64,000 bases of DNA, from NCBI GenBank assembly GCA_016720545.1, contig JADKKK010000003.1, positions 281,516 to 345,515 of the forward strand, written 5' to 3'. This document shows positions 1-64,000 of this stretch, piece by piece (within the stretch, counting starts at the first letter, position 1; each line of letters begins with the position of its first letter). This DNA comes from Myxococcales bacterium. Lineage in GTDB: Bacteria > Myxococcota_A > Polyangia > Polyangiales > Polyangiaceae. A program made the position numbers and the translations under genes. The notes below the pieces were generated by a model. The model searched no databases, had not been told where the DNA came from, and saw only the letters and a list, made by a program, of their open reading frames with translations.

Positions 1-1039
1 CCAGCAGCGCCGCGGCGAGCTCCTGCGAGAGCCGCGCGTCGCCGAGCATGACCGGCACGATCGGGTGGACGCCGTCCTTCACGGCGAAGCCCGCCGCCTT
101 CATCCCCGAGCGGAAGCGCTCGGCGTTGGCCATGACCTTGTCGCGCAGCGCCGTGGTGCCGTCGAGGAGGTCGAGCACCGCCAGCGACGCGCCCACGATC
201 GCCGGCGGGAGCGAGTTCGAGAACAGGTACGGGCGCGAGCGCTGGCGCAGCAGGTCGATGATCTCCTGCTTGCCGGTCGTGAAGCCGCCCGCGGCGCCGC
301 CCAGCGCCTTGCCGAGCGTGCTCGTCATCACGTCGATCCGCTTGGCGACCCCGAAGTGCTCCGGCGTACCGCGGCCGGTGGCGCCGATGAACCCGCTCGC
401 GTGGGAGTCGTCGACCATCACCATGGCGCCGTATTTCTCGGCGAGGTCGCAGATGATGTCGAGCTTGGCCAGGTAGCCGTCCATCGAGAACACGCCGTCG
501 GTCGCGATCATGCGGAGGCGCTTGCCCTGGGTCTTCTGGAGGGCCTCCTCGAGGGCGGCCATGTCGCCGTTGGGGTAGCGGTGCCGCTCGGCCTTGCACA
601 GGCTGATGCCGTCGATGATCGACGCGTGGTTGAGGGCGTCGGAGATGACCGCGTCCTCCTCGCCGAGGAGCGTCTCGAAGAGGCCGCCGTTCGCGTCGAA
701 GCAGGAGCTGTAGAGGATGGCGTCTTCGGTGCCGAAGAAGGAGGAGATGCGCTGTTCGAGGGCCTTGTGGTGGTCTTGCGTGCCGCAGATGAAGCGCACC
801 GAGCTCATGCCGAAGCCGCGGCGATCGATCGCCTCGTGCGCAGCGCGGATCACCGCGGGGTGGGACGAGAGCCCGAGGTAGTTGTTCGCGCAGAAGTTCA
901 GCACCTCGCCGCCGCCGCCCTCGCCGACCTGCACCGCGGCGGCCTGAGGGCTCACGAGCACGCGCTCGTTCTTGTAGAGGCCCGCATCGCGGATCTCTTG
1001 GAGGGTGCGGGAGTAGACCTGTTGGGCGGCGTCGAACAT
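1..1039 (-). CDS. kbl: 2-amino-3-ketobutyrate CoA ligase (glycine C-acetyltransferase), 3' end runs off window
   Basis: Reverse-strand translation from ATG (complement of 1037-1039) gives [28 protein letters not shown]...CANNYLGL...[11 protein letters not shown]...[12 protein letters not shown]...[10 protein letters not shown]...[10 protein letters not shown], the PLP-dependent Kbl signature. The listed + ORF 65..1054 is its antisense. Confidence 0.9.
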
Positions 1040-1100
1040 GGGCCCACACGGTAGTCCGATTCACGCCCGATCGCGACGGTGGCTCGGTGCGTCTGGAGTG

Positions 1101-2981
1101 CTAGCGCTTCTTCGCCACCGGCGCGCGGCGCGGCCAACCCTGGGCGAGGCTGCGCAAGGCGAGGCACACGTCCGGATCTTTGCACGCGCCAACGTCCTCG
1201 CGGAGCACACTCCAGCCGTCGGCCCGCGCCCGCTTGCCGGAGCGCATGTCGGGGCCCCGCCAGCTCGGCGGGGCGTGCGCGATCGTCGCCTCGCGACCCT
1301 CGACAGGGCCGGCGCCCGCGCCCTCGAACGGCACGACGAGCGACGGCGCGAGCCCCACGCGCTGCACCGGCGTTCCATCGGGGAGCGCGTAGAGCAAGGT
1401 GGTGAGCCGGAGGATGCCGGTGCGCGGCTCGTCGTCGAAGTACTCTTGCGCGCAGCCCTTGCCGAACGTGCGTCGCCCGACCGAGGGGCCGCGGCCGTAG
1501 GTCGCGATCGCGCCGGCCATCATCTCGGCCGCGCTCGCGGTGGCGCCATCGACCAGGGTGGCGAGCGGGCCGCGGTACACGTCCTGGTCGGGCGGCTCGG
1601 TGGCGCGCTCGACCTCGACCGTGCCGTCCCGGCGCTTCATCGGGAACAGCGAGACCCCCGGCAAAAAGAGCCCGATCGCGTGCATCGCGCCGTCGGTCGA
1701 GCCGCCGCCGTTGCCGCGCAGGTCGAGCACCACGCCGGCCAGGGGGCGCGCGCCTTCGCGCTCGCGGCGGAGCGCCCGGGCGAGCTCTTCGCCGAGGTCC
1801 TCGCGCACGTCGTGGATGGCCACCACGACGACGTCGCCTGCGCCCCACTTCACGCGCTCGACGGGGAGGGCCAGGGCGGCGTCCGCCGCGGGCGCCGGAG
1901 CGCTGCCGCGAGGTCCGCCGACGGAGAGGCTGACGAGCTTCCCTCCGCGGAGCACCGTCGCGCTGACGGCGGCCTTGGCCTCCGACGCGACGAACCCGAG
2001 CTGCTCGATCTGCTCGATGGGGAGCCCGGCGAGCGGCACGTCCGCGATGGAGAGCAGCACGTCGCCCGGGACGAGCGGCGCGGTGACCCCCTCCGAGAGC
2101 GCCACGCCCACAGGGGTGATTTCGCTCTTCGTCCAGAGCGGGTGCGGGGCGTTCGCCGCGAGGTCGACGTCGTAGACGCTCGCCTCTTCGTCGTACGGAG
2201 CCCAGGCGCCGTGAGGGTCGACGAGCGGCACGTAGGCGCGCACGGCCGCCGAGAGCACCAGCTCGCCCCACCCGCGCGCGGGGAGCGTCGGGAAGAAGCG
2301 GTCGCGCGCCCCCTCCGCGAAGGGCTTGCCCTCGGGCCCTACGGCGCGCTCGAAGCCGCCGACGCGGAGGCCGAGCTCGCGGGCCGCGACCTTCGCCTCG
2401 CCCGCGGCCGGGAGCGGCGCGCTCGCCCCAGAGAGATCGCCCACGGTGGCGCTCGCGCGGCCCGCGTCGAAGACGACGCGGAGCTCGTCGACCCAGCGCG
2501 CGAGGACCTCGCCGGACGCGTCGGCCGAGGGGCACCCGCGGCCGTGGCGCGCCTGGAGCTCCGGCAGCAGGCGCCGCAGCTCGACCCCGAGGGCATCGCG
2601 CGGGGCGTCCGCCGCCACGCTCCAGAGCGCGTGAGGGTCAAGCCAGTCCGAGGCCGAGTCGACGAACGGGCCGAGCTCGACGCGGGCCGGCGGCGACGCC
2701 ATATTCCCATGGACTTGCCAGATGATACGATGCGCATCATCGCACCGGAGCGCGCTCGGTTTGCCGCTCGGCGTGTGGAAGGCGTACCCGGGCGGCTCGT
2801 CGTCTTCGTCGGCCGCCTCGTCGGGCGCTGGCGCCGGCCCCACCTTCTGCTCGTGCACCGTCACGGTGGGAGCGGGCGCGACGCGCGCCTCGTGCCGCGC
2901 GTAGAGCCCCGTGCACACGGCCGCGGCGAGCGCGACGGCGGCGAGCGAGACGGCGGCGACCTGAGGCGTCCTCACGGGCAT
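1101..2981 (-). CDS. S41-family C-terminal processing peptidase (tail-specific protease), N-terminal membrane anchor
   Basis: 626-aa ORF with a hydrophobic N-terminus (VAAVSLAAVALAAAV), a PDZ-like region and the S41 core LDLRGNGGGS...FGKG. Confidence 0.8.
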   Translation of the reverse strand: MPVRTPQVAAVSLAAVALAAAVCTGLYARHEARVAPAPTVTVHEQKVGPAPAPDEAADEDDEPPGYAFHTPSGKPSALRCDDAHRIIWQVHGNMASPPARVELGPFVDSASDWLDPHALWSVAADAPRDALGVELRRLLPELQARHGRGCPSADASGEVLARWVDELRVVFDAGRASATVGDLSGASAPLPAAGEAKVAARELGLRVGGFERAVGPEGKPFAEGARDRFFPTLPARGWGELVLSAAVRAYVPLVDPHGAWAPYDEEASVYDVDLAANAPHPLWTKSEITPVGVALSEGVTAPLVPGDVLLSIADVPLAGLPIEQIEQLGFVASEAKAAVSATVLRGGKLVSLSVGGPRGSAPAPAADAALALPVERVKWGAGDVVVVAIHDVREDLGEELARALRREREGARPLAGVVLDLRGNGGGSTDGAMHAIGLFLPGVSLFPMKRRDGTVEVERATEPPDQDVYRGPLATLVDGATASAAEMMAGAIATYGRGPSVGRRTFGKGCAQEYFDDEPRTGILRLTTLLYALPDGTPVQRVGLAPSLVVPFEGAGAGPVEGREATIAHAPPSWRGPDMRSGKRARADGWSVLREDVGACKDPDVCLALRSLAQGWPRRAPVAKKR

Positions 2982-3041
2982 CCAACGTACCAGCCGGCGA
3001 CGACGCGGGCCGCCTTCTTGGCGTCACGCCCGGCGGGAACC

Positions 3042-3872
3042 TTAGGAGGCCCTGGCGATCGCGCTCACGTCCGAGGCGAGGTCGCCGAGCTCGCGGCGGA
3101 GCTTGCCACGCGCGCGCTCTTCGATCTGCCGCACGCGCTCCTTCGAGACCCCGAGGCGCGCGCCGAGCGCCTGGAGTGTGGGCGGGTCTTCGGTCATGAT
3201 GCGCTCGCGCACGATCAGCTCTTCCCGCGCGGTGAGGGTGCCGAGCGCGGCCTTCACGTGGTCGGAGGCGCGCGCTTGGCGTTCGTTCGCCGAGGCGTTC
3301 TCCTCCGGCGTGGGCTCGGGAGAGCCCAGCCGTTCGACCATCGGAGACTGATCCTCGAGGCCCGCGTCGAGGCTCGCCTCGCGGCCGGCGAGGATGGGAA
3401 GCAGCGTCGCGATTCGCTCGGCCGACAGGCCCGACACCTCCGCGAGCGCCTCGGCCGAGGTGTCGCGCCCCGTACGGAAGGCGCGGAGGGCACGGCGCTC
3501 ACCCTTCGTGGTGCCCACGCGGACCACTCGGAAGGTGCGGACGACGTACTCTCGGATCTCGGCGCGTATCCAATAAGCGGCGTAGGTCGCGAGCCGGCAA
3601 TCTTTGCCGGGGTCGAACTTGGCCGCCGCGCGGAGCAGACCGAGGTTGCCCTGCTGCACGATGTCCTCGAGCGGCACGCCCCAGCGCCGGTACTCGAGGG
3701 CGATCGAGACGACGAACGGGAGACACGCCGACACGAGCTTGCCGCCGGCGCGACGATCGCCGGCGAGGAAGCGGCGGGCGAGCTCCTGCTCCGCCTCGCG
3801 CGTCAGCGGCTTCAGCGCCGCAAGCTGCTGCCGGTAGAACGGGAAGCTGCCTTCTTGGAGTGCCGAGCCCAT
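3042..3872 (-). CDS. RNA polymerase sigma factor, sigma-70 family group 3 (RpoH/SigB-like)
   Basis: 276 aa. Region 2 IVQQGNLGLLRAAAKFDPGKDCRLATYAAYWIRAEIREYV and region 4 LQALGARLGVSKERVRQIEERARGKLRREL. Confidence 0.85.
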   Translation of the reverse strand: MGSALQEGSFPFYRQQLAALKPLTREAEQELARRFLAGDRRAGGKLVSACLPFVVSIALEYRRWGVPLEDIVQQGNLGLLRAAAKFDPGKDCRLATYAAYWIRAEIREYVVRTFRVVRVGTTKGERRALRAFRTGRDTSAEALAEVSGLSAERIATLLPILAGREASLDAGLEDQSPMVERLGSPEPTPEENASANERQARASDHVKAALGTLTAREELIVRERIMTEDPPTLQALGARLGVSKERVRQIEERARGKLRRELGDLASDVSAIARAS

Positions 3873-4156
3873 AGAAATACTCCGATCTCGTGGAGCCCTG
3901 GCAGCGGCGGTTCACCGCCCGCGGGGACCTCCCGCTCCCTTGCACCGGCGGTGCCACACGCAATGCGGGCGCGATCGCGCAGGCAGCGCGGCGAGCCCAC
4001 CCGAAGACGCGCAACCCGGACGGCGCGGCTCACAGCGTGGCGAAAATTCTGCGCGCCCAGCCCGCCTCCCGGGGGTCACGCGCGGAGGACGACGCCCTCC
4101 GAGACGAGTCCAGCCCGATGACCGCGGGCGCTCGAAGCTCAAAGCGCGGCGCCGTT

Positions 4157-6419
4157 TCAGCGCGCGCCCAGCGGCGCGAACAGGAGCTCCACGTCGTCTT
4201 CCGTTAGGGCGGCGCTGCCCTCGCCCTCGCCCAGAATGGCGTCGGCGACCGTGCGCTTGCGGCGCTGGAGGCGGAGCATCCGCTCCTCGACGCTGCCCGC
4301 GACGTAGAGGTGATGCACGAACACGGGGCGCGCCTGGCCGATGCGGTACGCGCGATCGGTAGCCTGCGCCTGTACGGCGGGGTTCCACCACGGATCGTAG
4401 TGGATCACGGTGTCGGCCCCGGTGAGGGTGAGCCCCGTGCCGCCCGCGCGGAGGCTGATGAGGAAGACGTCGACCTCTTCCTTCTCGAAGCGCCCGATGG
4501 CCTCCGGCCGATCGACGGTGCTCCCCCGTGAGCGTCGTGTAGCGCTTGCCGCGCGCCGCGAGCGCGCCCTCGAGCAGGGTGATCATGCTGGTGAACTGAG
4601 AGAACACCAGCACGCGATGGCCATCGCCGAGCAGCTGCATCATGAGCTCGTCGAACACGCGGAGCTTCGCCGACTCCTGCGCCGAGGCGCCGGTCATGTT
4701 GACGAGGCGCGGATCGCAGCACACCTGCCGCAGCTTGGTGAGGGCGCCGAGAATGGGGATGGTCGAGGCCGAGAGCCCCTTCTTCTTGATGAGCTTGCGC
4801 ACCTCCGCGTGGGCGGCCACGCGGATGCTCTCGTAGAGCTCGCGCTGCTCGCCGCGCAGCTCGATGGGGCGGTGGAGCTCGGTCTTGGGCGGGAGCTCCT
4901 TGGCGACCTCGGCCTTCGTGCGGCGCAGGATGTAGGGCGCGAGCACGCCGCGGAGGGACTCGAGGCGGTCGGCGTTGCGCTGCTTCTCGATGGGGAAGCG
5001 GTAGAACCGGGAGAAGTGGAGCTCGTCGCCGAGGAGGCCGGGGTTCAAGAAGTCGGACAGGGCCCACAGCTCGCCGAGGTGGTTCTCCACCGGCGTGCCC
5101 GTGAGGCAGAGCCTGTGCTCAGCGCGGATGGCGCGCACAGCGCCGTGGGCCCGGCTCTTGTCGTTCTTGATGGTCTGCGCCTCGTCGAGCACCAGGATCG
5201 AGAAGGCGTGCTCGGCGAGCTTCTCCTCGTCGCGGATCGCGACGGGGTAGCTCGTGACGACGAGATCGGCCGCGTCGAAGCGCTCGTAGGCGTCGGCGCG
5301 ATCGGGACCGTGGAGAGGCACGACGCGGAGGCGCGGGGCGAACTTCCCCGTCTCGCGCGCCCAGTTGTTCACGAGGCTCGTGGGCGCGACGATGAGCGCC
5401 GGGCGAGTGAGCAGGCCGCGCTGCTTGAGGAGCGCGAGGTGGGCGATGGTCTGGAGGGTCTTGCCGAGGCCCATGTCGTCCGCGAGGACGCCGCCCACAC
5501 CTCGATCGACGAGGTGCTGGAGCCACGCGAGGCCCTCGCGCTGGTAGGGGCGGAGCTCGGCGCGTAGACCGTCCGGCGCGGCGCAAGGCGGCGGATCGCC
5601 CATGCTGGCCGCGTCGCGCCAGGCGTCGCGCAGCGCGCCGGTGAAGCGCAGCTCGGCGTCTTCGGCCTGAAAGAGCTCGTCGAGGTGGCCGAGGGCGCCC
5701 GCGCGCTGCGGCGGCACCGGGAGCGCGCCGCGCTCGAGCGGCTTCCCGTCGTAGAGCTCGGCGAGCACGCGAAGGATCGCGCGGAGCCGCGCGGTGGGGA
5801 TGGCGAGAAATACGTGCTCTTTCACCGGCACGGCCACGCACTTGCCGGCGCGCCGCGCGATGTCGGCGAGGCCCTCGCCGCTACCGCTCTTCTCGAGGAG
5901 GTCGAGGAGCGCGGGGAGGAGGGAGACGCGCTGTCCGCCGAGCTCGATGCCGAGCTCCACGCCGAACCAGTCTTCGCGATCGGCGCCGCGATCGCGTCGC
6001 TCGACGGCGTCGACGTCGGCGTACCATCGCGGCTCCGGCTCGACGGTCTTCCACTCGTGGGCCTCGTCGACCACGACGCGGAAGCCGAGGCGACGGAGCT
6101 GGGGAACCACCGCGCTCTGGAAGGTGCAGTAGTCCGAGGCCGAGCCCTCGCACGCGATCACGTAGTCGGCGTGGACGCCCGGCGCGGCGGCCATGTCGTC
6201 GAGACACGACAGATCCAGCACGCCGAAGCCCTCGATGAGGCGGCGGGCGCGGAGCTCGGCCGCCCGATCGCGGACGGCGCCGGTCGTGCCCGCGTCTTCT
6301 TCGTCTTCTTCTTCGTCGTCGTCGTCCGCCAGGGCAGGCAGCACGAGACCCCCGTAGTCGAACGAGAGCGCGAGCAGCGGCATGCGGGTGGTCTCGTACG
6401 ACGAGCTGAGGCCGCTCAT
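4157..6419 (-). CDS. SNF2-family DEAD/DEAH helicase (RapA/HepA-like), interrupted by an apparent +1 frameshift near 4518-4522
   Basis: N-terminal part [17 protein letters not shown]...[11 protein letters not shown]...[18 protein letters not shown]... in frame of ORF 3912..6638. Helicase C-terminus ...[48 protein letters not shown] in ORF 4157..4408. Removing one C from the C5 run (a G5 run on the coding strand) joins [19 protein letters not shown]. The 5' start is uncertain (MSGLSSS.. at ~6419 or the upstream ATG at 6638). Confidence 0.85.
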
Positions 6420-6639
6420 GCGGTGCGAGACCACATCGTCGGTGAAGATGCGCAAGCACGGCACGGGCGCCCCCTCCGCGGAACCCCCCGGGGAACAGGC
6501 GGGCGGGTTCGTGCGGACACGGAGCTCGCTCGGAGGGGCGGCGGACGAAGGGCGCGCGGGGGGCGGGACGGGCGGGCGCGAGCGTACGGAAGGGGGCTGC
6601 TCGAAGGCGCGCGTGGCCTCGGAGTCGGGGACGATCACG

Positions 6640-6860
6640 AGCGAACTTAGATCACATCTCTCCGCGATCTGTCGAATGTAGAATGCACAAAAGAACGTTC
6701 TCAGGTATTCATCACTCCCGGTTCATGGCGACACACTCGCAGGTTCGTGGATCGTTCGCCGATGCTTGCAACCCTCATCTTCTTGTTCGAGGCCCGCCCG
6801 GCCCCTAGCTCGCGTCTGATCGTCCCACGCGGACCCTCCTCGCACGGGGCTTGGATCATG
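6640..6860. promoter_or_regulatory. Comparatively AT-rich divergent intergenic region (candidate promoters for the SNF2 helicase on - and the lipoprotein/OmpA pair on +)
   Basis: The local drop in GC (ttagatcacatctctccgcgatctgtcgaatgtagaatgcacaaaagaacgttctcaggtattcatcac) between divergent genes is the only promoter-like signal read. Confidence 0.3.
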
Positions 6861-7205
6861 GGCGCCGCGCTCGCGGGCTCGCTCGGGTGCGGGCCCAGCC
6901 TGCCCGTCCCACGCGAGCGACTCACCACGGCGGAGGCGGAGCTCGCCGAAGCCGAGCGCGCCGGCGCGACGCGCGTGCCGAAGGCGAAGGAGTCCTACGC
7001 CGCGGCGGCCGCGCGCATCCTGCGTGCGCGCGCGTTCATCCGGGAAGACAAGAACGGCGAGGCGGCGCTCCTGCTTTTGCGCGCCGAGGCCGACGCCTCG
7101 CTCGCGGCAGCGCAGGCCCGCGAGGGCGTGGCCGAAGAGAAGGTGGCCCGCGCGAAGGCCCTGATCGCCGAGGAGGAGCGCCTCTCGGGAACGGGGGCGC
7201 GGTGA
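6747..7205 (+). CDS. Small secreted/lipoprotein, DUF4398-like partner of the OmpA-family protein. The true start is probably internal (ATG 6858 or an upstream TTG)
   Basis: ...AWIMGAALAGSLGCGPS signal/lipobox-like segment followed by an Ala/Glu-rich helical region. The stop TGA 7203-7205 overlaps the GTG of the next gene. Confidence 0.5.
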   Translation: MDRSPMLATLIFLFEARPAPSSRLIVPRGPSSHGAWIMGAALAGSLGCGPSLPVPRERLTTAEAELAEAERAGATRVPKAKESYAAAAARILRARAFIREDKNGEAALLLLRAEADASLAAAQAREGVAEEKVARAKALIAEEERLSGTGAR

Positions 7206-8122
7206 CGCAACCCGAGCGACGCGCGCGCGTGGAGCGTGCGGCCGAAGCCCAGCGTCTCGCCGTGTCCGGCTCGGCCCTCGTGTCCGTCGCGCTGCTCGCG
7301 CTCGCGACGACGCTCGAGGCGTGTGCGCCGATCCCCGCGCCGCGCGAGCTCGTGGTGGCCCGTGCGGCCTTTCGGCGCGCCCAGACGGCGACGCCCGACG
7401 CCCCGGTGGAGGTCGACCATGCGCGACGCGCGCTTGGGGCCGCCGAGCAGCGATTCCAGGAGATCGGCGCCGAGCCAGAGGTGTCGAGCCTGGCCTTTGT
7501 GGCCGAGCGCCAGGCGCAGCGCGCGGAGAGCGCGGCGAGGCGTGTTCGCCTCGAGCGCGAGCTCACCGAGCTCACCGCGGCCGCAAAGGCGCGGGCGGTC
7601 GCGCGCGACGTGCGGGCCCGCGAGGCCGAGGCGAAGGCGCGGGACGAGCTCGCCCGGAAGACCCGCGAGCTCGAGGCCGCGGCGCAGCTCGCCGGGGCGC
7701 GGCGCGAAGCGGAGGAGCGCGCGCAACGCGCGACCGACGCGCTCCGAAAGATCGCGACCGCGGTGCGCACCGAGCCGCGCGGCGTGGTGCTGACGTTCGC
7801 CGAGGCGACGCTCTTCGCTCAAGGCGCGACCGCGCCCTCGCCGGGCGGGCGCGCCAAGCTCGACGAGCTGGCGACCACGCTCCAGCGCGACCGCCCCGGC
7901 GTCCGTACGGCGGTGGAGGCCCACACCGACAACCAGCGCTCGAAGCAGCAGAACGCCAGACTCTCGAAGGCCCGCGCGGAGGCCGTCGCAGCCTACCTGG
8001 CGAAGAAGGGGCTGTCCGGCGTTCGCGCCGAGGGGCTCGGCGAGCAGCGCCCGCTGGCGTCGAACTCGACCACCGAGGGCCGGCTCACCAACCGACGCGT
8101 GGAGATCGTGCTCGAACCCTGA
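7202..8122 (+). CDS. OmpA-family protein (C-terminal peptidoglycan-binding OmpA domain), lipoprotein-type N-terminus, coiled-coil middle
   Basis: GTG start overlapping the upstream stop (GTGA). ...ALLALATTLEACAP... then C-terminal VLTFAEATLFAQGATAPSPGGRAKLDELATTLQ...VEAHTDNQRS...NARLSKARAEAVAAYL...GLGEQRPLASNSTTEGRLTNRRVEIVL. Confidence 0.8.
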   Translation: MTQPERRARVERAAEAQRLAVSGSALVSVALLALATTLEACAPIPAPRELVVARAAFRRAQTATPDAPVEVDHARRALGAAEQRFQEIGAEPEVSSLAFVAERQAQRAESAARRVRLERELTELTAAAKARAVARDVRAREAEAKARDELARKTRELEAAAQLAGARREAEERAQRATDALRKIATAVRTEPRGVVLTFAEATLFAQGATAPSPGGRAKLDELATTLQRDRPGVRTAVEAHTDNQRSKQQNARLSKARAEAVAAYLAKKGLSGVRAEGLGEQRPLASNSTTEGRLTNRRVEIVLEP

Positions 8123-8160
8123 CGGGTCGGCGGAGCGGCACGTCGGGCTGGCCGGGCGCG

Positions 8161-9156
8161 TCAGCGCTCGCGCAGCCGCGCGAACGCGTCGGTGACGGCG
8201 CGCGCGTGCGCCGAACGATAGAACAGCGCCTGCGTGACGTGCCCCGCCGGCTTGCGGCGCAGCTCGCACCGCCAGTACCGCGCGAGCGCCTCCGCCTCGT
8301 GCCGTACGACGAACTCGTCGTGCTGGCCGTACACGATGATGGCAGCGCGAGGGAACACCGGCGGCGGATGCCGGCTGATGCGCACGGGCGCGAGCACCTC
8401 CTCGAACAGGCTCGTCGCGGCGTTGCGGGAACCGACGTCGCGCACGAGGCTTGCCCAGTCGACTACACGGGTCATCGCGTCTCGTGTGAAGACAGGGAGC
8501 ACCGAGTCACCAGCGCCCCGCAGGATGGCGGCGAGCGGGAACGGCGAGAGCGCCGCCACGAAGCCGCCCATGAAGCCGCCCTGACTAAACCCGCTTACAC
8601 CCACATCCTCGCACACCTCGGCGCGCAGAAAGGCGAGGAGCGCGCGCCCCTCGTCCACGGTCGCGAGGTTCAGCGCGAAGTGCTCGGCGACGGTCCGGAT
8701 GCGCGGCCCCACCTGGCCCGCGGGCCGACGAAGCCCGTAGAGCGGGCTCTCGAGGGAGGCGACCCCGAGCCCCTCGGGGAACAGGTGCCGCGCGAAGAGG
8801 CGCCGCCGCGCGAAGCCCTCCTCCGCCGTGGCCGCGAGCAGCAGGCACACGCCGCGTGGCTTCGCCGGCAGCAGCAGCTCGAAATGGGCCGTGCGAGCCT
8901 CGCGCGGCAGCAGCCGAGCCAGCGGCGACTCGAACGTGCCGCGCCGCACGCGCACGCCGAGCGTGGTCTTCTCGGGCCGCTCCCACGCGAGGTTGGCCAC
9001 GCCCACCTCACGCGCGTGCGTGTAGTCGCGGATCTCGCCCGAGATCCCGCGCAGCGTGGCGACGTCGCCGAAGCCGTCCTCGAAGAGCTTCCCCTTGCGG
9101 GCGAGCCGAGCGACCAGGCGATCGACGAGCACGTGCGCGAGGCGTGACGCGCTCAT
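8161..9156 (-). CDS. Alpha/beta-hydrolase fold protein (ABHD18/DUF2048-like)
   Basis: GFSQG nucleophile-elbow-like motif and overall alpha/beta pattern. Start taken at MSASRLAHVLV (the upstream ATG at 9231 is also possible). Confidence 0.5.
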   Translation of the reverse strand: MSASRLAHVLVDRLVARLARKGKLFEDGFGDVATLRGISGEIRDYTHAREVGVANLAWERPEKTTLGVRVRRGTFESPLARLLPREARTAHFELLLPAKPRGVCLLLAATAEEGFARRRLFARHLFPEGLGVASLESPLYGLRRPAGQVGPRIRTVAEHFALNLATVDEGRALLAFLRAEVCEDVGVSGFSQGGFMGGFVAALSPFPLAAILRGAGDSVLPVFTRDAMTRVVDWASLVRDVGSRNAATSLFEEVLAPVRISRHPPPVFPRAAIIVYGQHDEFVVRHEAEALARYWRCELRRKPAGHVTQALFYRSAHARAVTDAFARLRER

Positions 9157-9275
9157 GAAGGTCGAGTACCACGAATGGTCGGCGGAGGCTGCCGGACCGC
9201 GCGGCGCGAGCCCCGGACACGCCGAGAACACGCCAGGCGGCCCCGCGCAGCGATCGGCGGTAGACTAGGCCGCTC

Positions 9276-10733
9276 ATGGACCCGGAGTCGCGCATCGGAG
9301 CCGTCGTGGGCGGCAAGTACCGGCTCGAGAAGCTGCTCGGCAGGGGCGGCATGGGCGCGGTGTACGAGGCGATCCACACGGGCGTGCAGAAGCGGTTCGC
9401 GATCAAGGTCCTCAGCGTCGCGGCGTTCCGCGACGCGGGGACCCGCGCGCGGTTCACGAAGGAGGCGCAGGCGGCCGCAAAGATGGAGCACCCGAACATC
9501 GTGGCGGTGTTCGACGTGGGCGAGACCGAAGACTCGGCGCCTTTCATGGTGATGGAGCTGCTCCGAGGCCGATCGCTCTTCGACGCGCTCGAGCGAGGCC
9601 CCTTCCCGGTGTCGCTCGCCGTGTGCGTGGCGCGCGAGATGCTCTCCGCCCTCGAGTGCGCGCACCGCGCGGGGATCGTGCACCGGGACATCAAGCCGGC
9701 GAATATCTTCCTCGTCGACGGGCCCGACGCCACCATCCACGTCAAGGTCCTCGACTTCGGCGTCGCCAAGTTCGCCGGAGTCGACGAGGGCGACGAGGTG
9801 AGCCTCACGCAGTCGGGGGCGATCGTCGGCACGCCGCTCTATATGGCGCCCGAGCAGTTCCTCGCGGTCCGCGAGATCGACGGCCGCACCGACGTGTGGG
9901 CGGTGGGGGCCACCCTCTTCCAGATGCTCACGGACCGGCCCGTGCACCTCACGACGAGCGCGACGGCCGTGGCGGCGAAGGTGGTGAGCGAGCCTGCCCC
10001 GCGTGTCCGCTCCCTTCGCCCCGAGGTCGACGAAGACCTCGACGCGATCGTCGCGCGGGCGCTCGCCATCAACCGTGACGACCGCTTCGCGACCGCCGCG
10101 GAAATGATGGAGGCCCTCGAGCGCCATTTCCTCGGCGCGTCGGAGACGCTCCCGGGGCTCCCCTCGGATCGCGAGCGGGTCGCGCGCTCGAACCCGAACC
10201 CGAACCCGAGCTCCGGCGGTCGGGCGGCAGCCCGCGCGGCGGCCGACGCGGCAGCCTCGCGCCCTGCCATCGAGGAGCCCATCACGGACGGCTCCGGCGG
10301 CGAGCGTGTGATGATCACGACTCAGTCGGGGGCCGCGCCCTCGCTGTCCTTCGGGAGGCACGCGGCCCTCGGCCTCGCCAGCGGGGTGCTCGGCGCGCTC
10401 GTCACCGTGGTGCTCCTGCTCCGCGCGAGCCCGGCGCCGCCGATCACCGCCCCTCTGCCCGTGCCCCCGCTCCCGAGCGTGGTCCTCGCTCGCCCGGCGG
10501 TGCCGAGCGCGACCGCCGCCCCAAGCGCGACCGCCGCCGCCCCAAGCGCGACCGCCGCCGCTCCAAGCGCGACCGGGGCGCTCACCCACGTGGCGGCCAC
10601 CGCCTCGCCGACGAAGCCCGAAAAGAAGCCGACCTGCGAAGAGGGGCAGACCCTCTCCGCGGGGCACTGCTGCGCGCGCGGGCTCGTCTGGCAGAACGGC
10701 CGCTGCGATCGCCCACTCGCGACCGATTTCTGA
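9276..10733 (+). CDS. Serine/threonine protein kinase with Pro/Ala-rich linker, one TM helix and a Cys-rich C-terminal extracytoplasmic tail
   Basis: Hanks kinase motifs GRGGMGAVYEA, AIKVL, HRDIKPANIFL, DFGVAK, GTPLYMAPE. TM segment LGLASGVLGALVTVVLLL. The tail CEEGQTLSAGHCCARGLVWQNGRCDRP. An in-frame tandem DNA repeat encodes (APSATAA)x3 at ~10505-10580. Confidence 0.9.
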   Translation: MDPESRIGAVVGGKYRLEKLLGRGGMGAVYEAIHTGVQKRFAIKVLSVAAFRDAGTRARFTKEAQAAAKMEHPNIVAVFDVGETEDSAPFMVMELLRGRSLFDALERGPFPVSLAVCVAREMLSALECAHRAGIVHRDIKPANIFLVDGPDATIHVKVLDFGVAKFAGVDEGDEVSLTQSGAIVGTPLYMAPEQFLAVREIDGRTDVWAVGATLFQMLTDRPVHLTTSATAVAAKVVSEPAPRVRSLRPEVDEDLDAIVARALAINRDDRFATAAEMMEALERHFLGASETLPGLPSDRERVARSNPNPNPSSGGRAAARAAADAAASRPAIEEPITDGSGGERVMITTQSGAAPSLSFGRHAALGLASGVLGALVTVVLLLRASPAPPITAPLPVPPLPSVVLARPAVPSATAAPSATAAAPSATAAAPSATGALTHVAATASPTKPEKKPTCEEGQTLSAGHCCARGLVWQNGRCDRPLATDF

Positions 10734-10796
10734 GCTGTTCCGGAGGGTTGGTGCGGACGGCTCCCCGCGAAATGGGGCGCGTGCTAGGCTCGAGGG

Positions 10797-12800
10797 GTGC
10801 GGTACACCCTCGGCATCGCGGCGGCCGCCGCCGTGGCGCTCGCCGCGACGGCGTGCACGAGCGAGCCCGCGCCGCCGCCGGCGAGCGAGCCCCCGTGCTC
10901 CGTGCGCCTCGGCGCGGAGCCCGGCGCCGACCTCCAGCTCGTGGGCGCGGGTGCGTGCGCGACGACTGTGCGGCTCACCCTCCGCGTGGCCACGGGCTCC
11001 CCGGACGCCCCGTCGTGGACGAGCGCGGAGGGTGCGGCGAGCCCGGTGCGCGTGCGCGGCGCGTGGACGCTCTCGGGGAACGCGGCCGTGCGCACCGTCG
11101 TGGTCGAGAATACGTCCAAGGCGTCGATCGGGGTGGTGGGGCTCGAGTGGTCGACGGGCGAAGGCGCAGGCCTCGGGCTCGGGGTCGATCGCCTGCTGCA
11201 CAGCGGCTACCAGAGCTGGTCCTACACGGGCGTGGAGGCCATCCCGGCGGCGCTCGCGCCGGCGCTCGGAACCGCGCCGCACGGGGGTGACAACGAGGCC
11301 GTGCTCGGTGAGCTCGCCGGCGTGTCGTGGTGGTGGGGCGCCGCCACGAACCCCCGAGGGGTGGGGGTGACCGTGGGCGCGGACGGCGGCACGGTGCTGA
11401 AGACCTACGTCGCGGTCGACGGCGAGGGCGCGCCTCGACTCCGCGTCGTGCAGGGGGCGACCGGCGACGTCCTGACCCTCGCGCCCGGCGAGACGCGCGC
11501 GCTCGACGGCCTCTACGTCGCGCTCGGCGATGCCCGCACGAACCTCGACGACTACACGCGGCACGTCGCCCGCCTCCATCCGCCCGCGACCCCGCGGCAG
11601 CCCGCCCTCGGCGGCTGGGGCTCGTGGAACATGCATTATGCAGGCATCACTGCGGCGACCCTCCGCGAGGAGGCCACATTCGCCGGCAGCACGCTCGCCC
11701 CGCTCGGGCTCCGTGATTTCCTGCTGGATGACGGCTACGAAGCGCGCTGGGGTGGGTGGTCGGCCTCGCCCGCGTTCGGCGCGGACCTCGCCACGCTGAA
11801 CGCCGAGCAAGCCGCGAAGGGCCTGCGCCCCGCGCTGTGGCTCGCGCCGTTCTATGTCGCCGTCGAGGCGCCCGAGGTCACCGCGCACCCCGCGTGGTTC
11901 GTGCACCACGCGGACGGGAAGCTGCGCACGTTCAACAACGTGGGTCCGAGCTACGCCACGCTCGACGTGACCCACCCTGAGGCGCGCGCCTTCGTGGTCG
12001 ACCAGGTGAAACAGCTCCGCGCGTGGGGCTATCGCACGCTCAAGCTCGATTTCCTCTTCGGCGGCGCCACCGAGGGCGTGCGCCAGAAGCCTGTCACGTC
12101 GCTGGAGGCCTACGCACTGTCGATGAAGGCCCTGCGGGAGGCCGCGCCCGACCTCCACCTCACGGGCTGCGGGGCCCCCATCCTGCCCTCGGTGGGCTGG
12201 GTCGACAGCATGCGCATCGGCCCCGACATCGCCTTCGTCACGAGCCCCGAGCCGACCTATCCCTTCCTCAGCGCGCAGGCGCGCCACGTCGCGTTGCGTG
12301 CCCACACCGACGCGTTCTGGGCGCTCGACCCCGACGTGGTGCTCCTCCGGGGCGGGCGCATCACCGACGCCGAGGCCTTCACCGTGGTCGTGTTTTCGGC
12401 GCTGTCGGGGGGCAACTACTTGCTCGGCGACGGGCGCCAGGCGAGCGCAGCGAGGCGCGCCATGGCGCTCGCTCCCGAGGTGCTCGCCCTCTCCCGGGAC
12501 GGCGTGGCGGCGCGCCCGCGCGACCTCATGACCCCTCCCGATCCGAAGCTCTTCCCGAGCCCGCTCTTCATGGGAAACACCGACACCGAGGTCCCCCACG
12601 TGTGGCGCAAGTCGACCCCTGACGGCATCCATGGGGCGCTCGGCGTCTTCGCCTGGGCCTCCGAGTCTTACGCGGCCGACCTCGAGCTGCCGGGCACCGC
12701 CGAAGAGCTCGTGCTCTCCCCGACGGGCACGCTCACGCGGGCGGCCGCGCCGAAGCGCGCGAGCGTTCCCCCGCACGGCGCGAGGCTCTTCGTATGGTGA
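10797..12800 (+). CDS. Glycoside hydrolase family 36-like alpha-galactosidase (melibiase), lipoprotein signal
   Basis: Signal peptide plus Cys (AATACTS). GH36-like core GGWGSWN...FLLDDGYE...LKLDFLFGG. Confidence 0.7.
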   Translation: MRYTLGIAAAAAVALAATACTSEPAPPPASEPPCSVRLGAEPGADLQLVGAGACATTVRLTLRVATGSPDAPSWTSAEGAASPVRVRGAWTLSGNAAVRTVVVENTSKASIGVVGLEWSTGEGAGLGLGVDRLLHSGYQSWSYTGVEAIPAALAPALGTAPHGGDNEAVLGELAGVSWWWGAATNPRGVGVTVGADGGTVLKTYVAVDGEGAPRLRVVQGATGDVLTLAPGETRALDGLYVALGDARTNLDDYTRHVARLHPPATPRQPALGGWGSWNMHYAGITAATLREEATFAGSTLAPLGLRDFLLDDGYEARWGGWSASPAFGADLATLNAEQAAKGLRPALWLAPFYVAVEAPEVTAHPAWFVHHADGKLRTFNNVGPSYATLDVTHPEARAFVVDQVKQLRAWGYRTLKLDFLFGGATEGVRQKPVTSLEAYALSMKALREAAPDLHLTGCGAPILPSVGWVDSMRIGPDIAFVTSPEPTYPFLSAQARHVALRAHTDAFWALDPDVVLLRGGRITDAEAFTVVVFSALSGGNYLLGDGRQASAARRAMALAPEVLALSRDGVAARPRDLMTPPDPKLFPSPLFMGNTDTEVPHVWRKSTPDGIHGALGVFAWASESYAADLELPGTAEELVLSPTGTLTRAAAPKRASVPPHGARLFVW

Positions 12801-14191
12801 GGCGCTCGCTCGCCCCGACGGCGCTCGCGTGGCTCGTGCTCGCCGCGTGCATCAAAGAGCCGTTCGATCCTCAGAAGCTCGGGCCCCCAGTCTTCGTGAA
12901 GGTGGCCCTCCTCACACCCGAGCCCGACGAGCAGCCCTGGGAGCGCGAGAGCGACCACGCGGTGCTCTGGCACGCGCCCGACGTCCCGCTCCCGCCTTCC
13001 GCGCTCGGCGCGGTGTCGCTGTCGCTCGACGACGGCGCGACCTGGGCGCCCGTGTCCATCGGACAGGTCGACCTCCGAAAGAGCCGCGCGCGGGTGCGCG
13101 TGCCGGCCACGGGCGGTACACACCTGCGCGTCCGCGTGCGCCTCGGGGACTACGCGGCCGACTCGGGCGCCATCCCCATCGCTCCGTCGCGAAAGAAGCG
13201 GTACTCGTTCACCCGAATAGGCGCCGATCTCCCGTTCGGCGCGCGAGACGGCATGGGCGGGCTCGTCTTCAATGGCCGCATGTACGGAATCGGGGGCTGG
13301 AACCCCATTCTGTACAAGTTCAACTCGGTCAACGACGTATGGAGCAGCGCCGACGGCGTCCGCTGGACGCTCGTCAAGCCGAACACGTTCCAGGATCCGG
13401 CGACGTTCGACCAAGCGACCGACTGGAGCGGTCGCCACTGGGGGGGATACGCCGTGCACGACGGGAAGATGTTCCTCGTCGGCGGCGACCCCGTCACCGT
13501 CCTCCAGCGCGACGTGTGGAGCTCCACCGACGGCGTCCGCTGGAAGAACGTGACTCAGGAGACCGCCTACCCTCTCCGCGTGCTCCACGTGACCTTCGCG
13601 TTCAACGACCGATTGTGGGTGGTCGGCGGCCAAACGCTGCACGGCACCGACAAGCCCGAGGTGTTCGGCGACGTGTGGAGCAGCCGGGACGGCGCGACCT
13701 GGGAGCGCTCCACCGCGCCTCAGCCACCGCGCTGGGGAGAGCGAGGCATGATCGGCGGCAACGCCGTCTTCCGTGGGCGAATGTGGCTCATCTCGGGCGG
13801 CATCTACGAACAAGAGGGCTATCGCCCGGAGCGCACCGAGTACGACGACGTCTGGTCGACCAGCGACGGCACGAGCTGGAAGCGGGAGCTCATCCACACG
13901 CCGTTTCGCCCGCGCTATTACCACAACGTCGAGGTCTTCGACGACCGGCTCTGGGTGCTCGGCGGCTATGGCTCCGGGTACGTGCTGGGCGAGGAGGGCA
14001 ACCTCTCCGACGTGCACTACACCTCCGACGGACGAAACTGGTATTCGCTGGACATCCCGCCAGGCTTCGTCGGGCGCCACGCGGCCACAGCCTGGGTGCA
14101 CGACGGCGCGATCTACTGGGGCTCGGGGAACGCGGTCGACGCCACGGGGAAGTGGATCGCCGATATGTGGAAGATCACACCTCCGCCGTAG
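12794..14191 (+). CDS. Secreted Kelch/galactose-oxidase-type beta-propeller repeat lipoprotein
   Basis: Signal plus LAAC lipobox. About five repeats of the DVWSS(A/T/R)DG(V/A)(R/T)W motif with GG...W blades. ATGGTGA overlap with the GH36 stop suggests co-transcription. Confidence 0.65.
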   Translation: MVRRSLAPTALAWLVLAACIKEPFDPQKLGPPVFVKVALLTPEPDEQPWERESDHAVLWHAPDVPLPPSALGAVSLSLDDGATWAPVSIGQVDLRKSRARVRVPATGGTHLRVRVRLGDYAADSGAIPIAPSRKKRYSFTRIGADLPFGARDGMGGLVFNGRMYGIGGWNPILYKFNSVNDVWSSADGVRWTLVKPNTFQDPATFDQATDWSGRHWGGYAVHDGKMFLVGGDPVTVLQRDVWSSTDGVRWKNVTQETAYPLRVLHVTFAFNDRLWVVGGQTLHGTDKPEVFGDVWSSRDGATWERSTAPQPPRWGERGMIGGNAVFRGRMWLISGGIYEQEGYRPERTEYDDVWSTSDGTSWKRELIHTPFRPRYYHNVEVFDDRLWVLGGYGSGYVLGEEGNLSDVHYTSDGRNWYSLDIPPGFVGRHAATAWVHDGAIYWGSGNAVDATGKWIADMWKITPPP

Positions 14192-14210
14192 CGCGCGGCT
14201 CTCTGGAGCG

Positions 14211-16304
14211 CTATTGCGGGCAGGGCGAGCCGAGCGCCGCCGGCGCCGGCACCACGGCGATCCCGGTCTTCTGAAATGTGGAGTGGAAGCAGGCGTACTG
14301 ATACCGCACCGCCTCGAGGCGCCGGTAGATGCCGTGCCCGTCGAACGTGCCCTGCGCGTTCCTGTTGTCGTACTGCGCGACGATCCCCGTGAACGGCTTA
14401 CCCTCCGCGCTCGTGAGGTTCTGCTTCACGGGATACGAAACGGGCTGGTCGAGCCCCACGAGCGCCTGCCCGGCGCGCATGCTCGGCCAGATCTCGTCAC
14501 CCGCGCGCGGGTGCCCATAGCCGAGCGTCATCGCGTCGAAGATGTCGGCGTTGAAGTAGCTGTCCTCCCTGCCGACGGGCTGGTAGACCGCGCGGGTCGG
14601 GTGTCCGGGCAGGGGCCGCCGGCCGAGGCGCGGCGTCGAGACGAGGGGGTCCATCACCTCGAGCGCGGTCTCGATGAGGTGCAGCGCGGGGTGCATGAAC
14701 GTGACCTGCTCGCGCGTGCCAATGAGCAGGCGAATCAAGTTGTATGCGTTCGGGATGACCGTGAGCCTGAGCACGAAATAGGTCCAGAAGCCGCCCGCCC
14801 CCGTGGGCACGACCGCCTGGATGCGTGGCTCGATCGCCGACACCAAGTTGGCGTACATGCCGCCCATGCTCTGCCCCTGAACGCTGAGGCGCGACAGGTC
14901 GAGCTTGTACGCGGTGGCCCCGGCGGGGAGGCTCGCGCCCGCGCAGCCGTCGAGCACCGACTTGGGGATCTCGGTCTTGGCGAGCGCGTCGATGAGCATG
15001 CGCGACTCGAGCATGCCCTGACGGAACGTGTCGCGCACAGCGGGTAGGTTGTTCAGGTTCACGTAGTCGAACGCCTTCGCGCCAGGCACCCGATCGGGGC
15101 TGATGGGCAGCGAGCTGCCGGCCACGGCGAAGCCGAGCGCCGCGAGCGTGGCCGCCGGCCGTTCGTCGGGCGGATCGCCCTTCACGATGCCGTCGACGAG
15201 CTCCCGCGCGACGCCGCCGGAGCCATGGAAGTACACCACGAGCGGATAGCCCGCCGGGGGCATGGCCGTCTTGGGGATGGAGAACGAAACGGAGATCGAC
15301 TCGTCGCGCTGCTTCTTCGGGACCCCGTCGCTCCCGAGCTCGAACAGGCCCTCGCTGTCGAACGGCGCCTTCCCGCGCTGAAACTGGGGCAAATCGATCT
15401 TCGCGGTGACGTGGCAGAAGGGTGCATTCTGCAAGGAAGGCAGCACCTCGTGGGTGAACGAAGCGGTCGCCACCGGGAAACGCTCGGACACGCGCTTCGC
15501 GAGCTCGGCCGTGTCGGCCACCACGTCGCCCGTGGTGAACACCGTCGCGGCGGCCACGTCGGTGCGCGCGACGCCGAGCGTGTCGAGGGTCGAGAGCAGC
15601 GGCGCGTAGAGGCCGCGCAGCGCCTCGCCCCGCGCGCCGGCGGGCGCCTCGCCCCGCAAGATCGGTTCGAACGCCTTCGCCGGGCTCACCTTCCGGCCCG
15701 CCGCGTCGGTGAGCGATCGCCGCACGACGAACGCGTACTTCGTGCCCGGCGCGAGCACCACGCCAGGGCGCGGCGCGAGCGTGAGCAGGTGCTCGGGCAC
15801 GTACGCGTCGGGAGTGGGCGCTCCGGCGACGAGCGGGTAGAGCTTGCCGCGGTCGCGGCTCTTCTCGTCGACGTCCACGAGGAGCACGGGGGAGTCCTTC
15901 GTCGCGGCGATCGCGTCGGTCTCCTTGCGCTCACCGAGCGGGGCCTCGAAGCGGAAGTAGGCGACGGGCAAGACGGGGAACCCTCGCCGCGCCTCAACGA
16001 GCTTCTTGAACTCGTCGATGATGCCGAGGGCCGGGTTCGGGAAGCTCTTCAAGTCGGGCGCGCCGGCGGCGGTGAGGCGCAGGTCGGAGGGATACGGCAG
16101 GTCCCAGAACGCGCCCTCGGCGGCGAGGTCTACGTCGGGGGAGAACACGGCCCGGGCGCCGTCGGCGACCTCCGCTGGAGGCGGCGCGGGGGTCGACGAG
16201 CAGGCCGTCGCGAACGGGAGCACGCCGGCGAGCGAGACGCACGCGAGCGCGGAGAGCGCGGAGAGCGCGGGAGCGAACGAGACCATCCGGCGTGGGAGGC
16301 GCAT
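14211..16304 (-). CDS. Secreted alpha/beta hydrolase (lipase/esterase-like) lipoprotein
   Basis: Signal plus lipobox (FATACSS). YFHGSGG and GQSMGG nucleophile elbow. Confidence 0.65.
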   Translation of the reverse strand: MRLPRRMVSFAPALSALSALACVSLAGVLPFATACSSTPAPPPAEVADGARAVFSPDVDLAAEGAFWDLPYPSDLRLTAAGAPDLKSFPNPALGIIDEFKKLVEARRGFPVLPVAYFRFEAPLGERKETDAIAATKDSPVLLVDVDEKSRDRGKLYPLVAGAPTPDAYVPEHLLTLAPRPGVVLAPGTKYAFVVRRSLTDAAGRKVSPAKAFEPILRGEAPAGARGEALRGLYAPLLSTLDTLGVARTDVAAATVFTTGDVVADTAELAKRVSERFPVATASFTHEVLPSLQNAPFCHVTAKIDLPQFQRGKAPFDSEGLFELGSDGVPKKQRDESISVSFSIPKTAMPPAGYPLVVYFHGSGGVARELVDGIVKGDPPDERPAATLAALGFAVAGSSLPISPDRVPGAKAFDYVNLNNLPAVRDTFRQGMLESRMLIDALAKTEIPKSVLDGCAGASLPAGATAYKLDLSRLSVQGQSMGGMYANLVSAIEPRIQAVVPTGAGGFWTYFVLRLTVIPNAYNLIRLLIGTREQVTFMHPALHLIETALEVMDPLVSTPRLGRRPLPGHPTRAVYQPVGREDSYFNADIFDAMTLGYGHPRAGDEIWPSMRAGQALVGLDQPVSYPVKQNLTSAEGKPFTGIVAQYDNRNAQGTFDGHGIYRRLEAVRYQYACFHSTFQKTGIAVVPAPAALGSPCPQ

Positions 16305-16563
16305 GAGAACAGGCTAAGCCAGCCCCGGAAATTGGCGAAACGAATCAGGATTGAGACGCGCTTGGGGCGCCCGCACGAGCGTGAGCGCCTCGCGACCTCC
16401 CTCGAACATGAGTATCCTCCCACCGCCGCCGAAAACGGGGCACCCCCTCGCTCCCTTGTGGCGAAAGGCCGAACCCGCGCGACTTCTGGAAGGGATCACG
16501 CTTCCAGGGGACTAGCAGCCCGTGGGGCGGAGGACGGAGTCCTCCGATGACGAAGCAATAAGT

Positions 16564-16693
16564 CACCGGGCTTGATCGAAGATCATGCTCGGTGATGAGC
16601 ACTGCTGCGAGACTTCATTCTCGCGGTGGTGGTCGTTGGCCGCGGGAGCGGACAAGACGGAGGGGTGAATCGGCCAGCTTTGTGGCCGAGAGG
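16564..16693. repeat. Copy A of a conserved ~90-nt non-coding element, circularly permuted (segment Y 16564-16596, 40-nt spacer, segment X 16637-16693)
   Basis: Near-identical to 61900-61989 (X then Y, 2 mismatches). Y contains the perfect palindrome TGATCGAAGATCA. X contains the hairpin CGGCCA-GCTTTG-TGGCCG. Confidence 0.8.
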
Positions 16694-16779
16694 GCGCCGC
16701 GCCCCCTACGAGACAGGGCTAGCACGGCTGCCGTTCGCGCAGCGAACTGCGTAGCGAGAGGGAACCTCTCGCAGTAGTG

Positions 16780-17601
16780 TTAGAAGCTGTATCCGACGCG
16801 GAACAGCGTGAGCGTCGGGATGACGAACATGCCGAACGTCTTCGCGGCCTTCCTCGCGTTGGAGTCTTCGGTGCCGTCGGACGCGAACGAAGTGGTCGCC
16901 CCCAACGGGAGCGTCGCGCCCAGATCGCCGCCGAGCGTGAGCCCGCTCTTCAGCGTGACGAGCAGCCCGATTTTTGGTGCAAAATACATACTCTCGGTGA
17001 GGTAGTCGACCTCGCTCCCGAACTTCGACGAGTCGGCGCGCGAGTACTGGTAGCCCACGCCGAGCGCGCCGTAGAGGCTGCGGGAGAACCATCCGTCCGA
17101 GTCGGCGAAGGGGAAATACCGCCCCTGGACGCCCACCTGGAGGAGCGACAGCGTGGTGTCTTCGCCGAACTTCGCGATGCCTGGCGGCAGGTACTCGAAG
17201 ACGAGCCCGACCCCTAGCCGCTGACCGAGCAGCGCGTGCGCCTCGAACGAGATGAGGCGCGGCACCGAGAGCACGCCGAGGGTGGCGACCCAGCGCGTGC
17301 GGGGCGTGGGGACGGGCATCGGGACCCGCTCCGCGGAGGCGGGCGGCTTCGGGGCGGACGGAGCGACCGCCGCCGAGGGCTCCGGGCTCGAGGCGGGCGC
17401 GTCCGCCTGGCCAGGAGCGGCCACCGGCGGAGCGGTGGGGGCGGCGACCGGGGCGGCGACCGGAGCCGGCGGCTCGGGCTCCGTGCCGGCACGGGCGGAG
17501 GCGGACGCAGCGAGCGCGAGGGCGAACGCGAACGCGAACGCGGCGGCGGACGAGAAAGCGCGGACAGCGGGCAGCGGCCATCGGGGGCGGCGCGGGACCA
17601 T
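16780..17601 (-). CDS. Outer-membrane beta-barrel protein (OmpA-like/OmpW-like small barrel), Pro/Ala-rich N-terminal linker
   Basis: Signal peptide AFAFAFALALAASASA. Alternating hydrophobic beta-strand pattern. C-terminal ...FRVGYSF ends in Phe, as OM beta-barrels typically do. Confidence 0.6.
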   Translation of the reverse strand: MVPRRPRWPLPAVRAFSSAAAFAFAFALALAASASARAGTEPEPPAPVAAPVAAPTAPPVAAPGQADAPASSPEPSAAVAPSAPKPPASAERVPMPVPTPRTRWVATLGVLSVPRLISFEAHALLGQRLGVGLVFEYLPPGIAKFGEDTTLSLLQVGVQGRYFPFADSDGWFSRSLYGALGVGYQYSRADSSKFGSEVDYLTESMYFAPKIGLLVTLKSGLTLGGDLGATLPLGATTSFASDGTEDSNARKAAKTFGMFVIPTLTLFRVGYSF

Positions 17602-17707
17602 CCCGCATTGGTACTCGACCTTGGCCGGTTTGTCGTGAGCGGTCGCTCGCGTGGGGCGCGACCCGCCGCGGAGGCTCGGCTATGGTGGAGGGGAGGTTTC
17701 AAGTTCC

Positions 17708-18640
17708 ATGGCGTCTAGTGCTCTCTCCCCCGAGGCGGTCGTGCGATCGCCCGCTCCGCCGGCCTCGCGGCGGTCTCACCTCTCCCTGCGCGCGCTCGGC
17801 GTCGTCGGCGCGCTGGCCGCGATCACGCTGACCGGCTGCGACTTCGGCACGCTCGACTCGCTCTCCACCGACGTCGCGGGAGAGGGCGGGTCGGAGCTCA
17901 GCCTGCTCTCCCGCGGCCTCCTGTCGAAGTACCAAGCCGGGAGCGACGCCGAGTACAAGACGCTGGTGCGCGACATCGAGGGCGTCATGCAGCGGGCCAT
18001 CGACGGCAACGGCGGCGACTCGAACCTGAAGCTCGAGCCGCTGAAGCCCGCCGACATCGCCGACCTCGGTCTACCCCCGCGGGACGTGACCGCCGCGCAG
18101 GGCATGATCATCCTCACCGAGTTGCCGTGCACGCTCTCGCAGGTGGAGAAGCTCACGGCCGCGAAGAACCAACCCGAGCTGTTCCCCAAGACCTACGACA
18201 ACTACCTTCGCACCTACACGTCGAGCTCCGAGGACTACTTCGCCCGAAAGGTGAAGACCCTCACCTGGACCACCGATCTGACCGCGACCGTGCTGTCGCG
18301 GCAGTACCAGAGCGATCTGCGCGGCAGCGTGCGCTTCGTGCCGGGCGCGGGCCCCACCGGGGGCGACTTGGTGCTCTCGCGCACCGTGCTCGTGAAGCCC
18401 GCTACGTTCCTCAAGGGGAGCGACGCGCAGTTCAACCAAGACTACCAAATCGAGGCGTTCTACGAGCGCGCGGCCGGCAGGACGGTCCACGTGTACGCCC
18501 TCTGGCGACAGTTCCTCGTGGGCAGCATTTCCTCGGCCGACGATCTCTACATCTCGATCATCCTCGGCAACCTGAAGGACTTCGACGTGCGCGTGGGCAA
18601 AATCTGCCGGGAGGGCACTCCCCTCCCTGATGTGCGCTGA
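17708..18640 (+). CDS. Hypothetical lipoprotein
   Basis: ALGVVGALAAITLTGC lipobox. No recognisable catalytic motifs. Confidence 0.5.
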   Translation: MASSALSPEAVVRSPAPPASRRSHLSLRALGVVGALAAITLTGCDFGTLDSLSTDVAGEGGSELSLLSRGLLSKYQAGSDAEYKTLVRDIEGVMQRAIDGNGGDSNLKLEPLKPADIADLGLPPRDVTAAQGMIILTELPCTLSQVEKLTAAKNQPELFPKTYDNYLRTYTSSSEDYFARKVKTLTWTTDLTATVLSRQYQSDLRGSVRFVPGAGPTGGDLVLSRTVLVKPATFLKGSDAQFNQDYQIEAFYERAAGRTVHVYALWRQFLVGSISSADDLYISIILGNLKDFDVRVGKICREGTPLPDVR

Positions 18641-18667
18641 CGCGGGCGCGGCGCTCTCAGGAGACTC

Positions 18668-19963
18668 TCAGAAGAACTGATACACGCCGATGCTCGGCGA
18701 CACCTTGAATGGGCTCTCCACCGGCACGGCCACGTCGAGTCGCATGCCCGTGCCGACGAATTTGGGTATCAGGAACCGCACGCCGAGGCCGCCGGAGAGC
18801 GCGCCGCGACGGGCGCCCTCCTCGGTGCGCCACACCATGCCGTCGACGAAGGCCGTGGGCATCAGGGCCAACCAGGTCGAGTCGAAGGCCACCACGCGGA
18901 GCTCGACGTTGGCGAGGGCGAGCGCGCGCGCGGCCGCGTGGTTGTCGGGGAAGCCGCGCACGAGGTCGAGGCCCCCCGCGTACACGAGCAGGTGACGCGG
19001 CACCGCGGAGACGCCCGCCGCCCGTAGCCGCACCGCGACGTTGGCGCGCGAGCCGACGAGCCCGAAGAGCAGCGCCTCGAGCTGCGCTTGCGCGAACTGC
19101 GAGCCTGGACCGCCCACGGGCAGCCCGAGCCCGGGCTTGAGCTCGAGGCTCGCGCCGGTCTGGCGGAGCCGCACGGTGTCGACGCGGCCCACGCGGAACG
19201 AGGGCTCGAAGAGGGCCGTCTCGGTGGGAGCGGGGAAGTCGGCCGGCGGCTCGAGCGGCTCGAGGAAGCGGTCCGCGAACACGCTCGTGCGGAGCCCCAC
19301 GCGCACGCGATCGCTCAGGAAGAGCCGCGACAGCTCGACCGCCCCGAGGGTGCGCTGGTCGGAGAACCGCGGGCGCGGACGCACGAGGCGCTCGAGCTGC
19401 ACGGTGAGCTCCATGCGCCGGTGAAAGAGCCGCGGATCGCGGAGGATGACCTGGCCACCGTGGAAGCCGTCGAAGAACTGGTACTGCGCCTGCACCTCGA
19501 GGAAGCGCCCCGCCAAGTTGTTGTCCGTCGCTCCAATACGAAAGAAGAAGGCGCTGCCGCCGGAGCCGTAGCCGAGCAGCGGGTTGAGCGTCCAGCGGTC
19601 CTCGAGGTCGAGCGCGAGCACCGTTCGACCGGCGCGACGCTCCACGCGCCCTCGCACCTTGGAGAAGATGGTCGTGTTCCACAGGCGCTTGATGGCGAGA
19701 TCGAGCGCCGGGCGCGCGACCACCTGCCCGGCCTCGAAGCCGAGCTCGCGGAGCACCACGAACTCCTGCGTGCGGATGAGGCCGCGCACCTCGATGGCGT
19801 CGAGTCGCGCGGGCAGGAGGACGTCGGGCGAGACCTCGATCTCGTTGTTCGGCTCGCTCGTCGTGGGCTCCGGTTCGGCTCGCGCGGGTGCGGGCGCCGC
19901 CAGCGCCGCCCCTACGAGGAGCGCGAACGTGAGGGCCGAGGCCAGACCACGCGAACGCCTCAT
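18668..19963 (-). CDS. Omp85-family outer-membrane protein (single POTRA plus beta-barrel; TpsB/TamA/BamA-like)
   Basis: Signal peptide [34 protein letters not shown]-like IEVRGLIRTQEFVVLRELGFEAGQVV...DLAIKRLWNTTIFSKV. Barrel ending ...VSPSIGVYQFF. The ATG (19961-19963) overlaps the TGA of the upstream M20 peptidase (ATGA). Confidence 0.7.
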   Translation of the reverse strand: MRRSRGLASALTFALLVGAALAAPAPARAEPEPTTSEPNNEIEVSPDVLLPARLDAIEVRGLIRTQEFVVLRELGFEAGQVVARPALDLAIKRLWNTTIFSKVRGRVERRAGRTVLALDLEDRWTLNPLLGYGSGGSAFFFRIGATDNNLAGRFLEVQAQYQFFDGFHGGQVILRDPRLFHRRMELTVQLERLVRPRPRFSDQRTLGAVELSRLFLSDRVRVGLRTSVFADRFLEPLEPPADFPAPTETALFEPSFRVGRVDTVRLRQTGASLELKPGLGLPVGGPGSQFAQAQLEALLFGLVGSRANVAVRLRAAGVSAVPRHLLVYAGGLDLVRGFPDNHAAARALALANVELRVVAFDSTWLALMPTAFVDGMVWRTEEGARRGALSGGLGVRFLIPKFVGTGMRLDVAVPVESPFKVSPSIGVYQFF

Positions 19964-21444
19964 TCGACCGACACGTCGACGATGGCGCGGAACAGCGCCC
20001 GCAGCCCGCGCTGCAGGTTCACCACGCTCAGGCGCTCGTTCTTGCCGTGGTACCCGAGGAGCTCCTCCTTCTCGACCTCGAAGGGCATGAAGCCGAACGC
20101 GTGCACGCCCTTGTCGCGGAGGTAGAGGGAGTCGGTGTAGCCGGGCGAGAGCGCTGGCCCCGCGACGACGTGGGTGCGGCCGGCGACCGCGTGCCGCGCG
20201 AGCGCCTGGAAGAACGGATCGTGCCAGGTGTTCCCGCGCGAGGCCGCGCTGTCGAGCACCTCGAACGTGACCTGGGGGTCGGCGACGACGGTCTTCAGCT
20301 CGCCCAGAAAGCCCGAGGGCGAGGTGCCCGGCAGGAGGCGACAGTCGAGGATCGCGGAGACCTTCGAGGGGATGACGTTCGGCTCGTTGCGCCCCTCGAA
20401 GCCCGTCACGTTGACCGTGTTGAAGAGCGTCGCGCGGGCCGGAGGGTTGTCGAGGAGCTTGCCTAGGACGAGCTGCCGCACCAGGAACGGGCGCCGGAGC
20501 ACCTGGCCCGTGATGCCGCCCGTGTCGTAGCCCGCGCGGGCGGCGAGCTCGTAAATCGCCGGGTCGATCACCGGCGCGGGATCGCGCTTCGCGAGCTTGT
20601 CGAGGGCCGCGAGGAGCCGCTCGGGGGCCCGCCCCGGCACGGGCGTCGAGCCGTGCCCGGCCTCGCCGTTGGCCGTCATTTTCACCCACAGCGTGCCCTT
20701 CTCGGCGACCGAGATTGGGTAGACCGTCTGCCCCTCGAGGAGCAGATCTTTGATGCCTATTCCGCCCTCGTTCACCGACTGCGAACACCCAAGTTTGTCC
20801 CAGTGCTTGTCGACCAGGAAGCGCATCCCGCCGCTGTCGGTCTCCTCGGCGGCCACGGCCACGAGCACGACGCTCCGCCGGAGCGGCGCTTTGATGCGCT
20901 TGAGCCACACGAGGCTCATGAGCTCGACCGCGCCGAGGCTCTTCATGTCGAGCGCGCCTCGCCCCCAGATGTAGCCGTCGGCGACGGCGCCCGAGAGCGG
21001 GCCACGCCCGGGCTTCCAGGTGGCGGGCTCGGCGGTGACGACGTCGATGTGCGAGACCAGGCAGAGCGGCGGCTCCTTGCCCGAGCCCTCGAGCCGCGCG
21101 ATGAGGTTGCCCCGGCCGGGCGCGTACTCGAGGATCTCGGAGGGGATCCCTTCGGCCGCGAGGAGCTTGCCGAGGTGCTCGGCGCCGCGCGTCTCGTTGC
21201 CCGGCGGGTTCGTGGTGTCGACCTTGAGGTACTCGGAGAGCACCGTCACGATCTCGGCGTCGGCGCGCGGCCAGTCGACCTTCGCGTAGTACGGCACCGC
21301 GTGCGCGGGCGACGGCGGGAGCTTCGCCTCGGGCAGCGCGCAGTCGAAGAGCAGCAGCGAGAACGCCGCGACGCCCGCGAGCGGCAAGAAGCGCGCGAAG
21401 CGCGCGAAGCGCGATGGACCCGAGCGATGGCGTGGTGCGGCCAT
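19960..21444 (-). CDS. M20-family metallopeptidase (carboxypeptidase G2/ArgE/DapE-like), secreted
   Basis: Signal-like N-terminus [18 protein letters not shown]20 motifs HIDVV...GRGALDMK...AEETD...G(H)GS. 494 aa. Confidence 0.8.
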
Positions 21445-21450
21445 GAGCGC

Positions 21451-22143
21451 CTAAGCTACACCACCGGTCGGGCCTTCCGGGCGCATCTTGCCGTCGACGA
21501 TCTCGAGGCTCCGGTCGCAGCGCGCCGCGATGCGCGGGTCGTGCGTCACGACCAAGAACGCTGTACCAAGCTCGCGGTTGAAGCGGCGCATCAGCGCGAG
21601 CACCTCGGCCGACGACTCGGTGTCGAGGTTGCCGGTGGGCTCGTCGGCGAGCACCAGGGCGGGCTGGTGCACGAGCGCGCGCGCGACGGCGACGCGCTGG
21701 GCCTGCCCTCCCGAGAGCTGGGTGGCCATGTAGTCGATGCGCTCGCCGAGCCCCACGTCGCGCAGCAGCGCCGTCGCCCTCTCGCGGGCGCCGGGAGCGG
21801 GAGCACCGTGCTGGCCCCACGAAGGCAGGAGCACGTTCTCGAGCGAGGTGAACGCGGGCAAGAGGTGGTGGAACTGGAAGATGAAGCCGAGCTTCAGGCC
21901 CCGAAGCTGGGTGAGCCCGGCGTCGTCGAGCGACGACGTGTCGACGCCGTCGATGACGACGCGGCCCGAGGTCGGGCGATCGAGGAGCCCGGCGAGGTTC
22001 AGCAGCGTGCTCTTGCCAGAGCCGGAGGGCCCCATGAGCGACACCACCTCCCCGGCGCCGACGGACATGTCCACGCCGTGGAGCACCCGGGCCGCCGGCC
22101 CGAAGTCCTTCACGACGCCCTCGAGGCGCAGGGCGTCAGCCAT
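21451..22143 (-). CDS. lolD: ABC transporter ATP-binding protein, LolD/MacB-ATPase type
   Basis: [15 protein letters not shown]... Walker [10 protein letters not shown], signature [15 protein letters not shown], Walker [13 protein letters not shown]. The start overlaps the end of the upstream permease. Confidence 0.85.
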
Positions 22144-23362
22144 GGCGGATCGCCGTGGCGGGGTCCATCCTCGCGGCGCGGCGCGCGGGAAGCACGGCGG
22201 AAAGGAGCCCAACTCCCGTGGCGAGGAGGGTCGCGCCGAGGAACAGATCGGCGGTGAGAGTGATCGGGAAGCGCGGCGTCCCGTTGGGATCGACGGCCAA
22301 CCGAGCGAACGAGACCGCGAAGGCCGCGCCCATCGCGGAGCCGAGGAACGAGCCCGAGAGGCCGAGCAGGCCACCCTGGATGAGGAAGATCCGCAGCACC
22401 CGCCGGGCGGGCGTCCCAACGGCTCGTAAGATCCCGATCTCACGCGACTTTTGAACGACCGAGACGATGAGCACGCTCGCGATCCCGAGGGCGACCGCGA
22501 GCACCACGAAGAACTGGATGAGGAGCTTCGAGCTGCTCTGCGCCGAGAGCCCCGCGAGCAGCTCGGCGTTGATCGACATCCAGCTCTCCACGAGGAGCGG
22601 GTGGCGCCCCCGCACGTCGGTCGCGACGCGCTCGGCTTCGAAGACGTCGGAGACCTTCAGCTCCAAGGTGGTCGCGCCGCCCGGCAGCGCGTAGAGCGCC
22701 TGCGCCTGGCGCAGCGAGGTGAGCATCCACGTGGAGTCGACGCCCTTGTTCCCGAGCTCGAAGATGCCGCCGACGGTGACGGTGTCGTCGACGCCCTCTG
22801 AGGTGACGACGCGGACCTTCTCGCCCACCGTCACGCCGAGGTCGGCCGCGAGCCCGCTGCCGAGCACCACGGTCGCCCCCGTGACCTCGAAGCGGCCGGC
22901 GCGGAGGCGCCGCTGAACGTCGATGATCGCCCCGAAGCGATCCGGATCGACGCCGCGCACGACGACGGGACGCTTCGCGAGGCCGCGCTCGGCGAAGCCC
23001 GCGCCGGTCACCGACGGCGACACCGCGATGACCCCCGGGACCCGCTCGAGGTCATGCGCCACGGCGGGCCACTGGTCGATGGACCGGAGCCGCTGCGGCG
23101 CCTTCTGGATGGCCCGCGCGATCACGCGCCCCTCGGAGGGCTCGACGAGCGGACGCGAGCGCTCCTCGGGGACGCGCACCGTCACGTGCGGCTGCGAGCC
23201 GAGGGTCTTGTCGATGAGGCTCGTCTGGAGCCCGGAGATGAGCGCAGAGAGAAACACGACCACGCTCACCCCCACCGACACCGCGGCGAGGATGAGCGCG
23301 GTCTGCGCGCGCTCTTCACGCAGGTAACGAAGCGCGACGAACCACTCGAACGGGAGGGCCAC
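22136..23362 (-). CDS. ABC transporter permease, FtsX/LolC/LolE family
   Basis: 408 aa. An N-terminal TM helix, a large periplasmic domain and the C-terminal FtsX-like 3-TM block (...[24 protein letters not shown]...). Confidence 0.8.
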
Positions 23363-23364
23363 GG

Positions 23365-24600
23365 CTAGTGCACCCCCTCGCGCTCCGCTCCCGCGCGCTC
23401 CACGGCGCGCACGCGGCGACCGGGCTCGATCAGGCGACCGTCGGGCACGATGATCTGCTCGCCTTCGCCAAGGCCGCTCACGATCTCGGTGGCGCCCTCG
23501 GCGCCCTGGCCGCGAATACCGAGCTTCACCGCACGCCGCGCCGCCTTTCCGCCCACGATCGCGAGCACCCAGGGGCTCGGGGTCGCGGCGCCCCGCACGG
23601 CGTCGGTCGGCACCACGAGCGCGGCCTTCTTCGAGGCGACGAGCAGATCGATCGAGACGGTCATGTCCGGGCGCAAGTACGCGGGTGGCTTGGCGACGTC
23701 GAGGCGCACCTCGACCGTCCCTCGTTGCGGATCGATCGACGGCGCGAGGGAGCTCACCTCCGCGTCGAACACCTCGTTCGGGAAGGCGTCGGCCGACGCG
23801 AGCGCTCTCTGCCCGACCGCGACGGTGGAGAGGTTGCGCTCGTCGGCCTGAAACGCGAGCTCGATGTCGCCGTCGACGCCGATGACGAGCAAAGTGCGGC
23901 CCGGCTGCACCACGTCGCCGGGCTCGACGCTCCGCGACAGCACGGTGCCCGGGCTCGCGGCCACGAGGCGGGTCTGCCCGAGGCGCACCTCCGCGCCGGT
24001 GCGCTGGGCCTCGGCCTGGAGCAGCGCGCCCAGCGCGACGCGAGAGTCGGCCCCCATCGGCGCGGACGCCACCTGCTGGGCCTCCGCCGCGTTCTTCCGC
24101 GCCCTGGCGAGGTCGAGCGCCCGATGGGCGGACTCGAGCTCGGTCCGCGGCACGGCCCCCGACGCCGCGAGCGTGGTGGTGCGCCCGAGGTCGGACTCGG
24201 CCTTCGCGAGGTTCGTCTCCGCCTGACGGAGCTCCTGGCTCGCGATGATGGCGCCCACGTGCTGGAGCTGCGCGACCCGCCCGCGGGCCTGCTCGACCGC
24301 CGCCTTCGCCTGCGCGAGGCTCGCGCGCGCCTCCGCGTCGTTGATCTGCACGAGCAGGCTCCCCGCGTCGACGTGCTGCCCGACCGCGGCGCCGACCGCG
24401 ACCGCGAGCCCCGGCGAGGTGGCCGAGACGTTCACCCGCGCGGGCGCGAGCACGCGGCCGCTCGCCACGATGCGGTGCTCGAGATCACTCCGCACGACCC
24501 GCGCCGAGAGCACCTCCGGCCCACGCGCGCGGTGGGCGAGGCCCCCGGCGACCAGGACGACCAGCGCACCGGCGAGGAGCGGACGCGTGGGGAACGCCAT
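23365..24600 (-). CDS. HlyD-family periplasmic adaptor (membrane fusion protein, MacA-like)
   Basis: N-terminal TM helix, coiled-coil segment (EARASLAQAKAAVEQARGRVAQLQ...), then beta-barrel/lipoyl-like C-terminal domains. The listed 685-aa ORF 23365..25422 is an over-extension. Confidence 0.8.
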   Translation of the reverse strand: MAFPTRPLLAGALVVLVAGGLAHRARGPEVLSARVVRSDLEHRIVASGRVLAPARVNVSATSPGLAVAVGAAVGQHVDAGSLLVQINDAEARASLAQAKAAVEQARGRVAQLQHVGAIIASQELRQAETNLAKAESDLGRTTTLAASGAVPRTELESAHRALDLARARKNAAEAQQVASAPMGADSRVALGALLQAEAQRTGAEVRLGQTRLVAASPGTVLSRSVEPGDVVQPGRTLLVIGVDGDIELAFQADERNLSTVAVGQRALASADAFPNEVFDAEVSSLAPSIDPQRGTVEVRLDVAKPPAYLRPDMTVSIDLLVASKKAALVVPTDAVRGAATPSPWVLAIVGGKAARRAVKLGIRGQGAEGATEIVSGLGEGEQIIVPDGRLIEPGRRVRAVERAGAEREGVH

Positions 24601-24749
24601 GGCCGCTCCGTAGCACGGACGTGACCTCATCCGCACACGGATCGCCCCGGCAAGGCGTCGCACCTGGGCACAAAAGGCGAGCAATGATCCACACATGTCG
24701 GATGGAGATCCGCGGCCCGCCACCACGGCTCGGGACGCGCCGACGTGAA

Positions 24750-25562
24750 TCACACCCGACAGGCGACCAGCGACGGGCGGAGCTCGAGCTCGACCCCGAA
24801 CGCGCCCGCCAAGCGCTGGCGCGTGAGGACCGCGGAGGCCTCCCCCTGGGCAACGGTGCGGCCCTCCGCGAGGAGCAGCGCGTGCGTGGCCACGCGGTCG
24901 GCGGCGGCGAAGTCGTGCAGCACGACCACGGTGGCGAGGCCCTCGGCGCGGAGCTCGCCGAGCGCGCGGTAAAAGACCGCCGCGGCGCGCACGTCCAGCG
25001 ACGCGGTCGGCTCGTCGAGCAGCAGGACCTTCGGCTCCTGCGCAAGCGCCCGAGCGAGCGCGACCCGCTGCCGCTCGCCCCCGGAGAGCTCGTCGACGCG
25101 GGCCGACCGGAGCGCCCCGAGCTCGGCGCGCTCGATCTCCCGCTCCACCACCCGCGTGTCCTCCGCCGTCGGCGCGCGCCAGTGCCGCCAGGCGCTCGTG
25201 CCGTGTGTGGGCACGCGCCCCATCGCCACCACCTCGGTCACGGTGAACCCGAAGGCCACCTCGGTCTCCTGGGGGACGAGCGCCATGACGCGGGACGCCT
25301 TGGCGCGATCGTCCAGGGGCTCGCCGAAGAGCCGCACTGTCCCTCGGTCCAGCCGCAGACCGCCCGCCATGACGCGCAGCAGCGTGCTCTTCCCCGAGCC
25401 GTTCGGGCCACAGACCGCCCAAATTTCGCCGGCCTGCACGACGAGATCGACGCCCGAGAGGGCGGCTCGCGCGCCATATCCCGCGACGATCGCGCTGGCC
25501 GCGAGGGGGGGAGGCGATGTCAACGGCACCTGACTCTCCGCGTTAGTGTATCCTCGGACCAT
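24750..25562 (-). CDS. Orphan ABC transporter ATP-binding protein (FecE/FepC/BtuD-like import-type ATPase); start uncertain
   Basis: Walker [14 protein letters not shown], signature LSGGERQRVALARAL, Walker B LLLDEPTASLD, H-loop VLHD. No cognate permease or binding protein adjacent. Confidence 0.75.
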   Translation of the reverse strand: MVRGYTNAESQVPLTSPPPLAASAIVAGYGARAALSGVDLVVQAGEIWAVCGPNGSGKSTLLRVMAGGLRLDRGTVRLFGEPLDDRAKASRVMALVPQETEVAFGFTVTEVVAMGRVPTHGTSAWRHWRAPTAEDTRVVEREIERAELGALRSARVDELSGGERQRVALARALAQEPKVLLLDEPTASLDVRAAAVFYRALGELRAEGLATVVVLHDFAAADRVATHALLLAEGRTVAQGEASAVLTRQRLAGAFGVELELRPSLVACRV

Positions 25563-25587
25563 CGGCAACCGTGGCGGTGGAGGGCAG

Positions 25588-26184
<597 letters not shown>

Positions 26185-26275
26185 ACACGCGCCCAGCGCG
26201 CGGCCCAGCAGCTCGTCGTCCCGGGAATACCGCGGCGCATCGCCCGGTTGGACCTCCTGAAGGGCGGCGCTTACC

Positions 26276-26924
26276 ATGGGCATGTTCGGATCTGCCGCGA
26301 AGGCCAAGATGAAAGACACGTTCGTCGACGACGCCGTTGCCCACCTCGACGCACTCCATGCGGTCGCGTGCCGCCTCACGCGCAACCCGACCGAGGCCGA
26401 GGATCTCGTCCAAGACACGCTCGTCAAGGCCATGCGCGCGCGGGACCAATTCCAGGCCGGCACGAACATGAAGGCGTGGCTCTGCCGCATCCTCACGAAC
26501 ACCTTCATCAACAAGTACCGACGGGGCGGGCTCGAGCGCGCCGTCCTGGACGGCCCTGAACGCCGATCCCCTCGCCGACGGCTGGGTGGGCGCCTCCACC
26601 ATGCGGCAGCTTCGCGATCCGGAGCAGGTCGCCCTCACCCCGGTCGTCGCCGCCGAGGTGCAGCGAGCGCTCGACGAGCTGCCCGCCGAGTTTCGCCTCG
26701 CCGTCATCCTGTCCGACGTGGAGGAGTTCTCCTACGAGGAGATCGCGCAGATCATGGGCTGCCCCATCGGCACCGTGATGAGCCGGCTCCACCGCGGCCG
26801 AAAGCTCCTGCAACGTTCGCTCTACAACCATGCACTAGCGCTCGGCATCGTGAAGGGCGAGGAGCGGGGCCCGTCGCGGCCCGCCGACCTCGCCGAGTTC
26901 CGCCGGCGCAAGGGAGTCGCGTGA
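26276..26924 (+). CDS. ECF (sigma-70 family) sigma factor, apparent +1 frameshift near 26555
   Basis: Region 2 DLVQDTLVKAMRARDQF...WLCRILTNTFINKYRR in ORF 26276. Region 4 ELPAEFRLAVILSDVEEFSYEEIAQIMGCPIGTVMSRLHRGRKLLQ in ORF 26586..26924. Deleting one G in ggacGGccctg joins RAVLD-ALNADPL. Confidence 0.8.
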
Positions 26925-26952
26925 TGCGCTGCGTGTCCGTGTGGGGTCCCCA

Positions 26953-27882
26953 ATGACGCCGTCGTGCCATGAGAACGCAAGGCTTATCGGAGTGCTGCTC
27001 GACGGCCAACTCGACGCGGTGAAGACCCTCGACGTCGAGGAGCACATCGCGGTGTGCGAGTCGTGTCGCGAGCGCGTGCTGCTCGAGCGGGCCATTCGCG
27101 GCTCGGTGAAGCGGGCGGTGCGCGAGAGCGCCGCGAGCGCCGCCTCGGCGGGTTTCCGCGAGCGCATGTTGGGCGCGATGTCGGCCGAGCGCGACCGCTT
27201 GGACGCCCTCCAGCACCGCGAGGAGGAGGCGATCTCGGTGGCGTCGGCGTCGCTGGCCACGAGCGTGGTGCTGGCTCCCAAAGAGGGCAAGCCGGTCCGG
27301 CGCGGCCTCTTCTCGTGGCGGTCGGCTGTGCCGCTCGCCGCCGCGGCGGCCCTCGTGTTCGCCTGGGGGACCGTCTCGCAGGGGCCCGGTCCGCGCGGCG
27401 TCGCCGGCGCCGCACGCGCTGGCTTCATCGGCAACGAGACCCTCTCCGACCTGCTGGCGGAGCACTCGAGCCCGCTCCCCCCCGAGCGGACGAACGCGAA
27501 GGACATGCGGTCGCTCGAGCGCTACGTGGGCGTGCCCGTGCGGGCGCCGGCGTTCAAGAGCCCGCGCGCGCGCTTCGTGGGCGGGCGCCTCTTCAACGTG
27601 CAGCGCGAGCACGCGGCGATGCTCCAGTACCAGCTCGGCGACGGCCGCGACGGGGCGAGCGTCCAGCGGGTGACGGTGTTCATCTACGATCCGCAGCGCA
27701 TCCGCATCGCGAGCGACGGGCTCTCTCCGCGCGCGGTGGGCACAGCCGAGGTCCACGTGGGCCAGGCGGGCGGCCACTCGGTGGCCGTGACGCAGCGCGA
27801 GGGCGTCGGGTACGCGCTCGCGACGGACCTCGATCCCGAGGCTAGCGCGCAGCTCGCCGCGTTCACCGTCGACGACGAGTAG
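26953..27882 (+). CDS. Anti-sigma factor, ZAS (zinc-binding, ChrR/RsrA-like) N-terminal domain plus TM helix plus periplasmic domain
   Basis: Immediately downstream of the ECF sigma. HxxxCxxC-type motif EEHIAVCESCRER. TM helix AVPLAAAAALVFAWG. Confidence 0.65.
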   Translation: MTPSCHENARLIGVLLDGQLDAVKTLDVEEHIAVCESCRERVLLERAIRGSVKRAVRESAASAASAGFRERMLGAMSAERDRLDALQHREEEAISVASASLATSVVLAPKEGKPVRRGLFSWRSAVPLAAAAALVFAWGTVSQGPGPRGVAGAARAGFIGNETLSDLLAEHSSPLPPERTNAKDMRSLERYVGVPVRAPAFKSPRARFVGGRLFNVQREHAAMLQYQLGDGRDGASVQRVTVFIYDPQRIRIASDGLSPRAVGTAEVHVGQAGGHSVAVTQREGVGYALATDLDPEASAQLAAFTVDDE

Positions 27883-27963
27883 GCGAGGCGCGGGCTGGCG
27901 CGGTCTCGCGCCCCGCGGCGCGTTCTCGGCTGGTCGGAGCGCCGAGGTGCTACCTTGGGCGCC

Positions 27964-28920
27964 ATGCGCTTCGTCTACCTCATGGACGCGATGGACCGCG
28001 TCCTGCCCGACAAGGACACCACCTACGCCTTCCAGCGGGCCGCGCAGGCGCGCGGCCACGAGGCGCTGCACTGCGAGCTGCGCGACCTCTTCGTGAAGGA
28101 CGGGGAGGTGCACGCGCACGTCCGTGGGCTGGTGGTCGAGGCGGCGCCTCCCTACTTCCGCATGGGCACGCCCTCCCAGGTGCGCCTCGCCGACGTCGAG
28201 GCCGTGTTCATCCGCAAGGACCCGCCGTTCGACGACGCCTATCTGTACGCGACCTTGATGCTCGAACGCGCCCGCGGACGCACGGTTATCATCAATGATC
28301 CTCGCGGGTTGCGCGACGCGAACGAGAAGCTCTACACGCTCCACTTCGCGCGCCACATGCCCCGCACGCTGGTCACGGCCCGCGCCTCCGAAGTCACCGC
28401 GTTCCTCGACGAGGTCGGCGGTCGCGCGGTGGTCAAGCCCCTCGACGGCGCCGGCGGCGCGGGTGTGCTCCTCCTCACGAAGGGCGACAAGAACACGAAG
28501 AGCATCCTCGAGCTGCTCACCAGCGAGGGGCGCAAGCTCGTGATGGCGCAGGAGTTTCTGCCCGCGGTCACCGCCGGCGACAAGCGCGTGTTGCTCCTCG
28601 ACGGAGAGGTGCTCGGCGCGATCAACCGCGTCCCCCAAGGCGACGACATCCGCTCCAACATCCACGTGGGGGGGCGCGTGGAGCCGTGCGAGGTCACGGA
28701 GGCAGAGCGCGCGATCGTGGCCGACATCGCGCCGAGGCTCCGCGCCGACGGCCTCGTGTTCGTGGGCCTCGACCTCATCGGCGGACGCCTCACCGAGGTG
28801 AACGTCACGTCGCCCACCGGCATTCAAGAGCTCTCGCGCCACCGCGGCGAAGACGTCGCGACCCGCGTGATCGAGTGGGCCGAGCGGAAGGCGCTCGAGC
28901 TCCACCCCTCGCTGCCCTGA
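27964..28920 (+). CDS. gshB: Glutathione synthetase
   Basis: MRFVYLMDAMDRV...YAFQRAAQARGHE...VVKPLDGAGGAGV...GDKRVLLLDGEVLGAINRVP...NIHVGGRVEPCE...FVGLDLIGGRLTEVNVTSPTG, the GshB ATP-grasp fold. Confidence 0.9.
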   Translation: MRFVYLMDAMDRVLPDKDTTYAFQRAAQARGHEALHCELRDLFVKDGEVHAHVRGLVVEAAPPYFRMGTPSQVRLADVEAVFIRKDPPFDDAYLYATLMLERARGRTVIINDPRGLRDANEKLYTLHFARHMPRTLVTARASEVTAFLDEVGGRAVVKPLDGAGGAGVLLLTKGDKNTKSILELLTSEGRKLVMAQEFLPAVTAGDKRVLLLDGEVLGAINRVPQGDDIRSNIHVGGRVEPCEVTEAERAIVADIAPRLRADGLVFVGLDLIGGRLTEVNVTSPTGIQELSRHRGEDVATRVIEWAERKALELHPSLP

Positions 28921-28961
28921 GCCCGCCTGCGCCCACCGGCGCGCCGCCCCGCCCCCCCCGA

Positions 28962-30023
28962 ATGCCCGTCACCCTCGCCGTCCTCTCCAAGCGCTTGCCC
29001 AGCCCGGGCACCTCGACGCCACCGTCCGCCGAGGCCGGCGCGCGCTCCGAGCGGGCCATCACGTTCGACGCCACGCGCGTCGTGCTCGGGCGCGCCGCCT
29101 CGGCGGACCTCGTGTTGCCCGACGCGAGCGTGAGTCAGCGGCACGCCTCCATCCGCACGAGCGGCGCAGAGTACGCCGTCGTCGACGAGGGCAGCACGAA
29201 CGGCACCTTCGTGGGCGAGGTTAGGCTCACGCCCCACGTACCGCGCCCCCTGCGGAGCGGCGATCGGCTGCGACTCGGTCGGGTGTGGGTGGAGGTACGC
29301 TTCAACGCCGCGCCGGCCACGCGCGATCTCGGGCTCGCCACACGCGAGCTGGCGATGGCGATGGCCGCGGACCTCCTCGGCGGTGTCGACCAAGCCGTCG
29401 CCCGCGTCGAGGTGCACGGCGGCCCCGACGACGGCGCAACGATCGCCCTGACCGAGGAGGGCCGCGCGTACATGGTGGGCCGCGGCGAAGGCTGCGACCT
29501 GCTGCTCACCGATCCCGACACGTCGCGCCAGCACGTGCTCTTCGTCAGGCGTGGGGAGCAGACCTACGTGGTGGACCTGGGCTCGAAGAACGGCGCCTAC
29601 CTCGGACCCGACCGCCTCCCCGCCGAGCGCGAGGTGCGCGTGGCCTCGGGCCAGACGATCGCGCTGGGTCGCACCCGGCTCGTCCACGAGGAGCCCCTCG
29701 CGCGGGTGCTCGCGAGCCTGTCGGCCGCCCCAGACGACGAGGTGCTCGACGAGGAGCCTCCGCCGCCGCCTCCGCCCGCGAGCGCCTCGGTCCTGGCCGC
29801 TGCCACGGCCCCCGCCCCGGCGTCCGCGCCACTCGCGGCAGCAAGCGACGCGCCGCCCACGAGCGCCTCGGGCGGCGCGCCGCGATCGTCGCCGCCCGCG
29901 TCACGCCGGGCTCCCCGCGCCCGCGGCCCGAGCGCCGCCGACGTCGCCGTGGTGCTCGGCGCCCTCACGCTCATCGGGCTCAGCGCGGCCGGGCTCTACT
30001 GGCTGGTCGGCCCGGGGCGCTAA
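28962..30023 (+). CDS. Protein with two FHA domains and a C-terminal TM anchor
   Basis: Two FHA cores (GRAASADLVLPDASVSQRHASI...NGTFV and GRGEGCDLLLTDPDTSRQHVLF...SKNGAYL). Pro-rich linker. C-terminal VAVVLGALTLIGLSAAGLYWLV. Confidence 0.75.
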   Translation: MPVTLAVLSKRLPSPGTSTPPSAEAGARSERAITFDATRVVLGRAASADLVLPDASVSQRHASIRTSGAEYAVVDEGSTNGTFVGEVRLTPHVPRPLRSGDRLRLGRVWVEVRFNAAPATRDLGLATRELAMAMAADLLGGVDQAVARVEVHGGPDDGATIALTEEGRAYMVGRGEGCDLLLTDPDTSRQHVLFVRRGEQTYVVDLGSKNGAYLGPDRLPAEREVRVASGQTIALGRTRLVHEEPLARVLASLSAAPDDEVLDEEPPPPPPPASASVLAAATAPAPASAPLAAASDAPPTSASGGAPRSSPPASRRAPRARGPSAADVAVVLGALTLIGLSAAGLYWLVGPGR

Positions 30024-30108
30024 ATCAGCGTCCCAACTGCGATCATGTCGCCGGCTCGGCCGCCGCCGTCCTCGACTCCGGGCTCACTCGAACCGCGTCC
30101 GCCGGCGT

Positions 30109-30891
30109 TCACTGCTCGAAGCAGTAGAAGCGGGCCGTCTTCTGACAGCTGGCAGCGCCGGCGCTGCTCCAGTTCCCACGCAGTCCCCCGGCGGATCCGA
30201 TCCGCCCGAGGTGGTCGACCTCGGTCCCGCCCGCCCAGGAGTTGCAGTGACCCGCGAAGTCGATCGTTCCGTCCGCGAACGTGCCGGTCCACACGGCGTC
30301 GTCGAGACCGGGCGCAACGGCGGGGAGCCCGTTCGCGCCGAGCACGATGGGCTCTTCGGGACCCAAGACGATGGCCGCGCGAGAGGGGAACACGAGCGCG
30401 CCAAAGGTGCCCGCGACCACGCCGGGGAGACGCCACGACGCGCCGTCGGGCAGGCGACTGCCGGCGCTCACCGTCGGGACCGAGAGGTAAGCGTACCAGG
30501 TAGAGCCGAGCGCGCGGGCCTCGGTCGCGCAGCGGGCGTCGGCTTCGAGCTGTGCGTCCACGGTCGTTCCTGAAGCGAACGTGCCGGGGAAGGTCGCCTC
30601 GGTGAGAAACACACGCTTCTTCGCGAGTCCGGCGTCAACGCGGCTCGTGTCCAGCAGCGAGGAGTCCTCCACGCTCGCGTCGAGCTCGCCGGGGGGCCTG
30701 ACGTCCGGGTCCAGGCTGCTCGGGAGCGCGCGGTCGACGACGGCGCCGTCGGTCGCCGTCGTCACATCGAGAGGCACCGAAGCCTCGGCCGAAGCGCCCG
30801 CGTCCGCGTCCGGTGCCGTACCAAACGAGGAGCACGCGATCCCGAAGGGCGGGGCCGCGGCGAGCGCGAGGACGGCGTACCGAAGATCCAT
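30109..30891 (-). CDS. Secreted lipoprotein of a local paralogous family ending ...RFYCFEQ
   Basis: Lipobox FGIACSS. Shared blocks with 36477..37277 (C.TEARA...Y.A.LS...G...W.G...FYCF). Confidence 0.6.
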   Translation of the reverse strand: MDLRYAVLALAAAPPFGIACSSFGTAPDADAGASAEASVPLDVTTATDGAVVDRALPSSLDPDVRPPGELDASVEDSSLLDTSRVDAGLAKKRVFLTEATFPGTFASGTTVDAQLEADARCATEARALGSTWYAYLSVPTVSAGSRLPDGASWRLPGVVAGTFGALVFPSRAAIVLGPEEPIVLGANGLPAVAPGLDDAVWTGTFADGTIDFAGHCNSWAGGTEVDHLGRIGSAGGLRGNWSSAGAASCQKTARFYCFEQ

Positions 30892-31012
30892 TCCGTAGGA
30901 ATAGCACTGGGGAGAGGCGAGCGCGCGACGGCCCGCCAGCCGGACCGCGCGGGGCTGATCTGCTCGGTCGTGTCGCCCCTTCCCGCGGGGCCGCGGGGCT
31001 TTTACATCCGAT

Positions 31013-31765
31013 CTATTCCTGAGCGCGATAGGCGCGCGCCACCGGCACGATCGCGCGCGGATCGTTCGTGACGACGCCGTCCGCGCCGAGCGCGAAGAGC
31101 CGCGCCGCCTCGGCGGGATCGTCGATGGTCCAGTAGTCGACGCGCACGCCGACCGCGTGGCACTTCGCGATGAAGCCCGCTCCGTCGAGCCGCAGCGGGC
31201 CCTGGTGCGTGGGGATCTGCGCGGCGTTGCCGCGGGGCGCGAGCCGCTCGAGCACCGCGAGCGGCAGAGCGCGAAGCAACACGACCTCCGAGAGGCCGAG
31301 CCCGGTGTTCGCATGGCCGAGGGCGCGGACGGCGCGCACGTTGGACGAGAAGAAGCTCGTGAGCCGCACGCGCTCGCCCGCCGCACGCTCCCGCACCACG
31401 CGCACGACGGCCGCGGCCGCGCGGGCGTCGCGGGGCTTCACGTCGATGTTGAAGAACGCCGTGGGGAAGGCGTCGAGGGCCTCGGCGAGGGTGGGCACGC
31501 GGTGCTCACCGCGCGCTCGGGGGTGCGTCGCGCCCGCGTTCCATCGTCGCAGCGCCGCGAGCGGGGTCGCGTCGACCCGGGCAGGCTCTCGGCAGCAGCG
31601 CTCGCCGGTGTCGTCGTGCGCGATCACCACCGCGCCGTCGGAGGTGAGATGGACGTCGGTCTCGAGCGCGTCGGCGCCGGCCTCGAGCGCGCAAGCGAAC
31701 CCCTCGAGGGTGTTCTCGGGCCGCTCGGCGGGCGCGCCGCGGTGCCCATAGACGACCTTCTTCAC
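31013..31765 (-). CDS. Glycerophosphodiester phosphodiesterase (GDPD/UgpQ family)
   Basis: VYGHRGAPAERPENTLEGF...LETDVHLTSDGAVVIAHDDT...IDVK...DYWTIDDP, the GDPD fold. Confidence 0.8.
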   Translation of the reverse strand: MKKVVYGHRGAPAERPENTLEGFACALEAGADALETDVHLTSDGAVVIAHDDTGERCCREPARVDATPLAALRRWNAGATHPRARGEHRVPTLAEALDAFPTAFFNIDVKPRDARAAAAVVRVVRERAAGERVRLTSFFSSNVRAVRALGHANTGLGLSEVVLLRALPLAVLERLAPRGNAAQIPTHQGPLRLDGAGFIAKCHAVGVRVDYWTIDDPAEAARLFALGADGVVTNDPRAIVPVARAYRAQE

Positions 31766-31848
31766 CGCGCCTCTTCCATGCCCACACTAGTAGTCGTTGA
31801 ATAGGCCGTCCATCCACGTATTTCAGGCCACGGGACACCCCACCCACG

Positions 31849-32787
31849 ATGCACAACCTGTACGACCGAGTCTTTCCCCGATGGGCGCCAGAGCACAGGT
31901 TCCGCCCGGTGCGCTCGAGCGCGACCGTCGACGCCGCGTCGACGCTCTCGCTGCGCTGGCTCGGCACGGCCAGCTTCGTGCTCGAGAGCGCGACCACCAC
32001 CGTGCTCATCGATCCGTACCTCACGCGCAAGCCGCTCCTCGCCATGCCGTTCGCGCACGAGCCCGACGACGGCGCGATCTTCGGCGCCCTCCCCGACAAG
32101 GTCGACGCGGTGCTCTGCGGGCACTCGCACTACGATCACGTGGCCGACGCGCCGCGGATCGCGAAGCGCACGGGCGCGAAGCTCGTGGGGTCGGAGAGCA
32201 CCTGCGCCTGGGGCGCCGCCGAGGGGCTCAGCGAGTCGCAGCTCGTGCGCGTGGGGCCGCGCGGACGCACCCTCGAGGTGGGCGACATGACCGTTCGCTT
32301 CATCCCGAGCCAGCACGGGAAGGTCGCGTTTCACCGCGTGCCGTTCCCGGGCTTCGTGACCGAGGCGCCGAGGCTCCCGCAGCCCGTCTGGGCCTACAAG
32401 ATGGGCGGCGCGTTCGGCATCCACGTGCGCGTGGGCGCGCTTTCGGTCTACCACAACGGCAGCGCCGACCTCATCGACGCGGAGCTGCGCGACGTGCGCG
32501 CCGACGTGCTCCTCGCCTGCCTCGCGGGCCGCCGGGGCACGGAGAGCTACCTCCGGCGCCTCGTCGATCACCTGCACCCCGGCCTCGTGGTGCCGACCCA
32601 CCACGACGCGTTCTTCGCGCCGCTCTCGCGGGGCGTGCACCTCTTGCCGCGCATCGACCTCGGGGGCTTCCTCGCGGAGACCGCGGTGTACGCGCCCGGC
32701 GCCACCCGCGTGACCGTCGACTACCTGGAGACTCTCTCGGTGCCGCTCGGCGACGCCCGCGGCGCGGCGCTCCTCCCACGCGCGTGA
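31849..32787 (+). CDS. MBL-fold metallo-hydrolase
   Basis: LCGHSHYDHV metal-binding motif and further His/Asp positions (HGK, HHD). Confidence 0.7.
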   Translation: MHNLYDRVFPRWAPEHRFRPVRSSATVDAASTLSLRWLGTASFVLESATTTVLIDPYLTRKPLLAMPFAHEPDDGAIFGALPDKVDAVLCGHSHYDHVADAPRIAKRTGAKLVGSESTCAWGAAEGLSESQLVRVGPRGRTLEVGDMTVRFIPSQHGKVAFHRVPFPGFVTEAPRLPQPVWAYKMGGAFGIHVRVGALSVYHNGSADLIDAELRDVRADVLLACLAGRRGTESYLRRLVDHLHPGLVVPTHHDAFFAPLSRGVHLLPRIDLGGFLAETAVYAPGATRVTVDYLETLSVPLGDARGAALLPRA

Positions 32788-32842
32788 CGCCCGCGCAGAT
32801 GTTGCGGCGCCGAGGCGAGTCCCCACGTAGACTGCGCGCGCC

Positions 32843-35812
32843 GTGCGCCGCGCCCACACGCTCCTCGCCGCGCTCGCCGCGCTCGCCTCGCTGACCTCGC
32901 TTGCGACCCCGGCGCGCGCGGCCTTCGACCCCGCGCTCAAGTGGAAGTCCCTCGAGTCGAAGCACTTTCGCGTCACGTTCTACACGGGGCTCGACGACGT
33001 CGCGCGGCGCGTCGCCGACCTCGCGGAGGCCGCGCACGACACGCTCGCGCCGCCGCTCGGCTGGGCGCCCGAGGACAAGACCGAGATCCTCATCAACGAC
33101 ACGCCCGACTCGGCCAACGGGTCAGCCACGGCGCTGCCCTACAACGCCGTGCGCTTGAACGTGACGGCGCCCGACGACCTGTCGCCGCTCGGCGACGTAG
33201 ACGACTGGCTGCTCGCGCTCATCACGCACGAGTACACGCACGTCCTACACCTCGACAACATGACCGGCTTGCCCGTGCTGGTGAACCGGGTGATCGGCAA
33301 GACCCTCGCGCCGAACCAGGTGCAGCCTCGGTGGATCCAAGAGGGCACCGCCGTGTACTTCGAGAGCACCCGCACGAGCGGCGGGCGGCTCCGCTCGAGC
33401 CTGTGGTCGATGTACATGCGCGCCGACGTGCTCGGCCAGAACTTCGCTTCGCTCGACCAGTTCTCGAACTACGTGCGGCGGTGGCCGCAGGGGAACATTT
33501 GGTACCTCTACGGCTCGTATTTCATCCAGTGGGTCGCCGAGACCTACGGCGAGGAGACCCTCCGCCGCATGTCGGAGGAGTACGGCCGCCAGCCCATCCC
33601 GTGGGGACTCTCGCGCACCATTCGCCGCGTGACCGGCAAGACCTGGGACGAGCTCTACGTCGGGTTTCGCAAAGAGATGGAGCGGCGGGCGCACGCCACG
33701 AAGCGCGCGGTGCTCGCGCGCGGCCTACGCGAGGGCGCGCGCGTCACCTTCGTGGGCCAAGGCGCGAAGTACCCACGCTGGATCCCCCGCGGCACGTACC
33801 CCGGCTACGAAGACAAGCTGCTTTACTATCGCGAGGACGCCGACACGCGGCCCGGGCTCTACGCGGTGGCCGTCGATCGCGACGCGACCGGCGCGCCCGT
33901 CGTGGGCAAGGAGCCGCCGCGCGCGGAGCTGCTCGTGCGCACCGCGGGCGACGCGGCCGCGAGCTTCGCCCCGGACGGCTCGCTGTTCTACAACACGCCC
34001 GCGTTCTACTCGAACCTGTTCACCTACAACGAGCTCTACCGGGTAGGCCGCGGCGAGAAGAGCCCCTCGGCGCTCGACGGCGTGCCCGAGCGCCTCACCG
34101 ACGGATACCGCGCCATCGATCCCACGGTGTCGCCCGACGGCCTGCGCGTCGCGTTCGTCACGAACCACCACGGCACGCGGTACCTGCAGCTCGCCGAGCT
34201 TGGCGGTCCCACGGGCCACGCCATCACGAACGTGCGCGCGCTCGTGCAGAGCGCCCCCTACGAGCAGGCGTTCACGCCGCGCTTCTCGCCGGACGGCGCC
34301 AGCGTGGTGTTCAGCCACTGGGCGAAGGGCGGCTACCGAGACCTGTGGCTCGTCGACGTGGCGACGGGCCGCGTGCGAGAGCTCACGCACGATCGCGCCG
34401 TCGACGGCGGCTGCTCGTTCTCGCCCGACGGGCGGCGCGTGTTCTACCACTCCGACCGCACCGGAGTGTCGAACGTGTACGCGATCGAGCTCGCGACCGG
34501 CGCGGTGAGTCAGATCACCAACGTGCTCACCGGCGCGTTCTACCCCGAGGTCTCGCCCGACGGCCGATCGCTCGCGTACATCGGCTACACGAAGGACGGC
34601 TTCGACCTCTTCGTGATGCCGCTCGACCCCGCGCGCGAGCTCTCGCCGGCGCCCTACGTCGACACCCACCCGTCGCCGCCGCGCGTCCCGGCCGCCACGA
34701 ACTACGAGATCACCCCCTACTCGCCCCTCCGCACGCTGCGGCCACGGCGCTTCGCCCTCTCAACTTCGCCCGGCAATTTCGGGCAGCTCGTGAGCGCGCA
34801 GGTGTCGGCCAGCGACATCTCCGGCATGCACGGCGTCTCCGCGACCCTCGTGCAAGAGCTCGAGCGGCCCGAGGTGCAGGGCACGCTCGCGTATGCGTAC
34901 TATGGGCAGCGGTTCGACACGTCGGTGAGCGCCTCGCGCACGATCACGCCGCGCCAGTACCAGCTCGGCTCGGCGAAGCTCGCCGCCATCCAAGAGACGA
35001 CCGGCTTCCAGACAGGTGTATCTTACACGCGCTCGCGCCTCTACGACGCGCAGACCTTCGCGGCGTCGTACACGCTCCAGAACTTCGGCATCAAGCTGCC
35101 CCTCGCGAGCGAGCGGCTCGACCCCTACGAGACGCCCCAGCGCCTGCGCACGGGGCTCGCGGGGGTCGTGGGGCTCGCCTACACGTACTCCAGCGCGGAG
35201 CGCTATCTGCGGAGCGTGGGGCCGGAGCGCGGCGGCTCTGCGCAGGTCACGATGAACCTCTCGAACCCGGCGCTCGGCGGCGAGTTCGAGGGCATGAGCG
35301 CCACCGCCCGGGTCGCGCAGTACTTCCACATGCCGTGGCTCTCCCACCACTCGCTCGCGGTCAACCTCAGCGCGGGCACGAGCGGGGGCTCCTACCCAGG
35401 CAAGTCGGCGTTCTTCGTAGGCGGCTTCGTCGACGTGCCCCTCCTCGACACCGTGACCGACTCCCTCGTGCAGAGCGGCATCGTGCTCCGCGGGTATCCG
35501 TCGGGCTTCCAGGTGGGGCAGCACTACACGCTCCTCAACACCGAGTACCGCTTCCCCATCTGGAACTTCGACCGCGGCTCCTCCACGCTGCCGTTCTTCC
35601 TGAACCGCCTCACGGGCGCCGTGTTCTTCGACTACGGCGCGGCCTTCGACACCTTCGAGGACGCGAAATACAAGAGCGGCACGGGCGGCGAGCTCTGGCT
35701 CGACACGTTCCTCGGCTACGGGCTCCCGCTCACGTTCCGCCTCGGCTACGCGCGCGGCCTCGCGAGCGAGGGCACCGACAAGGTGTACGTGGTCGGGGCG
35801 ATTCCATACTAA
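32843..35812 (+). CDS. Large secreted multidomain protein: N-terminal HExxH region, TolB-like beta-propeller repeats, C-terminal probable outer-membrane beta-barrel
   Basis: Signal peptide. HEYTHVLH. Repeated ...SPDG...(V/A)F... WD40/TolB-like blades (VSPDGLRVAFV, FSPDGASVVFS, FSPDGRRVFYH, VSPDGRSLAYI). C-terminal alternating-hydrophobic strands ending LTFRLGYARGL...VYVVGAIPY. Confidence 0.55.
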   Translation: MRRAHTLLAALAALASLTSLATPARAAFDPALKWKSLESKHFRVTFYTGLDDVARRVADLAEAAHDTLAPPLGWAPEDKTEILINDTPDSANGSATALPYNAVRLNVTAPDDLSPLGDVDDWLLALITHEYTHVLHLDNMTGLPVLVNRVIGKTLAPNQVQPRWIQEGTAVYFESTRTSGGRLRSSLWSMYMRADVLGQNFASLDQFSNYVRRWPQGNIWYLYGSYFIQWVAETYGEETLRRMSEEYGRQPIPWGLSRTIRRVTGKTWDELYVGFRKEMERRAHATKRAVLARGLREGARVTFVGQGAKYPRWIPRGTYPGYEDKLLYYREDADTRPGLYAVAVDRDATGAPVVGKEPPRAELLVRTAGDAAASFAPDGSLFYNTPAFYSNLFTYNELYRVGRGEKSPSALDGVPERLTDGYRAIDPTVSPDGLRVAFVTNHHGTRYLQLAELGGPTGHAITNVRALVQSAPYEQAFTPRFSPDGASVVFSHWAKGGYRDLWLVDVATGRVRELTHDRAVDGGCSFSPDGRRVFYHSDRTGVSNVYAIELATGAVSQITNVLTGAFYPEVSPDGRSLAYIGYTKDGFDLFVMPLDPARELSPAPYVDTHPSPPRVPAATNYEITPYSPLRTLRPRRFALSTSPGNFGQLVSAQVSASDISGMHGVSATLVQELERPEVQGTLAYAYYGQRFDTSVSASRTITPRQYQLGSAKLAAIQETTGFQTGVSYTRSRLYDAQTFAASYTLQNFGIKLPLASERLDPYETPQRLRTGLAGVVGLAYTYSSAERYLRSVGPERGGSAQVTMNLSNPALGGEFEGMSATARVAQYFHMPWLSHHSLAVNLSAGTSGGSYPGKSAFFVGGFVDVPLLDTVTDSLVQSGIVLRGYPSGFQVGQHYTLLNTEYRFPIWNFDRGSSTLPFFLNRLTGAVFFDYGAAFDTFEDAKYKSGTGGELWLDTFLGYGLPLTFRLGYARGLASEGTDKVYVVGAIPY

Positions 35813-35918
35813 CGACCTTGCAGAGCCGCACGCGAGGCGACCTGACCGCCAGGGCGACCACGGTCCGCGGCCGCCGCAGAACTTGCCTTTTCGCGCGCGG
35901 CATAGAATGGGTAGGGTC

Positions 35919-36467
35919 ATGCGTCCTCTGGTCCTCGCGCTGCTCCTCTCGGCCTCGGCCGCCCCCGCGCTCACCCTCGGTGCGACCGGGTGTGCTGGGC
36001 AGTCACGCCCGGCCCGCATGCGCGAGGCGGCCTCCGAGCTGAACCTGAACGCGCGCTTCGGCCGCATGGAAATGGCGAGCGAGCACGTGGCGCCCGAGGC
36101 ACGCGAGGCGTTCTTCAAGCGGCGCTCCGTGTGGGGCGGGCGCGTGCGCATCGTCGACTCCGAGCTCGTCGGCATCCGCTTCGAGAAGGACGACTCCGAG
36201 GCGCGGGCCACCGTGGCGGTCGCGTGGCAGCCGGTCGACGACGGCGACCTGCGCACCACAACAGTCACCCAGACCTTCAAAGACAAGCGAAACGGCTGGC
36301 TCCTCGTGTCGGAAGAGGTCGCGGGCGGCGACGTGGGCCTGTTCGGCGGGAAGGCGGCGGCGCCGAAGGACGTCCCCAAGAGCGCGCCCCGCAAGAACCA
36401 GTTCGACACGATCCGCCTCGGTCAGGGCGAGCCCACGAAGCCCTCGGGCGACGACTCGGCGCCCTGA
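35919..36467 (+). CDS. Hypothetical lipoprotein
   Basis: MRPLVLALLLSASAAPALTLGATGCAG lipobox. No known motifs. Confidence 0.5.
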   Translation: MRPLVLALLLSASAAPALTLGATGCAGQSRPARMREAASELNLNARFGRMEMASEHVAPEAREAFFKRRSVWGGRVRIVDSELVGIRFEKDDSEARATVAVAWQPVDDGDLRTTTVTQTFKDKRNGWLLVSEEVAGGDVGLFGGKAAAPKDVPKSAPRKNQFDTIRLGQGEPTKPSGDDSAP

Positions 36468-36476
36468 CAGCTACTC

Positions 36477-37277
36477 CTACTTCTGGAAGCAGTAGAACCG
36501 TCTCTTCAGGCTGCACGGCCGACCACCGAGCGAGGTCCAGTCGGTCGGGAGGAACGACGGGATGCGCCGCGCGTTGCCGGTCGTGCCAAAGTCGTTCGCT
36601 GCGGCGGAGGTCCAGCGCGCGCAGTTGTTGCTGAGCGAGGCCGAGCCGTCGCCGTTGGTCCCGGTCCACACCCACGCCACGACGGAGTTCTCGTCGAAAT
36701 CGACCTGGGCGCCGGAGCCGGTGCGGTCCATTTGCACACGCGGGCCCTGGGTCAGGAGCTCCGCCTTTGACGCGGCCACGAGGACCGGCGCGCTGCCGTC
36801 CACCCCGCCGGGGAGCGCATAGGCGAAGTCCGAGATGCGTGAGGCCGCGTTGAACTTGGTGCCCGTCGCGGTCTCCCAGGAGAGCCACGCGACGTAGGTG
36901 CCGGGCAGCGAGTTGGCGCGCGCCTCGGTGGCGCACACCGCGTCTGCGGCGACCCACGGATCGCCCGCGCCCGCGAAGGCTCCGTCGACCTTGGCGTCGG
37001 TCACGAAGACGAGATGTGCGGGGCTCCCTGCCGCGTCCGGCGCGGGCGCGTCGGGGACGGAGGTGTCGGGGACGGAGGTGTCGGGGACGGCGCTGTCATT
37101 CGGAGGGGGCGCCGCGTCGCTCGGAGCGGTCGCTGTGGTGGTCGCGCTCGGCGAGGGGGCCGCGTCAGTCTTTTGCGCCGTGGGTTCGTCGCCGACGCAG
37201 GCACCGAGGAGCCACGCAGCGGCGAGCGCGGAGACGGAGATCGAGGGCAGGAAACTGGGCACGCGGCGAAGGAGCAT
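36477..37277 (-). CDS. Secreted lipoprotein, paralogue of 30109..30891 (C-terminus ...RRFYCFQK)
   Basis: Lipobox LLGACVG. Ser/Pro/Asp-rich linker. Conserved C-terminal domain shared with 30109..30891. Confidence 0.6.
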   Translation of the reverse strand: MLLRRVPSFLPSISVSALAAAWLLGACVGDEPTAQKTDAAPSPSATTTATAPSDAAPPPNDSAVPDTSVPDTSVPDAPAPDAAGSPAHLVFVTDAKVDGAFAGAGDPWVAADAVCATEARANSLPGTYVAWLSWETATGTKFNAASRISDFAYALPGGVDGSAPVLVAASKAELLTQGPRVQMDRTGSGAQVDFDENSVVAWVWTGTNGDGSASLSNNCARWTSAAANDFGTTGNARRIPSFLPTDWTSLGGRPCSLKRRFYCFQK

Positions 37278-37435
37278 CCCCCCTACGGTAGTAGCGCGAG
37301 GCGCGGACGGCAAACGGCTCGGCGAGGCTCGCGGCGCCTGGTCGCGATGGCTCGCAGACTTCGCCTCGCGGGGTCGTGCTCGGGTCGCACGAGTAGCGAG
37401 TGCCTAGCGGACGCGGCTCCGCGCGTCCTCGGACA

Positions 37436-37816
37436 TCACCGGATGACGCAGGCCCCCGCGACGCACGCGGCGACCTTGTTCCCGCAGGGATCGGCGAAGC
37501 ATCGAACCCCGGGACCGGCGCAGGTCGGGTCTGGAGCGCTCTGGGTGAGGGCTCGGCAGTCGCAGCCCGTGCAGTAGTCGGAGAAGAGGCGACAGTCCGC
37601 GTCGGTCACGCAACCGGGGTCGGCGACGCAGACCGCGCGGCGCTTCTGCACCTCGCAGTGGGTGCCCGAGGCGCAGCGCACGAGCGCGCAAGCGTTGGTC
37701 CCTTTGAGGGCCTCTTCGCTCGTGCCGGTACCCTCGTCGACCTCGGCCGCGCAGCCAACGACCGCGAGCGCGGTCACGACACCGAAACAGACACTCCCGA
37801 AAACTCGCTGCATCAT
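37436..37816 (-). CDS. Small Cys-rich secreted lipoprotein (16 Cys in ~105 mature residues)
   Basis: Lipobox LAVVGCAA. Mature part CALVRCASGTHCEVQKRRAVCVADPGCVTDADCRLFSDYCTGCDCRAL...CAGPGVRCFADPCGNKVAACVAGACV. Confidence 0.55.
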   Translation of the reverse strand: MMQRVFGSVCFGVVTALAVVGCAAEVDEGTGTSEEALKGTNACALVRCASGTHCEVQKRRAVCVADPGCVTDADCRLFSDYCTGCDCRALTQSAPDPTCAGPGVRCFADPCGNKVAACVAGACVIR

Positions 37817-38303
37817 GGTGAAGCCTCCCCAACGCGCTAGGCGCGCCCGAGCTGTAGCGCACGCCGGGCCGGCGTCAAGCAGCGAAAGACCGGCTCATGG
37901 ATGGCTCACCACCTGGGTCAAGGCGCCTTCCTCGTTTAAGCGAAGGCCCAAGGCCCCCCCAGACGAAGCCCTCCTCTCGAACGCCGCGGTGCCCGACTGA
38001 CGCTCGACCTCCGAGACGACCTCGGCCTTCGACCTCGAGGCCGACACGAGCGGGAGGGTCTTCAGTGTCTGCTCTAGCTTGGGCACGGTGTTCGTGGTCG
38101 AGCTCGTCTTTGAGATAGGCGTGGCACCGGCGTGCGGCGGGAGCGTCACGTCCTCGCCCAGGCGAGCCTCGAGCACCCGCGCACGGATCGCGCGCCCGGA
38201 TCGAGAAATCAGGCCGGCGCACGGTGGCACGCCGGTCCCCACGCGGTTTCCCGGGAACTGCGGGGGAAGGCGGCTGGCACGACGCCTGCACTAGCGAACC
38301 TCT

Positions 38304-38663
38304 ATGAAACAGATCCTATCTATTATGTTCGTCGGCATGTTGGTGGCCTGCGGCGGCGTGGCGATCGAGTCCGCGTCCGACTCGGGGGCGGCCGACTCGG
38401 CCCCCACGAGCGACGCTTCGGCTGCGCGCGACTCGGCCTCCGACGCGCGGGGCCCGAAGGACGCGGCGATCGAGACCGACGACGCAGGCTGCCCGGTCGA
38501 CTTCGCCGCGGCCGCGGGCACGCCGTGCAGCCCGCCGGGGCGCGGCTGCGGGACCTGCACCGATCCTTGCCAATTCTGCCGCGTGCTCCGCTGTCAGCTC
38601 GGCAAGTGGGAGAACCTCGAGGTGTTCCCGCTCCCCTGCGACGCGAGCGCCGAGGGCGGCTGA
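38304..38663 (+). CDS. Small Cys-rich secreted lipoprotein
   Basis: Lipobox MLVACGG. Asp/Ser/Ala-rich linker. C-terminal GCPVDF...CSPPGRGCGTCTDPCQFCRVLRCQLGKWENLEVFPLPC. Confidence 0.55.
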   Translation: MKQILSIMFVGMLVACGGVAIESASDSGAADSAPTSDASAARDSASDARGPKDAAIETDDAGCPVDFAAAAGTPCSPPGRGCGTCTDPCQFCRVLRCQLGKWENLEVFPLPCDASAEGG

Positions 38664-38695
38664 GGGGGCGCGTCGGCAGAGCCAGGGGTCGGCCG

Positions 38696-38842
38696 CGTCG
38701 CTCACGGGCGGGCCCTCACCCCTCGCGGGCCCTCACCCCTCGCGGGCCCTCACCCCTCGCGGGCCCTCACCCCTCGCGGGCCCTCACCCCTCGCGAAACG
38801 GCACGAGCCCCACGCGCCCCTCTCCCACGAGGGGAGAGACGC
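38696..38842. repeat. GC-rich repeat block R1: 5 tandem 18-mers (GGGCCCTCACCCCTCGCG) followed by the hairpin GCGCCCCTCTCCCACGAGGGGAGAG
   Basis: Direct reading. Related copies at 44680-44850 and 47452-47515 carry the CCCTCACCCC core in direct or inverted orientation. Confidence 0.85.
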
Positions 38843-38885
38843 GTCCGCGACCGCGACCGGTGGCGGCGCCCCGTAGCATGGGACG

Positions 38886-39272
38886 TCAGGATGTGAGAAC
38901 ACTGACGCCGATGGCGTGTGCGGCGAGCGCCTCAAGATCGTGCGCGTCGGACGTAAGAACAGTGCCATCCGGCTCGGCATAGGCAACGACGAGGGCGTCC
39001 ACGGCGGAGCTTGTCTTGGCAAGCCGACGAAGTTGAGCGGCGCGACGGGCGAGCGATTCGGGGAGATGTTCGATGATGTCGCAGGTCTTAAGGAACTGAT
39101 TCGCTGGGGCATCTCGTCCGGCGTGACCCTGAAGACACTCGACGAGCACGACCGCGGGAACGCGAGGAGGCCACTGACCGGTGCGCAGGAAGGCCCGAAT
39201 CCGAGTGTTGGTGTCCTTGGACTGGCGCGCGAGGAGGGAAACTCCGCCAGAATCGAGAACGAGAGTATTCAT
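38886..39272 (-). CDS. vapC: PIN-domain ribonuclease toxin (VapC-like)
   Basis: MNTLVLDSGGVSLL... small PIN-like protein. The start overlaps the stop of the upstream antitoxin (ATGA). Confidence 0.65.
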   Translation of the reverse strand: MNTLVLDSGGVSLLARQSKDTNTRIRAFLRTGQWPPRVPAVVLVECLQGHAGRDAPANQFLKTCDIIEHLPESLARRAAQLRRLAKTSSAVDALVVAYAEPDGTVLTSDAHDLEALAAHAIGVSVLTS

Positions 39273-39507
39273 CCGACCTTCCGAGTGGACCGGCGGGCGC
39301 CCTTGCGAACCCACGCGTCGGCGCGGGCCTGTTCCGCCGGTGTCGGCTCGCCGAACTTGTCGGTGAGGCTCGCGAGGTACTTCTCCGTCTCGGCGAGCAG
39401 CTCCTGCCGGCGCAGCTCGGCGGCGAGCGCCTTCTGCAAGATCTCCGAAACCGGCAGACCGCTGGCCTTGACCTGCTGGTAGAGCTGCTCGGGAAGGTAG
39501 ACCTGCA
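39269..39507 (-). CDS. vapB: Type II antitoxin (VapB/RHH-like)
   Basis: MARMQVYLPEQLYQQVKASGLPVSEILQKALAAELRRQELLAE, an RHH/ParD-like antitoxin N-terminus, immediately upstream of vapC. Confidence 0.6.
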
Positions 39508-39651
39508 TGCGCGCCATACGCCTAAGTATACACCGAGCGAGCACGGCCTGCACGTGCGCAGGCTCGGCGCAGAATTGGCGATGGAGGTGTGGGTCAGCTG
39601 TGGGTCGGACCCGACGCCACACCTTGAGCTCGGGCCGCGCTCCGGTCCACG

Positions 39652-40581
39652 CTACTGAAGTACCACCTGTCCACCCCAATCTCCCGTTCCGCCCGACGAC
39701 ACGCTCAGGCTAATGTCGAAGGCTCCGGCGTCGAAGGACTTGCTCTCATAGGTGCCGGCTCCAATCAGATAGGAGCCGACCGGCAGCTTCGTGAGCGTCG
39801 CAGTCGGCACGGTAGCTGTCCCATCGGCGAAGTCGTACTCGCACGAGAGCACATGCACGGGGTATCCTCCCGTCTTCCAAAGCGTGAAGCCGATCTTGCC
39901 GACCTCCCCGGATCCTCCGCTCCACGAAAGGACGATATCCTGATTGCGGGGGAGGCGTTGACCGCTCACGAGGACCGGCCCGGTGACCGTAAAACTCTTG
40001 GGTGTTCGGAGGGTCTCGCGGAAGGCAGGCACCGCGCCGCCCGTTGTCGTAATCGTCACGTCCTCCCCGCCCAACCACCCCGGGATGGGCGCTCGCGGGT
40101 AGCGCCCCAGCGGGTTTTGAGCGAGAGTGATCCCACCAGTCGGCAGGAAACTGCTTGTGACTGTGATGGTGCCGGCGGACACCTCGCCCAGAACCGTACC
40201 GTCGCGGGTTGGGCACGCCCGCAGAAGGCACGCCCCCTCCGTCGTGGTGACACAATCTCCGTCCGTGTAATAGCCAAATGCGGCGCCCACAACCGTCTGA
40301 TCGCCACCGTCCGGAAGTCTGCTCATCTGGGCGAAGACGCCCCCCTTCGGGACGCCGCCCTCGATCGATGCGGCATCGCGCCCGCCTGCGTCGACGAAGG
40401 GCGGGCGGGCATCGACGGGCGTGGCGGCGTCGACCGAGCCGGGGCTACCACCATCCCGCCGGGAGATAGGTGCGTCGGAGGACGCGTCGGAGGATGTTGC
40501 CGTGGCGAGCAGGGTGCCGTCGCCTCCGCAGCCCACGAACCACACTAGGAGAAGGAATCCTGCAATGGACGACGCCGCCAT
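39652..40581 (-). CDS. Hypothetical secreted lipoprotein
   Basis: MAASSIAGFLLLVWFVGCGG lipobox. Gly/Thr-rich beta-type sequence. Confidence 0.5.
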   Translation of the reverse strand: MAASSIAGFLLLVWFVGCGGDGTLLATATSSDASSDAPISRRDGGSPGSVDAATPVDARPPFVDAGGRDAASIEGGVPKGGVFAQMSRLPDGGDQTVVGAAFGYYTDGDCVTTTEGACLLRACPTRDGTVLGEVSAGTITVTSSFLPTGGITLAQNPLGRYPRAPIPGWLGGEDVTITTTGGAVPAFRETLRTPKSFTVTGPVLVSGQRLPRNQDIVLSWSGGSGEVGKIGFTLWKTGGYPVHVLSCEYDFADGTATVPTATLTKLPVGSYLIGAGTYESKSFDAGAFDISLSVSSGGTGDWGGQVVLQ

Positions 40582-41317
40582 GATCGTCTTCGGCGATGCA
40601 GCCCTGTGCGAAGCGTGCCACCTCATACTGAGGGAGCGAGCAGAGCACGGAGCCAGAGTCGACACTTCGGACGCCATCTCGAGCCCGCCGACACGACCAC
40701 TTCGGTGAGGGGTAGGTAGAGTGCCAGTCATATCCATTGTCCTTACGAGCAGAGGTCTCACTATGGCCGGCCTTGGCCGGTAGATGGTCGACCGTTGGGC
40801 AATGAGAGCCGAACGTGTGGAACGCAGCAAACCTAGCTAGGCTCGTCGACCAGGGCCTGTCCCTATATTCGGGAAGGGGGCATCTTTCCCGTAGACGTGC
40901 CCGTGCCCGGCGTCTGGGAGGTGCCCGTCGTGGCTGGACCGTCAGCCTTCAGCGCCGTGCGTGGCGCAGAAATGGGCACGAGCAAGAAGTCGGGCACGGG
41001 CACGTTTACGGGCGAGAATTCAGGGACAGGCCCTCGGCCGGCAAGATGGCCGGGCATGTGGCACGCCCTCATGCAGGCGACGTGCCACGGGATCGACCCT
41101 ACACATTGCTCAGAAATGGCTGTCGCTGCTGCCTAAAACAGGGTCGATGGTTCAACCAGTGTAGCGTCACGTTCACACGGACGACCGAGACCGCACAATC
41201 GCGTGGGCGCTGAACGACGCGATCGCGGCGGCCAGCTTGGCGCGGCCGGGCGTGTAAGCGCCGCGGCGGGGTGAGGGCGCGCGACGCCGCGCGGGCAAGG
41301 CGCCGGGACCCCGCCCC

Positions 41318-42826
41318 TCATTGGCGGGCCTTGGCGGGCGCGGCGGTCTCGGCGGCGCGGAGGCGGGCGAGCATGACCGCGGCGGGCTCGTCGGTGGGGT
41401 CCTGGGGGACGAGCTCGCCGCGGAAGGCCTTGGCGAGGATCGTCCCTTCAAGCTGCGGCACCAGGGCCTCGGTAGAATCGACGAACTTCTTTAGGGCATC
41501 GGAGCGACACCACGCCGCCTCAATTCGAGCGGCGGTCAGTTGCTGTTCCTCCAACGGCGCGACGGCAAGTGGAAACGGCGAATCGACCCGATGTTCACAT
41601 GTGGTGACGTGGAACCACCTCTTCCCGCCGCGCTTGCCTGGAGACAATCGGGGAGTTCAACGCCCAGCCATGACGAACCCTGCCGGAGACCTGTTCGGCG
41701 ACGCGAAAGTGCATCATGCGCTGCGAGATGCACACTTCGACTCGGTCAGGGACAGGCGCTGCGATCCCGAAACGCTCGCCCTCTCGCGAATAGAAGATGT
41801 CTCCCGCTTCTGGAACGAGGCGGCTTACCTGTTCGGCATACGTCTCGCGCGCGACACATCGTGCCTGTGCCAGAAGGAGCCTCCCAGGGATTACGTCCGC
41901 TGTACGAATTGCAGGGAGACCGGCCGCAACGTAATCGGGCGTTCGGTGAAGACAGTCCACGATGTGAGTCGTGACCTCCTCCACACTCGCCCAACACCAC
42001 CCCTCCGGCAACTCCGGCAACCCCGTCGCATCGACCGGCTCGGGCTCCTTGTACTTCCCCTTCCACGCGTCATCCCGCGGGGCCTTCCCCTTGGCGGTCA
42101 TCTTGGCGAGCTCGGCCTCTTCCCACTTCTTCCGGCGCTCCACGCGGATGCGCTTCAAGAGCTCGCTCGCGGGCTCCACGTCTCTGTTCTTCGCGCGCCA
42201 GTCCTTCGTGAGGTCCCCGCGAAAGGCCGCCGCGAGGATCGACTGGCGGAGCTTCTCGAGCAGCGGCGGCACAGCGTCGAGCGCCGCGCGGGCGCGACGG
42301 GAGCGAGCTTGGAGGGATTCGAGCTTGGCGACGATGCGGCGTTGTTCGTTGAGGGGGGGGAGCGCCGTGGGCCATGACGACATACGGTCAGCCCCAAGGT
42401 GGTTGATGCCCACTCCCTTCCCCGCCGCCGCGAACTTTCCGAGGCGAGCGTCAGCGAGGAAGTGCAGGTGCAGATACTCAGGGTCCGGTCCTCGCGACCG
42501 AACGCGAATGAGCGTGTTCTGAAAGCAGCAACCGTCAACTTCGTTTCGCCAGAGCGCCGGCTTCCCGACCTCACTCGCGCTTCCGGACGCTTCCGGATAA
42601 GAGAATGTCGCCCCCTCAGCTCGTAAGACACGAACTCCCTTGGCGAGAAGTCCATCTCCTTCACGTCTTCGAGGCTAATCCCATTCCACGTTACGTTCGC
42701 GGCTCGCATGTAAGGCCGCATGTGTTCGCCCTTCGCCCTGTCTGGCGATCGCTGGCGCCCTAGTCGCACCTCTGCCACTTCGTCGAGGCGTACCCGAAGC
42801 CACCCGTTCGGAAGAGGGTCGCTCAC
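41318..42826 (-). pseudogene. hsdS: Type I restriction-modification specificity subunit HsdS, disrupted by at least two frameshifts
   Basis: Three reading-frame pieces. TRD1 MSDPLPNGWLRVRLDEVAEV... (42826 downward). Central conserved region and TRD2 ...LPPLNEQRRIVAKLESLQ...LPEGWCWASVEEVTTHIVDCLHRTPDYVAAGLPAIRTADV (ORF 41595..42413). C-terminal conserved region LEEQQLTAARIEAAW...LKKFVDSTEALVPQLEGTILAKAFRGELVPQDPTDEPA (ORF 41318..41647). Confidence 0.75.
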
Positions 42827-44258
42827 GCCCCCAGCTCCTCTTGCAGCGCCGCCATCTCCTCCAGCGCCACCGAGAGCTGCGCGACAATCTCCGCCGCGAT
42901 CTCCTCCGGCTCCGGCAAGTCCGCGTGGTCGGTCACGCTCTCATCCCGCAGCCACGAGATATCCAGGTTCTCCCCCCGCTTCGCGATCTCCTCCCGCGTG
43001 AACTTCCGGAACCTCCCGTCTCGCCCTGGTCCTTCCGCTTGCTCTTCCCTAGCGGATCCGCCCCGTAGGCCTTCTCGAACTCCGCGAAGTGCGCGCGCGT
43101 GAACGGCGTGCGCTTGCCGAAGCTCGGCATGTTGGTGCGCAGGTCGTAGAACCACACGGCCTTCGTGTTGCCCTTGTCCTGCTTCTTCTCCCCCCGCGTG
43201 AAGAAGAGCACGTTGGTCTTCACGCCCTGCGCGTAGAAGATGCCCGTGGGCAGCCGCAGGATGGTGTGCAGATCGCACTTGTCCATCAAGTCGGCGCGCA
43301 CCTGCTTTCCCACGCCCTCCTCGAAGAGCACGTTGTCCGGGAGCACCACCGCCGCGCGCCCGCCGGGCACGAGGCCTCGGTAGATGTGCTGGAGGAACAC
43401 GAGCTGCTTGTTGCTCGTGGGGTACGTGAGGTCGTCGCGCGTGGGGGCGCCGCCGCCCTTCTTGGTGCCGAAGGGGGGATTCGTGAGGATCACGTTCGCC
43501 TTCGGCAGGTTGGCGCCCGAGGGGCCGAGCGTGTCGCCGAGCACGAGGTCGCCCTCGATGTCGTGGAGCATGGCGTTCATGAGCGCCAGGCGCTGCACGT
43601 CGGCCACGAGCTCCATCCCCTGGAAGGCCTCGCGTCGCTGGAAGTTCTGCTTGGCCACGGGCAAGTCGTGGAGATCGTCGGTGTTCGCCTTCACGTACCT
43701 GTCGGCGTTGATGAGGAATCCCCCGGTGCCGATCGCGGGATCTTGGATGATTTCGCCCGGCTGGGGCTTCACGAGGGCGACCATGCTCTCGATGAGCGCG
43801 CGCGGCGTGAAGTATTGCCCCGCGCCGCTCTTGGTCTCCTCCGCGTTCTTCTCGAGCAGGCCCTCGTAGAGGTCCCCGAGCCCCTCGGACTTGGCGCTGT
43901 ACCAGTCGAGCGCGTCGATCGCCTCGACCACCGTGCGCAGGTTCCGCGGCTGCCGGAACGAGGTGCCCGCGTTGGCGAAGATCGCCTGCACGCGCCCCGA
44001 GCCTTTGCCGCCGAGATCGATGAGGAGCTTCTTGTAGAAGTCGAGCAGCTCCACGCCCTCTTTGTTGACGAGATCGCCCCAGCGATAGCCCTTGGGGAGC
44101 TGGTCCTCGGTGCCTGTCTCCTTGGTCATCTTGAGGAAGAGGAGATAGGTGAGCTCGGTCACGTACTGGAGATACGTGATGCCGTCGTCACGGAGGACGT
44201 GGCAGAGGTTCCAGAGCTTCTGGACGATGTCGTTCGTGGTCGGCGCGGCGGGTGGCAT
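42823..44258 (-). CDS. hsdM: Type I restriction-modification N6-adenine DNA methyltransferase HsdM, with an apparent -1 frameshift near 43040 affecting the last ~65 aa
   Basis: MPPAAPTTNDIVQKLWNLCHVLRDDGI...QYFTPRALIESMV...DPAIGTGGFL...LTNPPFG... C-terminus ...RFRKFTREEIAKRGENLDISWLRDES...LPEPEEIAAEIV lies in ORF 42823..43278. Adding one G in acGGGagg joins the frames. The stop overlaps the hsdS start. Confidence 0.85.
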
Positions 44259-44679
44259 GTCGGGGGCGAAGGTAGCATGGGCGCGCGCCTCGCCGGCCTG
44301 TGCCCTGCCCGGCCCGCCTACTCCTGCGTCGAGCGAGGGATCCGGACCACCCACAGGCGCGTGGCCCAGCGGAGCGAGAGCTTCAGCGCTCGCGAGCGCG
44401 ATGCACGTCCTCGGGGGCGATCCCGAGGTCACGACCGGACAGGATGTCCTCGATCCTCCGATCGACCTCAGGCGGCACCGTCTCACCCGAGGTGTCCTCC
44501 GGCGCGCGCACCATCACCAGGACGGCGGGGTGGCTGCGCATGTCCTCGGGCCACTGCTCGAGCGCCACGCGCTCCGCCTCGGTGGTCTCGGCGGTGTCGA
44601 GCTTGCGCGCGGTGTTCGGCGACATGGTCGAGGTCTAGCACGCGTCGGCGAGGGCGCGCGCGGTGAGCGCCCGCGACGC

Positions 44680-44850
44680 TCGCGGCCCTCACCCCCTCGC
44701 GCAGCGGCACGAGACCCACGTGCCCCTCTCCCACAAGGGGAGATGGGCCCCTTCCGGAGCAGCTCGTGTGGCCCCTCTCCCCTTGTGGGAGAGGGGCACA
44801 AGTCGCCCGCGCCGCTCACGGGCGGGGTGAGGGCTCACGGGCGTGGTGGG
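44680..44850. repeat. GC-rich repeat block R2 containing a 23-bp perfect inverted repeat (GTGCCCCTCTCCCACAAGGGGAG...CTCCCCTTGTGGGAGAGGGGCAC) and GGGCGGGGTGAGGGC
   Basis: Direct reading. Same motif family as R1 and R3. Confidence 0.8.
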
Positions 44851-44985
44851 TGGGTCGCCCTTGTCTTCCGGGCTCGACGCTGAGCTGACGGCCCTTGGCG
44901 GCGGCGAACACCGGGCGCCCCGCGCGCCCAGATCGCTCGAGCGCACGGCAGGTCGGAGCAGGACGTGCTATTTTTCGAGAATGGA

Positions 44986-45184
44986 CAACGGGCCCGCGGC
45001 CCGCGCCGCGCGGCGCCGGGCGACCTGGAACTGGGAATGCCGAGTCGCGAAGACCTTCGCGGAGCACGAGCAGGACGGCCTCGATTTTTGGGCGGATGCG
45101 CCGAGCTCGGCGAAGCTCGACGCCATGTGGGACCTCATCGTCGAGGCTTGGTTGCTCGGAGGAAAGCGTGGACCTGCCCCCTGA
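44986..45184 (+). CDS. Small hypothetical protein, possibly the partner of the downstream nucleotidyltransferase-like gene
   Basis: [60 protein letters not shown]. Overlaps the downstream ORF. No known motif. Confidence 0.3.
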
Positions 45185-45590
45185 TTTCAGGCATCTGTTC
45201 TCGAAATTCGCCGCTTCGAGCGTTGACTACTTGATGATCGGCGGCTGGGCGGTGAGCTTCCACAGCGAGCCGCGCTATACTAAAGATCTCGATCTGCTCT
45301 TGGTCGGGAGTGACGACAATCTCGCGAGAGCGGCGGAGGCCCTCGGCGCCTTCGGGGCGCCACGTTCGGTCATCGACCTGCTGCTCGCGCTCGGGCCGGA
45401 GGAGTTCAGCTCACTCGTCGCCGTCGCAGGCCAGACGCTCGAACGCGTCCCCGCGGCTCACGCGAGTCCATCGAGGATCCCTCGCGACCTCCGCAAGCGC
45501 CGCGCGGTCCTCGTCGCCAAGCGCGGGCCCCTCCTCCGCGGACGCGAACGCGAGGGAGACGGCCTTCTTTGCGGTGGGAGCCATGACTGA
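45167..45590 (+). CDS. Minimal nucleotidyltransferase (MNT/AbiEii-like) domain protein, possible toxin/antitoxin component
   Basis: ...FAASSVDYLMIGGWAVSFHSEPRYTKDLDLLL... matches the G-[GS]...DhDLhh nucleotidyltransferase core. Start tentative (GTG 45167). Confidence 0.45.
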
Positions 45591-45740
45591 GGAGTAGCGC
45601 GTCAGGGCGCGCCCGTCACCCACGCCCCGCGACACGTCCGAGAGGCAGCTCTGACGCCGTCGGTGAGCTGCGTGCCGCGGAGGCGCGCCCGTCACGGACC
45701 GCTCGGGTTGCTCGGTCACGGCGCCGGAGGTATCGTGCTC

Positions 45741-46845
45741 CGCATGAGCGCGGGGTCTCCGTTGGGGTGTGCGCTACGCGAGCAGCGTGACGCCCTCGGC
45801 TGTTCAGCCGAGCGACTCGCCGCGCTCTCCGAGCTGCCCGTCGACAGAGTGCTCGCCCTCGAGCAAGGCGCGCAGGCGACGACCCGTGAAATCGCGAAGC
45901 TGGCGTCAGCCCTCGCCGTGGATCCCGCCGCGCTGTGGCGAGGCGAGGTCAGCCTGCCTCGAACGACCGCGCGATTCCGTGCGCCGAGCGGCGTCGCGTC
46001 CTCGCGGAGGGCGACGCGCGGCTGCTCGCGCGGGCCGCAGAGGCGGGGCGCGTCCTCGCGCATCTGCGCTCGCTGCGCGGCGAGGAGGCGGCGTCCGTCG
46101 TGGCCCGGAGGAGGGTGTCCGGCGTCGCCGGGTGGCCCGAGCCCTGGGACCAGGGCTACCGGCTTGGCGCGAGGCTGCGAGCCGACCTCGGGCCCGGCAA
46201 GGCGCCAATTCCTTCGGTGCAGCGCCGTCTCGGGGAGCACGGCGTGCACGTCGCCTGGAGCGCGTTCGAGAGCAGCGCCGTGATCGCGGCCAGTCTCTAC
46301 GAGCACGGCGCGGCGCCCGTCATCCTGCTCAATACGAGGTCGCCGAGGGCGAGGGCGAGGCTCCACGCCGAGCTGTCCTGGCTCAGCGAGCTCTGCCATC
46401 CGTGGTCGACGGCGGCGAGACGGACCTGCTCACGCTCGTCTCCCGCGGCGTCGACGCGACCGAGGTCGAGCAACGGGCGAACGGCTTTGCCCCTAGCTTC
46501 ATCGTGCCCGGAGGGTGGATATCGCCCCACACCACCGACGTCCGACAGCTCGCTCTCGACGTCGCCACGGAGTGGGGGCTGAGCTTCGAGGGCGCTCTCT
46601 GGCACTTGAAGAATGCGCAGCACATCGGGGCGAGGGATGTCGAAGAGGAGCTGCGGCGGGAGGCCGTCGTCATTCCAGAGGGTGCGTTCGAGGGCGACAT
46701 CGAGCGCCGAGAGCCGGCGCATCTCCGTCTGGACGTGACGATCGGTCCCCTCGCATACGGGGCGCTCTCCGACGTGACACTCGGCGCCTTCGAGGCCGAC
46801 ATGATCTCCCGAGGTCGCGCCGTCGAGATCCTCGCGCTCGCATGA
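45741..46845 (+). pseudogene. XRE-family HTH plus ImmA/IrrE (DUF955) metallopeptidase-type regulator, split over three reading frames
   Basis: HTH LGCALREQRDALGCSAERLAALSELPVDRVLALEQG (ORF 45663). Middle region ...AASLYEHGAAPVILLNTRSP... (ORF 45935). C-terminal ...FIVPGGWISPHTTDVRQLALDVATEWGLSFEGALWHLKN... (ORF 45769..46845). Confidence 0.6.
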
Positions 46846-47451
46846 CGTGGCTCGTCGACGACGGGCCCCTCGGCCTCCTCGCGCGCACGTGGGGACCGTC
46901 CTGGTCGTGGCCTCCCCGGGGAGAGGGGCGATCACCGTCGTGCGGGAGGGGGGTGGGGCCGACGGCGCAGCGAGTGACAAGTCGGGAGGCGGGACCAAGC
47001 TCCTCGCCATGTGCGCGCCGTCCAGTCTCCCGAGCGTCGCGGTGCACGACTCCCTGGTGGGACGAGGCCGCGGCAGTCCGCTACGGACACCTCCGGCCCA
47101 GGTAGGGCCTCGCAGGCGACGCGCGACCTCGGGCGAGGAGACGCCTCGATCGCGGGCCGCGCTCACGGAGTGCCCCAGGGAGGGCGACGCGGTGCTCGCC
47201 ACGATGGACAAGCGCGCGGCCTACACGCCTGCGGCGAAGGCTCGCTGGGGCGAGTGGGGACCCCGTTCGACTTATGGGATCACCTGAGAGGGCCGGCGCT
47301 CGTGTCGCGCGCAGCCATCGAGCGCTCGCCGACCTCACCACGAAGCAGGATCACGGGCTCGCGGATGTGCCACTTACACAAGCGGTAGAGCGTCCGACCC
47401 ACGCGAGGGGAATGGGCACCGCCGCGCCGCCGAGAGGCGGGCGCATGGCCC

Positions 47452-47515
47452 CGCGACGGGCGGGGTGAGGGGCTCGCGGGCGCGACTCTCGCGGGCGGGG
47501 TGAGGGCTCGCGGCC
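47452..47515. repeat. GC-rich repeat block R3 (two copies of GGGCGGGGTGAGGG(G)CTCGCGG)
   Basis: Direct reading. Reverse-complement orientation of the R1 core. Confidence 0.75.
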
Positions 47516-47692
47516 CCCCACCGGACGGGAGCAGGGCCCACCAGGGCGCAGGCGAGAGAGCCCCCCCCCCGCACGGCTCGCGCGCAGCGCCTCCCAGAGG
47601 ACCGTCTCCGATCGCGTCTGAGTCCTCCGCAGCTCCCGGGCTCGCTCCGTCATTCTCCGCGCCATCGACCTCTCCCGTCACGCGCCCGTCAG

Positions 47693-50600
47693 CTATCCCA
47701 CGTCCCGCCAAACCTCTTCCGCCAGCTCCCCCAGCAACATCTCGAGCTTCCCGTCGAACACCTTGTTCAGCCGCGCGAAGCCGCCGTCGGTCTTGAACTG
47801 TCCCGCATCCAGCGAGGCCTTGTCCACCACGGTCTCGAGCTTCACCTGCTTGGCGATGCGGTCGAGCCACTTGGCCTGGGGCTCGGTGAGCTTGTGGGCC
47901 TTCCGGAGCCGCGCCACCGCGCGATCCACACGCTCGCCGTAGGGCACGAGCGGTGAGCCGAGCGCGGCCTGGCGGATGTAGCCGACGATGGTCGCGGCGA
48001 CGTCCTCGTTCTTCTGCTCTTTCCATGCGGTCTGCACCGACTTTTCGCCGTAGCCCTCCTCGTCGAGCGCGAGCTTGAGCGCCTTCAGGTCCGCGCGCGT
48101 GAGATCGCGCGGGCGCTGCACCACGACCAGCAGCGCGGGGAGCTGGTTCATGTGGCGCGTGACGAAGTCGCGGAAGGACTCCAAGTAGTCGGCCGGCGGG
48201 CGACTCCCGTGTTTGCCGTAGCCGCGCGTCACCTCGCGGAGGCCGTCGGCGTGCTCGGACACGAGCACCTTGTACTCGCCGCCGCCCACCGTGCGGTCGA
48301 GGAACGGCGCGAGGGAGGGGTGGGCCCGCAGGTAGGCGGCCGCGTCGAGCAACGTGCCGTGCTTCAGGAGCTGCGTGAGCTCGCGGAGGTCCATGCCCGC
48401 CGCGCCCTGGAAGGGCTCCTGCGCGTCTCCTTGGAGCGCCCGCTTCTTGCGCTGGAGCTTGGCGAGGAGCTCCTCGAGCGACAGGCGCCGGTGCTCGTCG
48501 TTCTTCCCCTCAGGATCTCCTTCGTGAGCTGCTCGAAGGTCACCTTCGGATTGACCACGACCGGCTTCATGTCGGTCACGCTCTCGAGCGCGGCGTAGAG
48601 ATCCACCGCGTCGAAGACGCGAAAGCGCTCCTTGCCTATCTCGGGGCACAGGCGCGTCGCGCGCCCCAGCATCTGCTCGTAGAGGATGCGGCTCCGCACG
48701 CGGCGCAGAAAGACCAGGTTGGCGATCTTCGGCCGTCGATCCCCGTCGTGAGGAGATCGACCGTGACGGCGATGTTCGGGTGGCGCTCGTTCCGGCAGCG
48801 GCGAATGGCCTCGAGCGGCCGGTCGGTGGTCCCCGTGATCTTGAGCACCGCGTCGTCGTCGACCTCGCCGAACTTCTTCGTGAGCTCCCCCTTCAGCAGC
48901 GTGACGACCATGTCGGCGTGCTCGTCGGTGGCGCAGAAGACGAGGGTCTTCTCGTCCTCGCTCGGATCGATGTGGTTCTGGACGAGCTTCGGCGAGCACG
49001 ACGCGGTTCCAGCCCCTCGGTGATGACGCGGCGGTTGAAGGCGTCGATCTCGAAGTCGACGTTCTCGGCGAGCTTCTCCTTGTGGAGCGTCTGCGCCTTG
49101 CGATCGAGGACGAGCACCTCCTCGTGGGCCTCGTAGTGAATGCCGTCGTGCGCCTGGTGCGTGACGATGCGAATGGGCGGCTCGTGGTCCACCAGGAAGC
49201 CGTCCACGACGGCCTCGCGGTAGCCGTAGGAGTACACCGGGGCGCCGAAGATTTCGCTCGTGTGGAGCGCGGGTGTGGCGGTGAGGCCGATCTTGGTGGC
49301 GTCGAAGTGGTCGAGCACGCGCCGGTACTTCGAGATGTAGTCGTCCTCGTCGCGAAACTCGAGATCACGCTCGGAGAGCTCGCGGTCGAGCAAATACCCT
49401 CGATGGCACTCGTCCACCACGACGCAGTCGTACTGGTCGACGGGCGGGATGTTGGCCTCGCTCGCGTCGTCGTGAGGGCCGAGCACGCGCTTCACCATGG
49501 CCTGGATCGTGGCCAGCTGGAGCTTGGTCTCGCGGTCCGGCTTGAGATCGCCGAGCTCCTTCACGTCGAAGATGTCGGTGAAGGTCTGCAGGTTCTCGAG
49601 GCGGAGATCCTTGAGCGCGTCCCCGGTCTGGCGGCCGAGCGCGCTCCGGTCGACGAGGAAGAGCACGCGCCGGAAGCGCTTCGTCTTGAGCAGGCGATAC
49701 ACGAGGCCGATGCACGTGCGCGTCTTGCCGGTGCCGGTCGCCATGGCGAGGAGGAGCCTCACGCTGCCCCTCCTCGAGGCCCGCCTCGACGGCGAGGATG
49801 GCCTTCCGCTGGTACGCGCGGTCGATGTACGGCATCGGCTCGACCTGGAGCTTCGCGTGCGCTTCGTCGACGTCCTGGCGCAGGAGGTCGACGAGCCCGT
49901 CGGGCGTATACCAGCCCTCCAGGGCGGTCGGATGATTCTGGGGCCGGCGCGCGTCGAGAAACCAGATACCGCTCTTCGCGTGGAACTGCCGGAGGTACGC
50001 GCGGCCGTTCGTGGCGAAGAGGAACGGCACTTTGTGCGCTCCCCACGGTGCCTCGGGGAGAGACTCGCCGCCCTTCACGAGGTATCCCGCGGAGTACCGC
50101 TTGGCCTGGGGAATGACCCCCGACACGTCCTTGTGCTTGCGCTTCGCCTCCACCACGCCGACCACCTGGAGGCCGGCGAAGAGCACGTAGTCGGCCCAGC
50201 CTTCCCGGCCGTCCACGCGCGTGGGCCACTCGGCGATCGCGAGGTTCTTGCCCTTCGTGGGGCGCGCCCCTCGCTCGAACGTGAGCCGTTGGGAGTCGGC
50301 CTCCCAGCCCGCCGCGCGGAGCTGATGGTCAATCAGCCGCCGCGTGGCGGCCTCGTCGAGCTGAATGTCCTCGCTCGCCTTGTGGGCGACGCCGATGGTC
50401 TGCGCGAGCGCGGCCGGAGGCATCGCGACCGCCGCGGCCTGGAGGGCCTCGAGCTCCTCCGCGAGCTTCTTGTTCTGGGCGAGGAGCGCGGCGCTCTTCT
50501 TCGCCTCGGCCTCGAGCTGCTCCTTCGCGAGCTCCTCCCAGATCGCCGCGTCGTCACGCGCCTTCTGCGCGCGCTGCTCGGCCGTCGTGCGCCCCGCGAG

Positions 50601-51230
50601 CTCGGCCTCGGCGGCCTCGCGCGCCTCCTCGATCGCCCGCTGGGCGGCCTCGAGATCCTTCGTGCGCGCGCGGACGTCGTCGCGCAGGCGCTGGATCTCG
50701 TCCTCGAGGGCGGCCTCGGGGGCGCTGCGGGGAGAGGGCGGCACGAACGGGCCCGGATCGAACTTGCGGTTGTTGCCGAAGCTCCGCTGAAACCAGACCC
50801 CAGCTCGCGCGCCATGCGGAGCTGGTGGAGCGCCTCGCCGTGGTCTCCCCGGCCCTCGTGCACCGCGGCGTTGCCGACCCGCCGGAGATCGTGAAAGAGC
50901 GAGCGCTGCGTGGCGCCGATGACGTTCCGCTCCCAGAGCCGATCGATGAGCTGCTGCTGCCCGTCCTGAGGCCCCACGAAGAGCCCGACCTTGGCCGCCG
51001 CGCGCTGCGCGAGCTGCTCACCGAACGCGCGGAGCTTGAAGAGCGTGACCGAGGATCCCCGCGAAGTGCTCCTCGGCCTGCGTCGCGAGCGCCACGAGCC
51101 GCGCGTCGTGGTGCGCGAGATAGGCGAAGTTGGGGTGCGGGCGGGCGGCGGGGAGGCATGGGCGGAACGTGGAGGATACACGGATCGAGGGTAGGTTCCC
51201 AGGTGATCGGGCCAGTGTCCGACTCCCTCC
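47693..51230 (-). pseudogene. hsdR: Type I restriction enzyme R subunit HsdR with N-terminal DUF4145 domain, interrupted by at least five frameshifts
   Basis: Pieces in different frames. DUF4145-like NFAYLAHHDARLVALATQAEE...LFKLRAFGEQLAQRAAAKVGL...LFHDLRRVGNAAVHEG..HQLRMARELG (about 51225-50760). HsdR_N ...IDHQLRAAGWEADSQ...VVEAKRKHKDV (ORF 49365..50744). Helicase motifs LLAMATGTGKTRT, VVDECHRG (ORF 48893..49762). TVDLLTTGID (ORF 48636..48911). VFLRRVRSRILYEQMLGRATRL (ORF 48364..49368). EcoEI_R_C-like tail (ORF 47693..48649). One resolved junction is a missing G in ctGGGGtctgg. Confidence 0.8.
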
Positions 51231-51450
51231 ACGGAGCGAGCGTCATTGACGAGTCGAGCGCGCGGATGCTTCGCGGGGCTCGAGGGGCGCCGGCACGCGG
51301 GGGCGCGGGTCGACGTGCGCACCGGCGTTGCCAAGCCAGCGCCAACCGGCGACGCTCGGCGTCGCGCTGCCCGACTGGGATCACCTCTACGAGGCGGCAT
51401 CCGTTGAGCTCGTCGTCTCTGCGGACGCGAGGAACGTGACGCGGACATCT

Positions 51451-52449
51451 TTACCCCGACAGGACATCCTCCAGCGTCGCGGCGGTGAGCACCCGCTCCG
51501 CCCAGGTGTCGAGCGTGGCAGCGTCCGCGGCGTCGAGTCGCGCGTTCGCACCCTCGGGGAGCGCACCGAACCGGAGAGCGAGCTGCTTGCGCAACATGAC
51601 ACGTCGACCTTGGACCTCTCCGACGATGATTCCTCGTGCCTCTCCCTTTTGCATCAACTCTTCGCCTGCGGTCATGAGCGTCTCCTTCAAGCGTTCGTCC
51701 GGGAGCGCCCCACGAAGCTGTTCCAGTACGATCCGCGACTCCGCGGGGTGGACCATCATCACATAGCGCAGGACGGTGTCCAGCGCCGCCCTCCCGTGTG
51801 GCGCCATCATGACCTCGAGCGCCACGTCCGCCCACGCGCCCAGATGGCGCACGAGCTCCTCAGGGTCGCGCGCGCGGCGGAAGCAATAGAGCACCAACCG
51901 GCCGAGCGCGGACATCGCGCGCGCGCGAAGCGTTTCGTCGGTCTCGGTGACGAGCTCGTCGAGCACGAAGCGATGGCGCAGCACGTGGGCGCCCGCGGCG
52001 AGGAGGGTCGCTTCGTCGAGATCGTACAGCTCCTCGAGCGAACGCGCCGCCGTCCAGCCAGCGTCGCCGTGGTGAAGGACGACAGGGACGAGCGCGGGGA
52101 GCACCGTCGCGCCGGGGTTCTCCTTCAGCCACGACTCCCAGATGCGAACGGCATAGACCACCAGCCGAAAGGGCATGAGCGGGTGCGGGGTGCTCTGATG
52201 CTCGTAAAGGAGATAGAGACGGGCCTCGCGACCCGAGAGCGACACGCGGAACAGAAGATCGGTGTGGCGGCTCTTGAGCTCGGCGTCCACGAACGAGCCA
52301 GGGACGGCCTCGAGCGTGTCCCAGGAGAACCGCGCCGCGAGCCCCTTCGGGAGCGCCGTGCGGAGCGCTCCCTCGGCGTGCCGCGGGTCCGCGAACGTGG
52401 ACTTGAAGAGAGCGTCGTGGGGGTCGGGGGCACGTGCCCCGTATGGCAA
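51451..52449 (-). CDS. Rpn-family recombination-promoting nuclease / putative transposase (PD-(D/E)XK, YhgA-like)
   Basis: DALFKSTFADPRHAEGALRTALPKGL...FSWDTLEAVPGSFVDAELKSRHTDLLFRV...LLYEHQSTP..., the characteristic Rpn N-terminal nuclease domain. Confidence 0.7.
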   Translation of the reverse strand: MPYGARAPDPHDALFKSTFADPRHAEGALRTALPKGLAARFSWDTLEAVPGSFVDAELKSRHTDLLFRVSLSGREARLYLLYEHQSTPHPLMPFRLVVYAVRIWESWLKENPGATVLPALVPVVLHHGDAGWTAARSLEELYDLDEATLLAAGAHVLRHRFVLDELVTETDETLRARAMSALGRLVLYCFRRARDPEELVRHLGAWADVALEVMMAPHGRAALDTVLRYVMMVHPAESRIVLEQLRGALPDERLKETLMTAGEELMQKGEARGIIVGEVQGRRVMLRKQLALRFGALPEGANARLDAADAATLDTWAERVLTAATLEDVLSG

Positions 52450-53077
52450 GTTCGATGCCAGCGCGAGCAGGCAGGAATCCTCGTGCGGCGTGGGGGCGCC
52501 GACTGTCCGGGACGGCTCATGGGGTGTCCTGGACGGCGCCCCATGCGCGGCCTCCCGGTCGAGGGAGGCGAGGTGATATCGTCAGCGCGTCAGAAGGGTC
52601 ACGGACGACACGCCAGCGTCGATCCCAAGCTCGCGCGCCAGAGCGACCAGGCACGCGACGACTCGCCCACGGTTGACGCGCACATAGCGTGTGCCGTTGG
52701 ACCTGGAGCGCGGAGCAGGGCGCCGTCCATTCGCTTGCCCACGAATGCCGCGCGACGGCGCCGGATAAGAGTTGGGGGGGTTCCACCCGGACGGTTTCCT
52801 ACGTCACGGTCTCTTGCAGGCGCTGACGCCGTGCAGCGCCGTGCAGGCCACCTGGCACGGCGGCGGGGGAGTGGCGCCCGGCGTCGCAATTCTGCCGTGG
52901 AGCACGACGTGAGCCCGCGTTGCCCCCCGCTCCGCTTGCTGGGCGCCCAGGAGACCCCGGCGCCCCGACACCCACAACCCACCGCCGCCCTGAACGCCCG
53001 CCCCTCCCCACCGCCCACCACCACCCCCTTTTCTTCCCCCCGTCCCTTGCTCGCCGGCCCCCTTGAAGTAGGGTGAC

Positions 53078-54733
53078 GTGGGCGAAATCGCTCGAAAGGC
53101 ACCCCATGAAGTCATCGTCTGGATCCTCGCGCGCGGGCTCTCGCTCTTTGCGTTCCCCGCGCTCCTCTCGCTCGGCGCTTGGCTCCCCGGCTGCTCGGCC
53201 ACGATCGACGAGGGCACGCCCACCGCGACCGACGAGGACGACCTCACGAGCCTCACGGCGCGCTCCCGCGAGCTGCGGTTCGAGGGGCTCGTCTACGTCG
53301 AGGTGGGCGCGAGCGACGCGACCATCCTGAAGGCGGCGCGCGCGCAGAGCCAGTCGGCGTTCGGCGCGCTCCTCGCCCTCGAGATCTCGGTCGAGAGCCG
53401 CGAGCTGAAGGACATCAGCCCGACCACCTTCAAGAAGCGCGAGGTCACGGTCTTCGACACCAACAACCCGGGCGACCGCGGCAAGGCCCAGCTCGAGGTG
53501 AAGTACCAGTACCGCGACAACGCGGTCGTCCCCACGGCGCTCTCGCGGCGCACGTCGCTGCCGCTCGCCGTCCTCGGCGGCGCGTTCGACACCGAGGCGA
53601 ACCGCGCCACCATCGTGGCCGCGTGCACCAAGAACGACAAGGAGGCGCGCGACGACGCCGCCTCGGGCCTGCTCTGGTACGACTTCAACCCGAGCAAGGC
53701 CTCGTGCAAGGCCGCGATCACCGACGAGCAAGAGAAGGTCGACGCCGACCGCGCGAAGCTCGCCGACGCGCGCACGCAGGTGCCGCGATCGCAGCTCGAC
53801 AGGCTCTATGTGCCGGCCACCATGAGCCTCGGCGCCGCGAAGACGACACGCGGCTCCACCTACCCCGAGTACGACAAGCTCTTCTCCCAGGGCGTCACGC
53901 CGGGCAAGCTCACGATCGGCGCGCTCACCGGTCGCCTCGCCCACGACCACGTCGAGGCCACCAAAGACGACGGCTACTATGAGTGGATGGACATGCTCGG
54001 CGTGGTGTTCGAGGCCCACCCGGGCTTCACCCTCACCAAGATCGATCCCCCGGAGGACATCACCACGGTGACCGTGGGCAACAAGCGCCTCGAGGGGCTC
54101 AAGTTCGCCGACGTCATCCAGTGGACGGTCTACGACATTGGCTACCCGAGCGGCCTCACCGCGGCCGAGAAGACCGAGCTGCGCGTCAAGATGGCCCAGA
54201 AGCTCGACAACCACTGGCTCACCTTCGACATGCCCACGAAGGTGTCGATCAACGGCGGCGCCGCGAAGGAATTCGGCATCGTCCTGAACACGAGCTTCGG
54301 CGCCGAGGAGGGGGCGACTCCCTACAAGCGCGCCATCAAGACCAGCGACGTGTTCGTGTTCAACGGCCACTCGTACATTGGCCGCGGCCCGCTCGACCCC
54401 GCGAACTTCCGCGCCAGCGACTTCCCCTCCACCTACCAGCTGCTCTTCATCGACAGCTGTGTATCCTACAACTATTACAACGAGGGGTATTTTCTCGTGA
54501 AGCCCGGCGGCACGAAGGTGCTCGACACGATCACGAACGGCATCGAGGCCCCCGAATACCAGAGCGGCATGGCCGAGGGGCAGCTCATCGCGAAGCTCAT
54601 CGACGGCTCGATGCCGAGCTACCAGACCCTGCTGCGCGAGGCGAAGGCGACCGACCCCATGCGCGTCGTCGACGGCGAGGTCGACAACACGTACAGCCCC
54701 ACCCGCACCCCGATCAAGCTGGTGCGCCCGTGA
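53078..54733 (+). CDS. Hypothetical secreted lipoprotein (551 aa)
   Basis: GTG start. Signal peptide plus lipobox (AWLPGCSA). No recognisable catalytic motifs. The stop overlaps the downstream GTG (GTGA). Confidence 0.5.
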   Translation: MGEIARKAPHEVIVWILARGLSLFAFPALLSLGAWLPGCSATIDEGTPTATDEDDLTSLTARSRELRFEGLVYVEVGASDATILKAARAQSQSAFGALLALEISVESRELKDISPTTFKKREVTVFDTNNPGDRGKAQLEVKYQYRDNAVVPTALSRRTSLPLAVLGGAFDTEANRATIVAACTKNDKEARDDAASGLLWYDFNPSKASCKAAITDEQEKVDADRAKLADARTQVPRSQLDRLYVPATMSLGAAKTTRGSTYPEYDKLFSQGVTPGKLTIGALTGRLAHDHVEATKDDGYYEWMDMLGVVFEAHPGFTLTKIDPPEDITTVTVGNKRLEGLKFADVIQWTVYDIGYPSGLTAAEKTELRVKMAQKLDNHWLTFDMPTKVSINGGAAKEFGIVLNTSFGAEEGATPYKRAIKTSDVFVFNGHSYIGRGPLDPANFRASDFPSTYQLLFIDSCVSYNYYNEGYFLVKPGGTKVLDTITNGIEAPEYQSGMAEGQLIAKLIDGSMPSYQTLLREAKATDPMRVVDGEVDNTYSPTRTPIKLVRP

Positions 54734-55116
54734 GCGGCGATGAGAAGGAGACCCCGGCGATCGCGCCGGCGCAGGCCGAGGCCGACGAGGACCGCGCGGC
54801 CATCTTGGCGCGCAGGAGCCGCTTCGTGACCGCGGCGCTCGCGGGCCTGGCGGGCGCGTCGCTCGTGGCGGCGTGCAGCACCGACTCGATGACCGGCGAC
54901 GCCGGCTCGCCGGGGGACGCGTCGTCGGAGACGTCGCCTCAGCCGTGCCTCAGCGTCGCCATCGACGCGACCCCGCAGCCGTGCCTCACCCCGCTGCCCC
55001 CGGACGCCTCGCCCGACGCGAGACCGGACGCGAGGCCCGACGCGAGCCCCGACGCGACCCCGCAGCCGTGCCTCGCCCCGCTCCCGCCCGACGCGGGCGA
55101 CGCGAGCGACCAGTAG
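54730..55116 (+). CDS. Small single-TM protein with three PQPCL repeats, translationally coupled to the upstream lipoprotein
   Basis: VSGDEKETPAIAPAQAEA...RFVTAALAGLAGASLVAAC...SPQPCLSVAIDATPQPCLTPLPPDASPDARPDARPDASPDATPQPCLAPLPPDAGDASDQ. Confidence 0.45.
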   Translation: MSGDEKETPAIAPAQAEADEDRAAILARRSRFVTAALAGLAGASLVAACSTDSMTGDAGSPGDASSETSPQPCLSVAIDATPQPCLTPLPPDASPDARPDARPDASPDATPQPCLAPLPPDAGDASDQ

Positions 55117-55371
55117 CGACGCGCGCCGTCCGTCGAGCGGCGCGGGCTTCGGCGCTCCCGCGGTGGTCGGGCTCGGGCGGCAGGCGCACGAACAGCCTCT
55201 CAGCACCGCGTCGACACACGGGCCTGCGTGTAGAACGGATCGATCTCCCCGACCCACTCGGGAGGAGGCAAGGGACCACCGCCCGAGGCCGTCGAGCGAG
55301 GTCGCCCCCCCCGCTCGATCAGGCAGAGTTGCAGCTCCTCTTCGAGCCCTCAGGACGGCGAGCCCGCGCGC

Positions 55372-56301
55372 TCACGCTCCTGCAAGGTAAAACGCGTAGA
55401 GCAGGCCCTTCGCGAGCTCGCGCGCCTTGCGCTCGCAGAGGTGCCCGGCGCCGTCGCCGTCGATCCCCTGCCCCTTGCTCGCGCACCCCGGGGTCGATCG
55501 GTTCGCCTGGCAGATGCGCCACACGCCGCCCTGTTCGCAGCGCTTGCCGGCGTCGAGGCTCTCGACGTCTTGGAGATCGAAGATCACGTCGTCTTTGAAG
55601 GTGGCGAGCATGTAGGCGCGGAGCCGCTGCTTGGGCGGGTTCTCGGCGACGCTGTAGACGAGCGGCGGGGTGATGTGGACGAAGCGCGCCCCCTGCGCCT
55701 TCACGTCGCGGACGAGGCGCGCGTATTCGGTCTGCACCTTGGGGAGGTCCTCGTCGCGCACGTCGGCGTAGCCAAAGCTGAACGCGACGATCTTCGCGGC
55801 GCCGCCGGTGACCTTCAGCGAGCGCCGCACGACGTCGAATTTCTTGAAGGGCTCGCCGTTCGGCACGTTGCCGACGTCGGTGAAGATGCCGCCGTTCGGG
55901 CCATTCACCAGCGAGCGACTCTCGGGCCCGAAGTACTCGAACTTGAAGCCGTTGGCCTCGCACCCGTCCTCGAGGTCCTGACCGACCGATTGGTGCAAAT
56001 AGAGAATGGGCGCGCGCTTCACGCGGTCGCGCTCGGCGGCGGAGAGCGCCCCCCACGACGCGAGACCCGGGAGCCCCACGACCGCGCCGCCCGTCGCGCT
56101 CGCGTTCGCGCGGGCTGCGGGCGCGGGCGCAGTCGGGGTCGCGGCGAGCGGCGTTCCCGGAGCGATGGGGGACGCGGGTGGCGGCGACGCAGGCGCGGGC
56201 GGCTCGACCTGAGAGGCGGTGGACGTGCGGCCGCACGCGCCGAGGGAGAGCGGGAGCGCGAGCGCCGCGAGCGCGGCGCAGCGGGACAGGGTCGACCTCA
56301 T
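55372..56301 (-). CDS. Hypothetical secreted lipoprotein
   Basis: LALPLSLGACG lipobox. Pro/Ala-rich linker. Globular C-terminal domain with 5 Cys. Confidence 0.5.
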   Translation of the reverse strand: MRSTLSRCAALAALALPLSLGACGRTSTASQVEPPAPASPPPASPIAPGTPLAATPTAPAPAARANASATGGAVVGLPGLASWGALSAAERDRVKRAPILYLHQSVGQDLEDGCEANGFKFEYFGPESRSLVNGPNGGIFTDVGNVPNGEPFKKFDVVRRSLKVTGGAAKIVAFSFGYADVRDEDLPKVQTEYARLVRDVKAQGARFVHITPPLVYSVAENPPKQRLRAYMLATFKDDVIFDLQDVESLDAGKRCEQGGVWRICQANRSTPGCASKGQGIDGDGAGHLCERKARELAKGLLYAFYLAGA

Positions 56302-56376
56302 TCACCCCACACTAGCAGTGGACCGGCGATCGCGGGGTACCCGGCCCTCCCGGCGCACCTCCGGCACACCTCCGCC

Positions 56377-57727
56377 TCAGAACCACGCGGTGAGCCCGAG
56401 CGTCACGGTGTCTTGCGAGCGCGCGTTGGCCTCGAACGGGGTCCCGTCGCCGTCGCCGGTGACCGCGCCCCGGTAGAAGATGTCCCCCGCCGCGGCGTCG
56501 TGCCGGTACTCGAGCTTCGCGGAGACATGCGGCACCGGACGGACGTCGACGGTCGCGGTGCTGGAGCTCATCCACGACGCGGGGATGGCGATGGGGTCGG
56601 CGACGTCGAGCCCTTGCTTTGCGCGCTTCTCTCCGAACATGGCCTGCCGCCCGGCGAGGTAGAGCCAGCTCGTCGCCTTCACGCGGGCCGCGAGGATGCC
56701 CGCGAGCCACGCGGAGGTGCCGAATCGATTGGGCTCTACGCCCCCGTCGACGTCGGCGAGGAGCTCGAGGAACGGCGTGGCCTTCACCTTCAGCGAGGCG
56801 TCGAGGAGGTGCCGCCACGCGCGCCCCTCGAGCGCGCCCGTGGGGCGCTCGACGCCGGTAAAATACTGCGTGGCGAACGCCACGGTTTCGGAGGGTGTGT
56901 AGTTGTACTCGAGCGCGATCGACTTCTCGGCGTTGTTGTCGAGCGCGTTGTTCCAGCCGTTGTACACGCCGGCCCGCACGGTGTGCTGCTTCGAGCTCGT
57001 ATCCCGCGCGAACCCCGGAGTGATAAAAAGGGAGCGCGTAGAAAAGGTGCGAGTGCGACCAGGTCCAGTTCTCGTGAGTGGGCATCGACTCGGGCCCGAT
57101 GGGCGAGGTAAAGAGCCCCGCCTCGAGCCGCAGGGCCTTGGTGGGGCCCCAGCCGAGATAGGCCTTCTGAATGTGCTTGAAGACCTCCACTCCACCCGGG
57201 CTGGTGCCCGAGGAGCCACGCAGAGCGGGCTCGCTGGCTCCGTAGTAGGTCTCGCCCACCTGGCCAAACTGGATGGCCCCAGAGGCGTACACGGCGTCGT
57301 ACTCCCACCCGAGGTCGGCGACGAGGTTCTGGAGCGTGATGGCGTTGTGGCGGTTGTCGAACGCGCGGAAGTTCGTGAGGCCGTTCGAGGGGTCGTTGAA
57401 GTTGTAGGAGTAATACGCCTCGACGTACCCGCCGAGGGTGAACTTGGACTCGGGCGCGGAGGCGGCGGGCGGCGCGGGGCGGCTCGTCGGCGCGGGCGAG
57501 GCCGTGGGAGGCGCGACAGGCGGCGCGCTCGTCGGAGGCGGCGCGCTCGTCGGAGGCGGCGTGCTCGTCGGAGGCGGCGTGCCGGGCGACGGGTTGGCCG
57601 CGGACGCCGCGGCGTCGGCAGCGGCCCCAGGATCGAGCGGTGGCTGGGCAGCGGCGGGGCGAGCCTGAGCCAGGGCGGCAAGGCACCCAAGGAAGGCGAT
57701 CGGGGCGGCGCGCTTGCGGTAGCTCAC
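56377..57727 (-). CDS. Outer-membrane beta-barrel porin (OprO/OprP-like / BBP2-type), apparent +1 frameshift near 57030
   Basis: GTG start. Signal peptide APIAFLGCLAALAQARPAAAQ. Pro/Thr-rich linker. Barrel ...SKFTLGGYVEAYYSYNFNDPSNG...HSHLFYALPFYHSG (ORF 56312..58177 frame), then FARDTSSKQHTVRAGVYNGWNN...TVTLGLTAWF (ORF 56377..57690 frame). One extra G in tccGGGGttc. Confidence 0.6.
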
Positions 57728-57860
57728 GCGACCACCGTAGCTCGGCCGAGGGTCTCCTCGCCTGCCCTTCGGCGAGTCCACCTGCGAGACCGACGCGCCG
57801 CCACATCCCGCTGCCTCGGAGCGCTTGACAAGGCCCCGAGAATCGACCAATTTCGCCGGC

Positions 57861-57945
57861 GGAGAGCTGACCGAGTGGCCGAAGGTGCCTGATTCGAAAT
57901 CAGGTGTAGGGAAACCTACCAAGGGTTCGAATCCCTTGCTCTCCG
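57861..57945 (+). tRNA. tRNA-Ser (anticodon CGA)
   Basis: Cloverleaf. Acceptor GGAGAGC/GCTCTCC plus discriminator G. D-arm ACC-GAGTGGCCGAA-GGT. Anticodon stem CCTGA/TCAGG with loop TTCGAAA. Long variable arm TGTAGGGAAACCTACC. T-arm AAGGG-TTCGAAT-CCCTT. Confidence 0.9.
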
Positions 57946-58009
57946 CAAGTTGCCACGACCCGAGGGGGGTTGGTCGAGCTCGTTGAGGCTCGACCGCCGT
58001 GCCAGTTCC

Positions 58010-58432
58010 ATGACGATTCGCCTGATCGACACGGCGCTCCTCGACGAGCTGACGGAAGAGGCGAAGGCCTCCCCGCGCGGGCGCAAGAACCGCAACTTCC
58101 ACCCCGCCGATCCCTTCCCGGCGCACCGCCTGCTGAACGCGATCGAGCCCTCGAGCTACGTCGCGCCGCACCGGCACCTGTCACCCATGAAGGGCGAGAC
58201 GCTCGTCGTCGTGCGCGGCGCGCTCGGCTTCGTCGCGCTCGACGACGAGGGCGCCGTGGTGAGCGCGGTGCGCCTCTCGGCGGCCGGCGAGGCCGTGGGC
58301 TGCGACGTGCCGCACGGCCTGTTCCACACGGTCGTGGCGCTCGAGCCCGGCACGGTGTTCTTCGAGGCGAAGGCCGGCCCCTACACCCCGCTCGGGGACG
58401 CAGAGCGCGCCGTGGGCGCCCGCCGAGGGTGA
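58010..58432 (+). CDS. WbuC-family cupin-fold protein
   Basis: MTIRLIDTALLDELTEEAKASPRGRKNRNFHPADPFPAHRLLNAIEPSSYVAPHRH, the WbuC-like N-terminus. Confidence 0.55.
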   Translation: MTIRLIDTALLDELTEEAKASPRGRKNRNFHPADPFPAHRLLNAIEPSSYVAPHRHLSPMKGETLVVVRGALGFVALDDEGAVVSAVRLSAAGEAVGCDVPHGLFHTVVALEPGTVFFEAKAGPYTPLGDAERAVGARRG

Positions 58433-58565
58433 GCCGGGCGTGCCGGCCTACCTCGCCAGGCTCCGCGCTGTTCCCGTAGCCGCGGGGGCTCCCGCGCAGG
58501 CCGCGGCGGGCCGCGCCTCGCGAAGAGCTTGCGGCGCAGGGCAGAGGTCGCGTAGCACGCTCGCG

Positions 58566-59156
58566 ATGCCCCGCTCCACCCGCTCCACCCGCTCCACCCG
58601 CTCGCCTCGCTCCGCGTCACTGGTCCTCGCGCTGACGCTCGCTGCGTCGACGCTCACGGCGTGTGGGGCGCCGCCCACCCCGGGCTCCGCCGTGATCTCG
58701 CCTACCGCCCCGCCGCCCGCCGAGCCGCCGCCTCCGCCTCCGCTCCCGCCCGCGGAGGCCGCAAAGTGCCCGAACGTGGAGCTCGGCGCGCTCCCCGGCG
58801 AGCCGGTCGTGGGCGAGTGGGTCACCACGCCGAGCTGCCTGCGGTACACCGTGCTGCGGCCCGGCGCCGGCGCGCAGCCGCGGACGCGGCTCTCGACGGT
58901 GCGTGCACACTACACAGGATGGCTGACCGACGGCACGCAGTTCGACAGCTCGCGCTCGCGCGGCAAGCCGTTCGATTTCCGCCTGAGCCAGGTCATCCCC
59001 GGGTGGACCGAGGCGATGCTCGGGATGCGCGCGGGCGAGAAGCGGAAGCTCGTCATCCCCTACAAGCTCGCGTACGGGCGAGAGGGCAACGGCAACATCC
59101 CGCCCAAGGCGACCCTCGTGTTCGACGTCGAGCTCATCGACGTGCTCGTGGAGTAA
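58566..59156 (+). CDS. FKBP-type peptidyl-prolyl cis-trans isomerase, lipoprotein
   Basis: Lipobox TLTACGA. FKBP domain YTVLRPGAGAQPRTRLSTVRAHYTGWLTDGTQFDSSRSRGKPFDFRLSQVIPGWTEAMLGMRAGEKRKLVIPYKLAYGREGNGNIPPKATLVFDVELIDV. A 9-bp x3 tandem repeat encodes STRSTRSTR. Confidence 0.85.
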   Translation: MPRSTRSTRSTRSPRSASLVLALTLAASTLTACGAPPTPGSAVISPTAPPPAEPPPPPPLPPAEAAKCPNVELGALPGEPVVGEWVTTPSCLRYTVLRPGAGAQPRTRLSTVRAHYTGWLTDGTQFDSSRSRGKPFDFRLSQVIPGWTEAMLGMRAGEKRKLVIPYKLAYGREGNGNIPPKATLVFDVELIDVLVE

Positions 59157-59173
59157 GCAAGGAGCCGGGGACT

Positions 59174-59690
59174 GTGAGCGAAACGAAGTTCCGGATGGGC
59201 CGGCTCGATCACGTGCACGTTCGCGTGCCCAACCGAGCCGAGGCGGCGCGGTGGTACGCCGAGCACCTTGGGTTCGAGCCCGTGGAGAGGTTCGACTTCT
59301 GGGCAAAGGCCTTCGAGGGCGGTCCCCTGCAGCTCTCGGCCGACGGCGGGCACACGATGCTCGCGCTGTTCGAGGCGAGCGAGGGACACCCGATGATCCC
59401 GCAGAAGACCGGCGTCGCGTTCAGCCTGGACGCGGCCGCGTTCATCGCCTTCGCGCGCTCGCTCCCGGGCGCCATCCAGAGCCCCTCGGGCGAGCCGCTC
59501 CGCGTGGGCGACATCGTCGACTTCGACCTGTGCTGGGCCTACAACCTCGCCGATCCCTGGGGCAATCAGTACGAGCTCAACTGCTACGACTACGCGCGCG
59601 TCCAGGCCGAGCTCATCGAGGCGGACGGCGTCGAGCCGGTGCGCTACTGGCCGCGTGCGCTGTTCACGAACGCCCGCGCGTCCTGTGATC
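59174..59690 (+). CDS. VOC-family (glyoxalase/bleomycin-resistance fold) protein; 3' end uncertain
   Basis: LDHVHVRVPNRAEAARWYAEHLGFEPV...WAYNLADPWGNQYELNCYD. There is no in-frame stop before the downstream redoxin, so a stop may be masked by an indel. Confidence 0.6.
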
Positions 59691-59725
59691 GGCGAGGGCT
59701 GGCCGGAGCGGCGACGTCGGCTACG

Positions 59726-60330
59726 ATGACGCAGGTGACGGACCCCGCGAGCCAGAACCCGATGCCCCCTGCGAGCCAGAACAGGGCGAACGAACGCCGC
59801 GATCCGTACCGTGCGGGCGCCCTGCCGACGATCCGCATCGCGCCCGATCGCAGGCCCCTCTTCTACTCGCTGACGCTCGCGCTCGGTGTCGCCCTCGGGG
59901 TCGCCGGCCTCCGCGTCGTCGAACACCTGCGCACGCCGGCGAAGGGGGTCTCGGTGACACCCGCCGGGGTCGGGCTCGAGGGGCGCCGCGTGGTGCTGCC
60001 CGAGGTCTCCGCCACACAAGGCGGGCGCGCCCCCGCGCCCCCGGGCGGGCCGCTCGTGGTGCACGGGTGGCGCCAGGGGTGCGCCGACTGCATGCCCGCG
60101 TTCGAGGGCGATGCGCGCGATCGACCAGCAGGGCGGGCTCGGCGTGCCGCAGGTGAACGTCGCGTATGGCTCGGCCGATCCGGCTGGCTGCGCGGTACGG
60201 TGTGCACGAGCGCCTCGTGCTCGACTCCGGGCACGCGCTCGTGAGCCCGCTCGGCATCAGCAGCTTCGACCCTCGTCCTCGACGAGCACCACGTCGTGCG
60301 CTTCGTCGATCGACCCACCGCCCTGGCTAC
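59726..60330 (+). pseudogene. TlpA/ResA-like thioredoxin-fold redoxin with N-terminal TM anchor, about three frame switches
   Basis: TM helix LFYSLTLALGVALGVAGL. ...PLVVHGWRQGCADCMPAFEAMRAIDQQGGLGVPQVNVAYGSADPA... (CxxC). ...LAARYGVHERLVLDSGHALVSPLGISSF and PTLVLDEHHVVRFV lie in different frames. Confidence 0.45.
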
Positions 60331-60576
60331 CTCCACCACGTGCAGGGCGCCTTCCGCGCGCTCACCAGCGCTCCGCCGTCGAAGGACTCGCCGGTGGAGC
60401 TCGAGGACCAGGGCCCGGCTGGGGCCGAAGGTGGGCCAGGTCGCCCGTGGTGCCCTAGCAGCAGCTCTGAGCGAAGCGTGGGCGCTGCGGCGACGGCGAC
60501 GGCGAGCATCAAGACAGAAACGTCTTATCTATCAAGGTCGCGAGGTCTCGCCGTGGTGCTCCGGCTCACTTCTTCG

Positions 60577-61140
60577 CCTTGACCGACAGCTTCACCACGA
60601 CGTCGTCGCGGATGAGGTCGTCCTTCTTCCCGGGATAGGTGAGCTCGAAGTCTCTTCGATTGAGGAGAACTCGGCCTCCACCGGGCGCCCTCTCCCTCGA
60701 TCTTGATGGTCGCGGGGAACGTCACGGCCTTGGTCGCCGTGGAGCGCGAGGTTGCCAGTCACCGTGTGCGTAGCCCCCTTGTCGCCGCCCGCCTTCACCG
60801 CGGTCGAGTCGAAGGTGATGTTGGCGAACTTGCCGACGTCGAAGAACTCGGGCGACTTCAGGTGACCGGTCAGCTTCTCGGCGTCGCTCGTGATCGAGGC
60901 GGCGTCGATGTCGACGTGAACGGAGCTCTTCTCCGGCGCGCCATCGACGAGCCGTACCGTGCCCTTGAGGTCGCTGAACCCGCCCTCGTGCTTGCCAGTC
61001 ACCTTCGAGCCGACCCACGCGATCTTCGAGCCCGTCGCCGAGGAGAACTTGAGCTCGGTGGCACCCGACGAAGGCGCGGCGACCGTCCACCGCGGTCAGC
61101 GTCGCCAGCACCGCCAGCGAGGGCTGCGCAGCGCGACCGC
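60577..61140 (-). pseudogene. YceI-family periplasmic protein (copy 2), about four frame switches
   Basis: Signal-like ...SLAVLATLTAVDG. ...KVTGKHEGGFSDLKGTVRLVDGAPEKSSVHVDIDAASITSDAEKLTGHLKSPEFFDVGKFANITFDSTAV...TGNLALHG. TKAVTFPATIKIEGEGA. ...NRRDFELTYPGKKDDLIRDDVVVKLSVKAKK in successive frames. Confidence 0.55.
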
Positions 61141-61142
61141 GC

Positions 61143-61706
61143 TCATTTCTGCCTCACGAGGGAGACGTCCAGGCGAGCGTGACCTCGTCGCCGACGAGCA
61201 CGCCGCCGGCCTCGAGGGCCGAGTTCCACGTCATGCCGAACTCCGGACGCGATCTTGGTCTTCGCCTCCGCGCCGATTCGGGTGTTGCCCCACGGGTCGA
61301 CGTGCTCGGGTGTGGGTCGTCCACCCTCCAGGACGACCTCGCGCGTGGTCCCGCGGAGGGGTGGATCGCCCACGAGCTCGAGCTTCGCGCCGGCCCGGCG
61401 CACGGCCTTCGACGTGAAGGTGATCGCGGGGTGGCGGTCCACGTCGAAGAAGTCGGCGCTGCGCAGGTGCGCGTCGCGCTTCTCGTCCCGCGTGTCGATC
61501 GACGCGACGTCGATCGACGCCTCCACCGAGGCCCCCTCGAGGTTCGCCGGATCGAACGTGGCGCGGCCGGAGAGCTTCTGAAAGCCCCCCGAACGTTCGT
61601 GATCATCATGTCGCACGGAGAAGGTGGCGCTCGAGTGGGAGGGGTCGAGCGTCCAGGTGGGCGTGTTCGTCGTCATTGCGTGGTTCCTTCCGGTGTTTCG
61701 GACCAC
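61143..61706 (-). pseudogene. YceI-family protein (copy 1), two apparent frameshifts near the 3' end
   Basis: TWTLDPSHSSATFSVRH...FQKLSGRATFDPANLEGASVEASIDVASIDTRDEKRDAHLRSADFFDVDRHPAITFTSKAV...LELVGDPPLRGTTREVVLE. C-terminal ...EFGMTWNSALEAGGVLVGDEVTLA / LDVSLVRQK split across frames (missing C in gcCCtgg). Confidence 0.6.
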
Positions 61707-61899
61707 GCCACTATGGGCCTCTCGGTGCCTCGCGTTTAGACAGCGCCAGCTGAACGAATCGTTCCGTTTCTACGCACAATGCGAGAGCACTTGTGCGATG
61801 CTGAGCACAACTCCGGACTGCGCAAATCCGCCCTTCCGGGGGTTCGCCCGAGCGCGGCGGCACTCGGGATGAAGACCGCGTTGGAGCTTCGGACGACGT

Positions 61900-61989
61900 T
61901 GGCCGCGGGAGCGGACAAGCCGGAGGGGTGAATCGGCCAGCTTTGTGGCCGAGAGGCACCGGGCTTGATCGAAGATCATACTCGGTGAT
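61900..61989. repeat. Copy B of the ~90-nt conserved element (segments X then Y contiguous)
   Basis: X 61900-61956 and Y 61957-61989. Matches 16637-16693 and 16564-16596 with one mismatch each. Confidence 0.8.
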
Positions 61990-62039
61990 TTAGCTCGCCT
62001 CGCGGGCGGGCTCGCCGAGGCGACGCGCGGACGCCTTGG

Positions 62040-63482
62040 GCGGCGGCCACGCGGGACGCGCCTCGCCGCTCGCGAGCGCATTGCCCCGAGCGGCGGGGTG
62101 CGCAGCGACACCACGCCGTCGGGGAAGAAGTCGTCGAAGCGGAGCGTGCGCGCGCGCTCGAGCCGTTCGGCCACTGCCGCCGCGCGATCGAACGCGAGCC
62201 CCACGCCATGCACGCGCAGATCGCCCTCGAGCCTGTGGCGCAGGTGCGTGAGGCGCTTCAGCGTGGAGAGGTACGCGCCGCGCCAGATCTCCAGGTAGGG
62301 CCGGTGGTCCATCGGGTTCTGCGAGATGAGGCGCCGCAGCCGGTTGGCGGGCACGAACGTGTACGTGCTCACGTCGGGGTGCTTGCGCAGCACCGAGTTT
62401 CGCGTGGCCTCGTAGCGCGTATAGGAGATGGTGCGCACGTCCTGGTCGATGTTGTAGAGGAGGCCGCGGCGATCGTTGTAGCCGGGCGTCCGCGCGACGT
62501 ACGGGAGGAACGGGTCGAGCACGAAGATGAGCGTCGCGCCCCGGCGCATGGCCTCGACGAAGTTCGACGTGCGGGTGATCGCGCCGTCTTCGTAGTAGCG
62601 GCCGCCGATGGGGGTCGCCGAGAACGCGGGGTTGATGCTCAGCGAGGCCTGGATCGCTCGGCTGATCGGCACGTCGCTGTGCGTCTCGTCGCCGAACAGC
62701 ACGTGCGTGCGGGCGTCTTGGTCGGTCGCGCCCACGAAGAGCCGGCCGCCGAGGCGCGCGAAGTCGTTGGTGGCGCCGGGCGCGGTGAGGATGGCGCGGA
62801 GCGTGGTCTCGAAGCGGTCGGCCCGGAACGGCGGCGCGACGAGGTCCACGTAGTCGAACAACAGCTGCTCGCGCGAGAGCCCGCGCGCGCGGCGCAGGGG
62901 TCGCGTGAGGCCTGTCCACGCGGTCTTGGCGGCGAAGCCGAGGCGCCGCGCGAAGCCGGAGACGTCGAGGTGCCCGAGCCGAAAGATGCGCAGATCGAGG
63001 GGCGCGATGCGGCCGCCGGGGTGGCCGGCGATGGCGGCCATGAACTCGTCGACCGAGGGTAGCCCATCGCGATGGGGCCGTTCACGACGGCGCCCGCGCT
63101 GATGCCGAAGTACATGTCGAAGCCGTTGGCGCCGCCGGCGTCGAGGCAGTCGTCTAGGCACTTCATGACGCCGAGCTCGAAGAAGATCCCGGTGATACCG
63201 CCACCCGCCGCGCAGAGCGCCCGCTTGCCGGTCTTGCGCTCGGTGAGGGCGCGGCGCGCCTCGGCGAGGAACACGGCGCCCCACACGCCGTCGGCGCCCG
63301 CCTCGCGCTCCGCAGAGGGACTCGTGCCACACCACGCGCCCGACGCCGCGCGCGCCGAGCTCGAGGACGAGGCGGTCGGTGGCGGCGCAGGCGGCCCCGG
63401 AGAGCAGCACCACGATGCGGTGGAACGCGTAGCGGTCTTCCACGTCCTCGGTGGCGTCGAGGCGGTCGAGCACGTCGAACAC
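62040..63482 (-). pseudogene. Patatin-like phospholipase, N-terminal catalytic region in a different frame from the remainder; 3' end uncertain
   Basis: GGGITGIFFELGVMKCL...YFGISAGAVVNG (oxyanion GGGxxG and GxSxG) in the ORF 62639..63994 frame. ...PIGGRYYEDGAITRTSN... (Asp of the dyad) and the rest in the ORF 61770..63482 frame. Confidence 0.6.
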
Positions 63483-63885
63483 GCCCGCGGCTCGCGCGGC
63501 GCGGTCGGCGCCGTCGGCCCCCGCGGAGGCCGAGCACGAGGAGGTTCCCGTACGACCGGTGCAGCTCCGCGACGAGCTCGCCTACCTCGGGCCGGCTCAC
63601 GAGGTCGCAGGCGAGCCCTTCCCACACGACCGTGCCCGCAGCGACCGACGCGTGCTCCGCCGGAGAGAGCGACCGGACGAAGCCCTCGAACTGCGCCTCG
63701 GAGGGCCGTGGAGCAGAGAATTCGCTTGGGTTTTTCAGCGGTTGGCACCAGGGAAGCCACCTCAGGCGGTGGTCCGCGTGAACCTGAAGGTGAGCCCGAA
63801 GGCGCGAACGGAGGGTCGATGGCGACCCCGAGCCGGAGGCGAGGTGGCGACCTGACCGACATTCCCACGGAAGGCGCGCCTACTC

Positions 63886-64000
63886 GGTGACGAGGCCCGC
63901 CTCGCGCGCCTGCCTCGCGCGCCGCCGGTCGAGCAGCGTGCGCAGCGCGGGTGGGAGGCCCTGAGACACCTGGTCCTCGGACACGTCGCCGCACTGCCGG
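63886..64000 (-). CDS. 3' end of an unidentified gene entering from beyond the window
   Basis: Reverse frame ...CGDVSEDQVSQGLPPALRTLLDRRRARQAREAGLVTE* with stop at 63886-63888. Function unknown. Confidence 0.3.

Follow-up and report, generated by a model that had tools for sequence, protein, structure and literature searches.

A one-POTRA Omp85 barrel gene coupled to an M20 hydrolase gene beside a type VII ABC module in myxobacterial DNA

Genes at the locus

In a 64,000-nucleotide stretch of myxobacterial DNA, hereafter the window, a GC3 frame plot and the open reading frame translations place six minus-strand genes, g1 to g6, at positions 18668-25562 (Table 1). These calls match public gene calls on two near-identical assemblies, and the six genes and their identities, as listed in a first-pass annotation made from the sequence, were borne out by the open reading frames and by Pfam and NCBIfam matches. 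From g2 onward the genes are tightly spaced: 2 nt separate g2 from g3, g3 and the start of g4 share 8 nt, and a 6-nt gap lies between g4 and g5. The ATGA coupling of the peptidase and barrel genes, which had also been pointed out, is read directly from the sequence.

Table 1. Features of the gene cluster and its downstream neighbours, in window positions.
Feature	Position	Strand	Description
g1	24750-25562	-	ABC ATPase, 270 aa, importer type, resembles HmuV, BtuD and FecE
g1-g2 gap	24601-24749	-	149 nt; contains the synteny breakpoint
g2	23365-24600	-	Periplasmic adaptor (membrane fusion protein), HlyD/RND_mfp family, 411 aa
g3	22136-23362	-	Type VII ABC permease, MacB_PCD + FtsX, LolC/E-like, 408 aa
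g4	21451-22143	-	LolD/MacB-type ABC ATPase, 230 aa
g5	19960-21444	-	M20-family zinc hydrolase with dimerisation domain, 494 aa
g5/g6 stop/start overlap	19960-19963	-	ATGA, 4 nt, read from the sequence
g6	18668-19963	-	BamA/TamA-like Omp85 protein, 431 aa, signal peptide, one POTRA, 16-strand barrel
c1	17708-18640	+	Lipoprotein, START/Bet v 1 (SRPBCC) fold; convergent with g6, 27 nt apart
c3	16780-17601	-	Small secreted protein, aromatic C-terminal end (RVGYSF); without Pfam match

The importer-type ATPase and the pump trio

The g1 protein matches the Pfam family ABC_tran, and its best NCBIfam models are the ATPases of heme, corrinoid and FecE importers, all scoring below their curated cut-offs. 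No cognate permease or binding protein for g1 was found within the window. The earlier description of a FecE/BtuD-like ATPase without a permease holds in these respects, but its place at the head of the operon does not. Nucleotide similarity to the three closest relatives (L002, L003 and L004; 79-94% identity) ends at window positions 24612-24617, just upstream of the g2 ATG (24600), and g1 is absent from these relatives, in which its sole matches are cross-matches to the g4 homologue. Because of the 149-nt gap, the synteny break and this absence, we exclude g1, an unrelated ABC ATPase, from the conserved unit as well as from the tightly spaced one. A consensus scan, uninformative at 71% GC, found no promoter or terminator between g1 and g2; the gap probably carries the promoter region of the pump operon itself.

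The next three genes encode the parts of a pump. The adaptor g2 matches HlyD_D23 and HlyD_3 in Pfam and the RND_mfp model TIGR01730 (161 bits against a cut-off of 94.9). The permease g3 matches MacB_PCD and FtsX, with LolC/E as its best model (178.8 bits, below the cut-off of 362.45), and the ATPase g4 matches ABC_tran, with LolD as its best model (TIGR02211, about 243.4 bits, below the cut-off of 307.75) and further matches to the MacB and DevA models. The products of the trio, an adaptor, an FtsX permease of four helices with a periplasmic domain of the MacB type, and an ATPase similar to LolD and MacB, resemble type VII ABC systems (MacAB-TolC, LolCDE and DevBCA-type exporters), but the trio scores below every equivalog cut-off and has no adjacent TolC. 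In contrast to MacB, the ATPase is a separate, unfused protein, and the MacB equivalog scores are 47.6 bits for g3 and 204.9 bits for g4 against a cut-off of 966. Compared with LolCDE of E. coli, there is a single permease gene and, in addition, a gene for an HlyD-family adaptor within the conserved trio; g3 and g4 stay below the LolCDE equivalog cut-offs. LolCDE works without an adaptor protein, and the trio is not a LolCDE system. No OEP/TolC domain was detected in the cluster or in the other window open reading frames scanned. Thus, of a MacAB-like tripartite pump without TolC, as first described, the three components and the missing TolC stand, but membership in MacAB-TolC does not.

Does this trio belong to the genes that follow it? 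The best 120 clusters of g3 homologues are all at least 67% identical to g3 and 404-412 aa long, and in three Polyangia genomes (L130-L132, 69-73% identity) adaptor, permease and ATPase stand alone, between unrelated flanks and with no TolC, M20 or Omp85 gene beside them. Since these stand-alone trios also lack an adjacent TolC, its absence beside the window pump is the usual state in this family of pumps. The pump is also far more widespread than the barrel, with 4663 matches at E<=1e-20 against 135 for the barrel family at E<=1e-5, and it adjoins the M20-Omp85 pair only in the narrow clade of the window (closest relatives L002-L004). In this clade, with the pump module 6 nt upstream of g5-g6, g2 to g6 are probably co-transcribed. 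We conclude that g2-g4 is a type VII ABC module in its own right; as a stand-alone trio it is widely conserved in Polyangia, and the outer-membrane partner with which it works is probably encoded elsewhere.

The view of the six genes as one system therefore fails, as g1 lies past the synteny break and g2-g4 occurs on its own elsewhere. Indeed, the six-gene order, whose conservation across Myxococcota had been proposed as a check, showed no co-conservation of all six genes. Export by all six genes, with the Omp85 barrel in the place of TolC, is likewise not supported, since among relatives the pump adjoins the barrel only in L002-L004 and stands alone elsewhere.

The barrel, the hydrolase and their conserved neighbourhood

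The sequence match of g6 to Omp85/BamA is weak (PF01103, 17.8 bits), and it is the structure prediction that makes the assignment firm. The AF2 model (pLDDT 85.8, pTM 0.80) contains 16 barrel strands after residue 127, preceded by a single POTRA domain, one beta-alpha-alpha-beta-beta unit at residues 56-122. The best Foldseek matches are BamA (E 5e-16, TM 0.70) and TamA, and residues 29-191 align to positions 297-464 of the BamA model. Many homologues of g6 carry precomputed matches to both POTRA (PF07244) and Omp85 (PF01103). The role of the (V/I)RG(F/Y) motif of loop L6 is known from BamA and FhaC; in g6 this loop reads LVRGF, and within GGLDLVRGFPDN R336 and G337 are invariant; the C-terminal GVYQFF is invariant in 21 sequences. 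Barrel, PF07244-type POTRA, L6 motif and aromatic C-terminal signal, the last two shared with BamA and TamA, assign g6 to the BamA/TamA-like branch of the Omp85 superfamily. It is not BamA proper, as its 37.7 bits fall far short of the 297.15 required by the equivalog TIGR03303 and it has one POTRA domain, whereas BamA has five and TamA three. It has no TamB/AsmA-like partner nearby but a coupled M20 lipoprotein instead. Its architecture fits the 'BamA-like' subfamily, which has one to three POTRA domains and no assigned function (Heinz & Lithgow 2014, PMC4104836).

The barrel had first been described as one-POTRA and Omp85/TpsB-like, and only the TpsB likeness has to be given up, since no ShlB (PF03865) or POTRA_2 match was found in g6 with Pfam and NCBIfam. 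Two-partner secretion (TpsA/TpsB, e.g. FHA/FhaC) likewise places a cargo gene and a dedicated, co-expressed Omp85-superfamily barrel gene side by side. However, g6 matches Omp85 (PF01103) and POTRA (PF07244), carries a single POTRA domain where TpsB transporters have two, and shows no N-terminal plug helix in its model, and its M20 partner, unlike TpsA, is a globular enzyme without a TPS domain. On these grounds a TpsB transporter was ruled out.

The partner g5 belongs to family M20 (Peptidase_M20, PF01546, 75.8 bits; M20_dimer, PF07687, 48.3 bits). The family motifs, with a stretch beginning SHx and the motif HGxxER, are conserved at a level of at least 95% in 29 sequences; by analogy with DapE and CPG2, we take them to supply the metal ligands (His/Asp/Glu/Glu/His) and the catalytic Glu. 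In nearly all M20 homologues the signal peptide closes with a canonical lipobox (e.g. LLSGC, LLTGC, LFSGC; rule [LVI][ASTVI][GAS]C). As judged from these predicted lipoboxes, the family is ancestrally one of lipoproteins and not of soluble secreted enzymes, which revises the secreted peptidase of the first-pass annotation. The box has degenerated to LLLFDC in the window and in L002, L003 and L004, with D at -1 and the rule broken at -1 and -2, and lipidation of the window g5 itself is therefore doubtful.

Is the coupling of hydrolase and barrel a common arrangement? We found the M20 gene adjoining the Omp85 gene, in this order, in 31 of 49 related loci from two myxobacterial classes, and a 4-nt overlap, ATGA or GTGA, retained by 25 of the 32 homologous pairs, which span Polyangia and Myxococcia. 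Apart from c1, the genes that flank the pair have been shuffled. On the barrel tree the pairing is ancestral and was lost in one Labilithrix paralogue and in one Myxococcia subclade. The latter keeps the barrel and c1 without an adjacent M20 gene, so the barrel has some role for which such a neighbour is not strictly required. The c1 lipoprotein, whose helix-grip fold with a hydrophobic pocket assigns it to START/Bet v 1 (SRPBCC), is encoded within 10 kb in 34 of the 49 loci and has an invariant CDFGTLD directly after its lipid-anchor cysteine. The c3 gene accompanies the module in 13 loci, each of which has a barrel gene of the Polyangia type, and is syntenic with c1 in Polyangia only; its product is possibly an outer-membrane protein, and whether c3 belongs to the module is uncertain.

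The lasting unit at this locus is thus a one-POTRA Omp85 barrel translationally coupled to an M20 lipoprotein hydrolase, usually with a START-fold lipoprotein nearby. The earlier suggestion that the barrel serves the pump or the peptidase in a two-partner-like manner survives for the peptidase, as a coupled pair, and is not supported for the pump. The pair appears to be an undescribed, ancient outer-membrane module, so far seen only in Myxococcota (myxobacteria).

How hydrolase and barrel may act together

The reading that we favour, with its mechanism included and at slightly better than even confidence, is a composite cluster of three parts: the unrelated g1, the pump module g2-g4 and the outer-membrane module g5-g6. 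In the mechanism that we consider most likely, the M20 and barrel proteins would be made in fixed proportion, the POTRA domain would capture the hydrolase in the periplasm, and the barrel would assemble it at the outer membrane, with exposure on the cell surface as the most probable result. PlpD (type Vd) and similar proteins join hydrolase, POTRA domain and barrel in one chain; the pair would be their counterpart, split in two and acting in trans, and it is by analogy with these that the barrel may assemble or surface-expose its partner. Patatin-POTRA-Omp85 proteins (PlpD) and other hydrolase-Omp85 fusions, among them the 'Metallo' subfamily, have been described, likewise with a hydrolase followed by one POTRA domain and a 16-strand Omp85-type barrel (Heinz & Lithgow 2014, PMC4104836). 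The domain order of PlpD equals the gene order here, and a relative (P0394; 184 bits against the g6-family profile) is a Metallophos-POTRA-Omp85 fusion. Unlike in these fusions, the hydrolase is a polypeptide of its own, linked to the barrel by translational coupling; it belongs to the M20 zinc hydrolases and not to the patatins or calcineurin-like enzymes, is ancestrally lipid-anchored, and its translocation is putative. The pair is not a type Vd autotransporter in the strict sense, as the POTRA-plus-barrel part agrees but the passenger is a separate gene product and M20 is no patatin. Two points speak against translocation: BamA/TamA barrels are insertases and not open secretion pores, and folded M20 dimers would make the passage demanding.

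An alternative that we regard as unlikely is a BAM-like holocomplex. Here, the barrel would be a specialised insertase or scaffold, and the M20 and START-fold lipoproteins would be periplasm-facing accessory subunits comparable to BamB-E, with the M20 enzyme remaining in the periplasm, where it would trim peptides or N-acyl compounds on the periplasmic side of the outer membrane. The barrel is indeed closest to BamA/TamA and not to TpsB translocators, both conserved partners (M20 and c1) are lipoproteins, the conserved translational coupling would suit a stoichiometric complex, and one subclade retains barrel and c1 where M20 is missing; moreover, assembly-factor roles were proposed for the BamA-like subfamily (Heinz & Lithgow, PMC4104836). 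However, the neighbourhood lacks a conserved client among outer-membrane proteins, c3 being confined to Polyangia, and the enzyme-Omp85 fusions in relatives, together with PlpD, suggest that the hydrolase is cargo and not a helper. Also, no BAM accessory subunit is known to be an enzyme.

A wider proposal, in which M20, Omp85 and START-fold lipoproteins form a new myxobacterial outer-membrane machine that moves lipid-anchored or lipidic cargo to the surface, with a type VII ABC transporter feeding it from the inner membrane in some lineages, seems to us quite improbable. If true, such a machine would be an Omp85-based export route for surface lipoproteins or lipids distinct from Lol/Bam, Slam and two-partner secretion, and it might be connected with the way in which Myxococcus lipoproteins reach the extracellular matrix, a process so far unexplained (PMC3222651).

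A modified form of the first-pass model also seems improbable to us. According to it, the type VII ABC transporter with its HlyD adaptor would extract a hydrophobic cargo (the M20 or c1 lipoprotein, or a lipid) out of the inner membrane and pass it toward the Omp85 barrel, so that g2-g6 would form one TolC-free trans-envelope route. The spacing of g2-g6 is operon-like in the window clade, and the START fold of the lipoprotein linked to the barrel is one that binds hydrophobic ligands. Furthermore, FtsX-type ABC genes lie within about 4 kb of the barrel family in four independent arrangements, with none in the outer flanks of those loci, although the estimate of this enrichment depends on few independent events and on an approximate background rate. 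The recurrence hints at some functional link, less strict than a shared operon, of FtsX-type ABC systems with the barrel family, and because of it the pump adjacency in the window clade may not be purely accidental. On the other hand, ABC genes are missing within 10 kb in 27 of the 31 loci where the M20 and barrel genes adjoin, the three remaining FtsX contexts have no adaptor gene, and the pump is conserved elsewhere as a trio that adjoins neither an M20 nor an Omp85 gene. MacA-type hairpins dock onto the alpha-barrel of TolC in MacAB-TolC; the periplasmic part of the g6 model is one POTRA domain with nothing that resembles such an alpha-barrel, and hence offers no duct for an adaptor hairpin.

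Two parallels have been brought to bear on this trans-envelope route. In the Borrelia BBJ23-29 cluster, described computationally in 2026, the Omp85-family protein BBJ25 occurs with a MacB-like ABC transporter and a LolA-like protein, and export of lipoproteins or non-polar ligands was proposed (PMC13078400); an Omp85 gene beside a MacB-like ABC transporter is thus already known computationally. Both clusters set an Omp85 barrel beside a type VII ABC transporter and a hydrophobic-ligand-binding protein, in a comparison of BBJ25 and g6 by description only. Borrelia belongs to another phylum, however, and its cluster has a LolA-like rather than a START-fold protein and no M20 enzyme, while the ABC link is sporadic here. 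The second parallel is YbbAP-TesA, a type VII ABC transporter-hydrolase complex (PMC12646458). Like the FtsEX-hydrolase systems, it pairs an FtsX-family ABC system genetically with a periplasmic hydrolase, for which a counterpart exists at locus L042, where the FtsX gene starts immediately after the M20 gene. The partners in those systems are an SGNH thioesterase or amidase activators instead of M20; the pairing here is a genetic one, and the window pump family occurs without M20 elsewhere.

That the M20 and Omp85 genes are neighbours merely by chance or descent, with unrelated functions, is highly improbable: all loci do come from a single phylum, many of them from MAGs of related lineages, but the two genes have stayed adjacent, in unchanged orientation and with the exact 4-nt overlap, in two classes with 38-58% identity between the proteins, a distance over which every other flanking gene save c1 has been reshuffled.

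Composition and conservation of the gene cluster

At approximately 71% GC the window yields raw ORF lists crowded with spurious frames, and gene models were taken from a third-position GC frame plot together with translations (see Table). The six minus-strand genes and the identities proposed for them in the first-pass annotation were confirmed by the frame plot, by the translations, by Pfam and NCBIfam, and by the public gene calls of two near-identical assemblies of the same organism, which contain the same six models and differ from the window at approximately 0.1-0.2% of positions. From g1, the importer-type ATPase gene, to g6, the barrel gene, neighbouring genes are separated by 149 nt (g1/g2), separated by 2 nt (g2/g3), overlapping by 8 nt (g3/g4), separated by 6 nt (g4/g5) and overlapping by 4 nt (g5/g6). 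The last of these is the ATGA coupling of peptidase and barrel genes that had been noticed before. From this spacing we infer that g2-g6 are probably co-transcribed; a scan for promoter and terminator consensus sequences gave nothing usable in the window at 71% GC.

Genes and features of the window
Feature	Position	Strand	Assignment
Lipoprotein gene	12794-14191	plus	predicted lipoprotein
Lipoprotein gene	14211-16304	minus	predicted lipoprotein
c1	17708-18640	plus	START-fold lipoprotein; convergent with barrel gene, 27 nt apart
CDFGTLD motif	17837-17857		c1 residues 44-50
g6	18668-19963	minus	Omp85-like protein (Pfam, NCBIfam)
g5	19960-21444	minus	M20 peptidase with dimerisation domain (Pfam, NCBIfam)
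LFDC motif	21340-21351		g5 residues 32-35
g4	21451-22143	minus	LolD/MacB-type ATPase (Pfam, NCBIfam)
g3	22136-23362	minus	FtsX permease with MacB periplasmic domain; top match LolC/E (Pfam, NCBIfam)
g2	23365-24600	minus	HlyD/RND-type adaptor (Pfam, NCBIfam)
g1	24750-25562	minus	importer-type ABC ATPase; best matches heme, corrinoid and FecE ATPases (Pfam, NCBIfam)
ECF sigma gene	26276-26924	plus	frameshifted by an extra A at 26559
MBL-fold gene	31849-32787		metallo-beta-lactamase fold
989-aa protein gene	32843-35812	plus	secreted; PD40/TolB-like beta-propeller repeats, C-terminal Omp85 domain
Lower-GC stretch	42933-50074		~66-68% GC; type I restriction-modification methylase (HsdM/N6_Mtase)
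Transposase gene	51451-52581		YhgA-like
Patatin-like ORF	61770-63581	minus	603 aa; patatin-like phospholipase domain

Is the six-gene order, which had been proposed to form one export system, a conserved unit? A pattern-plus-tblastn scan of the GTDB species representatives yielded 51 loci, of which almost all are labelled Myxococcota (Polyangia and Myxococcia) and most are from MAGs, with one outlier of 31% identity labelled only "bacterium". When the six window proteins were mapped onto these loci, co-conservation failed: the pump trio of adaptor, permease and LolD-type ATPase (g2-g4) adjoins the barrel gene only in three loci, L002-L004, whose barrels are 79-94% identical to that of the window, and g1 is absent even there. 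Indeed, nucleotide similarity between the window and L002-L004 breaks off at 24612-24617, immediately 5' of the g2 start codon, which places g1 in a different block. Lack of co-conservation is the outcome that the first-pass annotation had named as refuting its proposal, and it applies to the six-gene unit. The cluster is composite.

The permease has thousands of homologues, with identities of 67% or more and lengths of 404-412 aa throughout the top 120 clusters, and the adaptor-permease-ATPase trio occurs as a stand-alone unit in three large Polyangia genomes, including that of Sorangium sp. So ce362. In these three genomes the trio is flanked by unrelated genes, and TolC, M20 and Omp85 were not found in the flanks. 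Based on the stand-alone trios and the abundance of permease homologues, the pump is an independent and far more widespread module. A missing adjacent TolC is normal for this pump; in the window, a non-exhaustive Pfam scan of approximately 35 ORFs found no OEP domain. Tight operon spacing in one genome, here between the pump and the M20-barrel pair, can reflect a recent juxtaposition of independent modules.

The pair itself is conserved and translationally coupled. The two-partner-like arrangement of peptidase and barrel suggested in the first-pass annotation is supported by the survey: in 31 of the 49 full-length loci the barrel gene directly follows an M20 gene of the same strand, in two more M20 is nearby, and the exact 4-nt overlap (ATGA or GTGA) is found in 25 of 32 pairs, most exceptions looking like failures of the start-codon heuristic. 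In a neighbour-joining tree of the barrels, Polyangia and Myxococcia alike show the pairing, the exceptions being one Myxococcia subclade and one Labilithrix paralogue. When all flanking ORFs were clustered, the surroundings of the pair proved to be reshuffled between lineages, which argues that adjacency and coupling are under selection. Our literature search turned up neither an M20-Omp85 pair nor a myxobacterial one-POTRA Omp85 family with these partners.

In the loci without M20, the barrel gene is preceded variously by genes for large Ig-like/VWA, TPR-transglutaminase, OmpA-family or HDOD proteins, or by genes on the opposite strand; because these differ from locus to locus, a single alternative cargo replacing M20 was rejected. 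The M20-less Myxococcia loci are L021, L023, L025, L030, L037, L039, L040 and L045. Here a conserved gene set follows the barrel and c1 genes of the M20-less subclade, with products that are a cyclophilin-type prolyl isomerase, a glutaminase-like/PPC-domain protein and an MBL-fold protein.

The barrel and its lipoprotein partners

The barrel has a BamA-like architecture with one POTRA domain. An AlphaFold2 model built on an alignment of 21 homologues (pLDDT 85.8, pTM 0.80) has a signal peptide and a short disordered linker, followed by a single beta-alpha-alpha-beta-beta POTRA unit and 16 barrel strands, of which strands 11 and 12 are joined by a long loop; its Foldseek neighbours are BamA (E 5e-16, TM 0.70) and TamA. 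Invariant in the same alignment are the loop motif GGLDLVRGFPDN and a C-terminal GVYQFF, which correspond to the L6 motif and the aromatic beta-signal that are hallmarks of Omp85 proteins. BamA proper was ruled out by the score, 37.7 bits where the cut-off is 297, and by the single POTRA domain, and TpsB by the lack of a match to either ShlB or POTRA_2. The protein fits the "BamA-like, 1-3 POTRA" subfamily, which Heinz & Lithgow defined and for which they gave no function (PMC4104836). A whole-library profile search with the barrel family recovered 231 representatives at E<=1e-30, nearly all of 400-480 aa with one POTRA domain. One of these, the library protein P0394, is a Metallophos-POTRA-Omp85 fusion and scored 184 bits against the family's profile. 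A second-tier one-POTRA Omp85 protein, P0307, has unrelated neighbouring genes, and the M20 link is thus specific to the core barrel family.

Both the M20 protein and c1 are partners of lipoprotein character. The lipobox cysteine is canonical in nearly all M20 homologues and is mostly followed by alanine, which indicates that the family is ancestrally a lipoprotein family. In Myxococcus, lipoproteins with lysine at position +2 stay in the inner membrane (PMC3222651); by this rule, the homologues are not retained there. The window protein and those of L002-L004 carry a degenerate lipobox, LLFDC, with Asp at -1, and since this violates the lipobox rule, lipidation of the window protein is uncertain. 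The clade with the degenerate box is exactly the clade in which M20 is linked to the pump, the other homologues having the canonical box. This coincidence may be due to chance or to an altered exit of M20 from the inner membrane.

Metal-binding and catalytic motifs are conserved in 29 M20 sequences, and the enzyme is, judging by these residues, probably active. By sequence, its nearest solved structure is a DapE (E 9.5e-18), and NCBIfam places it among uncharacterised M20 subfamilies. A metagenome scan seeded with M20 mainly recovered remote relatives (26-28% identity) in gut metagenomes, where an ABC ATPase gene lies just upstream. We rejected these as a related system, as they are ordinary amino-acid importers (SBP_bac_3, BPD_transp_1, ATPase) beside a cytosolic M20. 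Near four closer metagenome relatives (35-43% identity, L054-L057), Omp85 and c1 were not found.

A homologue of c1 lies within 10 kb of the barrel gene in 34 of the 49 loci, the M20-less subclade included. The protein has no match in Pfam and adopts a START fold. In an alignment of 23 sequences, CDFGTLD is invariant right after the lipid-anchor cysteine, as are two further cysteines, and acidic residues follow the motif in this family. Lipoprotein export signals of Bacteroidota have a conserved negatively charged motif at a like position and, by analogy, CDFGTLD could be a sorting or recognition signal. Two further genes in the neighbourhood encode predicted lipoproteins. One product, of 697 aa, has a weak PETase/alpha-beta-hydrolase signal, and its gene (flanking-ORF cluster c11) keeps synteny with the module in several loci of Polyangia; the other is a Kelch-repeat protein.

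Possible role of the pair and possible link to ABC transporters

Omp85 proteins build and supply the outer membrane and, to our knowledge, many "BamA-like" paralogues beyond BamA, TamA and the TpsB/PlpD translocators are without assigned partners or functions. The present family offers three handles: an enzyme partner that is fixed and translationally coupled, a partner with a lipid-binding fold and a fused enzyme-barrel relative. The gene order, M20 followed by POTRA-barrel, mirrors the domain order of hydrolase-POTRA-Omp85 fusions such as P0394 and the known example PlpD (PMC4104836), which join a hydrolase to a single POTRA domain and an Omp85 barrel in one chain. By analogy with such fusions, we infer that M20 and the barrel make up a unit of fixed stoichiometry at the outer membrane, the barrel assembling its hydrolase partner and probably exposing it on the cell surface. 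Such a pair, an Omp85 barrel with its dedicated partner, would resemble type Vd and two-partner secretion in its logic. The main rival explanation is a BAM-like complex with both lipoproteins facing the periplasm. Together, the three handles provide a testable hypothesis for how a folded, possibly lipid-anchored hydrolase gets to the surface of myxobacteria or is kept there, and bear on the question of how myxobacterial lipoproteins leave the periplasm. Myxobacterial predation relies on surface and secreted hydrolases.

Genes of the FtsX family occur within approximately 4 kb of the barrel family in four separate arrangements: in the window clade; in L029, L030 and L034, with two FtsX genes directly after the barrel gene; in L042, where the FtsX gene begins immediately past the M20 stop codon; and in L010, which has genes for an ATPase and a duplicated FtsX permease in divergent orientation upstream. 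The outer flanks of these loci contain no FtsX gene. With an assumed background of approximately 0.5% FtsX-type genes in myxobacteria, about one such context would be expected among approximately 26 and four were observed, a comparison of few events that is suggestive of a looser link between FtsX-type ABC systems and the barrel family. Such a link appears plausible in principle by analogy with a Borrelia cluster that combines an Omp85 protein with a MacB-like ABC transporter and a LolA-like protein, and for which lipoprotein export was proposed (PMC13078400), and with YbbAP-TesA, a type VII ABC transporter working with a hydrolase (PMC12646458). The adaptor-plus-TolC logic is not transferable to the barrel, because the model has only the POTRA domain in the periplasm and no alpha-barrel on which hairpins could dock. 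Given this model and the trios that stand alone elsewhere, the pump-plus-barrel export route put forward as one possibility in the first-pass annotation is not supported as a conserved system.

Other features of the window

The ECF sigma gene is intact in the two assemblies of the same organism (213-215 aa), and the additional A in the window probably represents an assembly or sequencing error, or else a strain-level pseudogene. The lower-GC stretch, near which the transposase gene lies, probably represents an island that is mobile or was acquired horizontally. The 989-aa protein, encoded 13 kb from the finding described above, has a second and unusual Omp85 architecture; its Omp85 match (PF01103, 24.1 bits) is right at the cut-off. 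This gene is preceded by the MBL-fold gene, and MBL-fold genes recur near the one-POTRA barrel in Myxococcia loci. The patatin-like ORF is noted solely because the M20-barrel pair has its closest analogue in fusions of patatin with Omp85 (PlpD).

Follow-up and report, generated by a model that had tools for sequence, protein, structure and literature searches.

The type I restriction-modification system EcoKI (type IA, from Escherichia coli K-12) has the gene order hsdR-hsdM-hsdS, and its HsdR consists of an N-terminal DUF4145-like domain, a coiled coil, HSDR_N, a ResIII/helicase motor and EcoEI_R_C. RosmerTA is an anti-phage system in which an RmrT toxin is paired with RmrA, an HTH/ImmA-protease antitoxin; by definition, it combines diverse toxins with an ImmA-domain antitoxin (PMC10440598). 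The window analyzed here, i.e. the whole 64-kb stretch of DNA, comes from a Polyangiaceae bacterium and contains a type I restriction-modification locus of the EcoKI type, accompanied by a few accessory genes. The locus shares the EcoKI gene order, but differs in an insert of ~3.4 kb between hsdR and hsdM and in having its open reading frames broken in this assembly, which we judge to be an artefact. A preliminary description had listed hsdR, hsdM, hsdS, an XRE-HTH/M78 gene, an NTase-like gene, a PIN/antitoxin pair and GC-rich palindromes, all of which are present at roughly the coordinates given there.

The hsd genes

Open reading frames and homologue alignments both place the genes on the minus strand in the order hsdR, hsdM, hsdS, as had been described, and all three are frame-broken as assembled. 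The hsdR gene (47693..51167) encodes a protein of 1157 aa in relatives that scores 1486 bits against NCBIfam NF008521 (cutoff 729). Its alignment with EcoKI HsdR runs from one end to the other (residues 11-1157 against 6-1170, 41% identity), and all of the domains listed above are shared; the DUF4145-plus-coiled-coil N-terminus, previously singled out as a notable extension, is therefore standard EcoKI HsdR architecture. The many frame segments reported for hsdR were found again, with at least 5 large and several short pieces. Comparison with intact homologues revealed 15 private indel events, at 48511, 48730, 48988, 49013, 49757, 50048, 50722, 50728, 50797, 51054, 51056, 51135, 51137, 51140 and 51150. 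An intact 1157-aa HsdR, 98% identical, is carried on an 814-kb contig of another assembly, and the same 90% cluster contains 5 further intact 1157-aa members from NCBI and ENA assemblies.

As described before, hsdM (42823..44258) is nearly intact, with a single private 1-bp deletion at 43013-43017; its product (478 aa, intact in other assemblies) is 55% identical to EcoKI HsdM over the full length. The hsdS gene (41318..42829) yields ~500 aa when stitched, against 464 aa in EcoKI, and encodes two target-recognition domains (TRDs). HsdS is 23% identical to its EcoKI counterpart over the full length, as expected with variable TRDs. The gene lies in at least three segments, in agreement with the earlier count of three, with frame breaks at 42593/42610 and in a cluster at 41552-41685, where the relative used for comparison (L001) is itself noisy. 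Upstream of hsdM, a conserved and intact 80-aa ORF (44383..44625, minus strand) gave no family match in profile searches.

Accessory genes and repeats

The extra DNA between hsdR and hsdM comprises repeats, a DUF559 remnant and a small-ORF/NTase/XRE-M78 cassette, the last bracketed by repeats. The XRE-HTH/ImmA and nucleotidyltransferase genes had been placed correctly between hsdR and hsdM, but they are not embedded in the operon in its own orientation, as both lie on the plus strand and face the hsd genes. In relatives, this slot is occupied by different small genes, and its variable content is ordinary.

The XRE-HTH + Peptidase_M78 gene (ImmA/IrrE-like, RmrA-like; 45735..46845, plus strand) encodes 361-370 aa in other assemblies, where it is intact, and is split here into three frames by private indels at 45999, 46363, 46387 and 46400. 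The 370-aa protein matches 15 PADLOC RmrA models (best E=5e-21). Like RosmerTA, the cassette combines an XRE-type HTH plus Peptidase_M78 protein with a co-directional small gene directly upstream, and we propose that this protein would be a regulator-protease of the RosmerTA antitoxin type. The cassette differs in that the upstream gene belongs to an NTase clan, has lost its C-terminal half in this species and matched no RmrT model in a profile search.

This NTase-like gene (DUF6036/DUF2204/AbiEii clan; 45168..45590, plus strand) is homologous to its family only over the first ~80 codons, which include a GG-x13-DLD motif. In this species, unrelated DNA has taken the place of its 3' half, a real truncation common to the relative L001 (GCA_963852875.1). 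The earlier term "minimal nucleotidyltransferase" was hence right as to the family, but the gene survives only as a truncated remnant. On contigs L038 and L039, an M78 protein of 361-367 aa accompanies an intact NTase of 150 aa. Directly upstream of the NTase-like gene, a small ORF of ~67 aa (44981..45184, plus strand) with no assigned family is conserved on L038.

The GC-rich palindromic repeats reported in the intergenic gaps were confirmed. The left border of the plus-strand cassette is an imperfect palindrome of ~190 nt (44669..44858; arms 44685-44749 and 44770-44834), and related pieces occur at 38.8, 41.26 and 47.35-47.54 kb; 14 copies of the core motif GCCCTCACCCC were counted where 3.3 would be expected. 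To the same repeat family belongs an element at 38708..38842, in which a 17-nt tandem array (GCGGGCCCTCACCCCTC, 5.2 copies, 38708-38795) is followed by a short palindromic element. No Rfam family matches the palindromic repeats. They resemble the REP/MITE-like repeats of high-GC bacteria in being ~190-nt imperfect palindromes with a common core motif, in their restriction to intergenic gaps and in a copy number that differs among strains, and differ in that some copies accompany the 17-nt array.

On the 3' side of the M78 gene lies a structurally divergent gap (46851..47583) that contains pieces of the repeat family (47348-47540) and ~600 nt of DNA without a match; relatives carry a 115-aa DUF559 gene and three extra repeat copies here. 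A DUF559 remnant of ~43 codons (47519-47653, minus strand) reaches 70 nt past the gap, and its truncation is a real lesion of this strain. Only this gene and the 3'-truncated NTase gene carry real structural lesions.

Beside the hsd locus, the vapBC pair described at the island edge is an intact PIN-like/antitoxin gene pair on the minus strand, for which the vapBC label draws only on sub-threshold profile hits. The 128-aa PIN-like (VapC-like) gene (38886..39272), identical to copies in other assemblies, matches the VapC model nearly over its full length (profile positions 12-122 of 125), with acidic residues at PIN-like positions, and its start is overlapped by 4 nt by a putative 79-aa antitoxin gene (39269..39508, intact). 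All profile scores are below curated thresholds, i.e. NCBIfam VapC 24.5 bits (cutoff 80; E=2e-5), Pfam PIN E=0.025, and CcdA 20.5 bits against 22.4 for the antitoxin, which is only CcdA-like. Next to the pair, a gene for a 309-aa protein with an N-terminal signal/lipoprotein-like sequence and no assigned family (39652..40581, minus strand) is intact except for an in-frame 3-bp difference at 40509-40511. At the opposite side, a Transposase_31 (YhgA-like) gene (51451..52547, minus strand) adjoins hsdR; its reading frame is disrupted by a private 1-bp deletion at 52423.

Distribution and spectrum of the indels

Up to 7 independent same-species assemblies (98-100% nucleotide identity) served for comparison with the window; they were made by different groups and methods and include Illumina-only assemblies from ENA, JGI and Logan. 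Positions 1-40 kb contain 3 window-private indels and 4 private substitutions, whereas 40-64 kb (from ~40.5 kb) contain 73 and ~126, respectively. Similarly, of the 36 reference genes in 1-40.6 kb, 34 are intact, most of them with 100% identity, and at least 11 of ~19 are frame-broken in 40.6-64 kb. The frame breaks reported for the island (38.7-51.2 kb) are therefore present but not limited to it, as they extend from 40.5 kb to the window end. This one low-accuracy stretch (40509..63795) is patchy, with 53.2-56.1 kb clean, and covers, regardless of gene function, most of the island plus ordinary chromosomal genes over a further 13 kb or more; the non-defence genes broken include a patatin gene (6 segments), two YceI genes, a 450-aa gene, DUF6016 and a 246-aa gene.

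All indels for which several sources allowed a check are private to the window, and between 53 and 62 kb each is contradicted by all of the 4-7 covering sources. Coverage is only 1-4 independent sources at 40-48.5 kb, so that "private" differences there may partly be real strain variation, e.g. in the cluster 41552-41685. The spectrum is that of long-read errors: 64 deletions and 17 insertions (79% deletions), 78 of the 81 being 1-2 bp. About half lie outside homopolymers, and CCC/GGG occurs within 5 nt of 41 of 73 indel sites (22.5 expected; p=7e-6). Roughly 50% of the private substitutions are non-synonymous, against 27% of polymorphisms among the references. The hsdM site, the hsdS TRD1 sites and the four M78 sites are read through in one frame in short-read contigs, and other long-read MAGs have private indels of their own, different from those of the window.

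Origin of the frameshifts

The preliminary description read the locus as a restriction/abortive-infection island eroded after horizontal acquisition, with sequencing error as the alternative. Genuine decay, i.e. pseudogenization of a restriction-modification and toxin-antitoxin island by small indels after such acquisition, would fit frameshifts that are physically in the sequence, the two truncated genes, an hsdR indel density (~4 per kb) above the zone average (~3 per kb), and features consistent with acquired DNA: GC is lower in the island (64-67% at 39-44 kb) than in the flanks (70-72%), and the island adjoins the Transposase_31 gene and repeats. We nevertheless consider it very unlikely indeed. 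Small indels of the same kind and density also disrupt at least 7 unrelated chromosomal genes, reaching at least 13 kb past hsdR and affecting patatin as badly as hsdR, while the preceding 40 kb are nearly free of them; at the opposite island edge, the PIN/antitoxin pair and the gene for the 309-aa protein are spared, since both lie within the clean zone. Where 5-7 sources are available, 26 private indels stand against 11 private substitutions, and ~75 tiny indels in one block at ~99% nucleotide identity have no known mutational basis. Finally, intact alleles with 98-100% identity occur in up to 7 other assemblies, including single intact ORFs for hsdR and the M78 gene; the intact counterparts found for HsdR, HsdM, the HsdS N-terminal half and M78 include short-read contigs.

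The reverse error, a correct window and faulty references, is extremely improbable. A few private indels do exist on the reference side, for instance in L001 (window site 42184) and in L008 (24489). Still, up to 7 sources from different groups and methods, Illumina-only ones among them, agree against the window, and their versions are long intact ORFs with full-length family matches where those of the window are fragments.

A mixed explanation, very unlikely in our view, would attribute most breaks to artefact and have hsdS really inactivated or phase-variable in the population. It would account for the breaks in all three long-read MAGs, since hsdS is frame-broken in the window, L001 (at least 2 shifts) and L019 (several shifts); a full-length intact hsdS of exactly the window's allele was not found among the other assemblies, and TRD alleles differ between strains, which makes the gene a recombination hot spot. 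However, break points differ among the assemblies (at 42184, L019 agrees with the window against L001) and therefore look like independent errors, and the break sites contain no simple-sequence repeat typical of phase variation. The N-terminal half is in one frame in the short-read sequences L020 and P0129 (to residue ~270 in the latter), and short-read polishing would be expected to fail precisely where strains vary.

As in the alternative put forward in the preliminary description, the broken frames of hsdR, hsdM, hsdS and the M78 gene thus very probably stem from consensus error rather than mutation. The affected stretch, which begins at ~40.5 kb and extends at least to the end of the window, would have been built, in a long-read metagenome assembly, from noisy long reads lacking effective short-read correction, and the likely cause is low or ambiguous short-read coverage while a Nanopore R9 metagenome assembly was polished. 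Two window proteins are identical to MBL0194239.1 and MBL0194233.1 (locus tag IPQ09_, "Myxococcales bacterium" MAG). A same-species MAG of the same accession series, JADIZX, comes from an R9.4.1 Nanopore read study that used CANU, Racon/medaka and a single Illumina Racon round with --include-unpolished, and is tabulated with two depth-like values of ~13 and ~15, probably mean Illumina and Nanopore coverage (PMC8012365). From the accession and locus-tag series, rather than a direct listing, we infer that the window's own MAG belongs to the same study.

In summary, the wastewater Polyangiaceae/Myxococcota population that would host this locus very probably carries a normal hsd locus of the EcoKI family, which is probably functional.

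Gene content and layout of the locus

The GC content of the window is about 70%, and genes were called from GC3 phase plots together with six-frame translations. On the minus strand, these calls place a 128-aa PIN-like gene (38886-39272), a 79-aa gene that overlaps it (39269-39508), a 309-aa gene matching no family (39652-40581), hsdS (41318-42829), hsdM (42823-44258), an 80-aa ORF (44383-44625), and hsdR (about 47693-51167). The gap between hsdM and hsdR holds three plus-strand genes: an ORF of ~67 aa (44981-45184), a 140-aa nucleotidyltransferase (NTase)-like gene (45168-45590), and an XRE-HTH/Peptidase_M78 gene (45735-46845; hereafter the M78 gene). The frame changes repeatedly in hsdR, hsdS, and the M78 gene and once in hsdM; relative to intact frames, hsdR carries 15 indel events and hsdM one, and hsdS lies in at least three segments. 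The genes and frame breaks of the preliminary description are therefore present, but the embedded genes lie on the plus strand, facing the hsd genes.

A Transposase_31 (YhgA-like) gene adjoins hsdR (51451-52547) and keeps this position in both related metagenome-assembled genomes (MAGs). The sole tRNA of the window, a tRNA-Ser (cga) at 57861-57946, is not an obvious island boundary because it lies 6.7 kb from hsdR.

At the other edge, the PIN-like protein matches the NCBIfam VapC profile over nearly its full length, with E = 2.3e-5 and 24.5 bits (cutoff 80), and Pfam PIN with E = 0.025. The upstream 79-aa ORF overlaps the start of the PIN gene by 4 nt, as a coupled small antitoxin gene would, and its product has a CcdA-like N-terminus, also below threshold. 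The vapBC label given to this pair earlier is plausible from the gene arrangement, but the VapC, PIN, and CcdA-like scores all fall below the curated cutoffs.

Distribution of the frameshifts

A query stitched from the hsdR segments retrieved an intact 1157-aa HsdR of a same-species relative (P0001) at 98% identity, plus hundreds of homologues of ~1160 aa. We collected reference DNA around this protein and around proteins identical in the window and the relative. The resulting loci cover window positions ~800-64000 at 97.7-99.9% identity; three NCBI MAGs supplied some of them, and wastewater contigs in ENA, JGI, and Logan the rest. A difference was termed window-private where all covering sources agreed against the window.

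Between 1 and 40 kb, the private differences are 3 indels and 4 substitutions. Between 40 and 64 kb they rise to 73 indels and about 126 substitutions, starting at 40509 and ending at 63795. The three early indels are single-base insertions at 4523, 26559, and 30078; one interrupts a SNF2-family helicase gene (768 aa), another a gene for an ECF sigma factor, and the third is intergenic. Within 53-62 kb, each private indel is opposed by all 4-7 independent covering sources. A gene census gave the same division: 34 of the 36 reference genes in 1-40.6 kb are intact, mostly at 100% identity, whereas in 40.6-64 kb hsdS, hsdM, the M78 gene, hsdR, Transposase_31, a 450-aa gene, a DUF6016 gene, a 246-aa gene, two YceI genes, and a patatin gene (in six frame segments) are broken, and a 542-aa gene and a glyoxalase gene have lost their termini. 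Breakage therefore ignores gene function and extends at least 13 kb past the island, and the vapBC-like edge is unbroken because it lies within the clean zone. Inside the error-rich zone, 53200-56100 is free of private indels and private substitutions, so accuracy varies over distances of kilobases, the pattern that patchy polishing with short reads would be expected to leave.

The region had been read at face value as a restriction and abortive-infection island eroding after horizontal acquisition, with sequencing error as the alternative. Erosion is at odds with the broken patatin, YceI, and other neighbors, with the spared vapBC edge, and with an excess of indels over substitutions; in addition, the indels are private to the window. 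Nor are indels enriched in the island itself, since hsdR has ~4 per kb but the off-island segment at 60-62 kb has ~10 per kb. Intact single frames, named in the preliminary description as the sign of an intact rather than a decayed system, were found in same-species assemblies for HsdR and the M78 gene, and for hsdS only at the TRD1 sites in short reads. Specifically, short-read contigs keep a single frame through the hsdM site, the two hsdS TRD1 sites, and the four M78 sites. Together with the concentration of private indels in one zone, these intact versions bear out the sequencing-error alternative. We consider it highly probable that the fragmentation arose because one contiguous part of the assembly is, in patches, of low accuracy.

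The other long-read MAGs of the species have different private indels of their own. Gene-splitting, private single-base indels occur in L001 (assembly GCA_963852875.1, at the equivalent of window position 42184), in the reference locus L008 (equivalent of 24489), and in the zf-HC2 gene of two further loci, L009 and L024. Leftover frameshifts thus characterize these assemblies in general. Separately, L008 differs from the window by 10 substitutions in 300 nt (22754-23058) within an otherwise near-identical 20 kb; the cluster lies in a MacB/FtsX-type ABC permease gene and could reflect local recombination or hypervariability of the segment.

Nature of the indels and origin of the assembly

Of 81 indel events, 64 are deletions, and 78 involve 1-2 bp. 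G/C runs lie near 41 of 73 indel sites (22.5 expected, p = 7e-6). About half of the indels are outside any repeat, which excludes a model of pure homopolymer error. Only G/C homopolymers were enriched: a methylation-motif test for GAG/CTC-type basecalling bias at the indels found no enrichment (38 observed, 31.9 expected). Homopolymer slippage alone does not explain the spectrum, which fits that of low-coverage long-read consensus sequence in general. Where 5-7 sources cover the window, 26 private indels stand against 11 private substitutions. Half of the private substitutions are non-synonymous, compared with polymorphisms among the references, which are 73% synonymous. By codon position and synonymy the private substitutions are thus unconstrained, a result that does not separate sequencing error from neutral decay and is not decisive.

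The 140-aa and PIN proteins of the window are MBL0194239.1 and MBL0194233.1 of a "Myxococcales bacterium" MAG (locus tag IPQ09_), on a contig of 617.6 kb. A same-species Polyangiaceae MAG of the same accession series, JADIZX, comes from Singleton et al. 2021 (PMC8012365), where two values in its table row, about 13 and 15, look like depths; they are probably the Illumina and Nanopore mean coverages. That study combined R9.4.1 Nanopore reads, CANU assembly, and Racon/medaka polishing, and ran Racon once with Illumina reads under --include-unpolished (PMC8012365). From the accession series, we infer that the MAG containing the window derives from the same study. In such a pipeline, patches stay uncorrected where short reads map badly.

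An EcoKI-like type I restriction-modification system

The window's own hsdR matches its family solely after frame correction; the subunit was assigned through P0001. This protein matches NCBIfam NF008521 ("type I restriction-modification system endonuclease") with 1486 bits (cutoff 729), over profile positions 4-1121 of 1123, and contains the nuclease, the SF2 motor, and the C-terminal EcoEI_R_C domain above the curated threshold. The PADLOC REase_I model is also matched at full length. By BLASTP, HsdR is collinear end to end with EcoKI HsdR of E. coli K-12 (41% identity over 1204 columns), and the alignment takes in the N-terminal DUF4145-like domain and coiled-coil. The N-terminus had been singled out as a notable extension. 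EcoKI HsdR itself matches DUF4145 and has the same N-terminus; the extension is therefore standard type IA architecture, and a novel DUF4145 fusion is ruled out.

HsdM matches Pfam N6_Mtase (E = 8.5e-74), HsdM_N (E = 9e-9), and PADLOC MTase_I (734 bits, full length), and shares 55% identity with EcoKI HsdM. The stitched HsdS of 500 aa aligns with EcoKI HsdS over its full length and, at 97-100% coverage, with HsdS proteins of 500-540 aa. It matches NF007278 in two stretches, with Pfam Methylase_S found on TRD1 only, and has two target-recognition domains (TRDs) with conserved helices between them. The genes run hsdR, hsdM, hsdS on one strand. Uninterrupted frames for all three subunits are absent from the window, and we judge the interruptions to be assembly errors.

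The TRDs of HsdS vary among strains of the species. One TRD1 allele is common to the window (41318-42829), a short-read contig (L020, 2150-2563), and the protein P0129; L001 (18879-20400) and another same-species locus, L019 (11750-13400), have another, and the TRD2 of L019 also differs. These differences point to natural specificity swapping in the wastewater population.

The plus-strand cassette between hsdM and hsdR

Genes embedded in the hsd operon had been thought worth comparing with other genomes. They do lie between hsdR and hsdM, but relatives whose HsdR is 74-78% identical carry other small genes in this slot (DUF4357 or a 97-aa ORF), so an insertion there is not unusual.

The M78 protein combines an XRE-type HTH with Peptidase_M78, as does the RmrA antitoxin, and matches PADLOC RmrA (E = 5e-21) and Pfam Peptidase_M78 (E = 4e-10); the HTH_3 and HTH_31 matches narrowly miss their cutoffs. 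RosmerTA systems match a variety of toxins with an antitoxin that carries an ImmA protease, and RmrA is that antitoxin (PMC10440598). The NTase-like gene lies upstream of the M78 gene in the same direction, and the pair is conserved on two unrelated JGI contigs (L038 and L039); the RmrT models gave no match to the NTase-like gene. On these contigs an intact 150-aa NTase precedes an M78 protein of 361-367 aa, with the palindromic repeats of the window on either side of the pair. JGI contig Ga0119867_1012770 is a carrier of such an intact pair.

The 140-aa protein belongs to an NTase-clan family of ~150 aa whose homologues carry DUF6036, DUF2204, and AbiEii domains. It has the signature GG-x13-DLD (compared with hG[GS]-x9-13-Dh[DE]h) and matches Pfam AbiEii with E = 0.003 and 17.9 bits against a cutoff of 22.5. 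In both the window and L001, family homology stops at codon ~80 (45408) and is followed by about 270 nt of unrelated DNA; a complete NTase domain (about 150 aa, with the C-terminal half FGxPPxRVD...KRAaGRpxDL) is missing from both. The replacement of the 3' half (45408-45678) has the same breakpoints in L001, and its GC3 phase favors a 57-aa minus-strand ORF (about 45414-45587) that matches no family. The truncation is real and common to the window and L001. An intact RosmerTA pair of NTase and M78 proteins is ruled out in this genome by the truncated NTase gene. No HEPN/HepT match was found among the scanned cassette proteins.

The cassette is bracketed on both sides by a ~190-nt palindromic repeat in the window (44669-47540), on L038 (1-2750), and on L039, and may move by a repeat-mediated process. 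We regard as rather unlikely the fuller scenario, in which a repeat-borne mobile RosmerTA-like defense module with a putative AbiEii/DUF6036-type toxin would have inserted in the hsdR-hsdM slot, then lost its toxin here and kept its protease-regulator.

The repeat itself is an imperfect palindrome (44669-44858); pieces related to it lie at 38.8, 41.26, and 47.35-47.54 kb. Its core motif occurs 14 times (3.3 expected), and an Rfam scan of 37-53 kb returned no family for the repeats. A separate tandem array of 17 nt x 5.2 lies at 38708-38795. Strains also differ structurally at 46851-47653 (L001 13582-14851, L019 6430-7773): a DUF559 gene beside hsdR encodes 115 aa in L019 and retains ~43 codons in the window, the relatives have three extra repeat copies of ~187 nt, and the window has about 600 nt unmatched in them.

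Implications

Defense islands in long-read MAGs can look decayed where a stretch of contig escaped short-read polishing, and pseudogene counts or accounts of eroding islands drawn from such assemblies would be wrong. Comparison with other same-species assemblies separates error from biology without reads. Judged by its sequence, the locus is an ordinary type I restriction-modification locus of the EcoKI family that includes a small accessory cassette and has a PIN-type pair as its neighbor, its apparent decay an assembly artifact. It adds one more EcoKI-family system, with HsdS TRD swapping within the species and a lineage-specific accessory cassette, and leaves the current understanding of these systems unchanged.
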